Source of the DNA: a virus
Lineage: Duplodnaviria > Caudoviricetes
IMG/VR virus record: IMGVR_UViG_3300028412_000003
Length of the DNA: 64,000 nt
Strand: one strand, 5' to 3'
The position numbers were made by a program, and so were the translations under genes. Below, piece by piece: positions 1 through 64,000 of the stretch. Each line of letters starts with the position of its first letter. Positions within the stretch are counted from its first letter, which is position 1. The notes under the pieces are model-generated. The model searched no databases and was not told the origin of the DNA. It saw only the letters and a list, made by a program, of their open reading frames with translations.

Positions 1-314
1 ATAATCTCCAATGTTTCGTATTTGTTTTTAATTTCAACATACCGAGTACCTGCTCTTTTAAGTTCGGGGTACTTTTCTTCCATTACAAGATCTCTTTCAA
101 CTATTAATAGTCGTTCTTGCAAATTGCGTATAGCTTCATCTACGTTTTCTATATTTGCTGTAGATAGATATGATGAAAAGAGTACATCAGCGTCTATTCT
201 ATCACATCTTATATTACCATTAATTCTCACTTCTGGAATAGAATCAAAGTTATTACGAATAGTATCAGATATTTTTGTTCCCGAACTTGCTATTGGATTA
301 ATTGTTAATCCCAT
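1..314 (-). CDS. Hypothetical protein, runs off the window end (MGLTINPIASSG...MEEKYPELKRAGTRY...)
   Basis: Translated by hand. ATG at 314 overlaps the upstream TAA, GAGGTG RBS upstream, frame open to position 1; absent from the ORF track because it is truncated. Confidence 0.75.
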   Translation of the reverse strand, partial: MGLTINPIASSGTKISDTIRNNFDSIPEVRINGNIRCDRIDADVLFSSYLSTANIENVDEAIRNLQERLLIVERDLVMEEKYPELKRAGTRYVEIKNKYETLEI

Positions 315-628
315 TATATTTCACCTCTGTCTTTTCTTCCATCGTAATCATCTTTTGACATCATATACAATAATTTAAATTTTTCATATTGAGAAGCTAA
401 TGGAGGATAATGTTCACACATTTCTTTTATCTTTTCGAGTGGAGGCATATAATTTTCAAAATCTATTTCCTTTTCATCTATACCTGTTTTTATAGTATAA
501 ATGATATCAGATGTGTTTATTTTATTGATCGTCATACTAGGCTGATAGTACATATTAAAATCGGTATAATAATTTAAATCTGTACTTATATTGAAAACCG
601 TGTCATAGTTCTTATCGCTCGAATTCAT
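314..628 (-). CDS. Hypothetical protein
   Basis: 104-aa ORF tightly packed with neighbours on the coding strand. Confidence 0.7.
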   Translation of the reverse strand: MNSSDKNYDTVFNISTDLNYYTDFNMYYQPSMTINKINTSDIIYTIKTGIDEKEIDFENYMPPLEKIKEMCEHYPPLASQYEKFKLLYMMSKDDYDGRKDRGEI

Positions 629-1706
629 TTATTACCTCGTAAATTCTATCTCCATTAAAGAATTCTTGCTCTAACATCCTACATTGAATTGCAATTTTAG
701 GAATGTATGTAGAATAATTCTCTATATATTCTTTAATTTGATTTTTAATCAGTTCTTGATTTTCTATATAATTGTCAAAACTAGAAGTCCAATTAGAAGG
801 ATATTTAAAATCATATATTGCCATTTCAGTGTATGAAAGACGATTTGGTACCATTGGAATACAATTAACTTGAAGTCCTTCATACCAACTTATGCCTAGT
901 GTTTCTTGTAGGTTAGCAGAAAAAACTATTTTAGCTCTTCCTAAGAGATTATAATATTCGTTCTTTGTAAGAGTTTGATCTTGACAAACAATAAACTCAT
1001 ATTCTGGCATATGCTGTTTGAGATCACGAAAGATCTCAACTTGTTTTTCGGGTGCAATGCGATGGGGGAAAAGAATTAAATTTTCTTTTGGCATTCCTTT
1101 ATATTGTGTTAATGATCCTGATAGATATTCCATCGGCCATCCTGCACGAACAATAGTGTCATTTGCTAATTTAGGATCAGTTATATCCCATCCTTTACCA
1201 TTATCCCATCCAAATATTCCATTAGAAAACATTTGGATATGGTAATCGGTTGCAAAGAAGTTATGATCGTAACTGCTGAACATTGAATGTTCAGCAGAAC
1301 GAATCCAGGGTTGGTCACCAATTAATCGACCAAGGAAATCTTGTGGATCATAACTTCCTGCATGCCACATCCCACCAATTTTAATGTGTATTCCTAGCAA
1401 GGAAGCCATATACTTTAATTGTATAACGGTTGGATTCCATGCATCAGTGTACAAGAAATAATCATTATTCTTTATTTGACCATTACAAAACAATTCACCA
1501 ATTTGCATTAACTGATTGCTTTTGTAGATATTAGTTCCGCCAAAGTTTAAAAAGGCACCTGGCGTTGTAGATTGAGGAACATCTCCTCCAGAGATTACAA
1601 CTACTTCTTCAGTTGTTCTCTTTTGTATTTGCTTTGGAAGATACTCTTTCCATTGTTTAGTATAGCGATTATCAACCGCCTCAATATCTACAATATAAAT
1701 GGTCAT
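612..1706 (-). CDS. GT-B fold glycosyltransferase (possible DNA or base glycosyltransferase)
   Basis: C-terminal FPHRIAPEKQ and SANLQETLGISWYEG match the GT-B/GT4-type donor-binding E-x7-E region; N-terminal Rossmann-like strand IYIVDIE. Confidence 0.75.
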   Translation of the reverse strand: MTIYIVDIEAVDNRYTKQWKEYLPKQIQKRTTEEVVVISGGDVPQSTTPGAFLNFGGTNIYKSNQLMQIGELFCNGQIKNNDYFLYTDAWNPTVIQLKYMASLLGIHIKIGGMWHAGSYDPQDFLGRLIGDQPWIRSAEHSMFSSYDHNFFATDYHIQMFSNGIFGWDNGKGWDITDPKLANDTIVRAGWPMEYLSGSLTQYKGMPKENLILFPHRIAPEKQVEIFRDLKQHMPEYEFIVCQDQTLTKNEYYNLLGRAKIVFSANLQETLGISWYEGLQVNCIPMVPNRLSYTEMAIYDFKYPSNWTSSFDNYIENQELIKNQIKEYIENYSTYIPKIAIQCRMLEQEFFNGDRIYEVINEFER

Positions 1707-1897
1707 CTCTTGTACCTATTATCTCTTGTTTGCCGTGGTCTACCTTTGCTTCTAGTATAAACCTGGTATGCTCTCCAACTATCACTAGAATTCTTATAAA
1801 GATCTGCCTCATTAAAAACCTTGCCATTAAAACGACAATAATCTCGGAATTGATCTAAATCATCAAATATCCGTTCGAGTTCAATTTTCATTCTCAT
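1703..1897 (-). CDS. Small hypothetical protein
   Basis: ORF in operon; start trimmed to the ATG after AAGG (MRMKIELE). Confidence 0.6.
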   Translation of the reverse strand: MRMKIELERIFDDLDQFRDYCRFNGKVFNEADLYKNSSDSWRAYQVYTRSKGRPRQTRDNRYKR

Positions 1898-2315
1898 CCT
1901 TTCTTGGATAAAATAGTGTGGCACCATTTTCGCCGTCTTCTGCTACTTCTATTTCTACAAAGCGACCGGGGTACCTTTTATTAATTTGCTTATATAAATC
2001 ATCTGCTATCATTTCGCAAGACCTATGATTTAATTCAAGTTTTTCTTGATATAATGATTCTAACCAACGCTTAAATTGTATAAATTCAATATCTCTATCG
2101 TTGTGAAACACTTCAATTCGAACACGAAAATGAAATAAATGTCTATGTTCGTATCCTAAGAAACTAACATCATATTCATCTCCGGTCGCAAGAGCAGCAT
2201 TAGTGTCTGCTCCGGGATAAAAATGTATTCCTTCTTTCCTAAAAGTAATCCAAATACTTCTTATTGGATCTAAGTTATTCTTTTCTGGTTCTTTATTAAA
2301 CCAATAATTCTTCAT
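1881..2315 (-). CDS. QueD-paralogous T-fold protein, DpdL-like (candidate CDG decarboxylase)
   Basis: LGYEHRHLF fits the LxxxHRHxF signature I recall for DpdL, versus CxxxHG[HY] in QueD; SCEMIA and EVAEDGENGA align with QueD C-terminal motifs; lies near a DpdA/TGT-like gene. Confidence 0.6.
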   Translation of the reverse strand: MKNYWFNKEPEKNNLDPIRSIWITFRKEGIHFYPGADTNAALATGDEYDVSFLGYEHRHLFHFRVRIEVFHNDRDIEFIQFKRWLESLYQEKLELNHRSCEMIADDLYKQINKRYPGRFVEIEVAEDGENGATLFYPRKDENEN

Positions 2316-2848
2316 TATGATATTATCTCGTCTTTTGTATATTTTGACCAGTCTGTAAATACTCGTCTGTCTTGTAAATCATGGATTGGATGAACCCATA
2401 CGCCTGGATTTGATTTACGAAAGTCACTGTCATCTATTTTTAGGCAGGCGTTATAATTTAATGATTTAATGTTTGGTATCTTTACACTTATGAGAGGAAT
2501 AAAACGATCATACTCTCCCCAACAAAACTCAGTTACAAACTCGTGATATTTAATATCATAATCGAGTGTAAACCACATTTCACTCTTTGATAGCTCTTTC
2601 ATTAAATTAGTCCAATATTTTATTTCTTCGTCTGTACCATTTGGTAAAGTAGGATTAAACGATTGATTAGCCCCAAGATAAATGTGTTCACAACCTTTTA
2701 TTCTAGCATATTCTAATATATCTTCTGCTAGTGGTTTCTTAGTAAGAAACAATGTTTTCATTCCATAAGCAGGAGTATGTTCTACTTCAACACCTATAAA
2801 AGTGGAAACATCATTAGAAGTTACGTTTCCTGAGTATTGTCTTTCCAT
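2315..2848 (-). CDS. Conserved phage hypothetical protein in the base-modification cluster
   Basis: 177-aa ORF, translationally coupled; no motif recognised. Confidence 0.7.
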   Translation of the reverse strand: MERQYSGNVTSNDVSTFIGVEVEHTPAYGMKTLFLTKKPLAEDILEYARIKGCEHIYLGANQSFNPTLPNGTDEEIKYWTNLMKELSKSEMWFTLDYDIKYHEFVTEFCWGEYDRFIPLISVKIPNIKSLNYNACLKIDDSDFRKSNPGVWVHPIHDLQDRRVFTDWSKYTKDEIIS

Positions 2849-3015
2849 TGTAATTCTTTCTCTACTTTAAATAATTCATCTTTTATTGCTAATTTTTTGA
2901 TTTTAAGTTTGCTTATTTCTTCTGTAGGCAGTTTATTATTATAAGCGTCTTTCACTTGTTTGTCAAGAATATTATGTTTTTCAGTTAATGATTCTATACG
3001 ATTAGTCAAGGTCAT
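2821..3015 (-). CDS. DUF465/YdcH-like small coiled-coil protein
   Basis: RIESLTEKHNILDKQV...ISKLKIKKLAIKDEL matches the DUF465 pattern L..kH..Ld..I.....l..LK+.KL.lKDe. Confidence 0.6.
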   Translation of the reverse strand: MTLTNRIESLTEKHNILDKQVKDAYNNKLPTEEISKLKIKKLAIKDELFKVEKELQWKDNTQET

Positions 3016-4600
3016 TCTCTAATTTCTCCAATAACTCTTCATTTTCTTCTGTGAAGGTTTCTTCTTGTGTAACAGTTTCTTCTTCTTCAAAAAGACTATG
3101 AAAAAATGTTGTTGAGTTAATGGTCTTCTTACCAATTGCACCTCGTGTACCAGGAATATCCATCCAATATGCACGATGCTCTTCAACTAACGCTTCTGCC
3201 TTTTCTCTGTCGTCTGTAGCAAAAATATCTTCAACTATATCACGAAAAAATTCTCTCTTATAAGTTCGAAACTTCTTTCCGTGTAATTTCGAAGCAATTA
3301 GCATATGTGGAAATGTACCAGAATCACACATTCTATTAGCTTCCTGTACTGCATTGATATGAGACCAAACATTATGTCCCATTTGTATAGCATATGAAAA
3401 GCTGTCCCAAGAAGTTCTTCCTTCTTTACCTATTTTATTTAGGTCTCCCGGCTTATAGATACACACGTCTGATACCCCTAATCCATCTGTTATAGGAGAA
3501 TCAACGAAGTCTCTAGTTATTAATACATTGCCGGCTGAATCTTTCTTATCAAAAATACCATCTTGTAAAACAGTATCACGAAATCCACGAGGATCAGTTG
3601 CATATTTTTTGTTATCAATACTTGGTAACATTCGATATGTCCATTTACCCATAGGTTCTGTTTCAGTCTGTAAATAAATTTGTCCATTAGCAGTAGCTAA
3701 GAAAGGACTTGCACAATCAAATGTTATTGTATAATTTTCATTATGATGTTTTCGAACTGCACGCTGTATATCTGTTAACAAACATGCCCATTCTAATTTT
3801 GAAGTACCCAAAAAGTGCATAAAATCATGAACACCCTTTTCTAAATATCCATCAAAACGAAGTGCAATCAAACGCTTTAACACAAGGTGGACATCACACA
3901 TATTTTGTCCACCCATTGACCATCCTTCAAAATGTTCATTTGGATATTTCTTTGGATCACAAAAATCACGCATCTGAAAATACCAATCGTCGGCTTCTTG
4001 AAATGTTTCACCCTGCAGAACGTTTAGAAATTTACAATTACCATTTCTATTCTTAATAAAATAATCATTATTAATTCTAGTAGCGTCAACTGCTCCTTGA
4101 TATGAATTAATACCTGTTGCCGCTGCACCTGCAGGTGAACGAGCTACCCAGGCCGGAATATCTAATATCATTCCGTAATCCATATATTTGTCCATCCAAC
4201 TAAGAACATCTGTTCTTTTCTTCATTGCTTTAGGACAACTTGGATCCTTCCAATTGCCTTCCCACACTCCCTTACCAATCTGGAAACCACCACTGTCACC
4301 AAGTACCCAAGAATTTTCACGATCTCTATTTCGGATCATATCTTCTTTAGGTGAATCCTTATTAACATCTAATTCAGCATGTCCTGCTGAATAAAGTGAC
4401 CATTTGTAATGAAATGCTCCTTCTTTTTTATTTAGGTAATTGAGACTTTCAACTCCGTTGTTAAAATTAGAAGGTATACGAGTCTTATCTACATATTCAC
4501 CAAAGCGTTGTTTACCTACATAAGTGGCATAGAAACCACTTAATGCAGGAAGAAAAAACGCATAATCGTTTTGTGTTGAGGTTAAATCTCTGTTAATCAT
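3002..4600 (-). CDS. dpdA: DpdA/TGT-like guanine transglycosylase (probably inserts a 7-deazaguanine into DNA)
   Basis: Catalytic TGT motif DSGGFQ, MILDIP, VLQG, HFLG and TFDCASP are TGT/DpdA-fold motifs; sits directly upstream of the clamp and polymerase. Confidence 0.7.
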   Translation of the reverse strand: MINRDLTSTQNDYAFFLPALSGFYATYVGKQRFGEYVDKTRIPSNFNNGVESLNYLNKKEGAFHYKWSLYSAGHAELDVNKDSPKEDMIRNRDRENSWVLGDSGGFQIGKGVWEGNWKDPSCPKAMKKRTDVLSWMDKYMDYGMILDIPAWVARSPAGAAATGINSYQGAVDATRINNDYFIKNRNGNCKFLNVLQGETFQEADDWYFQMRDFCDPKKYPNEHFEGWSMGGQNMCDVHLVLKRLIALRFDGYLEKGVHDFMHFLGTSKLEWACLLTDIQRAVRKHHNENYTITFDCASPFLATANGQIYLQTETEPMGKWTYRMLPSIDNKKYATDPRGFRDTVLQDGIFDKKDSAGNVLITRDFVDSPITDGLGVSDVCIYKPGDLNKIGKEGRTSWDSFSYAIQMGHNVWSHINAVQEANRMCDSGTFPHMLIASKLHGKKFRTYKREFFRDIVEDIFATDDREKAEALVEEHRAYWMDIPGTRGAIGKKTINSTTFFHSLFEEEETVTQEETFTEENEELLEKLENDLD

Positions 4601-5328
4601 TTAGCCTGCGCTGGAAGAATATAATCGTATGTAGCTAATCCGCTATCAACAGATATCTTCATTGCGCCCTGATCTGATAATCTCATAGTTATCTTACCAT
4701 CTAAGCTAAGTATAGCAAGGGTTTGAGCAACAGGCCAAGACCATGTGTGCTTTAATTCACCTGTTATATTACTTTGAAAAATAAATTTTCCTGCATGTGA
4801 TGATTCATCACCAAATGTCATTACTAATGCACCGTCTTCGGTTTTAACATTAACTATTAATTCATCTGGATTTCCAGCAGCCTGTAACTTCATTCTTCTT
4901 ATAGAATCAATAGCGGGTTCAAGTTCAACGTTCCATGTTGCTCCCTTAAACTTCACATTCTTTAATTTTTCTTCAATGTGAGCTTGATTCATAAATCTAT
5001 AATCATTTTCAAAATCACCATTTGAATTCTCAAAATGAATATGTGTATTGATAGTTTCTCCCTTTCGAACATCAGTCTTAATTTCAAGAACACTATCTTT
5101 TTCGTATTCTGGATTTTTTAGATGAAAAGCCAGAAGTCCTAAGTTTGGCATGCCAAACGTACCAATAAATTCATCAACCTTATTTTTAGTTGCAGCCATT
5201 AGTATAACTGTTCTATCTTCAGACATAGTTTCAATTTTAGTCTTGTCTTCTTCGTTTGTCACCTTAACTAGGGATAAGAACCCCAATGAATGTGTATGCG
5301 CTATAATATCTTTAAGTATATCTTTCAT
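4597..5328 (-). CDS. DNA polymerase sliding clamp (gp45/PCNA-like)
   Basis: About 243 aa, clamp-like pattern (FGMPNL...; C-terminal YDYILPA), adjacent to polB; start moved to the ATG at 5328 with GGAG RBS. Confidence 0.7.
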   Translation of the reverse strand: MKDILKDIIAHTHSLGFLSLVKVTNEEDKTKIETMSEDRTVILMAATKNKVDEFIGTFGMPNLGLLAFHLKNPEYEKDSVLEIKTDVRKGETINTHIHFENSNGDFENDYRFMNQAHIEEKLKNVKFKGATWNVELEPAIDSIRRMKLQAAGNPDELIVNVKTEDGALVMTFGDESSHAGKFIFQSNITGELKHTWSWPVAQTLAILSLDGKITMRLSDQGAMKISVDSGLATYDYILPAQAK

Positions 5329-5350
5329 ATTATTCTCCGTATGATTTATT

Positions 5351-5379
5351 ATATTACTATGAATTTTTCGTATTGTCAA
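5351..5379 (-). promoter_or_regulatory. sigma70-type promoter TTGACA-N17-TAATAT
   Basis: Direct match upstream of the clamp/dpdA operon. Confidence 0.7.
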
Positions 5380-5396
5380 GAAAAATCATCTTTTGA

Positions 5397-8063
5397 TTAA
5401 TCTCCAAAATCAAATAAACTTCCAAATGTTGTGTCTTGTTTTGTAGATTCGATGTCATAATTCAAGACACCTATTAAGTTATCAATTTTATTATCAATGA
5501 TAGTATTTTCCATTGCTCTGTCATCAAAAGGTAAATCCTTAAACCATTGCGGTAAGCGTAGTTCGTCTGTTGGAAATGCAACACTTGTAAATCCTAATGG
5601 ATTTGGCCTTAGTTTACAAACGATAACTTTCATTCCATCAACTATGTCTTGGCTGTAACGATCACTATTCATTCTTTTTAAAGTATTCCAATTAAGTGAT
5701 GCACGAACGTGTCCTGGCATATTTGCCTTTCCTTTTTCTTCTTCTAAATCTCGAAATTTACTTAGGTTGTTAACACGTTTGGGAGTTCCTTTTTCCCAAC
5801 CAGGCCGTTCCTTAAATAGACTACGAAAATCTTCAATCTTTTTTAAAATTTCGTTTTCGTCTTTTGTTGTTAAAACCATAAGTAGAATATCCTTAAGGAA
5901 GTCTTGCATAAAAACCGGAGTATCTGATCGCCGCAAATCTAATCCCATTGCTTTAACCTTACCAATTTGACCGTCTATATCTTTTCTGTTACCGTCGTCG
6001 TCAATTACTAGGGCAGCATATCTTTTCTTAGTAATATACAATCCACTCTGTGCAACAATTTCTCTACCTGCTGCAATAACACCTGAGCGAGATTTAGGAC
6101 AATGATATGCATCAGCCATAAATCTAGTAAATGATTTATTTGTTTCTTCTGCTACTTGATCATATAACTGAATTATACGTTCCTTTTCCCAAGGAATAGT
6201 ACCATTGTCTATTTCGTCTTTTAGTATAGGATAAGCACTAAAATAAACAGAATCGGTATCACCGTATATAACAGCCTTACCAACGTGGTCATATTCTCCT
6301 GTTATTACTTCGTTTGCCTTTGCACTCATATGTTGAACAATTCCTCTACCAGTAAGTGTAGTTGATTGACCAATTCTTTTATCAAAGAACCTACAACCTG
6401 GATTTAAGATAGCACCATATAAGCTATTCAAATTAATCTTCTTAACAAGCTGACGCTTGTCCCAAAAGGCTATTTCGGTTTTATTGTTGGCATCAATTGC
6501 CTTTTTTAATTTTGCTTGTAATTCTTTACGTTCTGAATACCAACGTTTTAGAAGTCCAGGAATGACAGCTTCGAATTCATTTGTAAAAATAGTACCATTA
6601 GCACTAATCATCCAAGGATTGTTACTATTGAATATAAGTTCGTAGGTTTCTGCACCGCTAAGTACATCAACATCTCCGTTCTCCCAATCGATGGTAATAT
6701 CTTTACCTCTATTTTTTTCTATCATATGTTTGTATTCAATAGAACTAAACAATCCTTCCCATGCTCCTGCAAAAGACTTCTTCTCAAAAGTCATCTTTTC
6801 TTTTATATAAGCATCGGTATCGGTTGGTCGTAATTGGCCAACTACTGCTTCCGGAGCCATATTCAATGCACGAATAACAGATGGATATAGTGAATTTAAA
6901 TCCATTGATGCTAACCACATATGCAAGCCTTTCTTTGGATAAGCAACATATGCTCCGGCTGCACTTGAATTCTCTCGGTCAACAACTGGACGATTAGGAA
7001 CTACCATTCCTCTATCATGTGCTTCGTTTATGATAGCCTGTTCGGTAACTGCAACTGCTCCCATAGTAGTTTGCAATAAAACAGTATTAGAATGAGCTAG
7101 TTCGTTTGACAAATCAATAAAGCGAAGTTTACGATCAAGTTTATCAAGCAACGAAGTATCTTGTCTGTTATATTCAATAAACTTTTTAAAGTCATTATTA
7201 TATAATTGATCAAGTGTTCCTTCGTATACTGTTTTGTTTTCACCTATTTCAATTTCACCAATAGCATCCAACCGATAAGAATGTCTTTCTTCATAATTAT
7301 ATTTACGATACAATTCTAAACTATCGAGATGAACTCTGCCAATTAAATCAAATGTTACTGCTTCTTTACCGTATTTTTCATAGAGTCGTTTCTTTGGAAG
7401 TTGATCCCATAAACAAAATCTTCTAGTATCATTCTTACTTAATACTCTTGCAACACGGTTAACTGTATACGGAATATCATATCCTTCACTATTCCAACCA
7501 GTTAACATATCGGCATCTTCTATTAGATCAAGAAATGCAGATAACATTTCACCTTCGTCACTGTAGAGATAGGTATTAGGAAAATCTTTAACTTGCTCTT
7601 CTGCATCTTTCATACTAAGCCCCTTTGGAGGCATAGCAAGGGTGACTAGTGTATCCATCCATTGTAAACAAACACTAATAGCAGTGATTGGCATAAATGG
7701 ATCACTTGGCTGAGCAAATCCTTTTTCTGGATCAAAGTCAGTCTCAATATCAAAAAATGCAATATTAAGTTCTGGTGCATCTGCAGTGAGGTAATTCTCA
7801 CTTAAACATTGAAAAATAGGATTAATGTCGCTTTCAAATAAAGTTTTGCTTTTATTGATCGCTACTTCTTTTCTAAATTCCTTTGTATTTTTACAAACTA
7901 TTCTTGTTACTGGATCACCGTAAACACTTCGTTGTTTACCAGCTGGATCCTTATAATAGAATGTATATTTAATAGGATATTCTTTAAATATCCTCTTGCC
8001 TTCTTTACGTTCAACGACACGAATAATATCCGCATCTCTATCAAACATTGCATCAATGTACAT
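5397..8063 (-). CDS. Family B DNA polymerase (gp43-like) with 3'-5' exonuclease
   Basis: FFDIETD (ExoI), SMDLNSLYPS, KKINLNSLYG, YGDTDS, KKRYA; no intein-sized insertion. Confidence 0.97.
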   Translation of the reverse strand: MYIDAMFDRDADIIRVVERKEGKRIFKEYPIKYTFYYKDPAGKQRSVYGDPVTRIVCKNTKEFRKEVAINKSKTLFESDINPIFQCLSENYLTADAPELNIAFFDIETDFDPEKGFAQPSDPFMPITAISVCLQWMDTLVTLAMPPKGLSMKDAEEQVKDFPNTYLYSDEGEMLSAFLDLIEDADMLTGWNSEGYDIPYTVNRVARVLSKNDTRRFCLWDQLPKKRLYEKYGKEAVTFDLIGRVHLDSLELYRKYNYEERHSYRLDAIGEIEIGENKTVYEGTLDQLYNNDFKKFIEYNRQDTSLLDKLDRKLRFIDLSNELAHSNTVLLQTTMGAVAVTEQAIINEAHDRGMVVPNRPVVDRENSSAAGAYVAYPKKGLHMWLASMDLNSLYPSVIRALNMAPEAVVGQLRPTDTDAYIKEKMTFEKKSFAGAWEGLFSSIEYKHMIEKNRGKDITIDWENGDVDVLSGAETYELIFNSNNPWMISANGTIFTNEFEAVIPGLLKRWYSERKELQAKLKKAIDANNKTEIAFWDKRQLVKKINLNSLYGAILNPGCRFFDKRIGQSTTLTGRGIVQHMSAKANEVITGEYDHVGKAVIYGDTDSVYFSAYPILKDEIDNGTIPWEKERIIQLYDQVAEETNKSFTRFMADAYHCPKSRSGVIAAGREIVAQSGLYITKKRYAALVIDDDGNRKDIDGQIGKVKAMGLDLRRSDTPVFMQDFLKDILLMVLTTKDENEILKKIEDFRSLFKERPGWEKGTPKRVNNLSKFRDLEEEKGKANMPGHVRASLNWNTLKRMNSDRYSQDIVDGMKVIVCKLRPNPLGFTSVAFPTDELRLPQWFKDLPFDDRAMENTIIDNKIDNLIGVLNYDIESTKQDTTFGSLFDFGD

Positions 8064-8073
8064 ATATTTCTCC

Positions 8074-8352
8074 TTAACTGTTAGATGGGGTAGTCATAAA
8101 ATATTTTGTTATTTCAATATCCTTTATGACTATTAGATCTTTTGGATATTTCATTGAAATAGATCTCCAACTTTGATATTCTGTTGAAGCAGGTTTAACA
8201 GAAATCATTTTAGGATTAATACTTTCAACAGAACATATACGAAGATCTCTAGTACCATAAGGTGCTGCAACAAAATCACCTACCTTGATAATTTTACCTA
8301 ATTTGTCTTTGTGTTCTATAACTGGTTTAACGGTTTTACTGGTCTTTGCCAA
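8074..8352 (-). CDS. Hypothetical protein (SH3/KOW-like)
   Basis: DKLGKIIKVGDFVA pattern typical of small phage beta-barrel proteins. Confidence 0.6.
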   Translation of the reverse strand: MAKTSKTVKPVIEHKDKLGKIIKVGDFVAAPYGTRDLRICSVESINPKMISVKPASTEYQSWRSISMKYPKDLIVIKDIEITKYFMTTPSNS

Positions 8353-8596
8353 CGGTTACTACAATCGTTTCTAAATCTTCAAACTCATCATGATGCTTAT
8401 CCCAATCACGCTTGTGCGCAATCTTTATAGCCTTCTTTATGAGTGATGGTTTAACTTCTAGTTCTTCTGCTACTGCTTTAATTGTTTCACTTAGACCTTC
8501 GGTTAGGTCTTCGATTTCTTGGAGCACAGTGACTCCTTCATTAACTAAGCGCTCTAGCTTAGCCTTTTCTTCTGTACCATAAGTACGACTTGACAT
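8336..8596 (-). CDS. DsbA-like dsDNA-binding protein (T4 DsbA/GapR-like)
   Basis: 86-aa helical protein (IKAVAEELEVKPSLIKKAIKIAHK...FEDLETIV) resembling T4 DsbA; GGAGG RBS. Confidence 0.6.
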   Translation of the reverse strand: MSSRTYGTEEKAKLERLVNEGVTVLQEIEDLTEGLSETIKAVAEELEVKPSLIKKAIKIAHKRDWDKHHDEFEDLETIVVTVGKDQ

Positions 8597-8621
8597 TTAA
8601 TACCTCCTAGTAATATAATTA

Positions 8622-8650
8622 AATATACTAGAGATATCATCATTTGTCAA
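8622..8650 (-). promoter_or_regulatory. sigma70-type promoter TTGACA-N17-TATATT
   Basis: Direct match upstream of the dsbA-like/polB operon. Confidence 0.75.
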
Positions 8651-8653
8651 TCA

Positions 8654-9484
8654 TTATTTTTTATTAGAAGTTTCCATTGGAATCTTACCACGAGCAGCTT
8701 TTTTATTGGCAGTTTTCTTTTTATCTGCCATAGAGCTGGTAGGCTTATGAAATGTATTTCTGTTCTTAACACGATCCTTATCAGGATCCCCTGTTAATCC
8801 CTTTCCTTTAAGATACGATTTGTTCATTGTATCTTTTTTAGCTTCGTCGATTGAATTCATAGAATTCAATCTTTCTTCTAAAGATCCCTTGTATTCATCG
8901 CCGCCTGCTTCGAATGCCTTACGAACTCTTTCCTTAGCTTCCATTCTAGCATTAGTTTCAAGATTTTCATATTCTAAATGATGATAAACAGAATCAAGGA
9001 ATTCAGCAGACTTGGTTATCTTAGCTTGTACCCAACTTTCTAAATCAGTATGCGGATCCATTGCTTTCATCATCTCGTGTAGCTTAATTGCATATTTTGC
9101 TATCTTATATAATTCCGAACGAGCCATCTGTACTTCGTGATCTTTTTCAGCATTGTGAGCCATATCACCAAGGCCTTCTTTAACATTAGATGATTCTAAT
9201 TTGCTGCTATTCTTTCTCATGTAATCATATGCAGCATCTTTACTTGGTAATGTTTTCACCGTCTTCCCCTTAGAATTAACAACGCGCCAGCGGTATTTCC
9301 CCATTCTGACAACATTTGGTTTTTTACTTTTTACAGAAACAGGACTTTTCTTCTTTTCATCTTTTCCTAAGAACGCATCAACTGCTTTTTCGGCACGATC
9401 CGTCCCAAGACCACCGCCGGCTTTTGCCGCCTTGTAGCCAGTACCTACTGTCCAGTCGCTCATTTTTTCTGTAACATATCTCAT
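8654..9484 (-). CDS. Putative virion/internal head protein
   Basis: Late promoter 4 nt before the ATG; several hydrophobic-x-E sites (VTEK, VKEG, IDEA) resembling prohead protease sites; basic C-terminus. Confidence 0.55.
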   Translation of the reverse strand: MRYVTEKMSDWTVGTGYKAAKAGGGLGTDRAEKAVDAFLGKDEKKKSPVSVKSKKPNVVRMGKYRWRVVNSKGKTVKTLPSKDAAYDYMRKNSSKLESSNVKEGLGDMAHNAEKDHEVQMARSELYKIAKYAIKLHEMMKAMDPHTDLESWVQAKITKSAEFLDSVYHHLEYENLETNARMEAKERVRKAFEAGGDEYKGSLEERLNSMNSIDEAKKDTMNKSYLKGKGLTGDPDKDRVKNRNTFHKPTSSMADKKKTANKKAARGKIPMETSNKK

Positions 9485-9488
9485 AACG

Positions 9489-9496
9489 TATTTATC
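9489..9496 (-). promoter_or_regulatory. Late promoter GATAAATA, leaderless (CGTT-ATG)
   Basis: TAAATA core 4 nt before the ATG at 9484; no SD. Confidence 0.65.
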
Positions 9497-9677
9497 GTTT
9501 AACTACAGCACCACCCATTAGATTGTCTTTGCTATCTAATGCGTTTTTTGCAGTTCTATTTTTATTCTTTTTTTGATTAGTATTTTTCTTTGATTTAGGA
9601 TTGGCAACAACTGCAATTGCTCCTGCGCTTGATCCCCCAGCGCTGGCTGTTTCTATCATTATTTCATATATTTTCAT
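9492..9677 (-). CDS. Small putative internal head protein
   Basis: N-terminus MKIYEIMIE (capsid-targeting-like); coupled ORF. Confidence 0.55.
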   Translation of the reverse strand: MKIYEIMIETASAGGSSAGAIAVVANPKSKKNTNQKKNKNRTAKNALDSKDNLMGGAVVKR

Positions 9678-10141
9678 GTTATTTCCTTGTATAATGGTCC
9701 GCTTATGTAATTTGAACTACGTTCTGCTGTCGCACCTTGTATCATTTTATCTTTTATCTCAGGTGTAAGATGTCTTGCTCTCATACCATTACTTAGCAAA
9801 AGATGAACTTCGATTAGATCATTGCCTTCCAATTTCATTATTGCTTTCATTCTGTTTCGACCTTCGTGACCTATTATCTTTAATGGTTGATCAAAATTAC
9901 CTTCTTCCCATTCTTGAGGAATATTGATCAAGAGAAAAGGGGCGCCAATTGCCCCTCCTTGTCTTATATGATTTATGATCTTGTCTTCTGGTTCTTTATC
10001 TAACGGAGCTGCTAGTTTTAAGAAAGTGCTAGGACGCATAAGAACTTTCATCCCTTTATAATCAACTTCTTGATTATCTGGAACTGCTCCTATACCTCTA
10101 ACATTATCAATCTTAACTTCTAGTATTTCTTTAAATCTCAT
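9674..10141 (-). CDS. Putative internal head protein with ParB/Srx-like motif
   Basis: N-terminus MRFKEILE; IIGHEGRNRMKAI resembles the ParB/Srx G.hR motif. Confidence 0.45.
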   Translation of the reverse strand: MRFKEILEVKIDNVRGIGAVPDNQEVDYKGMKVLMRPSTFLKLAAPLDKEPEDKIINHIRQGGAIGAPFLLINIPQEWEEGNFDQPLKIIGHEGRNRMKAIMKLEGNDLIEVHLLLSNGMRARHLTPEIKDKMIQGATAERSSNYISGPLYKEIT

Positions 10142-10145
10142 TAGG

Positions 10146-10709
10146 TTACCACTTCTTGCAACTCCAATATCTTGCTTTTGTGCGAGGTCCTGGATTGTCG
10201 CAATTATGTCTTGCTCTAAAACTTTTCCTGCGTTTAGGATTGCTTTTCTTTATTCGCATATTAGGATCACCAAAGTTAACCTTTTTTACATTACCTGTAC
10301 TAGGATCCTTTACATATACTTTGAATTTTTTAACATCACCCTGCATAGGTTTACCAAGTGTTACTGATCGACCTTGATATTCTGCTTCGTCTAATTGTTC
10401 GTCTTCGTTAAACCAAAGTTCACCGTATGCTTCATAGAATTCATCTCCGTTGTATGTTTCTTCTGCATCTTCGATTTCTGCCTTAGCAAGTCTGTCATAA
10501 TAATCAGGAAATTCAGCGAGATGATCTCGAGCAATTTCCGCAGCAAGAATTTTATCTTTTGTGTGTTCTATCTCAATCCTAATACCTTTGCCTAATTGAG
10601 ATAGTATTACATCACGATCAACACCATGCTTTTCTGCAATTTCATTTACACTAGGAGTCTTAACTCCAAGTTGATCTTCTTCATTATTAAACAGTTCTCT
10701 AAGTTTCAT
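10146..10709 (-). CDS. Two-domain putative internal head protein (DUF5661-like plus basic Cys/Trp domain)
   Basis: MKLREL leader; GIRIEIEHT...EIARDHLAEFPDYYDRL (DUF5661-like); LDEA linker; C-terminal RRKSFRARHNC...ARYWSCKKW. Confidence 0.55.
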   Translation of the reverse strand: MKLRELFNNEEDQLGVKTPSVNEIAEKHGVDRDVILSQLGKGIRIEIEHTKDKILAAEIARDHLAEFPDYYDRLAKAEIEDAEETYNGDEFYEAYGELWFNEDEQLDEAEYQGRSVTLGKPMQGDVKKFKVYVKDPSTGNVKKVNFGDPNMRIKKSNPKRRKSFRARHNCDNPGPRTKARYWSCKKW

Positions 10710-10927
10710 TTACGTCTTCCTCTAAATCCACTGGTACCTTGCATAGCAGGAAGACTAAACCAAAGATCAAACCATTCTTGAGAACCGGGTTTTATTCCTA
10801 ATTCTCGTTCTTTTTGTTTAAGAGCCGTTGCAGTATAACTCATATTTTCAATCACTTCTGATTGATTCATTGGTGCTCGAGGATTATTAACTCCGGCTAG
10901 TCTTTTAATTGCATCAAGATCATCCAT
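10706..10927 (-). CDS. Hypothetical protein (virion cluster)
   Basis: DLDAIKRLAGV motif; coupled ORF. Confidence 0.6.
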   Translation of the reverse strand: MDDLDAIKRLAGVNNPRAPMNQSEVIENMSYTATALKQKERELGIKPGSQEWFDLWFSLPAMQGTSGFRGRRK

Positions 10928-11665
10928 TTATTTCTTCTTATAGTTCTTAATTAACTCTTGCACAAATCGAGGAGAAAGGTTAAACTCATTTGCAGCTATT
11001 TGAATGCCATCCTTTAATGCAGCTTTGATAACTTTCTCTTTTGTATGTGGCGGCAGGGCTACATTCATAGCAACATTCTTAAAATTAATTTCGTTAATGC
11101 CCATACCTTCACGAACCGCATCGTATAATTCCTCTGCTAATGCAGGAGCACCAGATTTAAAATAAGTAAAATTACCATTTTTGGCAGCAGTTCGCATTTT
11201 GCTGGCACTCATTCCAGCGGTACCCTTTGTATTAGGATCTCTATCTCCTGCACTGATTACTTGTATAGATTCAAACTCAAATGGAATCACACCCTTCTTG
11301 TCTGATTTTCCATTATAAGAATCAAATAATTTTTGAAATTGTTCAATCCGATCGGAGCCTGCAACATAGATAATTTTAGTATAACCTTGTTCTTGCAATC
11401 TCTGAAGCATCTGTACAGGATTTTTTACATCTGAGTTACCCACAGTAATTTCAGGAAAAAATTGTTCTACAAATTTTATTTTGGTATTAAAATCTAAAGG
11501 ATTATTATCTAATTCCTGTGTTTGACTTAAGAAAAGAAAATGATCTCCTTTTATAGATTTAATGGTCTCAACTAATTTAGCATGACCGATTGTAGGAGGA
11601 TTCATACGACCGAAGGCAACTACTGCTGTTTTACCTTTTGGTTCAACTAGCTCACTTAAAATCAT
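10928..11665 (-). CDS. HIGH-superfamily nucleotidyltransferase (cytidyltransferase-like)
   Basis: VAFGRMNPPTIGH (HIGH-like), YVAGSDR, GMSASKMR (KMSKS-like). Confidence 0.8.
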   Translation of the reverse strand: MILSELVEPKGKTAVVAFGRMNPPTIGHAKLVETIKSIKGDHFLFLSQTQELDNNPLDFNTKIKFVEQFFPEITVGNSDVKNPVQMLQRLQEQGYTKIIYVAGSDRIEQFQKLFDSYNGKSDKKGVIPFEFESIQVISAGDRDPNTKGTAGMSASKMRTAAKNGNFTYFKSGAPALAEELYDAVREGMGINEINFKNVAMNVALPPHTKEKVIKAALKDGIQIAANEFNLSPRFVQELIKNYKKK

Positions 11666-12000
11666 TAGTATTCTCCGTTTCTGATTTCGTCTTCTTCTTC
11701 TGCAACTATCATCTCTATTATACTATTTTTATCATCGTCTGTAAATATATCTTTTGGTGCACGATTGATTTTATATTTTTTCATATACATAGGAATAGCA
11801 CGATCAATTAATGTTGAAAGATCACTTTTGTCTATTTTCTTTTTCTTTTTATAGATGTCAGACATTTTAGCCATCGTTGGATAATAATATCGACGATAAA
11901 AACTAGGATCGTTTCTCATATAGACAACAAGGTCATCTCGGACATCAAAATCCATACCTTTGTCGTCATCTTTAACAAATCCCATTTCGACTAATTTCAT
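11665..12000 (-). CDS. Hypothetical protein (virion cluster)
   Basis: MKLVEM leader; 111 aa. Confidence 0.65.
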   Translation of the reverse strand: MKLVEMGFVKDDDKGMDFDVRDDLVVYMRNDPSFYRRYYYPTMAKMSDIYKKKKKIDKSDLSTLIDRAIPMYMKKYKINRAPKDIFTDDDKNSIIEMIVAEEEDEIRNGEY

Positions 12001-12293
12001 TCGGAACCTCCGTCACCTGATACATATATATCAAATTCAGTGTGTCCGTGATCAAATAATTTGTCTGCTAACTTATTTACGATCACGTCGGCTTGTTCAT
12101 TTGTAAGATCACCCGGCATCTTAATCATCAAGATTTCTTCATCTTTATCGTTGCCTTCGGCAATAGCCATTTCTGATACAAATCCTGATTCATAAAGTAG
12201 ATCGGTCATGTTCAATAAAGATTCAACAATTCCATCATCTTTCAATTTTTCTAATTTGTATTTGTTTATACCAACGCCAATAAAATGTTCCAT
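11997..12293 (-). CDS. Hypothetical protein
   Basis: 98-aa acidic ORF with GGA RBS. Confidence 0.65.
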   Translation of the reverse strand: MEHFIGVGINKYKLEKLKDDGIVESLLNMTDLLYESGFVSEMAIAEGNDKDEEILMIKMPGDLTNEQADVIVNKLADKLFDHGHTEFDIYVSGDGGSE

Positions 12294-12301
12294 CTTTTTC
12301 C

Positions 12302-12664
12302 TTAGTGGTTTAATAATATGTTACGGATACTTCCGTCTGTCCAATCTTGGACAATAACTCGCACCCAAACAAAGTTTCCTGTAAAGTTATAAATGAATGC
12401 ACCCGAAGCATTAGTACCATCCGACTCTTCACTGGAATGTGTTGCAGGATTGATTGTAAACCAATCAGCCTCAACTGGCATAACTGCCAAAGATGCTTGC
12501 ATACTAATAGTTCCTATAAAACCATTAAGATTGTATTGGACCGTATGCAATCCGTCTGCTCGTCCATAATAACCGTCACCTTTAAATTTTTCACCTGTTA
12601 TAGATTCAGTTGAACTATCTCCTGGGTGTACTTCGTTAGATAGAATAATTTGGCTGTTTTCCAT
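12302..12664 (-). CDS. Beta-rich putative structural protein
   Basis: Start reassigned to MENSQ (12664), 5 nt after GATAAATA; GNFVWVRV beta-sandwich-like C-terminus. Confidence 0.6.
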   Translation of the reverse strand: MENSQIILSNEVHPGDSSTESITGEKFKGDGYYGRADGLHTVQYNLNGFIGTISMQASLAVMPVEADWFTINPATHSSEESDGTNASGAFIYNFTGNFVWVRVIVQDWTDGSIRNILLNH

Positions 12665-12669
12665 GTAAA

Positions 12670-12677
12670 TATTTATC
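12670..12677 (-). promoter_or_regulatory. Late promoter GATAAATA, leaderless (TTTAC-ATG)
   Basis: Direct motif match heading the 12664-9492 operon. Confidence 0.65.
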
Positions 12678-12683
12678 AAAGAT

Positions 12684-13361
12684 TTAGTTATGTTCTAATT
12701 CATAAACTTTCTTTATCTTATCAGATATTCTCATATTGAGAACAGTCAGCATTATATCGTCTCTTACATATATTTGAAGAGAAGATATAACATGACCATT
12801 TTTTAATTCTTTAGCTCCCCCTTCTGAAATCTTTATCTTACCTTTGTTATTCTCTACCCATTTAGGAAATTTACTATCTGAAATATTATTTACTATCACT
12901 TTGTACTTATAATCCTTAAATGCATCTGATACTATTAATTTACCAGATTCTAAAGAAGACAAATTATTTGGATCTGGTTCAGTTAAATCAATTGCTAAAT
13001 TAGCCTTAATAAGTTTGTTAGGAATATCCATATCGTTTGTATAGATCATTAGTTCGTTATTTTCTTTTCTTAAAGAAAAATCTTTATTTTTAGTTAAAAT
13101 CTCTTTTAATTTTAGAGCATCTTGATATTCTTTAAACGATATATTAATTGTTCTTTTTACTGGTACTAATGGATTAATACAAATTTCAGTATCGGGATAC
13201 GGCTTACTATTTAACTCGTTAAATTTATTATCTATTCTATCAAGTAATGCGTTGGTTGTTTTATATTTTGGATAATCAAGCCAACGGGTTAGGCAATGCC
13301 TAACCCGTGTTCTGTAGAGATATTTACCATAGAATAATTTTTTGGTCTTATACCTCTTCAA
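12684..13361 (-). CDS. Hypothetical protein
   Basis: 225-aa ORF overlapping the clpA stop. Confidence 0.7.
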   Translation of the reverse strand: MKRYKTKKLFYGKYLYRTRVRHCLTRWLDYPKYKTTNALLDRIDNKFNELNSKPYPDTEICINPLVPVKRTINISFKEYQDALKLKEILTKNKDFSLRKENNELMIYTNDMDIPNKLIKANLAIDLTEPDPNNLSSLESGKLIVSDAFKDYKYKVIVNNISDSKFPKWVENNKGKIKISEGGAKELKNGHVISSLQIYVRDDIMLTVLNMRISDKIKKVYELEHN

Positions 13362-15597
13362 TTGTTAGCACCTCATGCGTAATGTCAAACTCTAGTGCAT
13401 CATTATGAGCGTTAATTGTAACAGTTCCGCCATTCTTAAGAAGACCAAATAGCATTTCTTTAGCTAGAGGGCGTTTGATCTCGTCGTTTATTAGACGCTT
13501 AAGAGGACGGGCACCATACATTGGGCTAAATCCTTTTTCTGCAAGATAATCAAAGGCTTCGCCAGTCATTTCAATATTGACTCCCTTTTCTTTTACTTTA
13601 AGTTTTAGCTCACGCATGAATTTTCCAACTATCTTAATTATGATTTCCTTAGGCAACTTGCCAAACTTGATAATACCATCAAGTCTGTTACGGAATTCAG
13701 GAGCAAAGAATTTTTCAACAGCTTTTAAATCATATTCCTTATCTAAAGGAGTGCTAAAGCCAATGTTTTTCTTTTCTGCATCTGATGCACCAAGGTTAGT
13801 GGTAATGATAAGAGTTACGTTACGAAAATCTGCAACCTTATTATTTGCACCAGTTAACTTTCCATTATCCATAATCTGCAACAATATTTGAGAAACATCA
13901 GGGTGTGCTTTTTCTATTTCGTCAAGCAATAACACACAGTTAGGATTTTCTTGAATTGCTGTGATGAGCGCACCTGCATTGTCTTCAAATCCAACGTAGC
14001 CTGGAGGAGAACCAATCAACCTAGATACAGAGTGTTTCTCCATATATTCTGTCATGTCAAACCTTACTAGCTTAACGCCTAGTTCTTCTGACAAAGCCTT
14101 TGCTGTTTCAGTCTTACCTACACCAGTTGGTCCCATAAAGACAAAAGAACCAATTGGCTTATCATCTTCTTGCAATCCAGCTTGTGCAATAATAACCTTA
14201 TCAACTAGTGCAGTAACAGCAGAATCTTGACCATATACCTTGCCTAAGATATTCTTTTCAAGGTTAGCCATATTCTCGCTTTCTTTTTCAGCAATTCGAT
14301 CAGCATCTATGTTAACCATATGAGACAGTTCGCGTTGAATATTTTCAACATCTACTGTCTTGTTTTCAGTTTGATTTATCAATTTAAATCGAGAACATGC
14401 AACATCAATAAGATCTATTGCCTTATCAGGCAATTTCTTATCTGGTTGATATTTAACTGACAATTTAATTGCTTCTTTAATAGCACCGTCTGTAATAACA
14501 GCATCATGAAATTCTTCATAATACTGTTTGATAGACAGAAGAATTTCTTCTGCTTCAGATGCACTAGGTTCATTAACTGTAACACGTTGAAAGCGCCTCA
14601 TTAATGCACGATCCTGTTCAAAATACTTTCTGTATTCTTCCCATGTAGTAGAAGCAACAACCTTAACATCGCCCTTACCTAATGCAGGTTTAAGCATATT
14701 AGCCAAGTCATTTGCATTATTAGAAGAACCAGACCCAGCACCATTCATCATATGTGCTTCATCAATAAACAAAACACACTTACCTTTTTTAACAATGGCA
14801 CTCAATACTGCCTTAAAGCGTTCTTCAAAGTCACCTCGGTATTTAGATCCTGCAAGCATTGAACTTATATCAAGGTTGTAAACTGTGTAATCTTTTAGAA
14901 ATTCTGGAACATCACCATTTACAATCTTGTATGCTAGTCCTTCAACAATTGCAGTCTTACCTACACCAGGATCACCAACAAGAATTACGTTATTCTTATT
15001 ACGCCTACCAAGTGAAAGTGCAATACGATCAAGTTCTGCACTACGGGCAATAACAGGATCAATCTTTTTCTGTTTTGCTCTTCTGTTCAGGTCAACGGTA
15101 AAAGTCTTTAGTGCTTTTTGTTCACCTTGTGTGATCTCTTCAGCTTCTATTGCTTCTTCAATTTCTGTATTAACAAATTCAGCAAAAGATGATCGGTCAA
15201 TACCAGCTTGAGTCAAATAATAATAACACATTGACTTCTTTTCATGCAACATACTTATGAGTACATCAGTAAGTTCCATTGTACGACCGCCACTAAACAA
15301 GACCTGTGTAAATGAACGATTTAATACTCGCTCAACTGTTTGAGTCTTCTTTGGCTTATATTTTGTAATTGAAGAATCAACCTTGATATCATCTAGCTTA
15401 GTCTTAAGCATCTTATCTAAATTAGTTTGAACGTAGTTTACCTCTGTTCCGTATCCCTCAAGCAATTTTACAAAATTTTCTTCTGTAAGCATTGCGAACA
15501 ATAGATGCTCTAACGTCACATATTCATGACGTAAATTCTTTGCTATTTCTACTGCTTTTTCGAAAATAGAAGATAGTTCTTTAGACGGTTCGACCAT
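13348..15597 (-). CDS. clpA: ATP-dependent Clp protease ATP-binding subunit ClpA
   Basis: Clp-N domain (RHEYVTLEHLL), two AAA+ modules (GDPGVGKT, GPTGVGKT, LLDEIEKAH), IGF ClpP-docking loop, no ClpB middle domain. Confidence 0.93.
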   Translation of the reverse strand: MVEPSKELSSIFEKAVEIAKNLRHEYVTLEHLLFAMLTEENFVKLLEGYGTEVNYVQTNLDKMLKTKLDDIKVDSSITKYKPKKTQTVERVLNRSFTQVLFSGGRTMELTDVLISMLHEKKSMCYYYLTQAGIDRSSFAEFVNTEIEEAIEAEEITQGEQKALKTFTVDLNRRAKQKKIDPVIARSAELDRIALSLGRRNKNNVILVGDPGVGKTAIVEGLAYKIVNGDVPEFLKDYTVYNLDISSMLAGSKYRGDFEERFKAVLSAIVKKGKCVLFIDEAHMMNGAGSGSSNNANDLANMLKPALGKGDVKVVASTTWEEYRKYFEQDRALMRRFQRVTVNEPSASEAEEILLSIKQYYEEFHDAVITDGAIKEAIKLSVKYQPDKKLPDKAIDLIDVACSRFKLINQTENKTVDVENIQRELSHMVNIDADRIAEKESENMANLEKNILGKVYGQDSAVTALVDKVIIAQAGLQEDDKPIGSFVFMGPTGVGKTETAKALSEELGVKLVRFDMTEYMEKHSVSRLIGSPPGYVGFEDNAGALITAIQENPNCVLLLDEIEKAHPDVSQILLQIMDNGKLTGANNKVADFRNVTLIITTNLGASDAEKKNIGFSTPLDKEYDLKAVEKFFAPEFRNRLDGIIKFGKLPKEIIIKIVGKFMRELKLKVKEKGVNIEMTGEAFDYLAEKGFSPMYGARPLKRLINDEIKRPLAKEMLFGLLKNGGTVTINAHNDALEFDITHEVLTIEEV

Positions 15598-15628
15598 AAT
15601 TACTCCTTTAAAATAAAGTTTATGTTAT

Positions 15629-15656
15629 ATTGTATACTATATTCATAAAATGTCAA
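15629..15656 (-). promoter_or_regulatory. sigma70-type promoter TTGACA-N16-TACAAT
   Basis: Match upstream of clpA. Confidence 0.55.
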
Positions 15657-16489
15657 GAATTTAAATCTTTTCTTAATTCTCTTAACTTATCCATAACTTC
15701 ATTGGATTCTATTTTAGGAATATTTGCGTGTACTTTGACTAATAATCTGCCTCTTATTTTATTGTTTATATTTGGTAATCCGTGATTGCTTACTCCAAAA
15801 ACAGTTCCATTTTTAGTACCAGCAGGAATTTTAACTTTGACTTTTTTCTTTTCAATAGTAGTGACTTCGTGACTACATCCAATTATTAAATCTAGTGCAT
15901 TAATATCACTTATGACAATTAAATCATCGTCTTGTCTAATCCATTTTTGATCTGGAATTATTATTATTTTAACAAAGAGATTTCCTCTTTGTACACCCTG
16001 AATTCCTTCGTCGCCTAATCCTGCATATCTCATAGTTGTGCCATCTTTTATTCCGGGCGGCACATTAATAGTAACAGTTTCGGTTCTACCTGTTCGTAAT
16101 CTATAATTAGCTATAATTTCTTTACCTTCTAATACATCAATAAGATCAATATTTGCTGCTATTGTTATATCTGGATTTCTCATTTGTTGATTACGTCCTG
16201 CATTTCTACGGAAAAGATCATAGAATAAATCATCTACATTATGAACATATGCATCGTCTCTAAATCCACCTTGATGATGTCCGCTATTAAAAGGATTTTG
16301 AGGAGCATCATACTTTGCTCTTCTGTCAGGATCTTTTAACGTATCGTATGCTGAACTTATTTCTTTAAATTTGTTTTCGTCTCCGCCGGCATCAGGATGG
16401 TGTTTTGCTGCTAGTTTTCGAAAAGCAGATTTAATTTCTTCTTGTGAGGCAGTTTTTTGTACTCCGAGTGTCTTGTAATGATCATCCAT
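15653..16489 (-). CDS. dnaJ: DnaJ/CbpA-type co-chaperone (J domain plus C-terminal domain, no Zn finger)
   Basis: DHYKTLGV...HHPDAGGD J domain; IPAGTKNG...GLP...RGRLLV C-domain. Confidence 0.92.
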   Translation of the reverse strand: MDDHYKTLGVQKTASQEEIKSAFRKLAAKHHPDAGGDENKFKEISSAYDTLKDPDRRAKYDAPQNPFNSGHHQGGFRDDAYVHNVDDLFYDLFRRNAGRNQQMRNPDITIAANIDLIDVLEGKEIIANYRLRTGRTETVTINVPPGIKDGTTMRYAGLGDEGIQGVQRGNLFVKIIIIPDQKWIRQDDDLIVISDINALDLIIGCSHEVTTIEKKKVKVKIPAGTKNGTVFGVSNHGLPNINNKIRGRLLVKVHANIPKIESNEVMDKLRELRKDLNS

Positions 16490-16493
16490 ACTG

Positions 16494-16500
16494 TACTTAA
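16494..16500 (-). promoter_or_regulatory. Late promoter variant TTAAGTA, leaderless (CAGT-ATG)
   Basis: TAAGTA 4 nt before the dnaJ ATG; no SD. Confidence 0.5.
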
Positions 16501-16501
16501 C

Positions 16502-16933
16502 TTATTCGTCTGGATTCTTTCGCCTTCCTGATCCAACATACAGACCAAACCAAGCTGCTCCAGCACCTACTATTATAGATACTAATCCAGATTGTTCAAG
16601 AGATAAATTTTCTACTTCCATGGCCCAAATCACAACTTCGTAAAGCAGATAGATATAAACAGAAATGAATATCCGTGGAAAAATTCTCCAAGAGTCTAAC
16701 GCCCTTGCAAGGTGTATTAGATTTTTAAAAGGATTAACACCTAAATCCTTAATAGAAGTATCAACTTCTAAGTCAAGTTTAACTTTTTTGGTTGTACCGT
16801 TTTCATTCATTTCAACTACAACGGCATCGTCGTAAATTTCTTCATTTTTAACTTCTTGCTTCGTTCTTCCAGTCCAATATCTCGTTTCTGATTCTGAATA
16901 CGGCTCGAAGTCTTCTGGTCTTTGTCTTGGCAT
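16502..16933 (-). CDS. Membrane protein, holin/antiholin candidate
   Basis: Two C-terminal hydrophobic helices (IFISVYIYLLYEVVIWA; LVSIIVGAGAAWFGLYV); last gene of the lysis cassette. Confidence 0.45.
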   Translation of the reverse strand: MPRQRPEDFEPYSESETRYWTGRTKQEVKNEEIYDDAVVVEMNENGTTKKVKLDLEVDTSIKDLGVNPFKNLIHLARALDSWRIFPRIFISVYIYLLYEVVIWAMEVENLSLEQSGLVSIIVGAGAAWFGLYVGSGRRKNPDE

Positions 16934-16954
16934 CGAACCCTCCCTCTATGTTAA

Positions 16955-16962
16955 TATTTATC
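16955..16962 (-). promoter_or_regulatory. Late promoter GATAAATA with GGAGG leader
   Basis: Motif 21 nt upstream of the 16933 ATG. Confidence 0.6.
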
Positions 16963-17428
16963 AGAAGGGATTAATTGTTTCAAAGAATGATTTTTGGTCT
17001 CTTGATTTATTTTCTTTTTCTACTTGTTGATTAACGGATTGAACTTCTCGTTGAGCACGACTAAGAGCTACTTCTGCATCTTTATAATATCTTTCGTATG
17101 CAGCAATGATAGTTTTTTGTTGTTGGATAAATGCTCTTACATCACTTAAATTAAGAGATAAATTTTCGTATCCTTTATCAGATAGTCCAAATAAAACAGG
17201 ATCATTCCCTGTTTCTCTTAATTGAGAAAATACTTCTTCGTAATTTTCTTCAGTTATAATAACCCAGTCAATTATACGCAAATTGAGTTGATCAGCAGAA
17301 GGTAGAACAAGTTCTGGCCTGTCTATTGGCTTAGCTGAAATTTCTAATGGTTTAACTGAGCTACATCCACTAAGGACGAGAATCACCAGTCCACAAAAAA
17401 GGACATTCACTATTGAACGATCTTGCAT
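16961..17428 (-). CDS. Outer-membrane spanin (Rz1/o-spanin-like lipoprotein)
   Basis: Lipobox VLSG-C, Pro-rich PIDRPELVLP, overlaps the end of the i-spanin; start trimmed to MQDRS. Confidence 0.7.
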   Translation of the reverse strand: MQDRSIVNVLFCGLVILVLSGCSSVKPLEISAKPIDRPELVLPSADQLNLRIIDWVIITEENYEEVFSQLRETGNDPVLFGLSDKGYENLSLNLSDVRAFIQQQKTIIAAYERYYKDAEVALSRAQREVQSVNQQVEKENKSRDQKSFFETINPF

Positions 17429-17846
17429 TTTTTGCATTCCTTTCTTTATCTGTAAGAGGCGCTCCACTTAATATTTCGAGACATCTACCTGCTTTTTCAC
17501 TGGCATTATTGATTACACGTTCAACTAATTTTGGTTTTGCATTACCAAGTGCACCTATATCATGTTTTCCTAATCTATCACGTAATTCATTATTTTGAAT
17601 ACGTATGTTTTGAAATTCTTCATTTACTCTACGGAGTTCAGACGCTATCTTTTCTTGATCAGCCTTCATGCTAGAAATCGTCTCTTCGTTTATACTTACT
17701 GCGGTTTCTAGTTTGGCATTGTTTTCAGATAGCGTCTGAATTCTTGATTGTGAATCAGTATAATACCAATAAAATCCACCAATCATAACAATGACTGCAA
17801 CACCAATTATAGCATAAATTTTAAGAGACCCTAAAAAAGGTATCAT
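17370..17846 (-). CDS. Inner-membrane spanin (Rz/i-spanin-like)
   Basis: True start MIPFLG (17846, ATGA overlap with endolysin stop); N-terminal TM helix, long coiled coil, C-terminal cysteines. Confidence 0.7.
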   Translation of the reverse strand: MIPFLGSLKIYAIIGVAVIVMIGGFYWYYTDSQSRIQTLSENNAKLETAVSINEETISSMKADQEKIASELRRVNEEFQNIRIQNNELRDRLGKHDIGALGNAKPKLVERVINNASEKAGRCLEILSGAPLTDKERNAKNARSFNSECPFLWTGDSRP

Positions 17847-18676
17847 CTCAATAATACCGATATTGTTTTTGGTCCTGCTATTCCGTCTGCTACTAGGCCA
17901 TTCTCCATCTGCCACCGGCGCAGGTGTGCTTCGGTTCCGCTTCCAAAGATTCCATCTGCTGTTATTCCCAATGCCTCTTGTATCTTCTTTACTGTTTCTC
18001 CACGAGATCCCTTTTTCACCGTTTGGGGATATCGACGGATCGCCGAACGGTGTGAGGAAAAAAGGTCTAATGCAGACTCCCAACGGCGTTTGCGATCAGC
18101 TAATCCATGATCACCACCATTTATCAATCGAGTCATTTCGTATATGTCATATTCATCTGCATGTTGGTTTAAATTTCGAGAATCCCAAAACCAACATGCA
18201 GAATCTATTGCACCTTTTTTAGTTTCAATATATTCAATTACTTCATCTAAGTTCATGTCCATTACACGAGCAAATGCTTGATAGTTATTCTTACCGGTTA
18301 ATTGTATAATTCCACGACCTCGAAATTTCCATCCGTCACCTGTTGACTCTGGTCCATTACCCATTCGACCACCATAAACTACATTGGCAATTTTTTCAGG
18401 TTGTCGATGGTAGTTGTTTGCATCTCTGCCAGCGAGACGAAAATATTTTGGAAATACAACATTTAATCTTTCTGCAGAGTAATTTAAATTTTCATTTAGT
18501 CTACGATATCCATTACTCTCGTGTGCAGTCTGTGCGATAAATCCAGCCACTCGTTGTGGAGTATTAATACTCCACAACGGTAATATTTCAACCATTGCTT
18601 CGTACCATTCGTCTGATTCTGAATTGTTTAGTAATTCTCTAACTTGATCTTTAGTAAAATCAAAAGTAAATCTCAT
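17843..18676 (-). CDS. Endolysin: GH19 chitinase-like domain plus C-terminal peptidoglycan-binding domain
   Basis: FIAQTAHES, GWKFRGRGIIQLTGKNNY; PG_binding_1 GSRGETVKKIQ...DGIFG...DGIAGPKT. Confidence 0.9.
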   Translation of the reverse strand: MRFTFDFTKDQVRELLNNSESDEWYEAMVEILPLWSINTPQRVAGFIAQTAHESNGYRRLNENLNYSAERLNVVFPKYFRLAGRDANNYHRQPEKIANVVYGGRMGNGPESTGDGWKFRGRGIIQLTGKNNYQAFARVMDMNLDEVIEYIETKKGAIDSACWFWDSRNLNQHADEYDIYEMTRLINGGDHGLADRKRRWESALDLFSSHRSAIRRYPQTVKKGSRGETVKKIQEALGITADGIFGSGTEAHLRRWQMENGLVADGIAGPKTISVLLR

Positions 18677-18689
18677 ATCTTGTCCTGTC

Positions 18690-19403
18690 TTAAAGTCGAT
18701 TAAGGACTAGTGTCTTACCTTCGTTTTCAATAGTAAGTTTCTGTCCATATTTGCTAATATTATAATCTCCGAGGTATTTAGTAAGGTATATAATTTCAGC
18801 CCAGTCATTAAAATTAAGTGATTCGGTTATTGCCTCGTTCATTTCTACACTGTCGCCAAAATCAAGAACTCGAAATGATATAGGTTGAGAATATATTTTT
18901 CTTATAGTTAAGATATCATCCATTAATTCTATGCTATCAACAAATGAACGATTGAAAAAATTCTTATAATTATCCATAGTCGATTCGTTTATATTTAATA
19001 GGTAAGCATCTGGATCAGTTGGAATTTCTCCTTCTAACTCTTCTCTTGAAGCGTTGTTGCTTCTAAACTTTTTGTGATACCGAAATCGCCAATTATCTAC
19101 ATCTGCTAATTTACCAACACCGTCTAATATATCTACTATTTGATCAATTGCATCCTTTGTTCTTTCTAGTTCAACAAACACTCTGTATTTTGCATCTTCT
19201 TGCTCACCATCGGTTTCATCTGCATCCAAAACAAACTCATACCCACCTTCAATAAATCTTACTAAATCTTTTGCAGGGTCCTTATCTCTAACCACAAAAC
19301 TAATAGTTACGATATCCTTGTCGTCTCCCATCTTTGAAGAATAGGTATCTATTTCTATTACATTATGAACTAAACTACGAAGGTCCCCTTTTCTTAAACT
19401 CAT
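18690..19403 (-). CDS. Conserved hypothetical late protein
   Basis: 237-aa ORF coupled to the upstream gene. Confidence 0.7.
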   Translation of the reverse strand: MSLRKGDLRSLVHNVIEIDTYSSKMGDDKDIVTISFVVRDKDPAKDLVRFIEGGYEFVLDADETDGEQEDAKYRVFVELERTKDAIDQIVDILDGVGKLADVDNWRFRYHKKFRSNNASREELEGEIPTDPDAYLLNINESTMDNYKNFFNRSFVDSIELMDDILTIRKIYSQPISFRVLDFGDSVEMNEAITESLNFNDWAEIIYLTKYLGDYNISKYGQKLTIENEGKTLVLNRL

Positions 19404-19951
19404 TATATTGCACCTCTAATATCTTCTCCGGTCTCCATGTCGCCACCTATATCATCAGTCTGTGCAGCTTCAACATCAGCATCTTGTGCAACAGGTGCTG
19501 CTTCTTCTCTGGATTGAATTTCTTGATCAAGAATTTCTTTATGTCCGCTAAACACATCCTTCATCAATTTCTTTGGCATTTCAATTTCAACAATCCAAAC
19601 TTCTTTTCGATCCATCTTACCTTTTTTTGTACCGGGTCTTAAATCATTAGGGCTTTCAATCTTTCTTGGTATCATTAAACTTTCTTTAGCATATCTAACT
19701 TTACAATCATAATCAAGGAGTCGTTTTCCGCCCATTGGATCTGGCATCTTATCACGGTCCCACATGAACCCACAAGTGATCCAATATCTTTCAACTTTTG
19801 GTCCCATAGCAAGTTCGCCATCTTCCCAGTTTTCATAAACATATAAATCTAATTCATCTAACACTCTTTCAAAGTCTTTTAAAATTTGAAAAGAGTTAGG
19901 ATTTTCAGTTATGGTCTCAATATTTTTGAGTAAGTCAAGTATATCTTTCAT
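19403..19951 (-). CDS. Conserved hypothetical late protein
   Basis: 182-aa ORF under a late promoter; acidic tail. Confidence 0.7.
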   Translation of the reverse strand: MKDILDLLKNIETITENPNSFQILKDFERVLDELDLYVYENWEDGELAMGPKVERYWITCGFMWDRDKMPDPMGGKRLLDYDCKVRYAKESLMIPRKIESPNDLRPGTKKGKMDRKEVWIVEIEMPKKLMKDVFSGHKEILDQEIQSREEAAPVAQDADVEAAQTDDIGGDMETGEDIRGAI

Positions 19952-19971
19952 TTGAGTTCCTATCTTAAATG

Positions 19972-19979
19972 TATTTATC
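19972..19979 (-). promoter_or_regulatory. Late promoter GATAAATA
   Basis: Motif 20 nt upstream of the 19951 ATG, AGGA SD in between; divergent from the phoH promoter. Confidence 0.6.
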
Positions 19980-20023
19980 GTATAATGATTTATAAACTTC
20001 TAGTTTTACTCTTATTAATGATC

Positions 20024-20031
20024 GGTAAATA
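20024..20031 (+). promoter_or_regulatory. Late promoter GGTAAATA for phoH
   Basis: TAAATA at 20026-20031 followed by a hairpin leader and AAGGAGG SD. Confidence 0.55.
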
Positions 20032-20083
20032 TCATTGTAGGACTAAGAGATGTCCTACTTATATTTCCATAAGGAGGAAATTT

Positions 20084-20791
20084 ATGAGTGCAAAGAGGAA
20101 GGCCGCTCGCCAAGAACGGTTCTCAAACGTAGTGAATGTAGATTTTGAAAAGAAAAAAGAAGTAAAAATCTTACCAAGAAGCATACACCAAGAAGATTAC
20201 GTCCTCAAGCTACTTGATCCAGAAAAAAGCATAGTGTTTGGGATCGGACCTGCGGGAACGGGTAAAACCATGCTGGCTGTTTTGGCAGGGGTTAAGAAGT
20301 TTAAGGATGGTAACGTTGACAAGATTATTATTACTCGTCCAGCAGTTAATGCTGACGAAGATCTTGGATTTTTGCCAGGGACATTAGAAGAAAAAATGGC
20401 TCCATGGACAAGACCAATGTTTGATGTACTTCGAGATTATTTCACTGCACGTGATCTTCAAAGCATGATAGAAGAAGGTGTTTTAGAAATTGCACCACTT
20501 GCTTATATGAGAGGTAGAACTTTTAAAGATTCATTTATCATTGCAGACGAAATGCAAAACGCAACTCCAAGTCAAATGAAAATGCTATTAACTAGAATTG
20601 GTGAAAATTCAGAAATGGCAGTTACTGGAGACCTAGCACAAGCAGATCGACAGGCAGACAATGGATTAATTGATTTTATTACATTATTAAATCGACGCAA
20701 TACAAATTATATTGACATAGTTAAATTTACAGACAATGATATTGAAAGACATCAAGCTGTTAAAGAAGTATTAAACATATACGGTGATTAG
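20084..20791 (+). CDS. phoH: PhoH-family ATPase
   Basis: GPAGTGKT, ITRPAV, LGFLPG, YMRGRTF, IADEMQN, GDLAQAD; start at 20084 after AAGGAGG. Confidence 0.95.
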   Translation: MSAKRKAARQERFSNVVNVDFEKKKEVKILPRSIHQEDYVLKLLDPEKSIVFGIGPAGTGKTMLAVLAGVKKFKDGNVDKIIITRPAVNADEDLGFLPGTLEEKMAPWTRPMFDVLRDYFTARDLQSMIEEGVLEIAPLAYMRGRTFKDSFIIADEMQNATPSQMKMLLTRIGENSEMAVTGDLAQADRQADNGLIDFITLLNRRNTNYIDIVKFTDNDIERHQAVKEVLNIYGD

Positions 20792-20793
20792 AA

Positions 20794-20824
20794 TATATGG
20801 GGTGGGTTAATCCCACCCCATATA
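20794..20824. terminator. Bidirectional hairpin terminator between convergent phoH and sufT
   Basis: 13-bp perfect stem TATATGGGGTGGG / CCCACCCCATATA. Confidence 0.75.
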
Positions 20825-21109
20825 CATTCTAGTTTCTTCGGGAACCATGTCAATAGTAAACGGTGGTTCAAATGTGAGATCTATTTCACACGAGGTTGCT
20901 CCGGTGTCTTGCATACCTGCTTCTTTTATCATTTCCATAATAAATTCAGCAAAAGGACACATTGGACTAGTTAGTGTATGAGTGATCTTTAAGACGTCAT
21001 CGTTTGTTTCAATATTATATATTAATCCAAGATCGTAAACATTAACAGTTGGCATTTCAGGATCATAAACTTCACGAAGATTAGATATTACCTTTTCAAC
21101 ATCTATCAT
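20807..21109 (-). CDS. sufT: SufT/DUF59 Fe-S cluster assembly protein
   Basis: LREVYDPE...VYDLGLIY...TLTSPMCP...FEPPFT, the DUF59 signature. Confidence 0.88.
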   Translation of the reverse strand: MIDVEKVISNLREVYDPEMPTVNVYDLGLIYNIETNDDVLKITHTLTSPMCPFAEFIMEMIKEAGMQDTGATSCEIDLTFEPPFTIDMVPEETRMYMGWD

Positions 21110-21972
21110 ACTGCCATCTCTGCATTTATAGCCGAATGATGTTGATAATTTTCTAATTTAAAATCAGATGGAGTTAATTTCAATACATCTTCTAATGTTT
21201 CAAATTCTGGCATTATGAGTTTAGGTTCTTTGTATGGTTGCCGCGATAATTGTTCGTCAACTGCATCAAGATGGTTTTGATATATATGAACATCTCCACC
21301 ATTCCATATAAATTCTCCTACAGTAAATCCTGCAATCTTTGCTATGATATGGGTAAGCAAACTGTAACTAGCGATGTTAAAAGGAACACCTAAAAACAGA
21401 TCACAAGACCTTTGGTATAATTGACACGAAAGTTCGTTGTCTAATACATGAAACTGGAATAAACAATGACAAGGAGGTAATGCCATTAAATCAATTTGAT
21501 CCGGGTTCCAAGAAGAAACAATGTGTCTTCTACTATTTGGAGCAAGTTCAAGCGAATCAAGAAGTTTTGAAATTTGATCTACATGTCCCAACTTTGCATC
21601 CCAGTTTCTCCATTGACTACCATATACTGGCCCAAGGTTCTTATCTATATCATTATTGATATAACCAAGTGCTCTTCCTTGAGCATCTGCATTTGCAGTC
21701 CATATAGTATTCTTACCTATTAATTCACCTCTTGGTTTTCCATAGTGTATTTCAGCTAACCTACGTTCATCAGTAGAACCTTCAAGCATCCATAATAGTT
21801 CGCTTACAACACTCTTCCACGCTAATTTTTTAGTCGTAACTGCTGGGAATGTTTCTCGCAAATCAAATCTCATTTGATAACCAAAAACTGTTTTAGCCGG
21901 TATATCCGTTCTATTACTTCTCCATTTACCGTTGTCTCTTACATATTCTAAAGCCTTAAGATATTCTATCAT
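21106..21972 (-). CDS. thyA: Thymidylate synthase
   Basis: LGPVYGSQWR, MALPPCH, YQRSCDLFLGVPFNIASY, GDVHIY; start at MIEYL (ATGA overlap). Confidence 0.96.
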   Translation of the reverse strand: MIEYLKALEYVRDNGKWRSNRTDIPAKTVFGYQMRFDLRETFPAVTTKKLAWKSVVSELLWMLEGSTDERRLAEIHYGKPRGELIGKNTIWTANADAQGRALGYINNDIDKNLGPVYGSQWRNWDAKLGHVDQISKLLDSLELAPNSRRHIVSSWNPDQIDLMALPPCHCLFQFHVLDNELSCQLYQRSCDLFLGVPFNIASYSLLTHIIAKIAGFTVGEFIWNGGDVHIYQNHLDAVDEQLSRQPYKEPKLIMPEFETLEDVLKLTPSDFKLENYQHHSAINAEMAV

Positions 21973-22451
21973 ATTTTCTTTTTCTCCCATATTTCAAACG
22001 ATGCAGTCCTAACATCAGTTATTAATATTTTATTGAAATTTTTATCTATTATATTTAAATCAATAAAAGTATCAGCATCAAATTCACCAGGTATACGAGT
22101 TAGATAAAGTTGAGATATAACCGGTAATAGATTTTCAAATAAATGTGATCCTCCTATTACCCATATAATAAGATTTGGAAATTCTTCTTCCAAGTTCTTT
22201 ATTTCTTCTAACAAGTTTTTACCAATTACTCTAAATGCACCCTCATATATTTCTGGAGATTTTTTAGAAACTACTACATTCTTTCGATTTGGTAGAGGAG
22301 AACCAAGCCAAGTTTTAGACCCCATAACTACAATGTGTCCGGTTGTTTGGTCCTTAAACCAAGACATGTCTTCTTTATTCTTTGGCCACGGTAAACTTTT
22401 ATTTAGACCAATAGCACCTTTGTCATCACATGCTAGTATAGCTTTAATCAT
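21969..22451 (-). CDS. folA: Dihydrofolate reductase
   Basis: IGLNKSLPW, VVMGSKTW, PLPNRKNVVVS, WVIGG, ADTF. Confidence 0.93.
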   Translation of the reverse strand: MIKAILACDDKGAIGLNKSLPWPKNKEDMSWFKDQTTGHIVVMGSKTWLGSPLPNRKNVVVSKKSPEIYEGAFRVIGKNLLEEIKNLEEEFPNLIIWVIGGSHLFENLLPVISQLYLTRIPGEFDADTFIDLNIIDKNFNKILITDVRTASFEIWEKKKI

Positions 22452-23365
22452 TATATTCTTCCTAATTTAATTAGTGTTGCTGCAAGGTTGATCTCAGGAT
22501 CAACAACTAAAGTATGATCAACCAAACCTTGTTTAATTATAATAACGGCTTTATCTTGATTTTCTCTTTCACCAAATAATTCTATGTTATCATAAAGCCA
22601 TCGATAGATAACTTCCATTTCTTCAGGACGAACTCGACCACATAGCAATTTTCTTGCTTTGTATATTTCGCCCGCTTTAAATAAGTCTACCATTTCTATC
22701 ATCCAGTCTTGGCTACCAGTATCGGCTTGACTAGGTGATATTAATTTACCATCCGAACAGTTCATCTGTACCATATTAATACATTTTCTTAAATCTGGAT
22801 AGGTAGCTTTAACATATGTATCGAGTATATCTAGATCTGGATTAACTCCTTCTGATATAAGAATTTCTGCAACTCTGGCAGTAAATTCAGTTTGGTCTAT
22901 CTTTGAAATATGAAATCCTTGGCACCGTGAATGCAATGCAGGAATAACCCTATTTGGATAATTACATGTTAAGATAAATCTTGCCGTTGTGTGATATTCT
23001 TCCATAACTCCACGAAGTGCAGCTTGTGCATTTGGTGAAAGATAATCAGCCTCATCAAGTAAGACCACTTTAAAGTCACCAAAAGGAATCATTTGTACAA
23101 AACGTACGATCTTATCTCTTACATCTTCAACTGAGTTAGTTCTCGAAGCGTTTATCTCAAGTATGTCTAAATCATTCACTTCAAGTTCATTAAGCAAAAG
23201 TTTAGCAAGGGTAGTTTTGCCAATACCTGCATGTCCTGAGAAAAGCAAATGTGGAATACTCTTATCTTTAATCCAAGTATCTATTTGTTTTTTCTGGGCC
23301 TCATCTCGAAAGACATATCCCGTTGCTGTTTTTGGTCGATATTTTTCAGTCCATAATTCTTTCAT
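22451..23365 (-). CDS. Clamp loader subunit (gp44/RFC small subunit-like)
   Basis: LWTEKYRP, GHAGIGKTT, LLDEAD, AQAALR, LHSRC. Confidence 0.92.
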   Translation of the reverse strand: MKELWTEKYRPKTATGYVFRDEAQKKQIDTWIKDKSIPHLLFSGHAGIGKTTLAKLLLNELEVNDLDILEINASRTNSVEDVRDKIVRFVQMIPFGDFKVVLLDEADYLSPNAQAALRGVMEEYHTTARFILTCNYPNRVIPALHSRCQGFHISKIDQTEFTARVAEILISEGVNPDLDILDTYVKATYPDLRKCINMVQMNCSDGKLISPSQADTGSQDWMIEMVDLFKAGEIYKARKLLCGRVRPEEMEVIYRWLYDNIELFGERENQDKAVIIIKQGLVDHTLVVDPEINLAATLIKLGRI

Positions 23366-23616
23366 TTAGATAATAAATCTCCTACATGGTATAGTCTGCT
23401 CATTTCATCCACACAAACATAGATAGCTCCACTACTTTCGTCTACTGGAATTAACATAAATTGATAACCATTTTCTTCACAAACAGTTACAGATGCCTCG
23501 TATCTTAATTTTGATTTTTCAATATTATTAGGAATAAGAAGGAACACTGTATAAATTGCTACTAAAAAGAATGCAGATGAGAATATACACATAAATATGT
23601 TTTCCGGTCTCATCAT
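23362..23616 (-). CDS. Small membrane protein
   Basis: N-terminal hydrophobic helix; coupled ORF. Confidence 0.6.
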   Translation of the reverse strand: MMRPENIFMCIFSSAFFLVAIYTVFLLIPNNIEKSKLRYEASVTVCEENGYQFMLIPVDESSGAIYVCVDEMSRLYHVGDLLSK

Positions 23617-24146
23617 TTTTGTTCCATAGTCTGATAAGCTATCTGTACTGCTTTGGCTTGATAGTATGCATCTGCTAGTGCATTGTGTTCATTGGTTTGG
23701 ATACCCTTGCGCGGATCAATTCCCAATACTTTAAAAAGTGTTCTACTATCTAAAATTTGCCAAAATTGCCATGGAATGGGTTTTCCTACCATACGATACA
23801 TATCTTCAAGAATAGTCATATCAAATCCATATCCTTGCCCCCAAATAGTATTAGATCCCCATATCCATTTAGTAAGTTGATCAAGCCCGTCTTCTACGGT
23901 AACACGTCCATCAGGGTCAAATGCAGCAGCTTGTGCTTCTGGAGATTGTTTTGCCCACCATTCAATAGTGTCATCACTTACACTTCGTCCTAAATCACTT
24001 TGTTGATCAATATCAAACTTTAAGTAAAGTTCGCTGTGTGGCTCTTCAAGAGAGTTTGGATCAAATTTTACAGCACCTAATGTAAGAACGGTGCAATTTG
24101 GTTTGGTATCTAATGTTTCAAGGTCAATCATTGCGTGTTGCGGCAT
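23613..24146 (-). CDS. DEDDh 3'-5' exonuclease (DexA/Rv2179c-like)
   Basis: MIDLETL, FDMTIL, DSRTL, HNALADA. Confidence 0.88.
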   Translation of the reverse strand: MPQHAMIDLETLDTKPNCTVLTLGAVKFDPNSLEEPHSELYLKFDIDQQSDLGRSVSDDTIEWWAKQSPEAQAAAFDPDGRVTVEDGLDQLTKWIWGSNTIWGQGYGFDMTILEDMYRMVGKPIPWQFWQILDSRTLFKVLGIDPRKGIQTNEHNALADAYYQAKAVQIAYQTMEQK

Positions 24147-24315
24147 TCTTTTTCTTTCCTTCTGTTTCTTGGCCCATGCCAGCTATAATCAAGAGAATGT
24201 ATAGGATGGGCCAAGCCCATCCTATAATATATCCTGTTGCATGTAAAACCATTAGTGCAATACCTGTTGCACCAGTAGTACCTATACCTGTTAATTTATC
24301 TGTACTTAATCTCAT
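24124..24315 (-). CDS. Small two-helix membrane protein
   Basis: GIALMVLHATGYIIGWAWPILYILL; leaderless start after a promoter. Confidence 0.65.
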   Translation of the reverse strand: MRLSTDKLTGIGTTGATGIALMVLHATGYIIGWAWPILYILLIIAGMGQETEGKKKNAATRND

Positions 24316-24320
24316 GCTTT

Positions 24321-24348
24321 ATAATAGCGTAAATTTACAAAATGTCAA
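24321..24348 (-). promoter_or_regulatory. sigma70-type promoter TTGACA-N16-TATTAT, leaderless (AAAGC-ATG)
   Basis: -10 ends 5 nt before the ATG at 24315. Confidence 0.6.
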
Positions 24349-24875
24349 GTGATTAGATTTAGGTCTTTTAATTTTTCAAATATTTTATGTGGTGCGTTTA
24401 CATCACCGTCTACTGTTTCATATGACAAGTTTCTTGTCTTAAGAAATTCTATTAAATCTTGATCAATCTTTCGAGCACCATCTTCGTTTTGGTTTCTTCC
24501 AATCGGATTATATTTCTTAGTTCGGTTAATTAAGAAATTTGTATTTTCGTATTGATTCCAAAGTTCCATTAATAAGGGCTCATACGTGTCTGAAAGATAT
24601 CCGGGAAGAGCATAATGTACACCTAACAGCAAAGGACTATCGGTAATTACTAAATCCATATTATGATTTAACAGTCGAGAGAGCCTTCGGTTCTGTTTTG
24701 CCGTAACATAAATTTGGTCGTTTAATATATTATGACGACCTTCCCAAGTCATGTCTTTAGCATATTCGGTTACTAATTCTACATTATAATCATTAGTCTT
24801 AAGTAAATAGAAAAGACCAGACGCAGTAGTAGATTTTCCAGCACCTGGTCCAGCCCAAAGATTAATAACTTTCAT
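24345..24875 (-). CDS. P-loop NTPase (AAA_28/NadR-kinase-like)
   Basis: AGPGAGKST, LVTEYAK, VITDSPLL. Confidence 0.75.
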   Translation of the reverse strand: MKVINLWAGPGAGKSTTASGLFYLLKTNDYNVELVTEYAKDMTWEGRHNILNDQIYVTAKQNRRLSRLLNHNMDLVITDSPLLLGVHYALPGYLSDTYEPLLMELWNQYENTNFLINRTKKYNPIGRNQNEDGARKIDQDLIEFLKTRNLSYETVDGDVNAPHKIFEKLKDLNLIT

Positions 24876-25558
24876 TATTTTCGTTCTCCTAATAGGTTCA
24901 TCAACATCTGGAAAAGATTGATAAAGTTTAGATATAGATTGATTGCAACATCATATACGCCTTTATCTTGCTCTTCACCCGAAGTCTTAGAATAAATTTC
25001 TTTTGCATATTGCACATCCCAAGCAGTTAATCCTGTAAAGATAACCACTCCTGATATGCTGATAATAAACATCAACATAGAAGATCCAAGAAAAATATTA
25101 ACAATACTTGCGATGATAATTCCAATTAACCCAATGACTAAGAAAGATGCCATTGCAGTTAGATCTCGTTTAGTGGTATAACCATATATACTTGCAGATC
25201 CAAAAACTGCCGAAGTAATAAAAAATACTTGAGCAATACTTACACCGGTATAAAGCATAAAGATGCTTGCCATACTAACACCCATGACAGCGGTAAAAAT
25301 ATAATAAAAAGCCTTTATTCCATTAAGGCTCATACTTTGTCTACCTAGGAATGAATACCAAAGTATCATTCCTAGAGGAGCAAACATAGCTATCCATATT
25401 AATGGGGTTCCAAAGACAAGACTGGAAATTGCAGGTACAGATGCAACTATCCATGCAATTAATCCGGTAATACCAACTCCGATTGCAGTTTGATTAAATA
25501 GATTAATCATAAATTGACGCAATCCTTCGTCATACGTAATTGTTTGTGATGTGTTCAT
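24875..25558 (-). CDS. yccA: Bax inhibitor-1/YccA family membrane protein
   Basis: About seven TM helices; YDEGLRQFM, YGYTTKRDL, LTAWDVQ, AINLYLNFINLF. Confidence 0.9.
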   Translation of the reverse strand: MNTSQTITYDEGLRQFMINLFNQTAIGVGITGLIAWIVASVPAISSLVFGTPLIWIAMFAPLGMILWYSFLGRQSMSLNGIKAFYYIFTAVMGVSMASIFMLYTGVSIAQVFFITSAVFGSASIYGYTTKRDLTAMASFLVIGLIGIIIASIVNIFLGSSMLMFIISISGVVIFTGLTAWDVQYAKEIYSKTSGEEQDKGVYDVAINLYLNFINLFQMLMNLLGERK

Positions 25559-25968
25559 TCTGAATCTCCATGATATTTACTGACCATATTTGTATATAAA
25601 TCAGTCATTGGTTGCACACTTAAAATTTCTTTTGCTAATATTTCTGGATTATAAAGTGCTAACCTACGTTGACATGAGTCAAGATACTGATCATATGATA
25701 ATCCAAGAAGTGCAAGATGACTATGATATTTTTTCCAGTCTTCACGCAGTCTATATTTAGCAAGTGACGAGTCTCGAAGTTCAGCATTGAGATACCATTC
25801 TCCGGGACTCATTGGTATTGTTATAAAATGATTTTCACTTAATGAGGCTTTTATATTTTCAAAAGCCTGCCATTCTTTAGAGGTCGCCCTCTTTTCGATT
25901 TTCACTTCGGTAGATGTCGAAGGTTCCGCCTGGATACCGGCTTTCAAGTTTCTTGACATTTTCTGCAA
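25555..25968 (-). CDS. Hypothetical protein (start uncertain)
   Basis: ORF fills the gap between mazG and yccA; its N-terminal part overlaps mazG. Confidence 0.45.
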   Translation of the reverse strand: MQKMSRNLKAGIQAEPSTSTEVKIEKRATSKEWQAFENIKASLSENHFITIPMSPGEWYLNAELRDSSLAKYRLREDWKKYHSHLALLGLSYDQYLDSCQRRLALYNPEILAKEILSVQPMTDLYTNMVSKYHGDSE

Positions 25969-26284
25969 TTACTTCATTAGGATCAAGGTTAAGTGCTCGA
26001 CAAGAATTAATCCAGTACCAAATAATATCGCCCAACTCTCTTTTAAGATGGTAGACAGTTGCGTCATCCATAGGCTTACCTTGAAATGCACACTTTTTAA
26101 CAATTTCACTGAATTCTCCTCCTTCACTAGCGATACCGCTAGAACCTGTTAACAATAAAGCTATATTAACAGTTTTATCGAGTTCCTGCAACCTGGTTGT
26201 TAATGATTCTAAATTATTAGATTCATTTGAAGTTACTTCTTCTACAAATTCTTTATACCTGTTTAAATCTATTTTATCAGTCAT
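25877..26284 (-). CDS. mazG: MazG-like nucleotide pyrophosphohydrolase
   Basis: EGGEFSEIVKK, ELGDIIWY, NVKKLESRYP; start MTDKID. Confidence 0.88.
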   Translation of the reverse strand: MTDKIDLNRYKEFVEEVTSNESNNLESLTTRLQELDKTVNIALLLTGSSGIASEGGEFSEIVKKCAFQGKPMDDATVYHLKRELGDIIWYWINSCRALNLDPNEVIAENVKKLESRYPGGTFDIYRSENRKEGDL

Positions 26285-26636
26285 AATCAATGGCCTTAGT
26301 TGGGTAGTCAGTTGGTTTTTCTTCACTTGTGCTTGCAAGCATTATCGACTTAGCTTCTACCATTCTTAATGTAATTTTAGAGCCGTCTTCTTCATTAAAC
26401 ACTACTCCTCGAGTCCACCTACCGTGTTCTACAAGAACCCAATTACCAACTTGGTATTCGTCTTTGTTAGTGGGTCCTTTTGCATAAACCTTACCCCAAC
26501 GTGGTTTTATTCCTTCGCTTTTACCGTCGTCTGAACGAAGTACAAGTCCTGATTTGGTTATTTGCTCACCAAATTCCATGTCTTGAACGATAACTCTGTC
26601 TTTAACAGGTCTTAGTCTTCCTGTAAATTTCTGCAT
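26277..26636 (-). CDS. groES: GroES/gp31-like co-chaperonin
   Basis: LRPVKDRVIV, TKSGLVL mobile loop, GKVYAKGP, VGNWVL; start MQKFTG. Confidence 0.85.
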   Translation of the reverse strand: MQKFTGRLRPVKDRVIVQDMEFGEQITKSGLVLRSDDGKSEGIKPRWGKVYAKGPTNKDEYQVGNWVLVEHGRWTRGVVFNEEDGSKITLRMVEAKSIMLASTSEEKPTDYPTKAIDYD

Positions 26637-26637
26637 A

Positions 26638-27057
26638 TTACTTCCTTGTAAAATTTCCGTCTTCGTCTTCTTCCCATTCAGCTTCTTCTGCGGCTGTAGG
26701 AGCATCAACTGTTTCTGCAACAGCTTCTTCTTTCTTTGATCTCTTCTTAGAGCGATTAGGTGTATCCTCAGTAAGAAGATTTTTATCCTCTAGGAATCTC
26801 TTTTCGATATGTTCTTTTTTAGAACCGGAAGAAATTTCATCCGGTACTAGACCTTCTTGACTTGTGTAGTAGTCTCTCATTACATCTTCGCGTTTTCGAA
26901 TTATCTTTCCGCCGGGTCCAATTTCGTCTCCGCGTGCGTTAACACGTTGGTTACCAACTGCTAATGTTAATTCATTACGCTTGCGAAGCATATCCATATC
27001 AATAGTTTTTCCATTTGCTGTTCTGTGTGTTCTTCTTTGAGATTCTTTTGCTGGCAT
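26638..27057 (-). CDS. Conserved hypothetical late protein
   Basis: GKTIDM...VGNQRVNARGDEIGPGGKII; GGAGG RBS; late promoter variant upstream. Confidence 0.7.
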   Translation of the reverse strand: MPAKESQRRTHRTANGKTIDMDMLRKRNELTLAVGNQRVNARGDEIGPGGKIIRKREDVMRDYYTSQEGLVPDEISSGSKKEHIEKRFLEDKNLLTEDTPNRSKKRSKKEEAVAETVDAPTAAEEAEWEEDEDGNFTRK

Positions 27058-27077
27058 TTAAAATGTCCTCCTATTTT

Positions 27078-27085
27078 TACTTATC
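27078..27085 (-). promoter_or_regulatory. Late promoter variant GATAAGTA
   Basis: Motif 20 nt upstream of the 27057 ATG with GGAGG SD. Confidence 0.5.
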
Positions 27086-27596
27086 TCAGGAACTCTTTCC
27101 AGTCCAGGTTATACTGGATTGGATTAATCTTATGAATTCCTATAAGGAATAAGACAAAGCTCGCAACAGAGCTACCTCGTCCTACACCCCAAATTATTTT
27201 TTCTTTTCGCATAAATTCTACAAGATATAATAAAAATTGAAGTAATGGTATCATATCTCTTTTTTTAAATTCTTCATATTCTTCTTTAACTCGTTCTTCT
27301 TGATCTTTGTTTTCACATAAAGATAAGCAATAGGTTAAAATATCTTTGTTTTTATATTCTTCTGGAATAAACCAAATAGATTGTAAATTAGAATCAAATT
27401 CTTCAATCGTGCAATCTTGAGGCTGATACAACCTCAATTGGTCTGTACCTAATGACTTTGCAGAATCGTTGTATTCTTTTATTTCTTTGCACTGTTCAAA
27501 GACCATATTAGGTACGGACTCTATCTTTCCTTGATAGAGTGTATCAATAATTTCGTTAAATGAAAAGCAAAGAACACCAAATTTGTCAATCTTCAT
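27081..27596 (-). CDS. Stand-alone DnaE (Pol III alpha) palm fragment lacking the catalytic aspartates
   Basis: WGVGRGSSVASFVLFLIGIHKINPIQYNLDWKEFLR* aligns to DnaE GPGRGSAAGSLV.Y.LGIT.IDPL.Y.L.FERFL and stops before PDID. Confidence 0.75.
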   Translation of the reverse strand: MKIDKFGVLCFSFNEIIDTLYQGKIESVPNMVFEQCKEIKEYNDSAKSLGTDQLRLYQPQDCTIEEFDSNLQSIWFIPEEYKNKDILTYCLSLCENKDQEERVKEEYEEFKKRDMIPLLQFLLYLVEFMRKEKIIWGVGRGSSVASFVLFLIGIHKINPIQYNLDWKEFLR

Positions 27597-27602
27597 GCTT
27601 TT

Positions 27603-27631
27603 ATTTTAGCTTATATTTATTAATCCGTCAA
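27603..27631 (-). promoter_or_regulatory. sigma70-type promoter TTGACG-N17-TAAAAT, leaderless (AAAAGC-ATG)
   Basis: -10 ends 6 nt before the ATG at 27596. Confidence 0.6.
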
Positions 27632-27839
27632 GTGAATCATCGTCTTTTTCTTGCATTTTTTTGAGTGCTAAAGATTGTCGACGTCTGCCTTCTTCTTCGT
27701 AATCCTGTAATGCGTTTATAAGTTGAGCTTGTACTTCTGGGTTTCTCACCATAAAGACTTTTCGACGAATGTCTCGAGTCTTTTCATCTAGATCATTGTC
27801 AGTTAATTTAGATAAATCTCCAACTAGCGGATGCATCAA
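27606..27839 (-). CDS. Small coiled-coil hypothetical protein
   Basis: 77-aa ORF coupled to the upstream structural gene. Confidence 0.65.
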   Translation of the reverse strand: MMHPLVGDLSKLTDNDLDEKTRDIRRKVFMVRNPEVQAQLINALQDYEEEGRRRQSLALKKMQEKDDDSLDGLINIS

Positions 27840-28396
27840 ACAAACAATCCAACATATTTCATATAAACAGTATTTCCACCATCATATGTCCATACATCCA
27901 TTATATAGTGATTTGTAAAATTTTCAATAGTAAACGGTGATGGAAAATCAGAAGATTTAATTAAAATTCCGCCAGCTTCGGATGTAAAAGACAATGTCTT
28001 TTGAGTAGCATTATTTGGAATTAATTCAATTCGCATCTTTGCTAATTTACCAGAAGGAGGCCAATCAACAAAATTAACAGCAAGGTTATCAGAAATAACT
28101 GCGGTTTGATAATGTCCGTTTAAAAAACTAAAATCAAAGCTACCGGCAAATGTACCAAGTTCAATAAACTCTTCTGTTATCTGAACAAGGTTGGCATCAC
28201 TTATGTCATTTCCTGAAAAATCATTTCCTGTATTGACCTTTGCGGTGTCGTCTTGCAATTCTTCAACTTCGGCCTTAGCTGCTGCTAAACTGTCTTTTAT
28301 GATAGAAAAATTATCACGGAATCCTTGGGTATCGTTATCTTGTCCCGCAACTGGATATTCCGCGTCAATTGTGGTGCTTACTATGTTACTACTCAT
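27836..28396 (-). CDS. Putative tail/baseplate structural protein
   Basis: YPVAGQDNDTQGFRDNF N-terminus plus coiled coil and beta-rich C-domain; late promoter. Confidence 0.6.
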   Translation of the reverse strand: MSSNIVSTTIDAEYPVAGQDNDTQGFRDNFSIIKDSLAAAKAEVEELQDDTAKVNTGNDFSGNDISDANLVQITEEFIELGTFAGSFDFSFLNGHYQTAVISDNLAVNFVDWPPSGKLAKMRIELIPNNATQKTLSFTSEAGGILIKSSDFPSPFTIENFTNHYIMDVWTYDGGNTVYMKYVGLFV

Positions 28397-28411
28397 GTTA
28401 TTTCCTCTCTA

Positions 28412-28419
28412 TATTTATC
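28412..28419 (-). promoter_or_regulatory. Late promoter GATAAATA with GAGG leader
   Basis: Motif 15 nt upstream of the 28396 ATG. Confidence 0.6.
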
Positions 28420-28420
28420 A

Positions 28421-31400
28421 TTATGCTATATTGAATTGATAATTTGCGAACAAGATATATTGCTCGTTTGAATTACCTGTTGTGCTATCTATCACATAAC
28501 GATCGATTTCAAAGTTAAGTGTCTTGAAATCAAAACCATTGTTTTCTAAATTAAGTTTTATTTGTGAAGAACCGCTGGCTATGCAGTAACACAAAGGAAG
28601 AGCAAGAGTATATCCAATCTCTTGTATGCCTCCCAACTGCGCCGTTCTCATCCATAATGGTAAAAAGTTTCTTTCAGTTACTCCTGTTTCTTTTATACGG
28701 TTTCTCATATTCGTAATGTTAGAAATGTAACGAGTATTATCACCTTTGTTTCCAACATTAACCGCATCACTGTCTGCTGTTATTGTATTCATCCCTTTAC
28801 GAGGACGAAATTTAAAAGGTTCACTATCTGTAGTAGAGACAACCGTGACCATATTTCCATTTTCATCTATTATATCTTCGTCTCCGATTGTTATGATAGT
28901 ATCATCCCCCGAAATTTTATGATAAAGTTGTTCTGTTGTTATTCTATTTCCATTAACATACATTTCAGGTAAACCGGTATTTGTTTGAAAAGAGTCCTTT
29001 TGGGTATCGTAGTTGATCATGTCTGCTGTTATCTTATCGTTATTAAGGGTTGAAAAACTTTCCCTAACTTTACCGTTTCTTGATTCATAAGGATCTATCA
29101 CTTCTACATAGACTACTTCGTAAACTATATCGTTGCTACCCGGATTCTTAGCTATTGCGGTTCTAATGTTACCTAATTTAAATTTTTTTCTGCCATGATT
29201 CTTAGCAACAGCGGCAACATAATTTTCAACCTCTTTAGTTTCAATTCCTGCATAAGCTAAAATTCTTACATCTCTTTGTAATCCAAAAGCAGGATCGTTC
29301 GGACGATATATTAATTCAGATGGAAATATATCAGGATTTGATATAAGCTGAGTATATGCTTGCCTTTGTGATATAGGTAAAAATGGTTTCAAATATAGAT
29401 TGCTATAAAGTAAATCATTTGGATCTATTACTGATATTGTAAATGTTCTAGTGGTAGCGGAAAAATTAAACCTATCTCTTGCTTCAACTGTAAAGACATA
29501 TTCTCTATCAAAAGATGTATCGGCTCCGTCAAATATACAATTTCCACTGTCAAAAACAGTTAATCCGGGTTGACCAACTTCACCAAATTGTTTAACCTTA
29601 CCAATTATCTCTCCATCAAATACAACTTCTAACCCAGGCGGTAACCTACCTTCAATTACACGATACAACAATTTTGCATTCGGAACCGAAGTTTGTGCTT
29701 CTACTTTAAATGTACTTAGGAAATTGGCATTAATAGTTCCAAGATCAGATGGAGTTAACCAAGTTATAGTTGATTCAACATCACCTAATATCTTAACTGT
29801 AAATGTTTTATCTTTAAATGGTTGTGTAGTTTCGTCTGTTGCTCCCGTTATTACATTTATTGAGAATGAAGTATCCGAGTATGCTCCTATACCTATATTG
29901 CGTCCTGCTTCTAATGTCCTTTGTAATCCAACGTCTAAATCAATACGATCATAAAAATCAGTTAACGTTGCTTCTATCGTAATTAAACTATTAGATGGTG
30001 CAAACAAAGATTCAATTCTTGATATATTTCTATTTGTACTAGTAGAAGGAACACGGAGAATGAGTTGGTTATCAGCATTGGTTTCAAACACTGCGGTTGG
30101 AAAAACTCTCGCAACAGCTTCGTCAAATGTCTCAACAACCGAAGGTAGACCAATATTTGTTGGATCTATCTCTAAGTTAGACGAGTCTGAATATTCAATT
30201 ACCCAAGTTGTAAATGGAGTAATACTTTGGACATTATACAATTCGGTGTCTGTAAATCGAAAGGTACTACCTTGTAATCTTACTTTTTGACTTTCTACTA
30301 AACTTTTTACAAAGATATAAGTCTGTGGACTGATTGCCTCTTCGTTTAAATTAATTGCAAAAGCAGGAGCCAAACTGGATGACAGGGTTAATAGATCATA
30401 ATTGTCAAAAGTTCCATTAACTGCGGTTATAGTATAAGCAGAGTTTTCAATCTTAACTCTACGATTAAGAAGTGAATTTAAATCATCAACTCCGTCATCT
30501 AAACCGGTTGGTAGTTTATTAATTTTGAGAAAAGTTTTTCCTATTAATGTATCTTCATACACAACACCAGTTACAGTAACTTGATTAATATCTCCTGTAA
30601 ATCGAGTTGCTCTTACTGTAAATTTATATTCTCTAGTAACAGCAGGTTGATACGGAACTCGTCCATAAATTTCACCCGTTATACTGTCTAATGTCATACC
30701 TGGTGGTAATACAGAAAGAGTGTTATCATCATTTTCTGGAACTAACTGGTATCGAATCTTTCCTTGTACTTCACTAGTGTCAAGTGTATCTAAAAATAAA
30801 GTTAGGTAATTATCAGCTCGTCTATAACCAAGTTCACTTGGAGTTAACCAGATTGGAGTACGAACATAGGTATTGTCTGCCGTAAACAATCCGGTCCCAG
30901 CCTGCATGATAGTATTATCTGCTCTAAGAAAATCGTCACCAACAACATAGATACGAAATACTCTTCTTGTTACAGTGTCACCATCACTCACTGTAACGGC
31001 AAATTGATAAAATCTATTTAATTTTTTAGGAGAACGAGTTGGGATTGCATCGTCATAAAATCCGGAATCATAAAAAAATGAATCATATCCGCTTGCACTT
31101 AATACTCCAAAATCATATGGATATCCGTCATAACCATTTGCATCAAAATATCCAGACCCCGCTGCTCTATCCAATGCAAGTATAGGATCTACAATACCAG
31201 ATATTCTTCCATCAGCTGATAATGTAAGTCCGGGAGGTAATTCTCCGTCGTCATCTGCAATAAAATATTCTAATTCGTCGCCTGCTGGAATATCTTCATC
31301 AATTGCTTGTAATTCAAAATCAACTAACGAACTGTCAACTATAAAGAAGAGACCATTATTACCTATTGGTAATAATCCTTCATTTGTTAACCATATTGGT

Positions 31401-31684
31401 GAATCAGGACCAGAAACAACAACCTGGAAGGTTCTATCTTCAAACCTTCCGTCTGTTAATGTTGCCCGTAAAACAAAAGTTGAAATCTCATCTCTTGAAA
31501 CTTGAAACGGAGTTCCTTCTATTCTAGTACCAACTAATCGTAGACCAGAAGGTAAACTTCCACTTATTTTTACTATAGACGGATTAACTAAACCATTTGC
31601 GAGCGGAAGCTCAAGTGAAACAGTTACCCTCTCTATCAGCGTACTAAGTGTTGAACCTGATGGTAGATTCCAAATATTTGACAT
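28421..31684 (-). CDS. Large baseplate structural protein with repeated Ig-like (He_PIG-type) domains
   Basis: Repeated GxLPPGLxL...GxIxG...Y.FTV.A units; 1087 aa; late promoter. Confidence 0.7.
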   Translation of the reverse strand: MSNIWNLPSGSTLSTLIERVTVSLELPLANGLVNPSIVKISGSLPSGLRLVGTRIEGTPFQVSRDEISTFVLRATLTDGRFEDRTFQVVVSGPDSPIWLTNEGLLPIGNNGLFFIVDSSLVDFELQAIDEDIPAGDELEYFIADDDGELPPGLTLSADGRISGIVDPILALDRAAGSGYFDANGYDGYPYDFGVLSASGYDSFFYDSGFYDDAIPTRSPKKLNRFYQFAVTVSDGDTVTRRVFRIYVVGDDFLRADNTIMQAGTGLFTADNTYVRTPIWLTPSELGYRRADNYLTLFLDTLDTSEVQGKIRYQLVPENDDNTLSVLPPGMTLDSITGEIYGRVPYQPAVTREYKFTVRATRFTGDINQVTVTGVVYEDTLIGKTFLKINKLPTGLDDGVDDLNSLLNRRVKIENSAYTITAVNGTFDNYDLLTLSSSLAPAFAINLNEEAISPQTYIFVKSLVESQKVRLQGSTFRFTDTELYNVQSITPFTTWVIEYSDSSNLEIDPTNIGLPSVVETFDEAVARVFPTAVFETNADNQLILRVPSTSTNRNISRIESLFAPSNSLITIEATLTDFYDRIDLDVGLQRTLEAGRNIGIGAYSDTSFSINVITGATDETTQPFKDKTFTVKILGDVESTITWLTPSDLGTINANFLSTFKVEAQTSVPNAKLLYRVIEGRLPPGLEVVFDGEIIGKVKQFGEVGQPGLTVFDSGNCIFDGADTSFDREYVFTVEARDRFNFSATTRTFTISVIDPNDLLYSNLYLKPFLPISQRQAYTQLISNPDIFPSELIYRPNDPAFGLQRDVRILAYAGIETKEVENYVAAVAKNHGRKKFKLGNIRTAIAKNPGSNDIVYEVVYVEVIDPYESRNGKVRESFSTLNNDKITADMINYDTQKDSFQTNTGLPEMYVNGNRITTEQLYHKISGDDTIITIGDEDIIDENGNMVTVVSTTDSEPFKFRPRKGMNTITADSDAVNVGNKGDNTRYISNITNMRNRIKETGVTERNFLPLWMRTAQLGGIQEIGYTLALPLCYCIASGSSQIKLNLENNGFDFKTLNFEIDRYVIDSTTGNSNEQYILFANYQFNIA

Positions 31685-31705
31685 ACTATATCCCCTCGTA
31701 TATCA

Positions 31706-31713
31706 TATTTAGC
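31706..31713 (-). promoter_or_regulatory. Late promoter GCTAAATA with GAGG leader
   Basis: Motif 21 nt upstream of the 31684 ATG. Confidence 0.55.
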
Positions 31714-31719
31714 AGGGTA

Positions 31720-32415
31720 TTAACTAGTACCGAAATCTATCTCAACTTCACTAGGGTTTGTAGCTGTGCCCATATCTACATCTACGTTTCTTACTATATA
31801 TTCAAATGCACTAGATATAGGATCTGAAACATCTCCAAAATCAAAATCATTAAAATATGAATTAATAGTTCTAATATCAATTCCGTAAACTAACCCATCA
31901 AGCGACCCTTGAAAATTATTAGCTTGTATGATATTGATATTAACGATGTCGTTTTGATCACCTTCAAGGTCGGCACCTAATTGAGGGGAGGGATCAGCCA
32001 ACAATGATGCTATTCCGGTATAATTGATAGTTAAGGTAGTACCACTAATACTAGTTTCAATGTCAGTACCGCCTATTATAGTTAATGTGTCGCCATCTTC
32101 TAATGCTACAGTTCCGCTATCTGAATTAATATTTAGATCTTGTAGACCTCCCAACGAACTAATAGTAATATCATTTGTAGTAGAAGAAAGGGTAATATTA
32201 GTTCCGGCTATAATTTTCTTAAATTGTAAATCATTTACTACTTTAGAAGAAAAAATTCCTTCTCCGGAAGCGCCCTTATTTGACGCAGTAGTAGCCTCGG
32301 GTTGACGTAGATCTAATTCTTCAAAATTATTATTTACTTTGATAAATGCCTCTCGGAGATCGTCACCGGTTCCGTCGTTTGCTATTCTACCTAAATTAAT
32401 TAATTCTACAGTCAT
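31720..32415 (-). CDS. Baseplate/short fibre protein with gp9/gp10-type N-terminus
   Basis: INLGRIANDGTGDDLREAFIKVNNNFEEL resembles the T4 gp10/gp9 N-terminal attachment motif. Confidence 0.7.
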   Translation of the reverse strand: MTVELINLGRIANDGTGDDLREAFIKVNNNFEELDLRQPEATTASNKGASGEGIFSSKVVNDLQFKKIIAGTNITLSSTTNDITISSLGGLQDLNINSDSGTVALEDGDTLTIIGGTDIETSISGTTLTINYTGIASLLADPSPQLGADLEGDQNDIVNINIIQANNFQGSLDGLVYGIDIRTINSYFNDFDFGDVSDPISSAFEYIVRNVDVDMGTATNPSEVEIDFGTS

Positions 32416-32430
32416 GTTTCTCTCCTACTG

Positions 32431-32438
32431 TATTTAAG
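32431..32438 (-). promoter_or_regulatory. Late promoter CTTAAATA with AGGAG leader
   Basis: Motif 15 nt upstream of the 32415 ATG. Confidence 0.55.
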
Positions 32439-33510
32439 CAATTTGAACCCAAACACCATTTAGGTATGCGTTAAGATGTTGTAATCCATCACCCGCCGGA
32501 TTCCATGCTGTTCCATCGGAATATGCAATCATTCCTGCTTGCGGGTTTGGTTCACCATTATTGTTGATATAAACAGTAGGAGTATTAAATTGTAACCAAT
32601 TGGTGTTATTAACTCCTATATAGATAACTCCGTCGGTAGTAATACCGTCGCCACCGTTAATATAGACATCACCACCGGCATCACCTAATCCACTTCCGCC
32701 TTGAATTGTAAGATTTCCACCTCTTGTTGTGCCAGAACCACCGCTCAATAAGAGTTCACCACCCTCTGTAACAATTCCCATACCGGCTTGGATTCGTAAT
32801 ATAACTCCGTCTTCGCTATCATTACCGTCAACTCGTTCTGTTTGAACATTACCAACTATTAATCCGTTCACACTATCAACTAGCATCGTGGAGTCATCAG
32901 CAAAAACACTTCCGCTTATATCTAATGTTTGTGTTGCCATTTGAACAGGAAAGCCGTTGTTCTGTAATTGAACCGCAATAATACTAGCAAAGTCAACAAA
33001 TAGTTGTGATTCAGTTACTTGTACATCACTAATAACATTCCATGGAATAGTATTATTCACACCGTCAACTAAAAGCGTTGAATCATTGCCAAATATTGAT
33101 CCTTGCACATCTCCAGTATAAGGAGCATCTGCTAATTGAAAATTTGGAACATCACTAATAACATTCCATGGAATAGAACTGTTAACTGCATCAACTAACA
33201 AAGTTGAATCGTCACCAAAAACTGATCCATTTATATCTGTTACTTCTGTTAAGAAATCTGGAGCATTTACTATGTTGCTCCAGCTTATTGATGCGTTCTG
33301 TGCGTCAACTAAAAGAGTTGAATCTTCAGCATACACGTTACCAATTATACTATTGATTACAGTAGTACCTGTACCCGGACCCTCTTCAAGAGTATCAATT
33401 CTTGAATAAACTTCGTCAAAGTTTATGTTAACTTTTGTAAAGGCTACACGAGTTGGATCGCCGTCTCCTGCATTAGGAGAACTACCTATATTAACGGTTT
33501 GTTGTGCCAT
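32434..33510 (-). CDS. Tail fibre protein with gp9/gp10-type N-terminus and internal repeats
   Basis: VNIGSSPNAGDGDPTRVAFTKVNINFDEVY; four GSVF.DDSTLLVD.VN repeats; Gly-rich C-terminal part. Confidence 0.7.
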   Translation of the reverse strand: MAQQTVNIGSSPNAGDGDPTRVAFTKVNINFDEVYSRIDTLEEGPGTGTTVINSIIGNVYAEDSTLLVDAQNASISWSNIVNAPDFLTEVTDINGSVFGDDSTLLVDAVNSSIPWNVISDVPNFQLADAPYTGDVQGSIFGNDSTLLVDGVNNTIPWNVISDVQVTESQLFVDFASIIAVQLQNNGFPVQMATQTLDISGSVFADDSTMLVDSVNGLIVGNVQTERVDGNDSEDGVILRIQAGMGIVTEGGELLLSGGSGTTRGGNLTIQGGSGLGDAGGDVYINGGDGITTDGVIYIGVNNTNWLQFNTPTVYINNNGEPNPQAGMIAYSDGTAWNPAGDGLQHLNAYLNGVWVQIA

Positions 33511-36500
33511 TATACCCTTCCTACAACTACTTCGATGATGCCATATCCGTCATCATCTTTATTCTCAAGTGCCTTACCTATGATAGTACCAATCTTAGCA
33601 TTATTATCAACACATGCGTATCCCTTTATTGGACTAGTAACCATTAAGTCACCCTTTTTAATCTTACCAAGTACCTTAGTTGGTACACGTCCAGTTAATG
33701 CAACTGCGGTTACATTTTCACCTGTCATCTTATCGTTCATTAAATGTGCCGGATTAGTTGAAACAACACCTGCTACTCTCACGTCTCCTTTACGAGAACC
33801 AATTGTAATTTCAAACTCTCCGCCAAACACAACAACAGTTCCGGGTTCATAAATAGCATCCGCTGTGTAATTTTCAGCCAAGTCAGCATAGCGTGCCGAT
33901 GTTGATGTTCCGTAAATAACATTATAACCAAAACTTGCACTACCTATATCATATACTGCATCGACGTCTGGTACTACACCTGTTTTACTAAAAGTAAACG
34001 GTTTAACGGTTGTTCCGCCGCCAACATCAGCTACTAATATACCAACTTGTCCAGCAGTAGTAACACCGGTACTAGCACCAATTGCTATACCTGTAGATGC
34101 TGTCCCTCTTTCAGCAGGTGCTTCAATAAAGCTAGAATAAATCCAATCAACTGCTAAATTACTTTCTCCAGCAAGTGCTGAGTTAGTTTGTAGTATTGAC
34201 TGGGTAGTTCCTGCACTACCTATGTCAATATTACCAGGTACTTGCATAGTTGGCTTTACTGCACCATTTGCGGTAAAGACTGTTCCTTGTGCCGGAGTTT
34301 TTACGTTTAACTGTGTACCACTTAAACTTAAGACTTCATAAGTATTGTTACCACCTAATCTTAAACTTTCAACTCGTATTGATCCGTCATTTTGTGTTAA
34401 CAATACTGAATTTATACCAGATCCTGTTGTACTTGGAATAGCATATGGCGCAAGTGCACCACCACTTATATTACCAAGTATTCGATTATTTGCAATAGTT
34501 TCTAATTTAGAAAGAGTTAATGCACCATTTGTTAGTTCAACCCATCCATTAGTTGAAGTAAAGGTAGACGAATCAAAACTAGCTAGACCTAGATCAGATT
34601 GTGAAATACCACTTGCATTTGCTCTAGTCGTTGCAGCATTCATTGTTAGTTTACTTTGAGAAATAGCTGCAGAAGCATTAATGTCTGCGTTGGCTATAGA
34701 ACCAGCACGGTAATCAAGAGATACTTCAACTATACCACTTGTTCGAGTTACCGACGTAGTAATATCAGAACTACTTGAAATATCTGCATTAGATATTTCG
34801 TTAAATGGATTAGAAATAACACTTGCTGATTTTGAACCAATTGTAACAGTGATTGTATTACCATTACTTATAGCCCCTGCAAGAACACTATAGGTTATTA
34901 AAACTCCGTTACCATATAATGTATCACCTGAAACGCTTTGAACATCAACAACAGTTCCTGTTCCGCCTGTACCATTGTCTATTACATCACCTTCAGCAAA
35001 AGGCCCATTAACAACATTATTGACATAAATCTTTTTACGACCGGTTGCAATAACTATTTGTCCGGAATCATAAGAATTTGGAAACGTGTTTCGTAATTCT
35101 TCAAAGGTATCAAAATCTTCAATTAATCCATCGACGTAATCTTTTGTAGCTGCATCAGAACCATTAGCAGGAGCAGCTAAATTCGTTATCGTATTTGCGC
35201 CTGCATTTAAGTTACCGGTTAATTGTCCTCCAGTTGCAGCAACAACACCAGGCCCAATTAAGTCAGTAACGGTGTCACCAACATGATTAAAGCCTAGTCG
35301 ACGATTAACATATCCTCGTATTGCAGATTGTGTTGGAACGATATCAGAAGCATTGTCTGCCATAGAAGTATCAGTTGAAAATTCACTAATAACAACACCA
35401 CGTTTAAATCCAAAACCGTCTAAGTTTGAAAGAGCGATCGAAGCAGCAAATGTAACGGTTCCAGTTCCTTGGTCAACTGTAAAGAATCTTCCAACTCGAA
35501 ACACACCATCTTGGTCGGTTGAAACATAAAACACTCTTCCTTTTGTTCTTTCTTCAACTTCGTTAGCTTGTTGCGGGTTTCTTGGATTACCAAACAATAC
35601 ATTAGGGAAGTTAGATTGATTAAAGCTACCAGTTCCTATGTTAAGGAAATCATGTCCTGTAACACGACACGTTGATATATTGATTGTTATAGTTCCGGTT
35701 TCACCTGCAGTTAATCCAGCTCTTAATGTAATAGTATTAGTACCTTGCACAACCGGCGTAATAAGTCCGCTTGAAGATGAAGCAGAGTTGATGATGTCAG
35801 ATCCATCTACATCGGTTATTTCAATTGTACCATAACTACCTCTGTCTACATAATTTGAGATACGATGTAATTTACCATCCCATCCAAAAATCATATTTCC
35901 TGAATTTAATCTGTTTATTTCTGCATCTTCTGTAAGTTCGGTTATTGCAATAATGGTATCACCTATTGTGCTTCCCATAGTTCCGCCACCACCCCTTGGA
36001 TCGGCATTTGCAGCTTCCGTTATATTAACAATCAATCTTATATAATCATAAGGGGAATCAAAAGTTACAAGAGAACTACCGGTTGCTATTTCTTCACCAG
36101 TTGACTCAGTTGAACCAAAAGCTATAGATCGGTAAGTAGTAGTTGCTTCGTTATCAAAATTAACAGCAGTTGAAGGCTTCACAGCTAATGTATCTCTATT
36201 AGAAATATCAGTAAAGACAAATCCTGCGTTCTGTCGAACAGTTCCAGGAATCTTAGCAGCAGTTGCTTCAATTAATCCATTTTCAGCAAAGCCACTTTCG
36301 CTAACCGTAAAGTTAAATCTATAAACCTGACCGTCTTTTATTGGGGTATCGTTATTTGCTGGAACTGTTCCTGCTCCGCTTGCAGTTAGTATAGAACCGC
36401 CACCACTTACAGTATCAAAAGTTATAGTTAAGTCGTTAGCAGGACTTGCTCCACCTAATATAGCTCCGCTTATTGTAGCTGTTTCAGCTGCGGTATAACC

Positions 36501-39500
36501 ACTACCTCCCGATACAATGTCAACTAAGTAACCATTGTCAACTGTCTTCTTAATATTAAAAGAAGCAGAAGTTCCCGATCCACCATATGAGAATGTAGGA
36601 TTAATTACTCCACCTACTATCCTGTTTGTTATTTTTGTTACATTGGATAATTCGTAACGAGCCAATGTTCCACTATCATGGAGTACATCAATTTCTCCAT
36701 TGTTTTGTGGATTATGATCAAGGTCATAAACATAAAGAGAAATAGCTTCAACATCGTTATTAAATCCATCTATTGTTACAGATGTTGGAATTGAATTTGC
36801 TCCTAATGCACCAGAAGTAGAACCAGTTAAAGTATTTGCAGTATCAAAGGTTCCTGATACAGTTTCAAGATATACTTGGTTGGTATCAGAATCAAATATA
36901 ACATCACCTGTTGCTCCCGAACTTGCTTGAGTTAATGTTTCTCCAGATACAACAGATACAGTACCTGTTAATTTTAAGGTTGTATTTGATTTAAATATCT
37001 TAAATGGTTGTATCATATTATCACGTAATATGATATCATCTGGAATTTCGTTTGGATCCGCCCCTTCTGCAACTAGTCCATATTCTCCATATGCATTAGA
37101 CCCGTTAAGTGATCTTATCTCCGAACCATTTTTTGAATAGTATGCAGTCCAGCAATAATAGGTAAACTGAGATACTATTTCAGATAATCCACCGTTTACA
37201 CAAACTAATCCATATCCTAGATCGTTCATCTGTACAAAATCATTACCTAGCATAGATCTATTACCTGCTGTTTGTATTGTTACAGTAACCGGTAATGAAT
37301 CTAAATCAACACCCGTTGGTAATATTGAAGTAACACCTGTAAATCCAGTACCTTCATTTGAAGTAGGATCAAGATAAAATGTTGCAGTTCCCGTTCCGGA
37401 ATCATAGTCTGTAACAGCAACTAACTGGAAACGATTTCCGTCTATATAAAATGGTGCAGGAACTTGAGGCCTTCTTACAAACAATCCGGATCCTGCATCA
37501 CTTTCAACTTGTAATATAAAAGGAGTTGTCTTGCTAACAACATTGACCTGAATGTTAGCACAGAATGCATCAATAAACATTCCTCCTCGAAATGTCTGAC
37601 GATTTAAACTTTGTGAGAATGAAGAACCGGTTTGGAAATATGGAGATTTGGTTAGAACTTGTCCATCCGGATCAAGTACCATCATAAATCCACCATGTCC
37701 CTGAACTGTTAGGTTACGAATAATTGTAGCATCACCCATCATAAAGACATCTAATTCTCTATTATGTTTTGGAGGATTAAAATCAGCATCAAACGCATAT
37801 GCGACTAAGTTTACTAATGAATTGAATGCAGTACCCGATCCACTCTCGGGAGTGTAATCTGTATCAATTACTTGATCAACAGATCCTAATTTTGCACCAA
37901 AAGCTGAATTGTCTAATACACTAGCAACAATAGTTTTGATATAATTAATTCCGTCTTCGGTTTCGCTAGCCTGGCTTGCTATAACAGAAAGTGCAGTTTG
38001 ATAAAAATAAGATCCTTGGGCACGGAGGGTTTCTGCACGTCCTCCATTTATCATATCAGATACAATAGCATCTATAATTAATCCAACATCTCTTCGACAG
38101 GTAGAGGTATTATAAGTTAATGAAGGATAAGTTGCATTGATATATTCAATCACTTCTTCTGCAATAAATTCTCTGTTTCTATTAACTAGTTCTGCTGCTT
38201 CTATATAATTACCCGGATTAGTTGCACCAAATGACGAAATGTCAATATCACTTGTTGGATCGTAAAGGTAATGTCTTCCAAACCATCCTACTTGGGTTCC
38301 TGTTAGCGGATCAATATAAGGAATACCAGCCGTTGGAAGATTAGTGTCTTCAATTCCTGTAACAGATCCCGAATCACCAGTTAATCCGTCAAACTCTAAA
38401 TCTCTATAGAAATAAGTATTTGCCCAATAAGATTGAGATGCCTGATCCTTAGGGCGTACTATAACTCGACGGAATTCGTCTCCCTTAATCGAAACATTTT
38501 CTGATACACGTATTGGAAAATCTTCGTAATAAATACCAGATTCAACTCGTATGCTAATTTGTCTTTCTTTAACGCGATTGGCATATTCAAGTTGTTCTCC
38601 AAGTATAAATTCAATAGGTTCAGTTAATATAAGATCAAATTGATCGTTACCTGTTGGGGTTGTTGTAGATGGATCAACTTCTCTACGATATTGAACAATA
38701 ATTCCAAGTGCACCTGATGTTTTACCTCTAACTAGCTTTCCAGGAAGTAGATCGGTATTATTCTCGTTACCTTGGTCAACATATCCCATTCCACCATTTG
38801 TAAACGAAATTTGATAAACTGAACCATCAACTACGTTTGGTGCTTCTAAAGGACCATCGTTTATAATATCAATTATGATGTTAAATTTTGCAGCAACAGA
38901 TGACAACGAAGTTCCATCTACTACTTCTAATACATCAATTGTTTGCGTTACAATAGCATCACCGGTTTGTAAAGAAGTAACGGTTAAATTCTGCAAGATG
39001 TCATTCGTTAAATTCTTTATCTTATTAATCGCTGCTAGTGTTTGAGTTAGCTGCTCACTAATTGCCGTTTGTGCCGATGGATTTGAATAATATCTAAGAC
39101 CTGATTGACGACTCAAATAGTTTGCATTGTTACCAGATAAAACGTCAAGTACGATAGAGTCAAGTATTAACCCAACGTCTCTACGACAAGTTGATTCGTC
39201 GTAAGTAAAATTGGTATAAGTAGAATTAATAAACGCTATAGTTTCTTCAACAATGAAAGATCGATTAGCATCTATTAGATTCTTTACTGCACTTCTTCCA
39301 GCAACTGGAGATTTAATCCCAGCAGTGGAAGTTACAGATACACCGGTTGCATTATCATATACAATAGTTTGTACGTATGGTCCTGGTTCCACAGGAGCAG
39401 AAATCATTATCTCTTCTGCTTTTTGTGCTGCTCTATTAATAGATGCAAATGCTGCCCTTGCAGATCTACCTTGATTAGCTAATGGGATATCATTTTGTAT

Positions 39501-40571
39501 ATCGCTACCAGATGTAGTAACATAAAGATTAGTAGGAGAATAATAACTGTTTTGGTCAACGTAATATTTGGATGCCGCTTTGTAATCTTCTAATCCGCCA
39601 GGACCAATTACACCCTCTAGTTCTCCGGGATGATCATCTAAATAAAGAGGACCAGCCATTCTGTCACCTTGACGTCGAATTGTGCTTTTACGTGGTAGTG
39701 CTTCGGTGTCTTCCCAGAATCCCATTAGATCCGAGTCGTAACTATTATTAACTAATGTTTGTGTTCCGGAACCACCAGATGCTGTTATCACGTTTGTATT
39801 AGCCCTAGCATCAGATGCAGAAGGATACAAAGCAATACTGTTTTCGTTTGTTCTTCTTATATAATAAGTATTTCCGGATGTTAAATTAGTTGCTGCGGTT
39901 CCTGTACTCGTGTATGTGTAGGCTGCACCCGTGGAAGCGCGTGTTAAGTTGTGCGCTGCTACAACAGCTTTACCAGCGCTGTAGCCGCTTACAGCAAGGG
40001 TATAGCTGCTGGCATTTGCGGGTTCGTTGCGTACATTAGCGTATTCTCCAGGATTTCCTCGAGCAAGATAATTCTCATCAACATACTTAATATCCGGAAC
40101 AAGATCTTGTACTTCAAATCCAGCACCGTGCTTAGTAACAAAATCAATTGCATCTGTTGTATCAGTTCCTACATTTCCAATTGCAAATCCTGCTACATTA
40201 AGAGGGCCACCTGCTGTTGGAGTTGTGTCTTCACTTACTTTTGAATTTCTTGTAGTTACAACGATATTGCCTTCGTTTGTAAAATCAAACCTAACAGTAT
40301 CATCACCTACGTCTCCAGTAAGGAAACCATTTGAAACTAATTCTCTAAAAATTAATCCGTCAGCTGTTGAATTAACAACTGTGACGGTATTTTCTTTGTC
40401 TGTATATTCACTTGGAGTATCACTAAGACTTTCAAAAGTAAGTTGGCCTTCAATACCAAATGCGGCGTAAAGTTCTAAGAAATTTTCGTTTACTTTACGA
40501 AAAGATTCTCGTATTGCATCACCGGTACCGTCATTACCTTCTACACCTATATCAACTAATTGTCTTGCCAT
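33510..40571 (-). CDS. Very large tail fibre/receptor-binding protein (2353 aa)
   Basis: gp9/gp10-type N-terminus (VDIGVEGNDGTGDAIRESFRKVNENFLELY), beta-helix-like middle, APANGSDAATKDYVD fibre motif, C-terminal YADLAENY...VALTGRVP chaperone/autocleavage-like domain. Confidence 0.8.
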   Translation of the reverse strand: MARQLVDIGVEGNDGTGDAIRESFRKVNENFLELYAAFGIEGQLTFESLSDTPSEYTDKENTVTVVNSTADGLIFRELVSNGFLTGDVGDDTVRFDFTNEGNIVVTTRNSKVSEDTTPTAGGPLNVAGFAIGNVGTDTTDAIDFVTKHGAGFEVQDLVPDIKYVDENYLARGNPGEYANVRNEPANASSYTLAVSGYSAGKAVVAAHNLTRASTGAAYTYTSTGTAATNLTSGNTYYIRRTNENSIALYPSASDARANTNVITASGGSGTQTLVNNSYDSDLMGFWEDTEALPRKSTIRRQGDRMAGPLYLDDHPGELEGVIGPGGLEDYKAASKYYVDQNSYYSPTNLYVTTSGSDIQNDIPLANQGRSARAAFASINRAAQKAEEIMISAPVEPGPYVQTIVYDNATGVSVTSTAGIKSPVAGRSAVKNLIDANRSFIVEETIAFINSTYTNFTYDESTCRRDVGLILDSIVLDVLSGNNANYLSRQSGLRYYSNPSAQTAISEQLTQTLAAINKIKNLTNDILQNLTVTSLQTGDAIVTQTIDVLEVVDGTSLSSVAAKFNIIIDIINDGPLEAPNVVDGSVYQISFTNGGMGYVDQGNENNTDLLPGKLVRGKTSGALGIIVQYRREVDPSTTTPTGNDQFDLILTEPIEFILGEQLEYANRVKERQISIRVESGIYYEDFPIRVSENVSIKGDEFRRVIVRPKDQASQSYWANTYFYRDLEFDGLTGDSGSVTGIEDTNLPTAGIPYIDPLTGTQVGWFGRHYLYDPTSDIDISSFGATNPGNYIEAAELVNRNREFIAEEVIEYINATYPSLTYNTSTCRRDVGLIIDAIVSDMINGGRAETLRAQGSYFYQTALSVIASQASETEDGINYIKTIVASVLDNSAFGAKLGSVDQVIDTDYTPESGSGTAFNSLVNLVAYAFDADFNPPKHNRELDVFMMGDATIIRNLTVQGHGGFMMVLDPDGQVLTKSPYFQTGSSFSQSLNRQTFRGGMFIDAFCANIQVNVVSKTTPFILQVESDAGSGLFVRRPQVPAPFYIDGNRFQLVAVTDYDSGTGTATFYLDPTSNEGTGFTGVTSILPTGVDLDSLPVTVTIQTAGNRSMLGNDFVQMNDLGYGLVCVNGGLSEIVSQFTYYCWTAYYSKNGSEIRSLNGSNAYGEYGLVAEGADPNEIPDDIILRDNMIQPFKIFKSNTTLKLTGTVSVVSGETLTQASSGATGDVIFDSDTNQVYLETVSGTFDTANTLTGSTSGALGANSIPTSVTIDGFNNDVEAISLYVYDLDHNPQNNGEIDVLHDSGTLARYELSNVTKITNRIVGGVINPTFSYGGSGTSASFNIKKTVDNGYLVDIVSGGSGYTAAETATISGAILGGASPANDLTITFDTVSGGGSILTASGAGTVPANNDTPIKDGQVYRFNFTVSESGFAENGLIEATAAKIPGTVRQNAGFVFTDISNRDTLAVKPSTAVNFDNEATTTYRSIAFGSTESTGEEIATGSSLVTFDSPYDYIRLIVNITEAANADPRGGGGTMGSTIGDTIIAITELTEDAEINRLNSGNMIFGWDGKLHRISNYVDRGSYGTIEITDVDGSDIINSASSSSGLITPVVQGTNTITLRAGLTAGETGTITINISTCRVTGHDFLNIGTGSFNQSNFPNVLFGNPRNPQQANEVEERTKGRVFYVSTDQDGVFRVGRFFTVDQGTGTVTFAASIALSNLDGFGFKRGVVISEFSTDTSMADNASDIVPTQSAIRGYVNRRLGFNHVGDTVTDLIGPGVVAATGGQLTGNLNAGANTITNLAAPANGSDAATKDYVDGLIEDFDTFEELRNTFPNSYDSGQIVIATGRKKIYVNNVVNGPFAEGDVIDNGTGGTGTVVDVQSVSGDTLYGNGVLITYSVLAGAISNGNTITVTIGSKSASVISNPFNEISNADISSSSDITTSVTRTSGIVEVSLDYRAGSIANADINASAAISQSKLTMNAATTRANASGISQSDLGLASFDSSTFTSTNGWVELTNGALTLSKLETIANNRILGNISGGALAPYAIPSTTGSGINSVLLTQNDGSIRVESLRLGGNNTYEVLSLSGTQLNVKTPAQGTVFTANGAVKPTMQVPGNIDIGSAGTTQSILQTNSALAGESNLAVDWIYSSFIEAPAERGTASTGIAIGASTGVTTAGQVGILVADVGGGTTVKPFTFSKTGVVPDVDAVYDIGSASFGYNVIYGTSTSARYADLAENYTADAIYEPGTVVVFGGEFEITIGSRKGDVRVAGVVSTNPAHLMNDKMTGENVTAVALTGRVPTKVLGKIKKGDLMVTSPIKGYACVDNNAKIGTIIGKALENKDDDGYGIIEVVVGRV

Positions 40572-40593
40572 TATTACTCCATTAAGGGATCAC

Positions 40594-40941
40594 TTAGGGA
40601 TCCATACTATCTACATCATAACTAAAACTTGTTCCGCAACCACAAGAACTAGACGCACTTGGATTTTCTATAGTAAACATAGCTCCAAACTTACTATCCT
40701 TGTAATCTAATATTGATCCAAATAAGAACATAATACTTTCTTGTCCAATAACTAGATTGCCGTTTTCTGTTTTAATAATTTCATCAAGGTCTCGTACTTC
40801 TTCTAAATCAACAAATCCCCAATCATATTCAAATCCGGCACATCCGCCGCCTTTTACATTAAGAGAGACGGCATACTTACCTTCTTCTTTGCAAAGAGAT
40901 TCAATTTTCTTAGTTGCTGTTTCAGTTAATTGTACAATCAT
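40594..40941 (-). CDS. iscA: IscA/SufA/ErpA (HesB-family) A-type Fe-S carrier
   Basis: VKGGGCAGFEY and SCGCGTSF with the three conserved cysteines. Confidence 0.92.
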   Translation of the reverse strand: MIVQLTETATKKIESLCKEEGKYAVSLNVKGGGCAGFEYDWGFVDLEEVRDLDEIIKTENGNLVIGQESIMFLFGSILDYKDSKFGAMFTIENPSASSSCGCGTSFSYDVDSMDP

Positions 40942-40956
40942 TGTTTCTTCCTCTTG

Positions 40957-40964
40957 TATTTATA
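40957..40964 (-). promoter_or_regulatory. Late promoter TATAAATA (full T4 late consensus) with GAGG leader
   Basis: Motif 15 nt upstream of the iscA ATG. Confidence 0.6.
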
Positions 40965-40986
40965 TGTATCGTTTGTAAGCCTAATG

Positions 40987-40992
40987 TAAATA
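40987..40992 (+). promoter_or_regulatory. Late promoter TAAATA, leaderless (CAAT-ATG)
   Basis: 4 nt before the ATG at 40997; divergent from the iscA promoter. Confidence 0.55.
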
Positions 40993-40996
40993 CAAT

Positions 40997-41284
40997 ATGA
41001 TATTAGGACAAACGGTGTTAAAAAGAATTCATGTACGGACTAGTAAAAACGGACATGAACATGAATATTATCGAAGAGCAACGATAGTTAATCTTCGATG
41101 CGATAGTTGTGGGTGTGACTTCCAAAGAGAAAGACGCAAAATGGATCCAAAGCGTCTTTCTAATAATTATTTTCATGTTTGTTCTAATTGTGATGCAAAA
41201 AGATTTGCACAAAAAAGAGGTATTGAAAAAAAGCAAATATGGAACATAAAAGCTTCAAGTGATTTACCAATAGGTAAATTATAA
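40997..41284 (+). CDS. Basic Zn-finger-like protein
   Basis: CDSC...CSNC; leaderless late start supports a real plus-strand gene. Confidence 0.65.
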   Translation: MILGQTVLKRIHVRTSKNGHEHEYYRRATIVNLRCDSCGCDFQRERRKMDPKRLSNNYFHVCSNCDAKRFAQKRGIEKKQIWNIKASSDLPIGKL

Positions 41285-41473
41285 CTTTGGTTCAACCTCT
41301 TTTTTGAATACTCGGTATGCACCATATGCAATAGCAACCCATGCTGCAATGTAAAGCAACGGTTTGAATAACAATGCAACAACGCCAATTGCAATAAGAG
41401 CAAATCCATCCCATGTAGTAGGTTCTCCAAACCTTGCTACAATCCAAGACCAAATCATATTTAGATATTCCAT
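41279..41473 (-). CDS. Small membrane protein
   Basis: RFGEPTTWDG followed by two hydrophobic helices; GGAG RBS. Confidence 0.65.
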   Translation of the reverse strand: MEYLNMIWSWIVARFGEPTTWDGFALIAIGVVALLFKPLLYIAAWVAIAYGAYRVFKKEVEPKL

Positions 41474-41484
41474 TTTATTCTCCT

Positions 41485-41787
41485 TTATGTCCTGCGACTG
41501 TTAATGAGGGAGACTGTTCTAGTTAACTCTTCTTGTAAGCGGTTTAATCTAACTACCCTTTTTTCTAAACCTTCAATTAATGCTTTCTGAGAACGTATTT
41601 GATCTTCTAAACTTTGAACATACTTGTGAGTTGGGATAGATTTTTCCATTCCATCTTCTCCAAGCATAACAAAATGATCAACACCTTGCCCTCTAAGGCC
41701 GCCGGCCACTCTATTAGGATTTTTATTATCAATTTGTGTAATAGGTGTACGACGTTTGCCATACATTTGATTTATAGAACTAGACAT
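41485..41787 (-). CDS. Hypothetical coiled-coil protein
   Basis: GAGGTG RBS and GATAAATA late promoter at 41803-41810. Confidence 0.7.
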   Translation of the reverse strand: MSSSINQMYGKRRTPITQIDNKNPNRVAGGLRGQGVDHFVMLGEDGMEKSIPTHKYVQSLEDQIRSQKALIEGLEKRVVRLNRLQEELTRTVSLINSRRT

Positions 41788-41805
41788 TTTTCACCTCGTT
41801 TATAT

Positions 41806-42672
41806 TTATCCCCAATTTTCTTTACACCATGGATCTATGCAATTATGTGGATTGGGATCTCCATGAAATACTGCAATTGAAGTGTTTTGTAATATCCTAG
41901 GTTCTCCTGCAGTTTCAAAATTGCGATGACCTCGGGTATCTCTTGTCATTCTTGGTTTACCTCTCATTTCCCATTTATAGCTTTGTATCCATTCATCCGG
42001 CCAGTATTCCCATTTTTCAGGAACACGAGTCATTTTAGCAAATATCCAATCTTGATCTCCGTGATATCTTCTGCTATTAATTTTTGGATCTTTTATGAAA
42101 TCTTCATAGATATGACTGTTTTGCCCAGTTTCTAAACGAAAAACACTTGAATTCATTTTTTGATAATTCTTGACGTTTGTTCGATTAAAATCTCTTATTA
42201 TACAAAACTTTTCGGGTTGGTATTGAAACAAATAATCTATATTTTGAAATATAATTAAGTCAAGATCTAAGTATAGAATAGTTCCTTCTAATCCTAAATT
42301 AGGATTAAAGAACATAGGTTTATACCACCATCCCGAAACAGCAATATGAGGAAGAGGCATAATTTTTATTTCGGGATCTATGTCCGTTGGATCTTCAGTA
42401 AAGCAAACAAATTCGTGTTCAAGTGTTAGGTTTCTTTTTGTCATTCGATGAAGATTGTTTACATATTCTGCTCTGTACTTGGTTCCATGTTTTAGACATA
42501 CTACGTACCGCTTCTTTCCATCGTTCTTGGGTACTAGGGGCAATTCCGGAGGGAGGATAGGGACTGTAGAAAGAACCGGCGTCAAAAGTTGTTTTTCCTT
42601 TATAAGACGTTCTTTCTCTTTTCGAGCTTTTCGTTGGTCCTTTGTTTCTCCCGGCGTGTAAACTTTTGTCAA
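41806..42672 (-). CDS. GT-A fold glycosyltransferase
   Basis: VVCLKHGTKY...YVNNL, FVCFTED, GWWYK, LYLDLD (DxD), NSSV, GDQDWI, VFHGDPNP. Confidence 0.8.
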   Translation of the reverse strand: MTKVYTPGETKDQRKARKEKERLIKEKQLLTPVLSTVPILPPELPLVPKNDGKKRYVVCLKHGTKYRAEYVNNLHRMTKRNLTLEHEFVCFTEDPTDIDPEIKIMPLPHIAVSGWWYKPMFFNPNLGLEGTILYLDLDLIIFQNIDYLFQYQPEKFCIIRDFNRTNVKNYQKMNSSVFRLETGQNSHIYEDFIKDPKINSRRYHGDQDWIFAKMTRVPEKWEYWPDEWIQSYKWEMRGKPRMTRDTRGHRNFETAGEPRILQNTSIAVFHGDPNPHNCIDPWCKENWG

Positions 42673-42675
42673 TTG

Positions 42676-42843
42676 TCACCCCTTTATAGAAAGCAAATAT
42701 TCCTTTGCTCTGGTCCATCTATCTTGAATATATACTTCGTTTAAATCAGCATGACTAAATAACCATTCTGCTTTCAATATACGAGACTTTGCTTGAACCT
42801 TAACCGTTTTAATGTCATTTATAACCAATTTATTATCTTTCAT
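42676..42843 (-). CDS. Small hypothetical protein
   Basis: Start trimmed to MKDNK, overlapping the queD stop region. Confidence 0.5.
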   Translation of the reverse strand: MKDNKLVINDIKTVKVQAKSRILKAEWLFSHADLNEVYIQDRWTRAKEYLLSIKG

Positions 42844-43327
42844 ATATAGCAGAATTAGCGCCATGTTCAAAAACTTCTACACTGACTAATTTTACTGATT
42901 CCCCTGCTGGATATCTTCCAGAGCCATTTTTAAATTCTTCAAGCATATCATTCATTGCATTGTATGCAAGTTCAGCAAATACTTCGCATCCAACATGATC
43001 TATAATACGCAGATCACATATTCCCATGTCGTTAAATCCACCATCTAATTCATTCATCTTTATAAAGAAATCAAGCATTGGATCATCTCTTGCTATTATT
43101 AAAGTATGATCAAACATGTATTCTGCCCATTCTTTAAATGGTTTGAGAGAACCAAAATCCATTACCCAATTACGGTCATCTAATGTTTCAGTTGAGAAGA
43201 TAAGTTTAATGCCTATTGAATATCCATGTAGTAAAGAGCAATGTGAATGAGCTGCACGCCATTGTCTAAAACAACAAGATAATCCTCTATCGTTTCCATA
43301 AGTCTTAGTTGAATAATATTTTGTCAT
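42833..43327 (-). CDS. queD: 6-carboxy-5,6,7,8-tetrahydropterin synthase QueD
   Basis: HSHCSLLHGY (CxxxHG), WVMDFG, FDHT, GCEVFAE, VEVFEHGANSA. Confidence 0.9.
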   Translation of the reverse strand: MTKYYSTKTYGNDRGLSCCFRQWRAAHSHCSLLHGYSIGIKLIFSTETLDDRNWVMDFGSLKPFKEWAEYMFDHTLIIARDDPMLDFFIKMNELDGGFNDMGICDLRIIDHVGCEVFAELAYNAMNDMLEEFKNGSGRYPAGESVKLVSVEVFEHGANSAIYER

Positions 43328-43335
43328 TGTACCTC

Positions 43336-43603
43336 TTATAATAATTCTTTTTTCATACCTTCAATATCTTGGTATGAACATTCTCCTTTTATATCAATAT
43401 CTGCATCAGTTTCAATCCATAACTTGGCTCCGCAATTTAATGGATTTTTTTGATCATATACCATTTTACTTGGGCCTTTGATATCTACTGACATTCCATA
43501 AAGAGAAATGTCTCCAATTTGGATTCTGCAAACTGGAAAATTAGTTCCATGCTTTGCATTATATTGTATGATGTTTCGATTGATATGTATGAATTTTTTT
43601 CAT
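43336..43603 (-). pseudogene. Frameshifted 88-aa conserved phage protein (MKK/FIHINRNIIQYNAKHG...GPSKMVYDQKNPLNCGAKLWIET...)
   Basis: ATG followed by an A7 run; removing one A joins the ATG to an 85-codon frame ending TAA at 43336; span 268 nt = 89 codons + 1. Confidence 0.7.
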
Positions 43604-43609
43604 ATGTTT

Positions 43610-43638
43610 ATACTACTAGAAAAACGTTGAATTGTCAA
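43610..43638 (-). promoter_or_regulatory. sigma70-type promoter TTGACA-N17-TAGTAT, leaderless (AAACAT-ATG)
   Basis: -10 ends 6 nt before the ATG at 43603; would also drive queD and the GT gene. Confidence 0.7.
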
Positions 43639-44182
43639 GTGAAACATTAGGATGGTTCCATTTATCCGGTAATATCCATTCAATAGGTTGATGTATAGTA
43701 AACGTAACATTAGAATATATTTCCATTAGTTTTCCAATTTGCAAAATCCAATATCTTGGATCTATTGCTCGATGGTCTTCATTGTTGTAATTTCTAGTAC
43801 CTTTATAAATATTGTTTATCTTTTTATTAGAACTATGTAGATCAAATCCGATAAGATCTAATTTATTATCTAATTTACAACCTAACAATACAGCATAGGG
43901 ACCACTACCCCAATTAAAAGGTTCATCCCATCTGTTGTTATCTTCATAAGGAAGACTAGGAACTGTTTTAATTCTTTTAAAAGAACTAACCCAATCATTT
44001 CTAGTATAGATAGAATTATGTCCTAGTTCAGTTGCTTCAATTGCCATTCTTCGATCAACACAGATTAAATGATCAACTTCATAATCTCTTACGATTGCGT
44101 TACATCCAATTTTAATAGTTTTTATCTTGTCAATATCAATTGTTTCTCGACTCTGACCGTTCGCTAAGATTGTGATAGTCAC
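43616..44182 (-). CDS. DUF115/MptE-like Rossmann protein (sugar-transfer-like)
   Basis: ILANGQS, IGCNAI, LICVD, SGPYAV, LIGFD pattern; GTG start. Confidence 0.5.
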   Translation of the reverse strand: MTITILANGQSRETIDIDKIKTIKIGCNAIVRDYEVDHLICVDRRMAIEATELGHNSIYTRNDWVSSFKRIKTVPSLPYEDNNRWDEPFNWGSGPYAVLLGCKLDNKLDLIGFDLHSSNKKINNIYKGTRNYNNEDHRAIDPRYWILQIGKLMEIYSNVTFTIHQPIEWILPDKWNHPNVSLDNSTFF

Positions 44183-44531
44183 TTATGTCTTCTATCCTTG
44201 TATTAATTAATTCTTGTGTTTCCATTAATAGTTCATTTACGAGTCTAAATTGTTCTGTTAATTCTTTAAATTGTTTGTATGTATTGGCAACAGAATAAAC
44301 TACCCACCACCAAAATATAAAAGTAGTGGTAGCAAATCCAGAAGCAATCATAATTAATGCCCAATCTTGCCAAATTACGGGAGCAAAAAATCCAATTAAC
44401 ACTAGTAAAAATAGAGTAACAAGTGGAACACAATGCCAAATATTTATTGGTATCTTATTTGCTCTTCTTGAATTTTTCAATACAGTAATTAATTCTTCTA
44501 TCACGATCCAATTTGTCCAAAAGTTTTCCAT
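44136..44531 (-). CDS. Two-TM membrane protein with coiled coil
   Basis: Two hydrophobic helices; start trimmed to MENFW. Confidence 0.65.
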   Translation of the reverse strand: MENFWTNWIVIEELITVLKNSRRANKIPINIWHCVPLVTLFLLVLIGFFAPVIWQDWALIMIASGFATTTFIFWWWVVYSVANTYKQFKELTEQFRLVNELLMETQELINTRIEDISDYHNLSERSESRNN

Positions 44532-45865
44532 ATACCGGGTGTACCGGATCTTACACAAACCCAACCTACCCAACCTGTTGGTTTAGGAGAATCGTTCCAT
44601 ACGATATCTCCTATTTTATAAGAACCTCCCTTTGGAGGTTCTGAATTAACGCTAAATTTACGTCCTGATATTCTAACTGGTCCACCAGTTTCAAAGTCAA
44701 CATCACCATCTGGATGATTAACATTGATATTTAAGTTTCCGTGTATTGTCGTAGTGTTTGGTTTATTCTTAGTTCCGAGTGAAATATTACCGGTTCGAGA
44801 AATTGCAATACGAACAGTGTCATCTGTTATAATATGAAGGTCATCAGTTGTCCAAGTTCCGGTGCGTACTGCTTCGCGATCTACATCTATTATGTATTCT
44901 GCTTCGTAACTAGCTAGACTTAGCATAGCATTTGGAGCTTCGGTACCTAATCCCATTCGACCAGCTTTAGAATCCCAAAAAAGGAATTCGTCTATATTCA
45001 TATTACCTACAACCCTTAATCCTTGTAGAACTCCAACCTCTTTTAAGTTTGATTTTGTAACAGCAGTACCGAGAGAAGTTTCACTTAATACTTCTCTGTT
45101 GTTAATTCGATAAACTTTACCTTTTTGAACATCAATGTCATCTGAACTCCAAAGTCTTTCGTTACCTATTCTATATACAAATTGGTGTGAAGGACCATCT
45201 TCATCTGCCCATTGCAATCCTTTACCAACAACGGTTGAACCTTTTTCAGGTATAAAATTAAGTGAAGACGAACGTTCTAATCTACTATCACTTGTTAAAT
45301 TATTAACATGCAATGATTCAACTGTTAGATTTCCTTTAATCCTTACGTCGTTTAGAAATTCTACTTCACCTTTCCAATTCGATGCTTCAATAGTATTTGT
45401 CTTAAGTCCAGAATCATTTATTGTAACAGAGGTTGAAAATGCTTCGTCTGTTATTCCTGTACTTTGGAATTTAGCTATCTTCCCACCGATTATCTTATCA
45501 CCACTTATGCTTCTATCATTTATAACAAAAGGAGCAACAGGTTTGTTTAAAGATTTTTCTGCAATAGTTTGAACTGAGGTAAGTTGTTCTTGTAATCTAT
45601 CTAATGTAGGGGAGAATATTTCCCCTCTTACATTTAAATTACCGAGAAGACCTAAATGAGTAGTGATGAGCTTAATTTGAGCATGTTCAACTGCTATACC
45701 ATCGTCTGATACAACTAAAACTTTTTTGGAAGAATTGTCAGTTATTCCTGCGCTAGAAAATCTACCTAAGTTTCTAGCATCAATTGGTCTTGAGAAACCC
45801 TCGATCGCTGTTCCCAACTGATCGAGGGCACTCTTTACTTTTTTTATTTCTTCGTCGGCTTTCAT
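44501..45865 (-). CDS. Putative tail structural protein
   Basis: Repeated F.S.GITD...V...D.G units and C-terminal GDIVWN..P...GWVGWVC..SGTPG.WK.FG; leaderless late promoter. Confidence 0.6.
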   Translation of the reverse strand: MKADEEIKKVKSALDQLGTAIEGFSRPIDARNLGRFSSAGITDNSSKKVLVVSDDGIAVEHAQIKLITTHLGLLGNLNVRGEIFSPTLDRLQEQLTSVQTIAEKSLNKPVAPFVINDRSISGDKIIGGKIAKFQSTGITDEAFSTSVTINDSGLKTNTIEASNWKGEVEFLNDVRIKGNLTVESLHVNNLTSDSRLERSSSLNFIPEKGSTVVGKGLQWADEDGPSHQFVYRIGNERLWSSDDIDVQKGKVYRINNREVLSETSLGTAVTKSNLKEVGVLQGLRVVGNMNIDEFLFWDSKAGRMGLGTEAPNAMLSLASYEAEYIIDVDREAVRTGTWTTDDLHIITDDTVRIAISRTGNISLGTKNKPNTTTIHGNLNINVNHPDGDVDFETGGPVRISGRKFSVNSEPPKGGSYKIGDIVWNDSPKPTGWVGWVCVRSGTPGIWKTFGQIGS

Positions 45866-45870
45866 ACTCG

Positions 45871-45878
45871 TATTTATC
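45871..45878 (-). promoter_or_regulatory. Late promoter GATAAATA, leaderless (CGAGT-ATG)
   Basis: 5 nt before the ATG at 45865. Confidence 0.65.
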
Positions 45879-45885
45879 TACGAAC

Positions 45886-47193
45886 TTAACTTGCCTTTAA
45901 AATAATAGTATCTGCATTTAGTCTACCATTTAATTTAGTTTCAAGTGTGTTGATAGTTTCAAGATGCTTTCTTAACTTAACCTTACCTGCTGATTTAAAC
46001 TCTTTTAACTGTTCTTCTGGCTTTCGAAGAGTTCGTTGTAAACTTTCAGCTTCGACAAATCCTTGTATTGTTGTACCTTTAACTTGCAATCCAGATCCTT
46101 CTCTACTTATGCCAGTAGGATCAATATTAGCTGCAACATATCTTCCAATTTTTCGAGTCTTTGTATTAAAAACCCAAAGTTCATTTGCTCCTATTATATT
46201 TGAAGGATTAATAGAAACCAATTGATATTTTTCATCTTTTACTTTATATTTGATTTTGGCAACTTGTTTGTCTGCACTCTTAGGTTTTCGGACTGGGCTT
46301 TTTCGATTAGCCTTTCCTTCTTCAATTATCATATCAAGTGCACTATCTAATCCTTCTAAAGCAGAAAGTAGTTTTGTTACATCCGCTTTCTTTAAATGAG
46401 AATAACCTTCTTTTAATTGTTCAATCATATCACGCTCTCTATCATCCTTTATTATTTTTAACTTTGCAGGAGTTGGAGCGTTCTGTAATTCTCTCATTTC
46501 TTCTAGCTCACCTTCCATGAAAACTTTCATCTTTCTAGCATGAGCTTGTGTTATCTTTCTAGAAGCAAAATGTGAAGAAAAGTCAAATCCGTTTGGATCA
46601 AAAGTTTTTGGATCTTGTATAAAAGTTTCTAACCATTCGTCAATATCTCTATAAGCAATCACCGCTTGTTCTTTTATTCTATCTTGAATAGTTGGTTTGT
46701 ATTCTGTATTTGTTTTTGCTTTTTGTCTTTCTTCTTTCTTTTTAGCTTTGAGTAATTCCTTACCTTCTTCTAATACTTCTTCTATTTTGTTTTTAATAGT
46801 AGTGCTTACTGGATCTGGTTTCTTGTCAAATGTTCCTGGCAATTCTAGCCAATAATCATTCCAGTCTTCGTGTACGTCTGGCATTCCTGTTAACAAACAT
46901 TTAGATAATATGCAAGTGTTTATATTGATACGATAAGAAGGAACACATTTAATTGCATCTATTTCAGGCTTCTTGTATCCACCCATTTCTTGCATCCATT
47001 GAAACAAGAATTTTATCATATCAGCAGGCTTGTAGTTATCGTAATAAAATCTTATTCCTGCATGTCTTAATTTATGAAATTGCTCTCCGGAAAGCTCAGC
47101 GGCTCCGGTCCAATTAAAATCTAATAATTTTCCACCTCTTCTTACTAAAGGTGCTGCACGAGCTTTCTTTTTACGTGGTGCCTTAATTGCCAT
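45886..47193 (-). CDS. Conserved phage hypothetical protein (basic)
   Basis: 435-aa ORF with GGAG RBS and an early-type promoter. Confidence 0.75.
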   Translation of the reverse strand: MAIKAPRKKKARAAPLVRRGGKLLDFNWTGAAELSGEQFHKLRHAGIRFYYDNYKPADMIKFLFQWMQEMGGYKKPEIDAIKCVPSYRININTCILSKCLLTGMPDVHEDWNDYWLELPGTFDKKPDPVSTTIKNKIEEVLEEGKELLKAKKKEERQKAKTNTEYKPTIQDRIKEQAVIAYRDIDEWLETFIQDPKTFDPNGFDFSSHFASRKITQAHARKMKVFMEGELEEMRELQNAPTPAKLKIIKDDRERDMIEQLKEGYSHLKKADVTKLLSALEGLDSALDMIIEEGKANRKSPVRKPKSADKQVAKIKYKVKDEKYQLVSINPSNIIGANELWVFNTKTRKIGRYVAANIDPTGISREGSGLQVKGTTIQGFVEAESLQRTLRKPEEQLKEFKSAGKVKLRKHLETINTLETKLNGRLNADTIILKAS

Positions 47194-47217
47194 CCTGTCT
47201 CCTCTATTGTTTCTACT

Positions 47218-47245
47218 ATAATACTATCTTTTATTTACTAGTCAA
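47218..47245 (-). promoter_or_regulatory. sigma70-type promoter TTGACT-N16-TATTAT
   Basis: Match upstream of the 435-aa gene. Confidence 0.5.
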
Positions 47246-47295
47246 GAAAAATTAATGATCGAGGAAATTTTAAATAAAACATGGTTATATGTAAC

Positions 47296-47481
47296 TCATC
47301 TACAATTCCGTTTACAGTTTATTGTATTTGTATGGGAATACCTATCCCATACTACGTTAGTTTCCGTTTCAATACAATAATCAAATAAGAATTTTATTTC
47401 GGGATAATCTTCTTTAATTTGCTCTAACTCAGACGGGAATTGATAAGAAATGATTTTAATTTTTCGAGTTTTCATTTGCAA
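47296..47481 (-). CDS. Small hypothetical protein, possibly frameshifted (true end may be 47238)
   Basis: 61-aa ORF; the +1 frame continues TVNGIVDELHITMFYLKFPRSLIFLD*. Confidence 0.45.
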   Translation of the reverse strand: MQMKTRKIKIISYQFPSELEQIKEDYPEIKFLFDYCIETETNVVWDRYSHTNTINCKRNCR

Positions 47482-47851
47482 TTAATATTTTTAACAATTG
47501 ATAATTATTCCATGATTTTTTAAGACTTGGATGTTTTTCTCTAAGTTCTTCTTCATGTAGTTCTTCTTTAATAACTGAATCTATATATCTTTCATGAAGG
47601 GAATTAGATTGATAACCGGTACTAGTCCATTCACCTTCGTGTAGATATTCTATCTGACTTATAAGTTTTTTATAATCCTCAATTGATAATGTAATTGTCT
47701 TTCCACACCTAGATGAGTTATACTCAGATGAGTTAGAGCTATCTAATCTATCTAATCTATCCGTTGGCCTCCACCTTGTAGTATAGATCTTTGTACTATC
47801 TTCAAGTATTGCTCTATACAAGTCTCTTAATATTTTTTCTCCTTGCATCAT
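47456..47851 (-). CDS. Hypothetical protein
   Basis: 131 aa; C-terminal LREKHPSLKKSWNNY motif. Confidence 0.65.
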   Translation of the reverse strand: MMQGEKILRDLYRAILEDSTKIYTTRWRPTDRLDRLDSSNSSEYNSSRCGKTITLSIEDYKKLISQIEYLHEGEWTSTGYQSNSLHERYIDSVIKEELHEEELREKHPSLKKSWNNYQLLKILIANENSKN

Positions 47852-49179
47852 ATTTTTTGACCAGCTGTAAATCCACGGAAGGTCTTAAATCTTGGAAACC
47901 TAATACTATAGTCATTTGAATTTCTATTTTGAGTAATAGCATCGCCTCTTATTTCTGCTACCATTCCTTTAATGGAATCTTTATTGTTCCAATAGTCTTC
48001 TCTTTGTTGATCGCTAAATCCACCACCGACGCTAACATTAATTGTCTTACCATCGTCTACTCCTAGGCAGACAAGAGCGCCAAGTTTATCCTTGTTTTTT
48101 CCAGTGCCTTCTTCAAATCCTACAACCGTTAGAGACACCTCAATATAAGGTTTAATCTTAAGCCAAGAAACAGATCGCTTGCTCTTATATCCTGCCTTAG
48201 GATCTTTTATCATGATACCTTCGTATCCGCCCTCAATTGCAAGTTTGTTAATTTCAGCAAATCTTATTTTCCCTACTTCTGTATTTAGATTTACATCTTC
48301 ATAACTGAGTGCTTTTACGTTGGGCAATTTAGTTTGATGTGTATTAACCCATGCTTGAACCATTTGAGTGCGAACTAGCTGAGTTTGATCCCATTCCTTT
48401 TTCATAAAATCAGTATAAGGAATAAAATCAAATAAATGTAGAACTGCATCTTTTGCATCTACATTTGATTTACGATTAACTTGAGTCATCAAGTCTTGAA
48501 AGGTTGCGCTCATAATCTCACCATCAAGAACTACGTCATATGGCAGAGCAGTTTCTTTTACAACCGCACTAATTTGATCTTCAATATGACCAAAATTCTC
48601 AAATTTCTTACCGTTACGACTAAACATTTCAACCAATCCGTCAGTACGGACAATAGTGATAACACGAACACCGTCTAGCTTAACTTCAATAAGTTTCTTT
48701 CCACTAATTTTAGATTCGTGATTTGCACCATCATGGGCAAGCTGACATTCAAAGATCGGTACACCCCAATCTTCTTTCTTTGCTTTCTTGCAAGCCTTGT
48801 TAACGGTGCTCTCACTAAAACCTGCACGCATATCTTTAATGAGAATACGTCGATACCAACCATTCCATTGTTCTTGTGTAGCAACATCCATTGACAGCAA
48901 GATTGCATCTCTTGCATCATGTCCAGTAAGATCTCGGTTTGCAAGTTTTGATTGCAAATCAACAAACGCAACCCAAGGAAGACCTTGTCCTTCGTCTTCG
49001 GTCTTTTCTGGAACTTTCTTTACACCGTAAGTATCAAACGAACTAAAACACATGCGCAGACCGTCAAAAAATTCCTTATAGTCATCATCTTTTAACAGCT
49101 CAACTAAAATATCTTGCTTTTCGTTCTTGCTGTTAGTTTCGGCAATTCGCTTAATAATAGACTGTGGTTGTTCTTTCAT
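47848..49179 (-). CDS. ATP-dependent DNA ligase (gp30-like)
   Basis: EVKLDGVR (KxDG adenylation), LDGEI, EGIMIK, WLKIKP, SIRFPRF. Confidence 0.95.
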   Translation of the reverse strand: MKEQPQSIIKRIAETNSKNEKQDILVELLKDDDYKEFFDGLRMCFSSFDTYGVKKVPEKTEDEGQGLPWVAFVDLQSKLANRDLTGHDARDAILLSMDVATQEQWNGWYRRILIKDMRAGFSESTVNKACKKAKKEDWGVPIFECQLAHDGANHESKISGKKLIEVKLDGVRVITIVRTDGLVEMFSRNGKKFENFGHIEDQISAVVKETALPYDVVLDGEIMSATFQDLMTQVNRKSNVDAKDAVLHLFDFIPYTDFMKKEWDQTQLVRTQMVQAWVNTHQTKLPNVKALSYEDVNLNTEVGKIRFAEINKLAIEGGYEGIMIKDPKAGYKSKRSVSWLKIKPYIEVSLTVVGFEEGTGKNKDKLGALVCLGVDDGKTINVSVGGGFSDQQREDYWNNKDSIKGMVAEIRGDAITQNRNSNDYSIRFPRFKTFRGFTAGQKI

Positions 49180-49198
49180 TGTGTCCTCTATGTTAATT

Positions 49199-49285
49199 TG
49201 GTGCCCGAGGAGGGACTTGAACCCCCACTCTTGTTACAGAAACAGAATTTGAACCTGCCGCGTCTACCAATTCCACCACTCGGGC
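49199..49285 (-). tRNA. tRNA-Leu(CAA)
   Basis: GCCCGAG acceptor, GGAATTGGTAGAC D arm, GCAGG-TTCAAAT-TCTGT anticodon arm, long variable arm, GGTTCAAGTCC, encoded CCA. Confidence 0.93.
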
Positions 49286-49293
49286 AATCTACT

Positions 49294-49455
49294 TTAGTCC
49301 TTTTTAAAATATTCGTTGATATGCTCTAAGTCATCTAAAAGATAATTAATTTTGGGGGTAGGTTCCCCTTGATATCCTTTTTTGAATAAAGCAATTGCTT
49401 CTTCATCTAATTCACGTGGATAAAGAGCACGACGAGTATCTTTTGATTTTATCAT
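49294..49455 (-). CDS. 53-aa hypothetical protein (MIKSKDTRRALYPRELDEE...)
   Basis: Translated by hand; AAGGA RBS; below the ORF-track length cutoff. Confidence 0.55.
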   Translation of the reverse strand: MIKSKDTRRALYPRELDEEAIALFKKGYQGEPTPKINYLLDDLEHINEYFKKD

Positions 49456-49465
49456 TCTTTTCCTT

Positions 49466-49499
49466 AATTAAGGTAGCTGCTCACGCAGCTACCTTAATT
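49466..49499 (-). other. 15-bp perfect hairpin with GUGA (GNRA) tetraloop
   Basis: AATTAAGGTAGCTGC-GTGA-GCAGCTACCTTAATT; contains the HNH stop codon. Confidence 0.75.
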
Positions 49500-50041
49500 T
49501 CACCTTCCCAATCAAACAAAAACTGGGCCCAGTCCGGGTTCGGAATAATGATTGGGTGCTTCTTACGTAGAGTTATCAACTGATAATAATTTGGCTGGTA
49601 AGCCTGATGTTTAGGTTTCCATTCACCTAGTGGCAAACGATGTCCTTTTCTTGTGTTACAAGCTGAACATGCTGCAACGATATTTTCCCAAGTGTGTTGT
49701 CCACCTAGCTTTTGTGGATGAACGTGATCATACGTTACTTCATTAATTACAAGTGGTTTTTCACAATATGCACACATACCATGATCACGATAAAAGAGAG
49801 TGTCTCTTTTAAGTTTAACACCCTTTGGTTTGATCTTTTCTTGTGCATTACGTGCGATAACACTTGGCCATTTCATATCAAGTGTTGGTGTTAGGATCTT
49901 TCGATCGTACTCAAACACTGAATGACAAGTTCCATTAAGAATGCGTATTACTGCATCTTCTGCTGGAATGCTTTCAAGTGGAAATACCGACACCGGCATA
50001 TAATTCGCATTAAGTACTAAAGTTCGAAGGCCCGTAAACAT
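49481..50041 (-). CDS. HNH endonuclease (McrA-like, free-standing)
   Basis: LVLNANY, RDHGMCAYC, DHVHP..LGG..TWENIVAACSACN.RKG. Confidence 0.9.
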   Translation of the reverse strand: MFTGLRTLVLNANYMPVSVFPLESIPAEDAVIRILNGTCHSVFEYDRKILTPTLDMKWPSVIARNAQEKIKPKGVKLKRDTLFYRDHGMCAYCEKPLVINEVTYDHVHPQKLGGQHTWENIVAACSACNTRKGHRLPLGEWKPKHQAYQPNYYQLITLRKKHPIIIPNPDWAQFLFDWEGEIKVAA

Positions 50042-50104
50042 ATCATTTCCTCTCTACATAAGGTCCTCTCCTGTTAATATAGTTACGTTTTACAACGTAA
50101 TTAT

Positions 50105-50133
50105 ATTATAATGCTTGACCATTGCATTGTCAA
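50105..50133 (-). promoter_or_regulatory. Perfect sigma70 promoter TTGACA-N17-TATAAT
   Basis: Consensus match upstream of the HNH-tRNA-ligase unit; overlapped by a 12-bp inverted repeat. Confidence 0.85.
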
Positions 50134-50210
50134 GCATTATTTAGGTTTATGCTTTGGAGTATGTGCTCAACTCCGCAGCGATTGTTGCGGACTGAGCTGT
50201 TCTTAAAATC

Positions 50211-51491
50211 CTACAACTGTAAGAAAATAAAGAACCCAATTGCCGCTAATAGGGCTGCTACGCCCACTCCGATCAATATTTTGTTCTTTTCAAACGAAAA
50301 TCCAGATGATGTTTTATATTCTTCTTCTGGCATATTAATCGGTATTTCTTCTTTAGGTACATCTTGTATAGGTACTTCTGTTTCGTATAATAATTTTGAT
50401 GCATCTAAAAATCTATTGTTATGGTCTTTTCCGCCTGTGTCTACTGTTTGTGTTGTTCCATTAGTTAGAAACGATCCAACTACTTCCCTAACATCGTCTA
50501 GTGTGTTCATTTGCGATGTTCGTGTTTCAAGCCATGCTGCTAGAACTCCAGCTACGTGTGGACAAGCCATACTTGTTCCACTTAATACTGCCTTTGTTTC
50601 ACCCGGCCAAGTTGATATAATACCAACTCCTGGCGCACTAATTTCAATATCTTTACTGTAATTACTAAAAGGAGCAATTTTCTTTCTATTGTCTGTTGCT
50701 CCAACAGTGATAACATTTGGTGCTTCGGCTGGAACAATTTCAGTTATGCTATCAAGATGTTTTCCTTCGTTACCAGCTGCTGCAATAACTATTGCACCAC
50801 TGTTAACAAGATAGGTTACTGCTTCTGTTATAGGATTAAATTTCTTTTGTACAGCTGATACTGAAAAATTAACCACAGCAGGTTTACCTGCTCGTTGAGT
50901 TCTGCGATGATTGACTATAGCACCAATCCCGTCTACTATTTGAGAAATAGTACCACTTCCGTCAACCTCTAATACTTTAACTGCATAAAGAGTAGCATTA
51001 TGAGCAATACCATATTCGGAAGAACATATAGTTCCCGCTACATGAGTTCCGTGCCCGTTGTCATCTTCCCAAGGATGTGATCCAACAGCATTAACTTTAG
51101 GTAGAGTAGAGTGTTGTGCAACCCCTGTATCTACAACGTACACGTCGACTCCTGCACCTTTATACTTATGTGCACCTGTTACGTTAATCGCGCTTAAAGC
51201 TGCGGTTGCGCTTGATACTCCTACGGTTCCTTGCACTGTTTTCCCTAGACCCCAGTCTAAGTTATCTGCATTTAATCCTACTGTTTCTTCTCCATCCGAA
51301 ATACCTTTAATGTCTTCGTCAGAATATTCAGTTACAGGAACGCCACCTAGCTTGTCTATTTTGGAATCAAAATAGACTAGTGTTTTCATAAAGTCATGTT
51401 GCCGAATATTCTTTGCACCATTTTCTAAAAGAGTTTCACTAGCCGATTTGAAATTTTCTTCGTTCTTTAATCCTGCTATATATTGTTTCAT
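50211..51491 (-). CDS. Subtilisin-like S8 serine protease with C-terminal membrane anchor
   Basis: Catalytic VVDTG, NGHGTHVAG, GTSMACPHVAG; oxyanion AAGN; C-terminal TM ILIGVGVAALLAAIGFFIFL; start MKQY is 5 nt after GATAAATA. Confidence 0.9.
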   Translation of the reverse strand: MKQYIAGLKNEENFKSASETLLENGAKNIRQHDFMKTLVYFDSKIDKLGGVPVTEYSDEDIKGISDGEETVGLNADNLDWGLGKTVQGTVGVSSATAALSAINVTGAHKYKGAGVDVYVVDTGVAQHSTLPKVNAVGSHPWEDDNGHGTHVAGTICSSEYGIAHNATLYAVKVLEVDGSGTISQIVDGIGAIVNHRRTQRAGKPAVVNFSVSAVQKKFNPITEAVTYLVNSGAIVIAAAGNEGKHLDSITEIVPAEAPNVITVGATDNRKKIAPFSNYSKDIEISAPGVGIISTWPGETKAVLSGTSMACPHVAGVLAAWLETRTSQMNTLDDVREVVGSFLTNGTTQTVDTGGKDHNNRFLDASKLLYETEVPIQDVPKEEIPINMPEEEYKTSSGFSFEKNKILIGVGVAALLAAIGFFIFLQL

Positions 51492-51496
51492 ACGCA

Positions 51497-51504
51497 TATT
51501 TATC
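51497..51504 (-). promoter_or_regulatory. Late promoter GATAAATA, leaderless (TGCGT-ATG)
   Basis: 5 nt before the ATG at 51491. Confidence 0.6.
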
Positions 51505-51515
51505 CTTCAGTCAAG

Positions 51516-51542
51516 AGAAAAGGACCAAAAAGGTCCTTTTCT
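51516..51542 (-). terminator. Rho-independent terminator of the hfa-like operon
   Basis: AGAAAAGGACC-TTTTT-GGTCCTTTTCT 11-bp stem with U-rich 3' arm. Confidence 0.75.
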
Positions 51543-51557
51543 GTAGTAGTTTTAAGA

Positions 51558-52436
51558 TTAGTCGTTGAACTTATTAGTCTGGCTAACACCAGTTGACGAA
51601 CCAACTGCGCTTACGCTCTGACTAAAGTTACGACCAACTACGTTAACCTGTAGCCCAGATGCTGCCACCGGACCAAAGTTAGCAGAACCAACACCAAGAA
51701 CAGCGTTGTTCTGTGTGCCGTCGGTGTCACGGTTAAGTTGAGTTACACCAACTGATGCACCAGAAGCACCAACAGTCTGTGTTCCCTTACCAACGAGCAG
51801 GTTAATCTGTGTACCAGATGCTGCCACCGGAGCAAGATTTACAGCAACAACACCAGCAGTGATGTTAGTCTGGTCATCTTCACCAAAGTTTTGCTTGTTT
51901 GTCTGTGTGACAAACGAACCAGCACCACCAGCACTTACGCTCTGGGAAGCCTTACCAACAAGCAAGTTACCCTGCAAGCCAGATGCTGCAACTGGTGCAG
52001 TATTAAGTGCTCCAACAAGAACGGTAACATTGGTCTGATCATCGTCCGAGTCTACGTTCTTCTGATCAACCGATGCCTGAGCACCAAATGCACCAACGCT
52101 CTGGGAAGCCTTACCAACAAGCAAGTTACCCTGTGCACCAACTGCTGCAACTGGTGCAACATTCAATGCTCCAACAAGAGCTGCAACATTGGTCTGGTCA
52201 TCGTCACCGTCAACGTTCTTCTGATCAACGCTTGCAATAGCGCCAACGCCAGTAACATCCTGAGATGCCTTCTGTGCGAATGCAGTACCCTGCACGCCAG
52301 TTGCAGCTACAAAACCAGTGTTAAGCGATACAACACCAAGAGATGCATTGTTCTGGTCCTGTGCATTTGCAGCGCCTGCACCAAGGCCGATGACCAGTGC
52401 GAGAGCCGCGGTAGTTGAAAGAAATGTATTCTTCAT
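51558..52436 (-). CDS. Secreted Q/N-rich repeat protein, HfaD/curlin-like (putative amyloid or beta-solenoid subunit)
   Basis: Sec signal ending AANA; five ~53-aa repeats Q.N...N..PVAA.G.Q.N...SQ.V.A.G...V.Q.N. Confidence 0.65.
   Translation of the reverse strand: MKNTFLSTTAALALVIGLGAGAANAQDQNNASLGVVSLNTGFVAATGVQGTAFAQKASQDVTGVGAIASVDQKNVDGDDDQTNVAALVGALNVAPVAAVGAQGNLLVGKASQSVGAFGAQASVDQKNVDSDDDQTNVTVLVGALNTAPVAASGLQGNLLVGKASQSVSAGGAGSFVTQTNKQNFGEDDQTNITAGVVAVNLAPVAASGTQINLLVGKGTQTVGASGASVGVTQLNRDTDGTQNNAVLGVGSANFGPVAASGLQVNVVGRNFSQSVSAVGSSTGVSQTNKFND
51937..52133. repeat. 38-bp exact direct repeat (51937-51974 and 52096-52133) inside the HfaD-like gene
   Basis: ACGCTCTGGGAAGCCTTACCAACAAGCAAGTTACCCTG occurs twice, 159 bp (53 codons) apart. 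Confidence 0.9.
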
Positions 52437-52459
52437 ATTTTAGTTCTCCTATTTAAAGA

Positions 52460-53332
52460 TTACCGGTCAATCCGGCTATTGCTTGCAGAACGGGATTGTG
52501 CTGCTTGCTCAATTTTACGCTCAGTGTAAACCTTTTCGAGTTCGGCAGTTTCACTGGCGTCCATAACGTCGTCAACGTTATCAATCATAGTACGACACTT
52601 AGAAAAATCATCCTTATAAAGATCAGACAATAGTTCAAATGCCGCAAGTTTTAGCATGTTTCGCGTTGCAAACCCTACTGCTTCGCGCTGTTGTTCACCA
52701 ATATTCATAGTGACAAGCGTTTCTCCAAAGAATCGTCCAATGCCCATACCATAATCATAAGCGACAATTTGCTTATCAAGTGATGCAGAAGCAACGATCT
52801 TAGAATTCATTGTGTTGGTTAGGAAGATATCCATACCAACTGCCATCCGATACTGTCGTGCCTTAGCACCAATACCTGCAATGCTTACTTCAAATCCGCC
52901 ACCTGGAATAAAGTCCAGCGTGTTAATAGAACCAGTTGCGTGAGCATCGGATCCTACCCAACCAAGTGTACGACCAACCTTCATCTCAAGTTCCATCACC
53001 TTGGTGTTACGACGGTTAACAACCGAATTAGGTTGTGCCTTAACAAAAGACGCCTGAAGGATATCACCAGCAGCTTGGGTCATGTAATAACCATTACCCT
53101 CTGCACTAAACTTACCAGTCGAATCTTCAATTTCTCCAACAGCAAGATTAAAGTTTGCTCGTCCAGCAAGTTCTGTATTCAAACAAGCAAGTGCTTCGTC
53201 GTATACAGTTTTAACATCTACAACAGGAGGTGGACCCTGAATAAGATTCATGTTTTCACCTGGGGGAGTCATAGCAGTACATGCACCAAGTGATAGTGCA
53301 ATAGTAGTGGTTGCGAGTAGCTTTTTAATCAT
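52460..53332 (-). CDS. hfaB: CsgG/HfaB-family outer-membrane secretion lipoprotein
   Basis: Lipobox LGA-C; EALACL...LAVGEIEDSTGK...MTQAA...GSINTLDF...Y.M.VGMDIFLTN...KQIV...G.FF...EAVGFA.R matches the CsgG/HfaB layout. Confidence 0.8.
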   Translation of the reverse strand: MIKKLLATTTIALSLGACTAMTPPGENMNLIQGPPPVVDVKTVYDEALACLNTELAGRANFNLAVGEIEDSTGKFSAEGNGYYMTQAAGDILQASFVKAQPNSVVNRRNTKVMELEMKVGRTLGWVGSDAHATGSINTLDFIPGGGFEVSIAGIGAKARQYRMAVGMDIFLTNTMNSKIVASASLDKQIVAYDYGMGIGRFFGETLVTMNIGEQQREAVGFATRNMLKLAAFELLSDLYKDDFSKCRTMIDNVDDVMDASETAELEKVYTERKIEQAAQSRSASNSRIDR

Positions 53333-53342
53333 TTGTAACTCC

Positions 53343-53846
53343 TCAGTCAGACTTAACGGCGGAGCCGAAAGCATTATTAGTGGTTACGGGTGAATCCTTG
53401 TAATTCTGCGTAGCAGAACCATTTACTGCACCACTATTAGTAGAGCCGGATCCGGAGGTATTATCTTGGCTACCAACGTTAGCTGAACTGTCATCACCAA
53501 CATTAACTGTTTGAGAATTTGACTGATCGATAACTTCTTGCGAGCCAATAGTATTGACTTCGTTCTTGTTGGTAAATTCTTCAAATGCAGAACAGCCGCC
53601 TGCCTTACCACCTTCGCCAGCTTCACAAATAATGCTTTGTGTAGAAGTAGAAGTAGAATTTACAGAAGTTCCAAATCCACGACTTTCACGCATGTCAATA
53701 ATGACAGCTTGATCGCGTAGATCATAAAACCCCTTAAAGGTATAGTTGCAGTCCCAATCACAGGATGGCTGACTTTGTTGAGCCATAACTGGCATTGCAA
53801 ACCCAACCATACCGGCAAATAGTGCTGCGCCTAGTATTGTTTTCAT
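53343..53846 (-). CDS. Secreted S/T/N-rich protein, HfaA-like
   Basis: Sec signal (…AMPVMA-QQ); NTIGSQEV...NSQTVNV...Q.N.SG low-complexity tail; first gene before the hfaB-like gene. Confidence 0.5.
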   Translation of the reverse strand: MKTILGAALFAGMVGFAMPVMAQQSQPSCDWDCNYTFKGFYDLRDQAVIIDMRESRGFGTSVNSTSTSTQSIICEAGEGGKAGGCSAFEEFTNKNEVNTIGSQEVIDQSNSQTVNVGDDSSANVGSQDNTSGSGSTNSGAVNGSATQNYKDSPVTTNNAFGSAVKSD

Positions 53847-53942
53847 ATTGCATTCTCCTTGCAAATTTTAGAAGACTGTTGCCAGCCTGTGTTGCACCTT
53901 ACAACACTTACCTAACGAATTTTAAGTTTTATATGTAAATGT

Positions 53943-53971
53943 ATATTACTATAGTAACAGTGGTTTGTCAA
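53943..53971 (-). promoter_or_regulatory. sigma70-type promoter TTGACA-N17-TAATAT for the hfa-like operon
   Basis: Direct match. Confidence 0.75.
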
Positions 53972-53986
53972 TTGTTATTTTAATTT

Positions 53987-54877
53987 TTATTGATGTTTTT
54001 TAACAAGCTCTTCTAGTTCACGGACGAGTCTGCTATGTTTGTCTTTCTCTACCATTGCTTCTTTTAGAGAACCATAATGCATCTCCATGCACTCAATCAA
54101 AATCTTTTTGATTTCATCTTCGTTTGGTCTTTCTGGAAGAGAGCTATTTGCATAAAGAGTTTCAAGAGATTTTTCTTTCTCTTCAAACCATTCGTTGATT
54201 CGATCTAAACTCCATTCCCCCCTGCGAATTGATTTATAAACTTCAGAATCTCGATCAAGTCTTAAATCCCCAGTTGACATAATCTGTTCAGCTTCGAGTA
54301 ACAACCGAACAACATGATACGCAAATTTAACATCAAATCCAAATTTATCAATCGATATTTGTCTTTTAGGATTTGATCGATTTGCACCCTTATTGATTTT
54401 AGACATTTGAGACATTGCATATCCCCGGAACTTATAATAAGATCCTTTGTGTAGAAATTTCTTTCTATTAGAACGAATGTGTTCATAAATTGCGGTAGAA
54501 TGCAAAACACAACGTCTTGGAAGAAAAAGATTATCTACCATGTTAGGATTGTTTTCCATAGCAAGTTGAACAAATTTAACAATAGAAAATATTGTTAAAT
54601 CATATTCTTTCTTTGAACTTTTGTCTTCAATGTGATGTTGCTGAAATTGATCAAACCTTTGAACTTGTTGTCCAAATCCTGTAATCTCACCAGATAGATG
54701 GGGAAATACTAAATCTTTAGGTGGCATACAAAATCCAATAATATCCATGTCGGATGAATCATTACTTGCACCATATGCAACAGAACCAGTCCAACCTTCA
54801 AACATAGTATTATTAGGTAACCATGCAGGTGGATTGATCAATCCTAATCCGTCAAGTCTATTAATTACACTAGCCAT
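53987..54877 (-). CDS. Pol-beta-superfamily nucleotidyltransferase (RlaP/YcgL-like)
   Basis: GSVAYG..ND.SDMD motif, NPNMVD.LF, FRGYA..Q, KFAYH.VRLL. Confidence 0.85.
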   Translation of the reverse strand: MASVINRLDGLGLINPPAWLPNNTMFEGWTGSVAYGASNDSSDMDIIGFCMPPKDLVFPHLSGEITGFGQQVQRFDQFQQHHIEDKSSKKEYDLTIFSIVKFVQLAMENNPNMVDNLFLPRRCVLHSTAIYEHIRSNRKKFLHKGSYYKFRGYAMSQMSKINKGANRSNPKRQISIDKFGFDVKFAYHVVRLLLEAEQIMSTGDLRLDRDSEVYKSIRRGEWSLDRINEWFEEKEKSLETLYANSSLPERPNEDEIKKILIECMEMHYGSLKEAMVEKDKHSRLVRELEELVKKHQ

Positions 54878-54904
54878 AATTTTTCCTTTTAATATACTAT
54901 AATT

Positions 54905-54932
54905 ATTATACTACATTATCAAAGGTTGTCAA
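54905..54932 (-). promoter_or_regulatory. sigma70-type promoter TTGACA-N16-TATAAT
   Basis: Match upstream of the nucleotidyltransferase. Confidence 0.7.
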
Positions 54933-54934
54933 CG

Positions 54935-54942
54935 GATAAATA
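54935..54942 (+). promoter_or_regulatory. Late promoter GATAAATA (plus strand)
   Basis: 8 nt before the ATG at 54951; back-to-back with the early promoter. Confidence 0.6.
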
Positions 54943-54950
54943 TTATTGAG

Positions 54951-55430
54951 ATGGAAGAAACTAAAAATGATTTTAAAACAATGTTTTCTATACTATGGAG
55001 AAACAAAACTGTCTTCTTAAGTATAATTGGTGCAATGGTTTCTATTTCAACCGGCGCCGCATTTGTTTACAATCATTTTGCCAAACAACAAGATGTGATA
55101 CAACAATATTGTGAACGACAAGCTATTGATGCAGATACTTCACTTGATATACAAATGTCGAGACACGAAATTATGATAGTAGTTTCTGATACAATTTTAG
55201 ACATGTTTGATAATATAGACGACGAGTCTGAAGTTAGTAAAAAATGGACCAAGGCTTGGAGAACGGTTAAAGATAAACATAATAATGCTTTGACTAGACT
55301 AACAAAACAGCCAAAATATTGGAATCCAAACATAATACGAGAATGTATTGAATCTCCTATTCCTCATATTAAGGTTAAAGGTGTACTTGGTACTACTATA
55401 AATGATGATTTGTTAAGGGGAATTCAATGA
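54951..55430 (+). CDS. Single-TM membrane protein
   Basis: TM VFLSIIGAMVSISTGAAFVY; late promoter; coupled to the next ORF. Confidence 0.65.
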   Translation: MEETKNDFKTMFSILWRNKTVFLSIIGAMVSISTGAAFVYNHFAKQQDVIQQYCERQAIDADTSLDIQMSRHEIMIVVSDTILDMFDNIDDESEVSKKWTKAWRTVKDKHNNALTRLTKQPKYWNPNIIRECIESPIPHIKVKGVLGTTINDDLLRGIQ

Positions 55431-55756
55431 GAGTTTTAATTTTGGTTTTCTTTTTATTATTTTCGTTTGAAGTAATAGCTGGTTCTGTATCCAAACAGAG
55501 AAATGATCCTATTCTACAATCCGATGTGTATGAAGAAATTATAATAATGAATCAGTATCTTATTGAGACACAAAGAGATTATGGATATATAGACACGGAA
55601 ATAAAAGCACTTCGAAATAGACTAATATCTTTAGAAGTTTTAAAACTTTATGATTTAGATCCAGGTATTGAATCTGAACGTCAACAACTTATAAGAATTA
55701 TTACAGATTATATTGTACGTTCGGAAAATGAAGCAATTAATAGATTAGAAAAATAA
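55427..55756 (+). CDS. Small secreted helical protein
   Basis: Signal MRVLILVFFLLFSFEVIA; ATGA overlap. Confidence 0.65.
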   Translation: MRVLILVFFLLFSFEVIAGSVSKQRNDPILQSDVYEEIIIMNQYLIETQRDYGYIDTEIKALRNRLISLEVLKLYDLDPGIESERQQLIRIITDYIVRSENEAINRLEK

Positions 55757-55777
55757 TTCTTCATGAATTAATATTCA

Positions 55778-55811
55778 TGAAGATAGGTCGGTTTTAACCA
55801 ACCTATCTTCA
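55778..55811. terminator. Bidirectional terminator between convergent units
   Basis: TGAAGATAGGT-c-GGTT / AACC-a-ACCTATCTTCA stem; a second palindrome at 55758-55783 overlaps it. Confidence 0.65.
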
Positions 55812-55819
55812 AACTTAAA

Positions 55820-56380
55820 TTAAATGTCTTTGAAAACATTATTTGTGATGTTTTGCAATCCTGTTCCAAAGACTTTGTAACACCAATTCCATATCATTCG
55901 TATCGGATCATTTAGCAAAGTCCAAAACGCACTCCATGGCCAAAAAGTAGCCCAAAACGTTATCTGAGCTTTATTTTCAGAAACAAGAGGAGGATAATTT
56001 CCTTCTGGATAATTTCTTTCTAATATAACCCACTCATTAAATTTTAGTGTACTTGTTTGTGTATCATATTTCTTTCTCAGATTTTTAACTATGTCCTTTA
56101 TTCGATGCATATAAAAAATCCATTTTACAAAAGCCCAGGTCAATCCACCTAGAAAATATGCAACGACCCAACTAAATGCTTCAACTGGATTTGATGTAAT
56201 CCAAGTAAACGGATTATACGGAGTAGCAATTTGTACGAACAACAAAGTAAGGATAGCAATACCAGTTGCCCAATATGGACTATCAGTCTCAATAGAAGCG
56301 ATAATACAGAAAGAAGATATACAGACGATAACCCAAAATAGAATTCCACTTGCAGCAATAAATGGTTCAATACCAAACAT
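55820..56380 (-). CDS. Multi-TM membrane protein
   Basis: Four hydrophobic segments; start MFGIEP. Confidence 0.7.
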   Translation of the reverse strand: MFGIEPFIAASGILFWVIVCISSFCIIASIETDSPYWATGIAILTLLFVQIATPYNPFTWITSNPVEAFSWVVAYFLGGLTWAFVKWIFYMHRIKDIVKNLRKKYDTQTSTLKFNEWVILERNYPEGNYPPLVSENKAQITFWATFWPWSAFWTLLNDPIRMIWNWCYKVFGTGLQNITNNVFKDI

Positions 56381-56398
56381 AATTTTACCTTTCAAAGT

Positions 56399-56425
56399 TA
56401 TAGGGTGGGATAATCCCACCCTATA
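56399..56425 (-). terminator. 12-bp hairpin after telA
   Basis: TATAGGGTGGGA / TCCCACCCTATA with a 3-nt loop. Confidence 0.6.
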
Positions 56426-56428
56426 TAA

Positions 56429-57532
56429 TTAACGAGTAGCAAGCTGAGCTTTCTTGAGTGCTTCACCTGCTATGTTCATCCTCACAACTTCGACTGCACG
56501 TCGAACTTTAGCTTCTTCATAAATTGCTTGAGTTTCTTCAAGCATTGCAATCATTTGATTGTTTGCATATTCAATTGTTTCGATTGAAACAATTCCACGT
56601 TCTAGTGCTCGACGCGCCTCAACATTTGCATCTTTAATCGTTATTGATCCACTCTTAAGTAGATCGTCTGTTATGTCAGAGATAGCATTCATTGAATCTG
56701 CAACTTCTTTAGTGCGAGCTGCTGCAACCAAAACTGCCATCTGTTGTTTCCACAACGGAATAGTATTAACCTTAACAGTTTCAATCTTTTCAACTAGTCC
56801 CGCATCATTCTTTTGAGTAGTTCGGATACCTGGCAAATTCTGTCGGATAATTTCTCGAGTCAATCGAAGATCATGTATACGACGCTCAACCTTGTCACGC
56901 ATATCTGTCTTATCAGCAAATTCTGCGCCTGCCATTGCATCCTTGCTTGCTGCTGCCTTCGACTGCAATTTTGGCAAGATATTATTAGTGATCTCAGCCA
57001 TTGCTCTATCACCAGCTGCAATTGCAGCTTCAAGTCCACGGAAATGATCGATTTGAGCTTCGTACATACGGTCGAGCTTTTCAACGTCTTCCATCATTTT
57101 AAGTTGGTCTTTATTCAATTTAGCAACTACTGCGTCAATCTGACCTTCAACTGTAGAATAAGATTCTAGCCACTTAGCAACAGGTGATACCTTACCCATT
57201 AGCTTTCCAAAGAATCCTGGAGACTCTGTACCTTGCAACACTGAAAGATCCATGCCCTTAATAGACAAAGCAATGTTGTTCAATCCTTCGCCAATAGGAC
57301 CAAGGTCTTTGTTCTTTACACCATCCAACAACATTTCTGCTGCGGTAGTTGATGCTCTCTGTTTTGCAGATGCATAAAGAATAATATCATTTGTGTTGCT
57401 GCCTTTAAACGCTGCCATCAACACGTCATAGTCTTTTTGTACTTCTCCATCAACTGGAGCAACAATAAGTTCTTGTCCAGTTACATCTGCTACAATAGAA
57501 TCAACTGTAGGGGTTGCCATTTGAGTATTCAT
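56429..57532 (-). CDS. telA: TelA/YaaN toxic anion resistance family protein
   Basis: Long helical protein; Y..VEGQID.V, LDRMY...F..LE..I.AG, RIHDL, Q.ND..LV.KI....NTIPLWK.Q, D.T..LL, LERGIV.IET; AAGGAG RBS before MNTQ. Confidence 0.9.
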   Translation of the reverse strand: MNTQMATPTVDSIVADVTGQELIVAPVDGEVQKDYDVLMAAFKGSNTNDIILYASAKQRASTTAAEMLLDGVKNKDLGPIGEGLNNIALSIKGMDLSVLQGTESPGFFGKLMGKVSPVAKWLESYSTVEGQIDAVVAKLNKDQLKMMEDVEKLDRMYEAQIDHFRGLEAAIAAGDRAMAEITNNILPKLQSKAAASKDAMAGAEFADKTDMRDKVERRIHDLRLTREIIRQNLPGIRTTQKNDAGLVEKIETVKVNTIPLWKQQMAVLVAAARTKEVADSMNAISDITDDLLKSGSITIKDANVEARRALERGIVSIETIEYANNQMIAMLEETQAIYEEAKVRRAVEVVRMNIAGEALKKAQLATR

Positions 57533-57545
57533 GTGTAATTTCTCC

Positions 57546-58172
57546 TTATACACCACTTAGTTTCATTTTCTTATCAAGGACGCTTGTTGCTACACTTAGG
57601 TCAAGAAGATCGTCCTCTAGATTTTTCTCGTATTGTGCTTCAAAGGTATGTTCGATTGTGTCAAGAAGTTCTTTAACTTCTTGCAGGGTGTCCGAAACGA
57701 CATCTCCCTTACTTTCTAGTTTAGCATAGCTGCTAACAATGTCAACAGTTTTATTGAGGTATAGATCAAGAAAGTCTCGAGAACGTTTAATATCTTCTGG
57801 GTCATCTAAGAAACCTTCAAAAATACGATCAGCAACTCTTGCAATCTTTTCAATTTTAAGCGAGACACCAGGATCTTCAATTTGCTGACTAATTTCAAGA
57901 AGTTTTTCAACTCTTTCCATACCAACTGAAATTACATTTTCTAGTTCTTCCTTGCTTACCTTTGTTCCAGAAAATTCTCTCATTAACATTTCGGTAACAG
58001 TAAGTTGTCGCGGCATCATTAAAAACATTCCAATGCTGAGTAGTATTGCCTGAATAATTGGAAAGACTGTATCAGCATAAGGAAAGAAATCAGGAGAGTT
58101 CATAAAAGAAAAAAGAACCAGTCCTAAAAACAATCCCATAACTCCAGCGCCTAGTCGATAAATGTTAGGCAT
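57546..58172 (-). CDS. xpaC: XpaC (5-bromo-4-chloroindolyl phosphate hydrolysis) family protein
   Basis: Two N-terminal TMs; FLDLYL.K.VDIV..Y..L...F..QYEK..EDD.LDL.V...VL; adjacent to telA as in xpaC-yaaN operons. Confidence 0.8.
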   Translation of the reverse strand: MPNIYRLGAGVMGLFLGLVLFSFMNSPDFFPYADTVFPIIQAILLSIGMFLMMPRQLTVTEMLMREFSGTKVSKEELENVISVGMERVEKLLEISQQIEDPGVSLKIEKIARVADRIFEGFLDDPEDIKRSRDFLDLYLNKTVDIVSSYAKLESKGDVVSDTLQEVKELLDTIEHTFEAQYEKNLEDDLLDLSVATSVLDKKMKLSGV

Positions 58173-58818
58173 TTTTAACCTCCGTAGATTTAGTATAACT
58201 CGGATCAGTATTCATCCATTCATAATCAAGTCTTCCTGATTCTTTAGTATGAGGAAGCATCATTTTTTCAACTCGATAGACTGCATAAAGTTTTTGACGG
58301 CTTATACCAAGTCGGTCTCGCAACTGTTTTAGAGTAAAATCTCTAAATCTTTCAAAAGGAAAATGTCCTAAATCTGACGCAAGAGATTCCTTACCTTTAT
58401 TGTAACCTAAATCCAATGCTAACAAATCTTCGTTGCTAAATTTGTAGAATTTAGGATATAAATATTTGCCAATGAAACGGAAGAATGAAAAATGCCAAGG
58501 CATACAATTCCTTGTTGCTCCCATTGTAAATCCAATTACAAATGCTTCATCTTGAGGAAGCAATCCTCTTCCTAACAAGCAATGAATTGCATCATGTCGT
58601 TCTAGATTAATTGCACCAGGCAAAGGGAACAATTCTGGAAATCTTATGGGAGGATTAGGATTTTCAAACAACCTAACTATAAATGGAATGTCTGATGGGT
58701 TACTAGCAGGCAACGTATCAAGAACTTCACCAAGGGTTAGGTGATCATTATCAAGCCCAGGGTTCCAATTTTTCCAGGATACATTCTCTTCTAATGCAGG
58801 CCAACTATGTCCAATCAT
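58165..58818 (-). CDS. Coq4-like HDxxH protein
   Basis: ERHDAIHCLLG...DEAFV.GF and C-terminal FPFE...TL.QLR..LGI resemble the Coq4 family. Confidence 0.45.
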   Translation of the reverse strand: MIGHSWPALEENVSWKNWNPGLDNDHLTLGEVLDTLPASNPSDIPFIVRLFENPNPPIRFPELFPLPGAINLERHDAIHCLLGRGLLPQDEAFVIGFTMGATRNCMPWHFSFFRFIGKYLYPKFYKFSNEDLLALDLGYNKGKESLASDLGHFPFERFRDFTLKQLRDRLGISRQKLYAVYRVEKMMLPHTKESGRLDYEWMNTDPSYTKSTEVKNA

Positions 58819-59273
58819 AGATCACTCTCCACACTAACTACTGCACGACTCAATCGAGACTGGAAGTCACGATTGGATTCGCCGTTGCTTTTATTAAGTG
58901 GCTTATCTCCACCAACTCCAATTGTTTTAATTTTGTTATTAACACCCGCTTTGAGCAATAGAGCTTCTATTGCACTTGCGCGACGCTTGCTTAACTCAAC
59001 GTTAGCCGCGCTGTCGCCGCTTGTGCCCGTGTGTCCAGTTACTACAATAGTATATGCTGCGTTTGTAGATGCCAAATCTGCAATGATTTCAATCTTTGGC
59101 ATGTCACGAGGATCAACTGAAGTACCTCTACTAAAATTAAGGGTAAACTCATAGTCTTCATTGGCACTACCAATTGAGTGCATATACATACCCGAAAGCA
59201 CTGTTGCACCAATCAACATTGCGCCAAAGAAATTAATTGGACGCAGGACAAATTTTTGTTCTCTCAATGACAT
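58815..59273 (-). CDS. OmpA-C-like peptidoglycan-binding protein with N-terminal TM
   Basis: IVVTGHTGTSGDSAANVELSKRRASAI...L...GV...I...GVG. Confidence 0.85.
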   Translation of the reverse strand: MSLREQKFVLRPINFFGAMLIGATVLSGMYMHSIGSANEDYEFTLNFSRGTSVDPRDMPKIEIIADLASTNAAYTIVVTGHTGTSGDSAANVELSKRRASAIEALLLKAGVNNKIKTIGVGGDKPLNKSNGESNRDFQSRLSRAVVSVESDL

Positions 59274-59290
59274 GATTGCTCCTATATGTT

Positions 59291-59320
59291 ACTAGGGGAG
59301 TTTTTATTAACTCCCCTAGT
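59291..59320 (-). terminator. 12-bp hairpin between the vWA and OmpA-like genes
   Basis: ACTAGGGGAGTT / AACTCCCCTAGT. Confidence 0.65.
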
Positions 59321-59328
59321 TTAACACG

Positions 59329-60069
59329 TTATTTTGTGAAAGTCAACGGTTGATCAAAGTTTGCACTTTCAGCAAGGACTGCCTTCATGCTTTCCTTAAG
59401 TTCGACAATATTACCTGCTGTACGGAATTCAACAAGTCCTGGTTGATAAAGAGTATGACCTTTATCTATACAAAATCCTGCAGTGAATACTTCAATTGGA
59501 GTATTCACTGCTATGAAGTTAATGTTATTCCGTAACACACTAGCATCACCAGCAGCACCATCTGTTACAATGAGGATACGATAATTACCATATCCTCTCT
59601 GAGCCTGTGCTTGTGAAAGCAACATTTGATATGCTTCGTGTACTGCCCCGCCTAGTGGTGTTCCTCCGTCGGGTCCAACTCTATTTAGAACTTGTCTAAT
59701 GTTGTTTTGGTTTTGTAATCCTAGGGGTGTTCGAACAGTACTAATCCCGTTCTCAAACACAACAAATCCAATAGCCATATCATCAGGCACAAAATTAATA
59801 AACTCGTCAATTGCTTTCTTGCTGGCAAGGTCCTTGCTAATTGACGTGTCATTACACGTTGCTTCTGACATACTTCCTGACATATCCAAGATCAAAACCA
59901 AATTCTCTTGAAAATAATCATCTGCTAATACAGAAGCATTTTCTGAAATTGGCGGCCAATTCTCAAACGTCTTAGAGGTCTGTTCCTGTACCACAATATT
60001 CTCTTCATTACAAGCACCAAGAACAAGCATTAGAGTAGCTGCTGCCACAATACTAAATATTTCCTTCAT
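59329..60069 (-). CDS. von Willebrand factor A domain lipoprotein
   Basis: Lipobox VLGA-C; MIDAS DMSGS, GGTPLG, ILIVTDG. Confidence 0.88.
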   Translation of the reverse strand: MKEIFSIVAAATLMLVLGACNEENIVVQEQTSKTFENWPPISENASVLADDYFQENLVLILDMSGSMSEATCNDTSISKDLASKKAIDEFINFVPDDMAIGFVVFENGISTVRTPLGLQNQNNIRQVLNRVGPDGGTPLGGAVHEAYQMLLSQAQAQRGYGNYRILIVTDGAAGDASVLRNNINFIAVNTPIEVFTAGFCIDKGHTLYQPGLVEFRTAGNIVELKESMKAVLAESANFDQPLTFTK

Positions 60070-60094
60070 TGTATATCTCCTTTCTTGAGACTTG

Positions 60095-61807
60095 TTAGTT
60101 CAATGGAGTAAAGACTGATTCTTCAGCCTCAACTCGAACAATACGGAATACAACTCTCATGTTGCTCTTCCATTCACTCTCAGTCTTTGGAGCACACGGA
60201 CCATTACAGGTATTGCCGGTAGAAGGATCATTGATCCCCTTTCCAAGAGTTGCAAACTGTGAAGGATCCATATTAATACCAAGTGAATTAGCATACCTAA
60301 TAACACTATCCTGCACGGCAATTGACCGTGACATGCTCAAGTTACGAGCTGCTTGTCGTGCACGTTTGAGAACCAATTGAGACTCACCATCCTGTTGCTT
60401 CTTTAGATAACCCAATGGATCTGAATGACCTTCAATTGTAATAACAGCACCACCATACTTAGAAGCAAGACCAATAACTCGCTTGAAGTCATCTTCATAC
60501 TTTAGAGGGTCGAAGTTTGTTTGATTGGGTTCAAAGTAGATCTGAAACTCAAACAAAGAAGCATCACTTAGTTGTCCAGTCTTGTCCATCTTGTCAATGG
60601 TCCTGTCAAGTTCAGCTTCGTTAAATTTAGGTTTTTCAACCCCTGCTGTATCATTAAGTCCATCTTTAAAGACATCGTAATCCCAACCAGCATGTGCCAA
60701 AGTGTATGTCTTTGACATCAATCCAAGATTAACTAGCATTGGTTGTGTATCGTTATTAACTCCAAGCCATGATCGAGGTTCTGTTGCACTAACCCACTTT
60801 GTGTTACCACGGAACCCTGTTGTTTCTGCATCAAGCCAAAGACCAGTTGCACCTGCAATGTCTCCAGTTACACCAAGTAGGTGTTTACTAGCTGTTGCAT
60901 ATATAGTGTCTGCTGGTGTTCCACCAACCTTCAATGTTTCACGGGTTGATTCTTCAGCAAGCATAAGCCCATGTACGAAATTTTGTACCTGTTCCTTGTT
61001 TGCATCAAAATAATCTTTGCGTACAACATAAACATCAGAAATTAGTCGGTTTAGAGTTTTAGTACTCAACATAATTCGAGCACCACTTACAGATCCTTCG
61101 GCGCCCGTACCAACAGTGCCACCTGAAGTCATAGCAAGTGCATCAGGAATAATCATAAATGCAGCATCAATTTCACTGTCTTCTGCAAACGCACTAGGAG
61201 GAGATGAGCTTTCTCCTGTTAGTTCTTTAGTCCATTTAATCGTAACATCATTTACAGATAGTTTAGCGTCATCTAGAATAGTAGTAAGATATTCGACGTG
61301 CGGACCATATGCTTGCAATGCAATTGTTTTGCCTTTGAGGTCTGCAGGAGATTTGATCCCTCCCTTAACAACAAGTGCATCACCACCATTTGACCAACTC
61401 AACTGATAGATTGCAATCATCTTAGTTCGAGGATCTGTTTCGGTCAAGTCAGCAGCCATGTTCAACATACCTTGTGTACCACGTAGAAAAGGGCTGGTAC
61501 AAGAAAGATAATCTGACACTTGTTCACTAAAAACATCTTTTCGTGTCAAGTTTGCATTGATATTAACTAGCTCAAACAAACTGTCTGATTCAGTGTTAAG
61601 AGAGTTACCATTTGCAACAAGCGTAGGAATATCTCCGCCCCATGCAATCATAGGAACCTTCAATGTTGACTGAGAACGACAGTCGGAAACAGAAGTGTTC
61701 ACCACGTTCCGCAAAGGAGGACTGTTAACATAGTCAGCAGCTGATACTGCATTTCCCATCACTGCAAGCAAACCTAGTGCTCCAATGGTAGAAGTAATCT
61801 TCTTCAC
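60095..61807 (-). CDS. Periplasmic solute-binding (NMT1/THI5-like) domain fused to a C-terminal OmpA-like domain
   Basis: Signal peptide (…NAVSA), SNGGDALVV...DLKGKTIAL, ISDVYVVRKDY; C-terminal IYFEPN...IEGHSD...NLS.SR...V...NMRV; GTG start. Confidence 0.8.
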   Translation of the reverse strand: MKKITSTIGALGLLAVMGNAVSAADYVNSPPLRNVVNTSVSDCRSQSTLKVPMIAWGGDIPTLVANGNSLNTESDSLFELVNINANLTRKDVFSEQVSDYLSCTSPFLRGTQGMLNMAADLTETDPRTKMIAIYQLSWSNGGDALVVKGGIKSPADLKGKTIALQAYGPHVEYLTTILDDAKLSVNDVTIKWTKELTGESSSPPSAFAEDSEIDAAFMIIPDALAMTSGGTVGTGAEGSVSGARIMLSTKTLNRLISDVYVVRKDYFDANKEQVQNFVHGLMLAEESTRETLKVGGTPADTIYATASKHLLGVTGDIAGATGLWLDAETTGFRGNTKWVSATEPRSWLGVNNDTQPMLVNLGLMSKTYTLAHAGWDYDVFKDGLNDTAGVEKPKFNEAELDRTIDKMDKTGQLSDASLFEFQIYFEPNQTNFDPLKYEDDFKRVIGLASKYGGAVITIEGHSDPLGYLKKQQDGESQLVLKRARQAARNLSMSRSIAVQDSVIRYANSLGINMDPSQFATLGKGINDPSTGNTCNGPCAPKTESEWKSNMRVVFRIVRVEAEESVFTPLN

Positions 61808-61845
61808 TTTGAGTCTCCTTGATTGTGTAAAAATTCTACATTATT

Positions 61846-61874
61846 ATTATAATAATAATACCAAAAAAAGTAAA
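61846..61874 (-). promoter_or_regulatory. sigma70-type promoter TTTACT-N17-TATAAT for the envelope/stress cluster
   Basis: Direct match. Confidence 0.6.
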
Positions 61875-61881
61875 GACAAAA

Positions 61882-61910
61882 AAAGGTGAAAGCATTGTAC
61901 TTTCACCTTT
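61882..61910 (-). terminator. Rho-independent terminator after tRNA-Arg
   Basis: AAAGGTGAAAG / CTTTCACCTTT stem followed by a T-run. Confidence 0.8.
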
Positions 61911-61929
61911 GCAAACTAGTAACTAAGAT

Positions 61930-62006
61930 TGGTGTCTCCGGCAGGACTTGAACCTGCAACCTTTGCCTTCGGAGGGCAATGCTCTATCCAGTTGAGCTAC
62001 GAGGAC
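61930..62006 (-). tRNA. tRNA-Arg(CCG)
   Basis: TAGCTCAACTGGATAGAGC D arm, TTGCC-CTCCGAA-GGCAA anticodon arm, GGTTCAAGTCC, encoded CCA; acceptor has a C4:A69 mismatch. Confidence 0.9.
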
Positions 62007-62456
62007 TTATTTACAAGATCCAGCACTACTAACAGCCATTCCGTCAATATATAACCAAGGATTAACACCTTGTTCTTCCAACCACTTCTTTTGTATCATA
62101 TAAGCCTCTAGTTCTCTAGGAGCCTTGGAATTGGTAGGACATTTAGCAGCATAGTCAATTTCTGAATATATTTGAAAATGATGAACCAATTCATGTAGTA
62201 TTAAAGATTGACAATATATGTCTTTATTGTAATTACACACGTCTGGAAGATAAATTGTATCATTTAAATAAAGAGCTTCTGCAACCGGTCCTATTCCTGG
62301 GTTACAGTTTTCTCCAAAATAAAGATAACAAAGTTCTGTATATGAATGGAATTTTACTTCGACTGGAGGAGGAGTAACTCCTTTAAATTCTGGATGATTT
62401 AATCCAAGCCACATACTAAATGCAGCGATCAATATTGATACACTAAATCCATCCAT
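62007..62456 (-). CDS. Exported HExxH zincin-like protein
   Basis: N-terminal hydrophobic segment; LILHELVHHFQ and downstream ELEAY; late promoter at 62474-62481. Confidence 0.65.
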   Translation of the reverse strand: MDGFSVSILIAAFSMWLGLNHPEFKGVTPPPVEVKFHSYTELCYLYFGENCNPGIGPVAEALYLNDTIYLPDVCNYNKDIYCQSLILHELVHHFQIYSEIDYAAKCPTNSKAPRELEAYMIQKKWLEEQGVNPWLYIDGMAVSSAGSCK

Positions 62457-62479
62457 TATTTTTCCTTACTGAATATTTA

Positions 62480-62638
62480 TCATTCACTGTAAGTACCTCG
62501 ATGATAATCTACATAATATCCACAGGATTCACATTTTTCAAAACCAATGTATTCATGGTAATGATAACTTTTACATTTTGGACAAGTTTGGTTTTCTTTT
62601 CTATTTACTGGAATAAAATATGTTTCTTTATCGTACAT
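62480..62638 (-). CDS. 52-aa Zn-ribbon microprotein (…CPKC…CESC…)
   Basis: Translated by hand; two CxxC pairs; below the ORF-track cutoff. Confidence 0.6.
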   Translation of the reverse strand: MYDKETYFIPVNRKENQTCPKCKSYHYHEYIGFEKCESCGYYVDYHRGTYSE

Positions 62639-62642
62639 TTAA

Positions 62643-62873
62643 TTATCCTATATCGGTGTCGTTAACTAGTCTTAATTTTCCTTCTTGATCAAATATCCAT
62701 TCTGAACAAGCTGGATGCGATAATGCTATACTGATGCCTTTTTTATATTTAGAAGTTGGATATTTATATTTAGAATTAATGTTCTTATAACCTAATTCTA
62801 AAAGACCGCATTTATAACCACTACCATACATGAAGAATCGTTTAGCACAATCCCCGCATTTATTAACAATCAT
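62643..62873 (-). CDS. Cys-containing hypothetical protein
   Basis: Start trimmed to MIVNKCGDC because the longer ORF overlaps tRNA-Leu. Confidence 0.5.
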   Translation of the reverse strand: MIVNKCGDCAKRFFMYGSGYKCGLLELGYKNINSKYKYPTSKYKKGISIALSHPACSEWIFDQEGKLRLVNDTDIG

Positions 62874-62887
62874 AATAGACCTTATGT

Positions 62888-62973
62888 TGGTCCGGGCTGG
62901 GGGACTCGAACCCCCACAGCACATGGCCTTGAGATTTTAAGTCTCATGCGTCTACCAATTCCGCCAAGCCCAG
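62888..62973 (-). tRNA. tRNA-Leu(TAA)
   Basis: CTGGGCT/AGCCCGG acceptor, GGAATTGGTAGAC, TGAGA-CTTAAAA-TCTCA anticodon arm, long variable arm, GGTTCGAGTCC, encoded CCA. Confidence 0.93.
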
Positions 62974-63013
62974 ACATTAAATTTTTAATCATTAAACTTT
63001 TGCTTATTTATTT

Positions 63014-63041
63014 ATAATAACATCTTATAGAATTATGTCAA
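63014..63041 (-). promoter_or_regulatory. sigma70-type promoter TTGACA-N16-TATTAT (extended -10 TG) for tRNA-Leu
   Basis: Match about 40 nt upstream of the tRNA. Confidence 0.55.
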
Positions 63042-63046
63042 CTGAA

Positions 63047-63235
63047 TTATTTTATATTTCGTCTTAAAACAATACCAACTATAAAGATATATAATATCAT
63101 GAAGACAAATTGAAACGGAGCAAATATTATATCTTTTCTACTTGGAACTTTTGTTGTTTCTTTTGAGCCACATACCATACAACAGAATTGTGTTTGTTCT
63201 TGTTCGTTTTTACATTCGGAACAGATATATTTCAT
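63047..63235 (-). CDS. Zn-ribbon protein with C-terminal TM
   Basis: CSEC...CMVC and hydrophobic C-terminus; ATGA overlap. Confidence 0.65.
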   Translation of the reverse strand: MKYICSECKNEQEQTQFCCMVCGSKETTKVPSRKDIIFAPFQFVFMILYIFIVGIVLRRNIK

Positions 63236-63405
63236 CGACTACTCCATTTTAAGATAAGCAATGTTTTCTTGGGACAATCATCTAGATAGATCTTATTCAC
63301 GTATTCTTCAAATGAATACCCTGTATCATTTATATACCAAGAATGATCTCCATTTGGATATTCAACGGCCGGTCCATCTTCTTCTATCACAAGTCCATTT
63401 TTCAT
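63232..63405 (-). CDS. 57-aa single-repeat paralog of the HRTDGPA-repeat protein
   Basis: Translated by hand: MKNGLVIEEDGPAVEYPNGDHSWYIN...YSFEEYVNKIY...KKTLLILKWSSR*. Confidence 0.65.
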   Translation of the reverse strand: MKNGLVIEEDGPAVEYPNGDHSWYINDTGYSFEEYVNKIYLDDCPKKTLLILKWSSR

Positions 63406-63964
63406 TGACTGCCCATTTTAATATAAAATGTGTCTTTTTAGGAGAATCATTTTTATAGAGTCGATCTATATATTTTTCAAATGAATATCTTCTATTGTTT
63501 AAAAACCAAGATCGATCCCCGTTAGCAAGTTCAACAGCTGGTCCATCTGTTCTATGCTTTTTGCCATCTAAATACCAATAACGGTCTCCGTTTGGGTATT
63601 CAATGGCTGGTCCATCTGTTCTGTGAAGTTCGTTATTTTGTAACCAACGACGTTCTCCATCTGGATATTCAATAGCCGGTCCATCTGTTCTGTGAAGTTG
63701 GTTGTTTTGAAACCAGTGACGAGTTCCATTTAGGTATTCAGCGGCTGGTCCATCTGTTCTATGCTTTTTTTCATTCTGTAACCAAAAACATGTTCCATTT
63801 GCGTATTCAATTGCTGGTCCATCCGTTCTGTGATGTTGATTATTTTGAAACCAGTGACGAGTTCCATCAGCAAATTCAGCGGCTGGTCCATCTGTTCTGT
63901 GAAGCTCGTCATCTTGGAACCAACGACGATTTCCATTTTTATCTATCTCTAATCCATTTTTCAT
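63362..63964 (-). CDS. MORN-variant (HRTDGPA) repeat protein
   Basis: Six 23-aa repeats HRTDGPA.EY.NG.R.W.QN. Confidence 0.85.
   Translation of the reverse strand: MKNGLEIDKNGNRRWFQDDELHRTDGPAAEFADGTRHWFQNNQHHRTDGPAIEYANGTCFWLQNEKKHRTDGPAAEYLNGTRHWFQNNQLHRTDGPAIEYPDGERRWLQNNELHRTDGPAIEYPNGDRYWYLDGKKHRTDGPAVELANGDRSWFLNNRRYSFEKYIDRLYKNDSPKKTHFILKWAVNEKWTCDRRRWTGR
63500..63925. repeat. Six tandem 69-bp coding repeats
   Basis: Recurrent GCTGGTCCATC(T/C)GTTCT(G/A)TG at 69-bp spacing; boundaries approximate. Confidence 0.85.
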
Positions 63965-64000
63965 CGACTACTCCATTTTAAGATGAACAATGTCTTTTTA
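63961..64000 (-). CDS. 3' end of a further paralog (…KKTLFILKWSSR*)
   Basis: Translated by hand; truncated by the window edge. Confidence 0.6.
   Translation of the reverse strand, partial: KKTLFILKWSSR

Follow-up and report, generated by a model that had tools for sequence, protein, structure and literature searches.

Comparison with described systems

In Caulobacter, HfaB is needed for the surface placement of HfaA and HfaD, which occur at the cell surface as SDS-resistant multimers (PMC6707917; bioRxiv 10.1101/2022.07.20.500906). CsgG-type channel genes are also carried by phages: the clusters of pelagimyophages and of methylophage Melnitz contain csgG and csgF with no recognisable subunit, as a previous reading of the present DNA from its letters alone (the sequence-only reading) had correctly stated, and a "sibling capture" fibre hypothesis was voiced for these clusters earlier (PMC7029224, PMC9004378). 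Since 2020, phage-encoded CsgG has been puzzling for want of an identifiable exported subunit (PMC7029224, PMC9004378). The locus described here, a three-gene cassette designated A-B-D, has its own candidate cargo in the HfaA-like protein A and the predicted solenoid protein D, which makes the proposal of a host surface fibre directly testable. CsgG-like genes in phages were already known; the D family is rare and so far confined to phages.

The cassette has the same order as HfaA-HfaB-HfaD (with HfaE) of Caulobacter crescentus, and its products are of similar size. The middle gene encodes a CsgG-family lipoprotein, the gene directly upstream a small Sec-exported protein with an AIG(N/S)...G..N motif, and the gene directly downstream a secreted, beta-rich repeat protein, as in true hfa loci, so the hfaABD-like arrangement proposed in the sequence-only reading holds. 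Unlike the Caulobacter locus, the present cassette belongs to a phage, its B protein falls far below the HfaB equivalog cut-off and into a separate clade, its D protein lacks similarity to HfaD, and neither holdfast polysaccharide genes nor HfaE were identified. The nearest bacterial homologues belong to Nitrospinaceae, Acinetobacter and Methylophilaceae, none of which is known to form holdfasts.

With the curli system (CsgG, CsgA/CsgB, CsgE/CsgF) the cassette shares a presumed channel protein that matches both Pfam CsgG and the solved E. coli CsgG, and a Q/N-rich, five-repeat protein predicted to form a beta-solenoid, for which the CsgA fibril is the best structural match. It differs from curli in its Hfa-type gene order and A partner, in the constriction-loop residues of CsgG, which are not conserved, and in the absence of matches to Curlin_rpt or CsgF; no CsgF homologue was found in the 76-kb viral record, which covers about 21% of the estimated genome. 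The repeat of CsgA is about 22 aa long, whereas that of D spans 53 aa and corresponds to two rungs of the model. Like the pelagimyophages (HTVC008M type) and Melnitz, the source is a T4-like aquatic myophage whose type VIII channel gene lies within a variable region, but in place of CsgF it encodes an HfaA-like protein and a repeat protein confidently modelled as a solenoid.

The same triplet is present in cultured phages, namely CcrColossus (gp241-243), CcrPW (gp250-252) and Brevundimonas jumbo phages (Domovoi and others), where the first gene encodes a secreted protein of about 165 aa, the second a member of the CsgG/HfaB family and the third a secreted protein with repeats, about 310-330 aa long; a terminator follows. 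The middle gene of these phages is already annotated as CsgG-like, and the triplet, which the sequence-only reading had put forward as a candidate for an undescribed system, does not belong to the present phage alone. Their A proteins belong to the same family as ours (hhalign probability 93.7%, recovered by jackhmmer). These phages are siphoviruses of the Dolichocephalovirinae, unlike the T4-like myovirus studied here; their B proteins match the HfaB model with E-values of 1e-61 to 1e-70 and are sister to true HfaB, and the D protein of CcrColossus gives a weak match to the HfaD model (E 1.5e-5) while that of Domovoi gives none. Since their B proteins group with true HfaB, and given the other differences, the two phage groups acquired the module independently.

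Source of the contig and organization of the cassette

The contig represents part of the genome of a jumbo T4-like myovirus that came from lake water. The window, by which we mean the whole stretch of 64,000 nucleotides that was analysed, comes from a viral record of 76 kb, estimated at about 21% of the genome, which encodes a T4-type DNA polymerase closest to those of the jumbo myoviruses Phosso, Atu_ph07 and Vibrio 2.275.O and also contains baseplate and tail-fibre matches. The cassette occupies positions 53971-51516 on the minus strand, where a promoter precedes three translationally coupled genes and a terminator-like hairpin follows them. Its G+C content of 0.41-0.43 exceeds the 0.32-0.36 of most of the window, and the region around it is variable and contains HNH and tRNA genes.

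A sigma70-like promoter (TTGACA-17-TAATAT; 53943..53971, minus strand) lies about 95 nt upstream of gene A. Sites of this type number 16 in the window against 4.7 expected, a count reached in 0 of 100 shuffles, and the coding strand carries 12 of them. The three co-oriented reading frames and this promoter bear out the self-contained unit described earlier, whereas its terminator stands in part: a hairpin with an 11-bp stem and a 5-nt loop is present 16 nt past the D stop codon (51516..51542, minus strand) and folds with -17.7 kcal/mol (z -4.1), but the U-tract after the stem is weak. A terminator role is only plausible, because a simple consensus terminator scan did not list the hairpin. The S8 protease gene downstream was considered as a fourth member of the module and rejected, as it lies beyond the hairpin, lacks an N-terminal signal peptide and is replaced by a different gene at that position in the closest relatives.

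Gene B, a CsgG/HfaB-family lipoprotein

The product of gene B (52460..53332, minus strand) is an outer-membrane lipoprotein of 290 aa. It belongs to the CsgG/HfaB family and presumably forms the secretion channel. The gene starts 10 nt after the A stop codon, with a ribosome-binding site (GAGGAG) 6 nt upstream, and the public gene call likewise gives 290 aa. The N-terminus, MIKKLLATTTIALSLGAC, contains a lipobox whose cysteine is invariant in the alignment of homologues. The earlier assignment to the CsgG type is supported by several searches: B scores 35.2 bits against Pfam CsgG (PF03783; cut-off 20.8), with residues 77-254 aligned to profile positions 12-203 of 210 and with agreement from a whole-record search; it matches phrog_20175; and with 17 B homologues combined into a profile, E. 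coli CsgG (3x2r, 4uv3, 6si7) is matched with an E-value of 1.5e-9 over 183 positions, while the single sequence used without a profile gave no match to solved structures.

The NCBIfam HfaB model (NF037935) also recognizes B (E 6.6e-25), at 87.8 bits against an equivalog cut-off of 300, and the clade of the window's B is set apart in the tree, by a long branch, from true HfaB and the Caulobacter phages. By these sequence comparisons B belongs to the CsgG/HfaB family without being an HfaB equivalog, contrary to a reading of the gene as HfaB proper. In the HMM alignment, the E. coli CsgG loop PYPASNF lies opposite a different, G-N-G-containing loop in B, and the constriction-loop residues of CsgG (Tyr/Asn/Phe in E. 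coli) are not conserved in this alignment.

Gene A, an exported protein probably related to HfaA

Gene A (53343..53846, minus strand) encodes a Sec-exported protein of 167 aa with four cysteines. Its start is the ATG that follows AAGGAGA; the TTG at 53864 given in the open reading frame list is probably too early. The N-terminal export signal, as read from the sequence, is MKTILGAALFAGMVGFAMPVMA/QQ, and the mature protein is rich in serine (16%), glycine (11%), asparagine (10%) and threonine (9%). A belongs to a wide family of neighbours of CsgG/HfaB genes: in 77 of 82 related loci from bacteria and related phage-like contigs, jackhmmer recovered genes of its type adjoining B.

Within this family, A is a probable distant relative of HfaA, judging from profile comparisons. 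Alignment with true HfaA by hhalign gave 84% probability (E 7.5e-6) over 34 columns and, in a second comparison, 80% (E 1.4e-5) over 28 columns, both in low-complexity sequence. When the A-family HMM was applied to 12 true hfa loci, the true hfaA frame was the sole match in nine, eight with E-values from 2e-4 to 9e-3 and one with 0.21. Against the conserved C-terminal block of HfaA (AIGN.LNVV..G..NTVIV.S.Q.N.G), A carries an HfaA-like AIGxQ...GDxN. The suggested resemblance to HfaA is retained in its C-terminal motif at the profile level, with the qualification that the alignments span only about 30 columns of low-complexity sequence. A has no match in NCBIfam or Pfam, and its AlphaFold2 model (pLDDT 50.6) is too poor for a structure search.

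Gene D, a repeat protein with a predicted solenoid fold

Gene D (51558..52436, minus strand) starts 23 nt after the B stop codon, behind the ribosome-binding site AGGAGA. Its product, a Sec-exported protein of 292 aa, contains five repeats of about 53 aa and is the candidate subunit of a fibre or coat. The export signal read from the sequence is MKNTFLSTTAALALVIGLGAGAANA/QD. The repeats begin at residues 25, 78, 131, 186 and 239 (period 53-55 aa) with the recurring motifs QTN, GxQGN, KASQSV and QxN, and Tandem Repeats Finder reports a period of 159 nt in the coding DNA. D is confidently modelled as an extended, curli-like beta-solenoid of ten rungs with Q/N ladders, each 53-aa repeat forming two rungs, and this prediction agrees with the curli-like repeat strands proposed before. 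The best structural match of the model is the CsgA fibril. Foldseek gave no significant match in the PDB, the AFDB clusters or BFVD, and an ESM Atlas structure search reached a TM-score of at most 0.26. Weak structural matches to tailspikes were also listed.

No kinship of D with HfaD, CsgA or FapC was detectable by models or profiles, and the homology implied by the sequence-only reading is not upheld at this level. D had no match to the HfaD model (NF037936) at E <= 0.1, its close relatives L005 and L008 had none at E <= 1, and the whole 76-kb record had none at E <= 10, whereas a true HfaD used as control scored E 7e-108. The hhalign probability for D against HfaD was 0.2%, and comparisons of D with HfaD, Nitrospinota-type D, Caulobacter-phage D, HfaA and A were all rejected at probabilities of 3% or less. 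An HMM of the 53-aa repeat scored 72 other D proteins no better than shuffled sequences. Neither D nor A has a Pfam match, Curlin_rpt (PF07012) has none at E <= 1 in the 76-kb record, and D matched neither the FapC model or profile nor, significantly, any PHROGs entry. A cluster of language-model neighbours of D that bears Pfam HfaD (score 0.85) is only a lead.

Distribution and selection

The triplet of an HfaA-type protein, a CsgG/HfaB protein and a repeat protein is a widespread bacterial module that extends well beyond Caulobacterales: the 82 related loci span Nitrospinota, Campylobacterota and Alpha-, Beta- and Gammaproteobacteria as well as related phage-like contigs. The A-B-D order is present in 77 of the 82 loci examined and recurs in four or more further contigs of related phages. 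D itself represents a rare family found only in phage-like contigs, and it follows A-B in every member with genomic context. The B proteins of these phages group in a single clade (99% support), spread over at least five diverged contigs and three different neighbourhoods; host assignment from the B tree was rejected, as the tree resolves no bacterial sister group for this clade.

None of the three frames is interrupted. The dN/dS value is 0.13 in B, 0.25 in A and 0.25-0.34 in D. B is under purifying selection and D diverges much faster, two close phages being 91% identical in B and only 47% in D. This difference suggests that D is exposed at the surface and subject to diversifying pressure.

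Blastn with the locus gave no match in 50,697 phage records, tblastn with D gave none in phage records, and tblastn with B retrieved only Caulobacter and Brevundimonas phages at 27-28% identity, with no pelagimyophage or methylophage record. Scans of IMG/VR with single proteins recovered no relatives, and a profile scan recovered three loci only, one of them already known. The other two have a high G+C content, lie at contig ends and look bacterial or prophage-like.

Proposed function and alternative explanations

The cassette is a real phage-borne type VIII-like pore gene set with candidate cargo. We put at roughly 0.6 the probability that it is a secretion module of the curli or holdfast-anchor type, carried by the phage and expressed in an infected Gram-negative host; the outcome is probably a fibre or coat on the surface of the infected cell. 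All three proteins would cross the inner membrane by Sec; B would then be lipidated, reach the outer membrane and form an oligomeric channel, as CsgG and HfaB do, through which A, largely disordered as a monomer, and D would be exported. Outside the cell, A and D may polymerise into a stable structure, whether fibre, anchor or coat, in which D, the fastest-evolving component, would be outermost. Transcription would be by the host sigma70 polymerase early in infection. The phage may be lytic, as supposed in the sequence-only reading, and aggregation, receptor masking and defence against grazing are conceivable roles; surface remodelling that blocks superinfection or changes adhesion or aggregation is weakly favoured as the most likely benefit. 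A more specific version is tentative and, on balance, doubtful: in a freshwater lineage of jumbo myophages, the host would export a phage-specific functional amyloid, built from a new, fast-diversifying family of solenoid subunits that accompanies only an HfaA/HfaB pair of the phage clade, the resulting coat or fibre would control superinfection or the attachment of cells to each other and to particles, and the Caulobacter jumbo phages would have converged on the same solution.

B might instead act alone, as an outer-membrane pore that alters envelope permeability or the timing of lysis, with A and D as periplasmic accessories or unrelated exports. Such a role was proposed by Buchholz et al. 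for the phage CsgG(F) of Melnitz, which lacks subunits (PMC9004378), Zaragoza-Solas et al. mention the uptake of larger molecules (PMC7029224), and the lack of a sequence link from D to HfaD or CsgA accords with it. We nevertheless regard a pore alone as rather unlikely: translation of A and D is coupled to that of B, both genes accompany B in every related phage contig and nearly all bacterial loci, D is predicted with confidence to be an extended solenoid behind a Sec signal, and these conserved partners would be left unexplained. It is likewise unlikely that the phage took up a host operon recently and carries it as neutral cargo without a role in infection, despite the G+C content of the cassette (0.43 against about 0.34 in the flanks), its variable surroundings and its numerous bacterial homologues. 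The well-supported phage clade of B across diverged contigs, the intact frames with dN/dS well below 1, the separate acquisition by Caulobacter and Brevundimonas jumbo phages and the restriction of the D family to phage-like contigs all argue against this.

Beta-solenoids are common in phage tailspikes, and this, the weak tailspike matches of D and the tail-fibre-like genes 5-7 kb from the cassette would suit a fibre or decoration protein of the virion, D and perhaps A, rather than a host-surface protein. We consider this very improbable, given the cleavable Sec signal peptide of D, an operon shared with an outer-membrane lipoprotein, the lack of significant D matches in BFVD and PHROGs, and a sigma70-like promoter with, by eye, no T4-type late promoter motif upstream of A. 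Bacterial DNA misjoined to a phage contig could produce the G+C step at the cassette, but an assembly artefact is hardly credible: an independent ENA assembly contains the same locus with identical junctions and phage genes on both sides, most of the stretch was found in three lake metagenome studies, and relatives from other samples are syntenic in the order RlaP ... A-B-D ... HNH-ligase. If the more specific reading, with a phage-specific amyloid, is true, surface-fibre conversion of the host by type VIII-like modules would be a recurrent strategy of jumbo phages, reached independently by the Caulobacter phages. The hosts of CcrColossus and CcrPW are genetically tractable and their Hfa biology is known, which offers an immediate experimental route.

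Organization of the cassette

Three co-oriented genes on the minus strand, here called A, B and D, form a cassette at 51558-53971. For gene A (167 aa), the likeliest start is the ATG at 53846, preceded by AAGGAGA. Translation of gene B begins with the ATG at 53332, with GAGGAG 6 nt upstream, and yields 290 aa, the length also given by the public gene call; gene D (292 aa) begins at 52436 and is preceded by AGGAGA. The stop of A lies 10 nt from the start of B, and 23 nt separate the stop of B from the start of D. Typical Sec signal peptides open A (…PVMA/QQ) and D (…AANA/QD), and B carries an N-terminal lipoprotein signal (…LSLGAC). S, G, N and T are abundant in mature A. D is built of five repeats, which begin at residues 25, 78, 131, 186 and 239 and among which the motifs QTN, GxQGN, KASQSV and QxN recur; TRF detects the corresponding 159-nt period in the gene.

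A sigma70-like promoter (TTGACA-17-TAATAT, 53971-53943, minus strand) lies upstream, and an 11-bp hairpin (-17.7 kcal/mol, z -4.1) follows the stop of D by 16 nt; it has a weak U-tract and went undetected in the consensus terminator scan. The sequence-only reading had described these genes, export signals, repeats, promoter and hairpin accurately. Sites of the form TTGACA-N16-18-TANNNT are enriched about threefold across the window (16 versus 4.7 expected), mostly on the coding strand, which suggests that a large gene set may be read by the host polymerase. Two minus-strand promoters match the consensus TTGACA … TATAAT at 12 of 12 positions, one ahead of an HNH gene (50105-50133) and one ahead of the RlaP gene (54905-54932).

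The channel protein and its gene order

B exceeds the Pfam CsgG gathering score across almost the entire domain, and a 17-sequence B profile matches E. coli CsgG of known structure (E 1.5e-9); together with the lipoprotein signal, these matches uphold the earlier assignment of the middle gene as a CsgG/HfaB lipoprotein. The NCBIfam HfaB model also matches (E 6.6e-25), but far below its equivalog cut-off. Homologues are numerous, some being named 'CsgG/HfaB family' or 'HfaB protein' by NCBI (Acinetobacter, Sneathiella). In a maximum-likelihood tree, B and seven other sequences form one clade with 99% support: four of the seven come from phage-like contigs (L005, L113, L008 and L115), and three are context-free (P0009, P0011 and P0010, the last having the same sequence as the L115 protein). 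The clade stands apart from those of Nitrospinota/Campylobacterota, Alphaproteobacteria, Desulfocapsaceae, Methylophilaceae and Moraxellaceae, and a long branch lies between it and true HfaB, the group joined by proteins of Caulobacter and Brevundimonas phages.

We fetched 82 loci with B homologues from genomes and assemblies, and found a 125-200 aa protein directly upstream of the homologue and usually one of 200-500 aa downstream. A jackhmmer search from the window's A places an A-type gene in 77 of them; two Desulfocapsaceae loci have it downstream of the B homologue instead. Twelve fetched loci in which B exceeds the HfaB equivalog cut-off served as the true-hfa reference; in these loci HfaA precedes HfaB, and HfaD (E 7e-108) follows where the flank extends far enough, which is the order that the sequence-only reading had proposed by calling the cassette hfaA-hfaB-hfaD-like. 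Triplets made up of an A-family protein, CsgG/HfaB and a secreted repeat protein are common in bacterial loci (L010, L012-L091), including Nitrospinaceae, Campylobacterales, Acinetobacter, Sneathiella, Aureimonas, a Brucella plasmid, Methylophilaceae and Desulfocapsaceae, groups that to our knowledge are not known for holdfasts.

A, a probable distant relative of HfaA

Judged from its alignment, the A family is a real one, with an N-terminal block (PSxDW..W.F….QA..IE…GG(F/Y)) and a later block (AIG(S/N)…I.I.G(D)xN.V). In nine of the twelve true-hfa loci, the sole match to the A-family HMM is the ORF directly upstream of hfaB (eight at E 2e-4 to 9e-3, one at E 0.21). Profile-profile comparison with HfaA gives probabilities of 84% (E 7.5e-6 over 34 columns) and 80% (E 1.4e-5 over 28 columns); the aligned sequence is short and biased and corresponds to the AIGN.LNVV..G..NTVIV block of HfaA. 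A is probably, though not certainly, a distant HfaA relative. Its AlphaFold2 model is unreliable (pLDDT 50.6), which is compatible with a protein that would fold only upon assembly and proves nothing.

D as a new repeat family

D matches no Pfam, NCBIfam or PHROG family. Within the 76-kb record, the HfaD model finds no match at E <= 10 and Curlin_rpt none at E <= 1; hhalign gives D against true HfaD a probability of 0.2%, so the proposed hfaD-likeness fails at the sequence level. When an HMM was built from the 53-aa unit, its scores against other D proteins did not exceed those against shuffled sequences. With neither model, profile nor repeat HMM matching, D as HfaD or curlin was rejected on sequence. 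An exhaustive HMMER search with the D alignment against 1.84 billion representatives returned only 13 proteins; wherever the genomic context is usable, the member immediately follows an A-B pair, and the contig is phage-like. D is therefore a new secreted repeat family, predicted to adopt a beta-solenoid of curli-like architecture, and by these comparisons it sits in HfaD's position yet outside the HfaD family. Across loci, proteins in this position fall into several families, unrelated in appearance; the bacterial ones likewise comprise several families, most sharing an (S/T)xA(I/V)GA motif. A weak bridge to HfaD appears only in the Nitrospinota type (E 1e-4) and CcrColossus gp243 (E 1.5e-5).

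Contigs of the most closely related phages encode, at the position following D, a second secreted protein that is shorter (247 aa; L005:7827-8570, plus strand; the same protein as P0139), has D-like repeats (…GPVTLTQRQTNIGVGSATQQ…) and matches the D profile weakly (E 4.8e-6), so that these contigs have two candidate subunits.

Independent triplets in cultured phages

Searched by tblastn, B matches only Caulobacter and Brevundimonas jumbo siphoviruses. In CcrColossus (gp241-243, L003:3389-5753), CcrPW (gp250-252, L004:3305-5670) and Domovoi (L002:3489-6018), the CsgG/HfaB gene lies between genes for a secreted protein of ~165 aa, rich in G, S, T and N, and for a repeat protein of ~310-330 aa, also secreted. 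The two flanking genes have no annotation beyond hypothetical protein or putative lipoprotein; an annotated terminator follows the CcrColossus triplet. Their B proteins match the HfaB model at E 1e-61 to 1e-70, and their A proteins join the window's A family. These triplets, HfaA-like, HfaB and HfaD-like in their members, look like an independent acquisition from the Caulobacterales hfa operon, and our literature search found no paper treating them.

Proposed function and alternatives

Small operons of csgG and csgF without recognisable csgA or csgB are known from pelagimyophages (PMC7029224) and the methylophage Melnitz (PMC9004378), so a phage-borne type VIII channel is not new in kind; suggestions for their role include permeability, the timing of lysis and 'sibling capture' (PMC7029224, PMC9004378). 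What is new is an Hfa-type gene set with an evident candidate cargo, a phage-restricted D family, and recurrence in two unrelated jumbo-phage groups. We consider it reasonably probable (about 0.6) that the cassette is an export module for surface assembly. The operon would be transcribed by the host sigma70 polymerase and Sec would export A, B and D; B would receive its lipid, be delivered to the outer membrane and form a CsgG-like channel there, through which A and D would pass to assemble at the surface, D being the variable outer component. The phage might benefit because a masked surface excludes superinfection, through aggregation or attachment, or by interfering with the host's own anchor. 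Caulobacter phages now make the open question of phage curli-like genes experimentally approachable.

Several observations favour use of the cassette by the phage. It occurs in at least three distinct phage neighbourhoods, namely RlaP … A-B-D … HNH-ligase (window, L005, L113), NADAR … A-B-D … TROVE/VWA (L008, a 200-kb contig) and clamp loader … A-B-D … NT5C (L115), all with intact reading frames. Estimates of dN/dS come to 0.13 (B), 0.25 (A) and 0.25-0.34 (D), with dS near saturation in most pairs. Between the two closest phages (L005 and L113), identity is 91% for B, 73% for A and only 47% for D, a gradient expected if D is exposed and outermost; the D gene either evolves very fast or has been swapped between cassettes.

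Four other explanations deserve weighing against such a module. The likeliest is that B works as a pore only; next comes neutral cargo. A virion component ranks third. Least likely is an assembly artefact: since an independent ENA assembly repeats the locus with identical phage neighbours, and lake-water metagenomes of three studies contain the DNA, chimeric assembly is very unlikely.

Genomic setting

Positions 1-63659 of the window map to a 76,048-bp IMG/VR record of ~21% completeness (CheckV), and 63660-64000 are N or outside the contig. The record encodes a T4-type DNA polymerase whose closest relatives come from jumbo myoviruses of 350-490 kb (Sinorhizobium phage Phosso, 50% identity; Atu_ph07; Vibrio phage 2.275.O; Serratia phage BF), a Lon/Clp-type protease, baseplate-like and tail-fibre-like proteins and a TelA-like protein; a lytic lifestyle is plausible for this phage type. 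Three minus-strand tRNA genes specify Leu-CAA (49199-49285, between the DNA ligase and HNH genes, beside the variable region), Arg-CCG (61930-62006) and Leu-TAA (62888-62973).

Just upstream of the cassette lies an RlaP-type nucleotidyltransferase gene of an RNA-repair pathway (53987-54877, minus strand; PF10127, phrog_388), a neighbour common to related phage contigs; in the closest of these, a radical-SAM-like gene lies between it and gene A. Directly past the terminator hairpin, within the same stretch of raised G+C, is a subtilisin-family (S8) protease gene (50211-51497, minus strand; phrog_3677 'protease', E 1.5e-60; mycosin-like in NCBIfam). Its product lacks an N-terminal signal peptide and has a hydrophobic C-terminal anchor (…ILIGVGVAALLAAIGFFIFLQL); in the phage's closest relatives, a different gene takes this slot.

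Follow-up and report, generated by a model that had tools for sequence, protein, structure and literature searches.

A six-gene unit of large phages is, by gene content and order, a truncated copy of a bacterial cell-envelope operon

Comparative genomics has already described bacterial operons of the type considered here (Ravi 2024, mSystems, PMC11237479). These PspA/Snf7-AAA+-ABC ATPase-permease-PBPB+OmpA operons place a PBPB-OmpA fusion beside a coiled-coil membrane-stress protein, PspA, together with ABC genes, and they have been proposed to link solute binding with remodelling of the envelope. TelA from jumbo phages is also known (Iyer 2021, Viruses, PMC7824862), as one of the Ter-type genes that put TelA and a vWA protein (TerF) in large phages. 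In Bacillus and Listeria, xpaC and telA form a pair (yaaN; lmo1966-lmo1967), and the nisin sensitivity of a Listeria telA mutant is increased 4-fold (PMC12791056). Resistance phenotypes are on record for both TelA and XpaC.

The locus described here belongs to a large phage fragment from lake water, a 76-kb record (genome ~21% complete), of which the window analysed is a stretch of 64,000 nucleotides. Its elements are as follows.

61882..61910, minus strand: terminator-like hairpin with a U-tract (z -3.7), insulating the operon from tRNA-Arg (61930-62006)
61846..61874, minus strand: sigma70-like promoter TTTACT-17-TATAAT (10/12 match)
60095..61807, minus strand: gene 1, exported TauA/SsuA/Thi5-fold solute-binding domain (SBP) fused to an OmpA-like wall-binding domain, 570 aa
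59329..60069, minus strand: gene 2, vWA lipoprotein with lipobox Cys20 and full MIDAS, 246 aa
59288..59327, minus strand: intergenic hairpin after vWA (z -5.5)
58815..59273, minus strand: gene 3, N-terminal membrane anchor and OmpA-like domain
58165..58818, minus strand: gene 4, soluble Coq4-motif (HDxxH-x11-E) putative metalloprotein, 217 aa
57546..58172, minus strand: gene 5, XpaC (PF10112), two membrane segments and a helical cytoplasmic part
56429..57532, minus strand: gene 6, TelA (PF05816), long coiled-coil hairpin, 367 aa from an ATG with a Shine-Dalgarno site
56399..56425, minus strand: hairpin after TelA (z -3.7)
55820..56380, minus strand: gene 7, membrane protein from a large family found mostly in viruses; adjacent to the module without being a conserved part of it
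55778..55811, minus strand: strong hairpin, a probable terminator (z -6.9), separating gene 7 from the convergent gene 55427-55756

Pfam matches for genes 1 to 7 were, in order, NMT1 with OmpA (the latter below cut-off), VWA, OmpA, none, Halogen_Hydrol (XpaC), TelA and none. The seven co-oriented ORFs and their domains were found where, and as, the sequence-only reading had placed and named them. Sigma70-like sites of this kind occur in the region at chance level; -35/17-nt/-10 sites stand at the same position upstream of the homologues in three phage loci (L001, L105 and L086), with -35 boxes at the matching position in two more (L096 and L100), and the single promoter proposed earlier is upheld as a conserved sigma70-type site. 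The internal hairpins held up as well: folding of those after vWA, TelA and gene 7 beat 200/200 shuffles, and the first two are kept, with changed sequence, in a sister phage. A joint between 55958 and 61960 (run X2), whose 39-letter side lies inside tRNA-Arg at a depth above that of the phage, was set aside as the tRNA of another organism.

The six phage genes are homologous to genes 1 to 6 of a nine-gene operon of alphaproteobacterial type, of which the last three, encoding a TIGR03427-type ABC importer, are missing. As judged by gene content and order, the six-gene unit is a truncated copy of this bacterial cell-envelope operon. The nine-gene parent with its importer was found at L112 (= Micavibrio MAG locus L044) and L116, and at L071 the Coq4-motif gene alone is missing from the set. 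Among bacterial loci, a gene 1 homologue is followed by vWA in 80/80, and an ABC permease or ATPase is present in 33-35 of 48. The set is not phage-specific; the phage holds a shortened form of an operon that usually includes an ABC importer. Against the 8-9-gene SBP-OmpA/vWA/SBP-OmpA/XpaC-like/TelA/TIGR03427 ABC operon of the 80 loci, gene 1 is ~50% identical and the first genes keep their order; in the phage, however, the second SBP-OmpA is reduced to an anchor and an OmpA domain, a Coq4-motif gene is inserted, XpaC and TelA are of the classical type, and the importer is absent.

The unit shares the PBPB-OmpA fusion of the PspA operons (PMC11237479) and differs from them in being phage-carried, in having TelA and XpaC in place of PspA (no PspA match was found in the unit), in the absence of ABC genes or an AAA+ ATPase alongside, and in the addition of vWA and Coq4-motif genes, both unmentioned in the text of that paper. 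Compared with the Bacillus/Listeria pair, both families are present in identical order, but here they are joined with four periplasmic or accessory genes in a diderm host. A literature search for TelA, XpaC and vWA together, with most subscription journals outside its coverage, found no paper. No phage description of the complete set was known to the sequence-only reading. Related sets have been published (PMC11237479, PMC7824862), and the phage form that has a Coq4-motif gene and no transporter is new here.

Because most bacterial copies lie beside an importer, the gene neighbourhood points to transport and against a role in envelope integrity. The SBP-OmpA might concentrate a small N- or S-containing periplasmic solute and pass it to a TIGR03427-type importer of the host. 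The SBP of the bacterial importer clears the TIGR03427 threshold (461 bits against 334), and GimA, a NitT/TauT-type SBP that may correspond to TIGR03427, binds guanidine at 97 nM (PMC12704784). The huge phage LR756511 retains the whole importer, and Lak phages retain permease and ATPase genes. In the present lineage, however, exactly the three importer genes were lost, and four bacterial loci (L007, L114, L206 and L207) have no adjacent importer either. Gene 1 shares the class II SBP fold of the TauABC, SsuABC and TIGR03427 importers (AlphaFold2 pLDDT 90, Foldseek E 2e-11, TauA/SsuA/Thi5-like), but scores far below the importer-SBP cut-offs (TIGR03427, 19 vs 334 bits; SsuA, 45 vs 164 bits). 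No cognate ABC permease or ATPase is present in the operon or elsewhere on the 76-kb record (about 21% of the genome), in agreement with the sequence-only reading, and no guanidine riboswitch was detected in the window or in five loci. We consider nutrient capture improbable.

The six genes occur in identical order at L001, L098, L100, L090 and L105. The sister phage and another three contigs that look phage-like carry the unit in this order, and more contigs hold part of it; L096 lacks TelA, and the L086 locus is cut. The phage status of L086, L090 and L105 was assigned from neighbours or tree position only. The SBP-OmpA proteins of the phage loci form one branch (support 98/98). Co-occurrence of the six genes with conserved order was the outcome of the gene-neighbourhood check that the sequence-only reading had suggested. 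A 228-kb contig also carries gene 1.

Between the unit and that of the sister phage, amino acid identity is 65-83% (for ligase and RlaP it is 68% and 83%), and four-fold sites are 18-33% identical, that is, synonymous sites are saturated. Such saturation in genes whose proteins remain this similar implies that the unit is old and maintained, and sequence comparison showed that purifying selection acts on it in one group of large aquatic phages. A recent neutral hitch-hiker or an assembly chimera might be suspected, as the island that holds the unit, bounded by tRNA genes, is variable and adjoining genes are eroded in the sister phage. That reading is already largely refuted by the saturated synonymous sites and by the even read depth (29.2 in the phage core, 29.7 in the module); moreover, GC3 tracks that of the genome in which each copy resides (0.68-0.78 for L001 and 0.24-0.33 here). 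We regard it as extremely improbable.

The earlier module of seven genes must be reduced to the first six, which do co-occur as a unit; gene 7 is co-oriented only, and was found in 0/80 bacterial loci. Its best homologue is located among ClpX, EF-G and TROVE genes, the sister phage retains just the first 17-22 codons, and a homologue 4.7 kb upstream in LR756511 is probably there by chance. In TelA's place LR756511 has a coiled-coil protein that reads as PspA-like from its sequence, a PspA family match being absent.

The homologue of gene 3 in the bacterial operon is the C-terminal domain of its second SBP-OmpA. In gene 3 the peptidoglycan-binding Asp/Arg pair is incomplete (GHTG replaces GHTD, Arg98 is invariant), and the full-length bacterial homologues likewise lack the Asp. 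The motif residues of gene 4 (H75, D76, H79 and E91) are invariant across 60 homologues. Gene 4 itself does not match PF05019 (Coq4), and 12 of the 60 homologues match weakly (best E 2.6e-4); its Atlas cluster is 14% Coq4 at score 0.90, and a sequence search of the PDB gave no match. The gene was rejected as module-specific: of 80 metagenome homologues the majority are solitary, and only the nearest subfamily is found in the module. One could imagine that the phage subunits are built into the native system of the host and obstruct it, the set being partial and gene 3 lacking an SBP domain. However, bacteria too have forms with a short gene 3 and forms without the importer, the motif residues are all intact, and the system is present in only 5 of the 401 genomes sampled from the class. 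Such a decoy seems very unlikely.

The PF10112 gene is directly followed by the PF05816 gene, as in xpaC-telA pairs, and the two proteins showed no mutual homology (probability 4%). TelA was modelled with low confidence (pLDDT 63), and its fold matches are generic coiled coils. For TelA as a ClyA/HBL-like pore former or a PspA/ESCRT-III fold the matches were ambiguous, AhlC, ClyA, Vipp1 and Snf7 appearing only at E >0.1 or Z 9-10 amid generic coiled coils; likeness to the Vipp1/Snf7 fold is at noise level. Homologues of TelA occur in 146 phage records, and in Sinorhizobium phage Phosso the gene is grouped with XpaC, SPFH and YqiJ genes. This distribution, and wall-anchored periplasmic parts that would fit an entry block, favour superinfection exclusion as the main role, a Ter-like barrier to DNA entry by rival phages or plasmids; exclusion or xenobiotic tolerance has been proposed for the jumbo-phage TelA/vWA (Ter) genes (PMC7824862), with which the unit has TelA and a vWA protein in common. 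On the other hand, Pfam matches to TerB/TerD, TerC, PRTase and HAD are absent from the seven genes and three neighbours scanned, and the vWA protein of the unit is an exported lipoprotein, with OmpA partners unmentioned in that paper. The PADLOC match is to a generic MotB domain only, and in the loci read the bacterial parent adjoins an importer, not defence genes. Exclusion as the main role is, in our estimate, rather unlikely.

The MIDAS residues of gene 2 (DxSxS...T...D: D62, S64, S66, T137 and D170) are invariant in 45 sequences, and the OmpA-like domain of gene 1 has an invariant peptidoglycan-binding Asp/Arg pair (D463 and R494). Binding between the two proteins, for which a multimer check had been suggested, was predicted, with the OmpA domain of gene 1 as the vWA site. 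The complex scored 0.78 (best control 0.00), a value attained by 58/80 solved pairs and 2/110 mismatched pairs. At least 61% of the contacts were common to the runs and partner pLDDT was at least 81, although one of three runs scored only 0.34. Taken together, the interface residues show no greater conservation than the remainder (p 0.25 and 0.19), whereas the lowest-error contacts are near-invariant. In the model, vWA sits on the OmpA domain, and its invariant C-terminal Glu234 is placed at the groove that binds peptidoglycan (D463). This predicted complex is new here. Binding of the acidic C-terminal tail of gene 1 by the vWA MIDAS, also considered, is absent from the model.

TolB competes with peptidoglycan for the groove of Pal. 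The modelled vWA would occupy the groove of an OmpA-like domain in the same way, by analogy only, as there is no homology; its contact could therefore switch with ligand or wall state.

Our preferred reading, to which we give about an even chance, is that the unit serves as an envelope-integrity device of the infected cell, expressed from a host-type promoter during infection. Its predicted products span the envelope, in keeping with the trans-envelope arrangement proposed before. The SBP-OmpA and the anchored OmpA protein would tether the membranes to the wall, and vWA would vie with peptidoglycan for the OmpA groove in a TolB/Pal-like manner. Inner-membrane XpaC may recruit TelA, which would line and stabilise the cytoplasmic face as PspA does, and the Coq4-motif protein probably targets a membrane lipid or quinone. 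The phage would gain a host that stays energised and intact through a long infection, with exclusion of rival phages as a possible side benefit. A doubtful, more specific version is an importer-independent trans-envelope switch that large alphaproteobacterial phages install, in which the acidic tail of vWA mimics peptidoglycan, frees a wall-tethered ligand sensor and so controls a TelA/XpaC membrane polymer for repair or superinfection block.

The SBP-OmpA/vWA operon is common in bacteria, and since six genes were retained by a phage lineage in which the importer was lost, the importer would seem dispensable. The compact 5.4-kb unit lends itself to expression, and candidate residues for mutation follow from the predicted vWA-OmpA interface. 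The unit extends the envelope-remodelling functions carried by large phages and, if the switch reading is true, its six-gene phage form would represent the smallest functional core of an unsolved system that is widespread in bacteria.

The seven minus-strand ORFs that the sequence-only reading had proposed as an envelope/stress module all exist, and the domains assigned to them are confirmed. They have Shine-Dalgarno-like sites; two neighbouring pairs overlap, by 4 and 8 nt, and gaps of 13-55 nt separate the others. Gene 1 has the confident fold of a TauA/SsuA/Thi5-type binding protein (SBP) followed by an OmpA domain with invariant D463 and R494. Gene 2, the vWA protein, carries a lipobox and a full MIDAS, and gene 3 joins a membrane anchor to an OmpA domain in which the canonical Asp is missing. 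In gene 4 the metal motif of Coq4 (HDxxH-x11-E) is invariant, although its family matches are weak; genes 5 and 6 encode XpaC and TelA. Gene 7 comes from a large family of membrane proteins, most of them viral; it was not found in the bacterial loci and is only a remnant in the sister phage L001. The claimed seven-gene module therefore shrinks to a conserved unit of six, with which gene 7 may be co-transcribed in this phage. The module and its surroundings in the window are as follows.

49199-62006: variable island from tRNA-Leu to tRNA-Arg, with many envelope genes
50211-51497, minus strand: subtilisin-like protease, membrane anchor at the C-terminus (in L001, 9920-10489, an in-frame internal deletion removes most of the catalytic part)
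51558-53864, minus strand: three genes, for a secreted 173 aa protein, a CsgG-family lipoprotein and a secreted protein with repeats, similar to hfaA-hfaB-hfaD of Caulobacter or to curli secretion; L001 keeps only a remnant
53987-54877: RlaP nucleotidyltransferase, retained in L001
55820-61874, minus strand: the module as first proposed, with gene 7 and the promoter-like site
63362-63964, minus strand: protein made up of short HRTDGPA repeats, where the reads contain a pile-up of related copies from other sources and the window extends 341 bases beyond the contig

The window is included in a 76-kb IMG/VR virus record (completeness ~21%) that codes for PolB, ClpA, DNA ligase, tRNAs and, as read from the sequence, GroES-, PhoH-, ThyA- and tail-fibre-like proteins. 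The nearest PolB relative is that of the Sinorhizobium jumbo phage Phosso (50%), and the best-matching public runs are lake-water metagenomes. Read depth is even throughout the contig (phage core 29.2, module 29.7), which rules out an assembly chimera as the origin of the module. As to the single promoter proposed earlier, the count of promoter-like sites is within chance (22 vs 19), but the phage homologues have the same arrangement upstream, and in L105 it matches the consensus perfectly. Three hairpins were better than all shuffles; the sister phage has two of them as well, in altered sequence.

Homologues of gene 1 number at least 1,977 (GTDB matches, 274), and in all of the best 80 bacterial loci the vWA gene follows. 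For 48 loci the downstream sequence extended over 9 kb or more. Of these, 46 encode a second OmpA protein (usually an SBP-OmpA of 515 aa), 40 a membrane protein of 280 aa at the place of XpaC, 38 TelA, 35 a permease and 33 an ATPase; the SBP that goes with the importer belongs to TIGR03427. The exact gene order of the phage (SBP-OmpA, vWA, short OmpA, Coq4-like, XpaC, TelA) occurs in an alphaproteobacterial-type variant, followed by three importer genes; its examples are L116 and L112, the latter identical to locus L044 of the Micavibrio MAG. Four alphaproteobacterial loci (L007, L114, L206 and L207) have five genes, without TelA or importer, and the system is rare in this class (5/401 sampled genomes).

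Genes 1-6 in order, without an adjoining importer, are found in L001, L098, L100, L090 and L105. In L001 the module has the same location as here, with RlaP, HNH and ligase genes alongside; L100 also has an RNA ligase and an endolysin, the L105 contig stops 650 bases past TelA, L096 is without TelA and L086 is cut. We infer that L086, L090 and L105 are phages. The SBP-OmpA proteins of the phage variant form a single branch (98/98), which in a wider tree joins the short-OmpA alphaproteobacterial copies (97), so that one acquisition is the simplest reading of these trees. Between this phage and L001 (GC3 about 0.28 vs about 0.72) four-fold sites are saturated and the proteins are 65-83% identical, as are ligase and RlaP. 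The unit has therefore long been inherited and maintained, whereas adjoining island genes decayed in L001; that it is neutral is highly implausible. Over the whole L001 locus GC3 lies near 0.7, compared with 0.2-0.3 in this phage; syntenic genes share 65-83% identity, and so large a compositional shift between close phages perhaps reflects a host switch. Further features were observed in these and other phage contigs.

L001, 232-694: upstream of the module, GOLLD RNA (RF02032, 180 bits) that overlaps with a tRNA gene
L001, 1885-2349: 17-kDa glycine-zipper lipoprotein
L096 (phage-like contig), 12383-15481: Acb5-family and LpxC-like genes directly downstream of the module
L091 (LR756511.1), 9923-18485: complete operon with importer, PspA-like coiled-coil protein at TelA's place
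L093 (Lak-B4), 5944-12409: partial operon with importer genes, PspA-like coiled-coil protein at TelA's place
L092 (Phosso), 4783-8963, and L095: YqiJ - SPFH - XpaC - TelA cluster in jumbo phages, a second TelA module type

LR756511, a huge phage, has the operon complete with importer, and in Lak phages SBP-OmpA occurs together with permease and ATPase genes; phages have therefore captured the system more than once.

The predicted complex of vWA with gene 1 scored 0.78 (best control 0.00; single runs 0.78, 0.34 and 0.82), a mark that solved pairs attained in 58 of 80 cases and mismatched pairs in 2 of 110; these counts hold only roughly because alignments and Mg were supplied. Contacts agreed between runs by at least 61%, with a partner pLDDT of at least 81. 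The model speaks for a vWA-gene 1 complex, whose interface lies on the OmpA domain and not on the binding lobes, with G159-G161 of vWA on Q485/N489 and E234 with D463/L490. These positions are near-invariant; the whole interface is no more conserved than average. The vWA protein and peptidoglycan might thus compete for the OmpA-domain groove, forming a switch. TelA was modelled as a long hairpin, for which a clear structural relative was not found. It could act in a PspA-like role, because a PspA-like protein takes its place in huge-phage operons, PspA is described together with PBPB-OmpA and ABC genes (PMC11237479), and a Listeria telA mutant is sensitive to nisin (PMC12791056). For the unit as a whole, exclusion as the main job and nutrient capture are unlikely, and a decoy role very unlikely.

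The operon type was already known from comparative genomics (PMC11237479), as was TelA of jumbo phages (PMC7824862); our literature search found no paper on the phage variant with six genes, the Coq4 motif and no importer, nor on the vWA-OmpA interface. The six-gene unit is real, and the bacterial operon type it represents is known but unsolved; there is about an even chance that the unit serves envelope maintenance.
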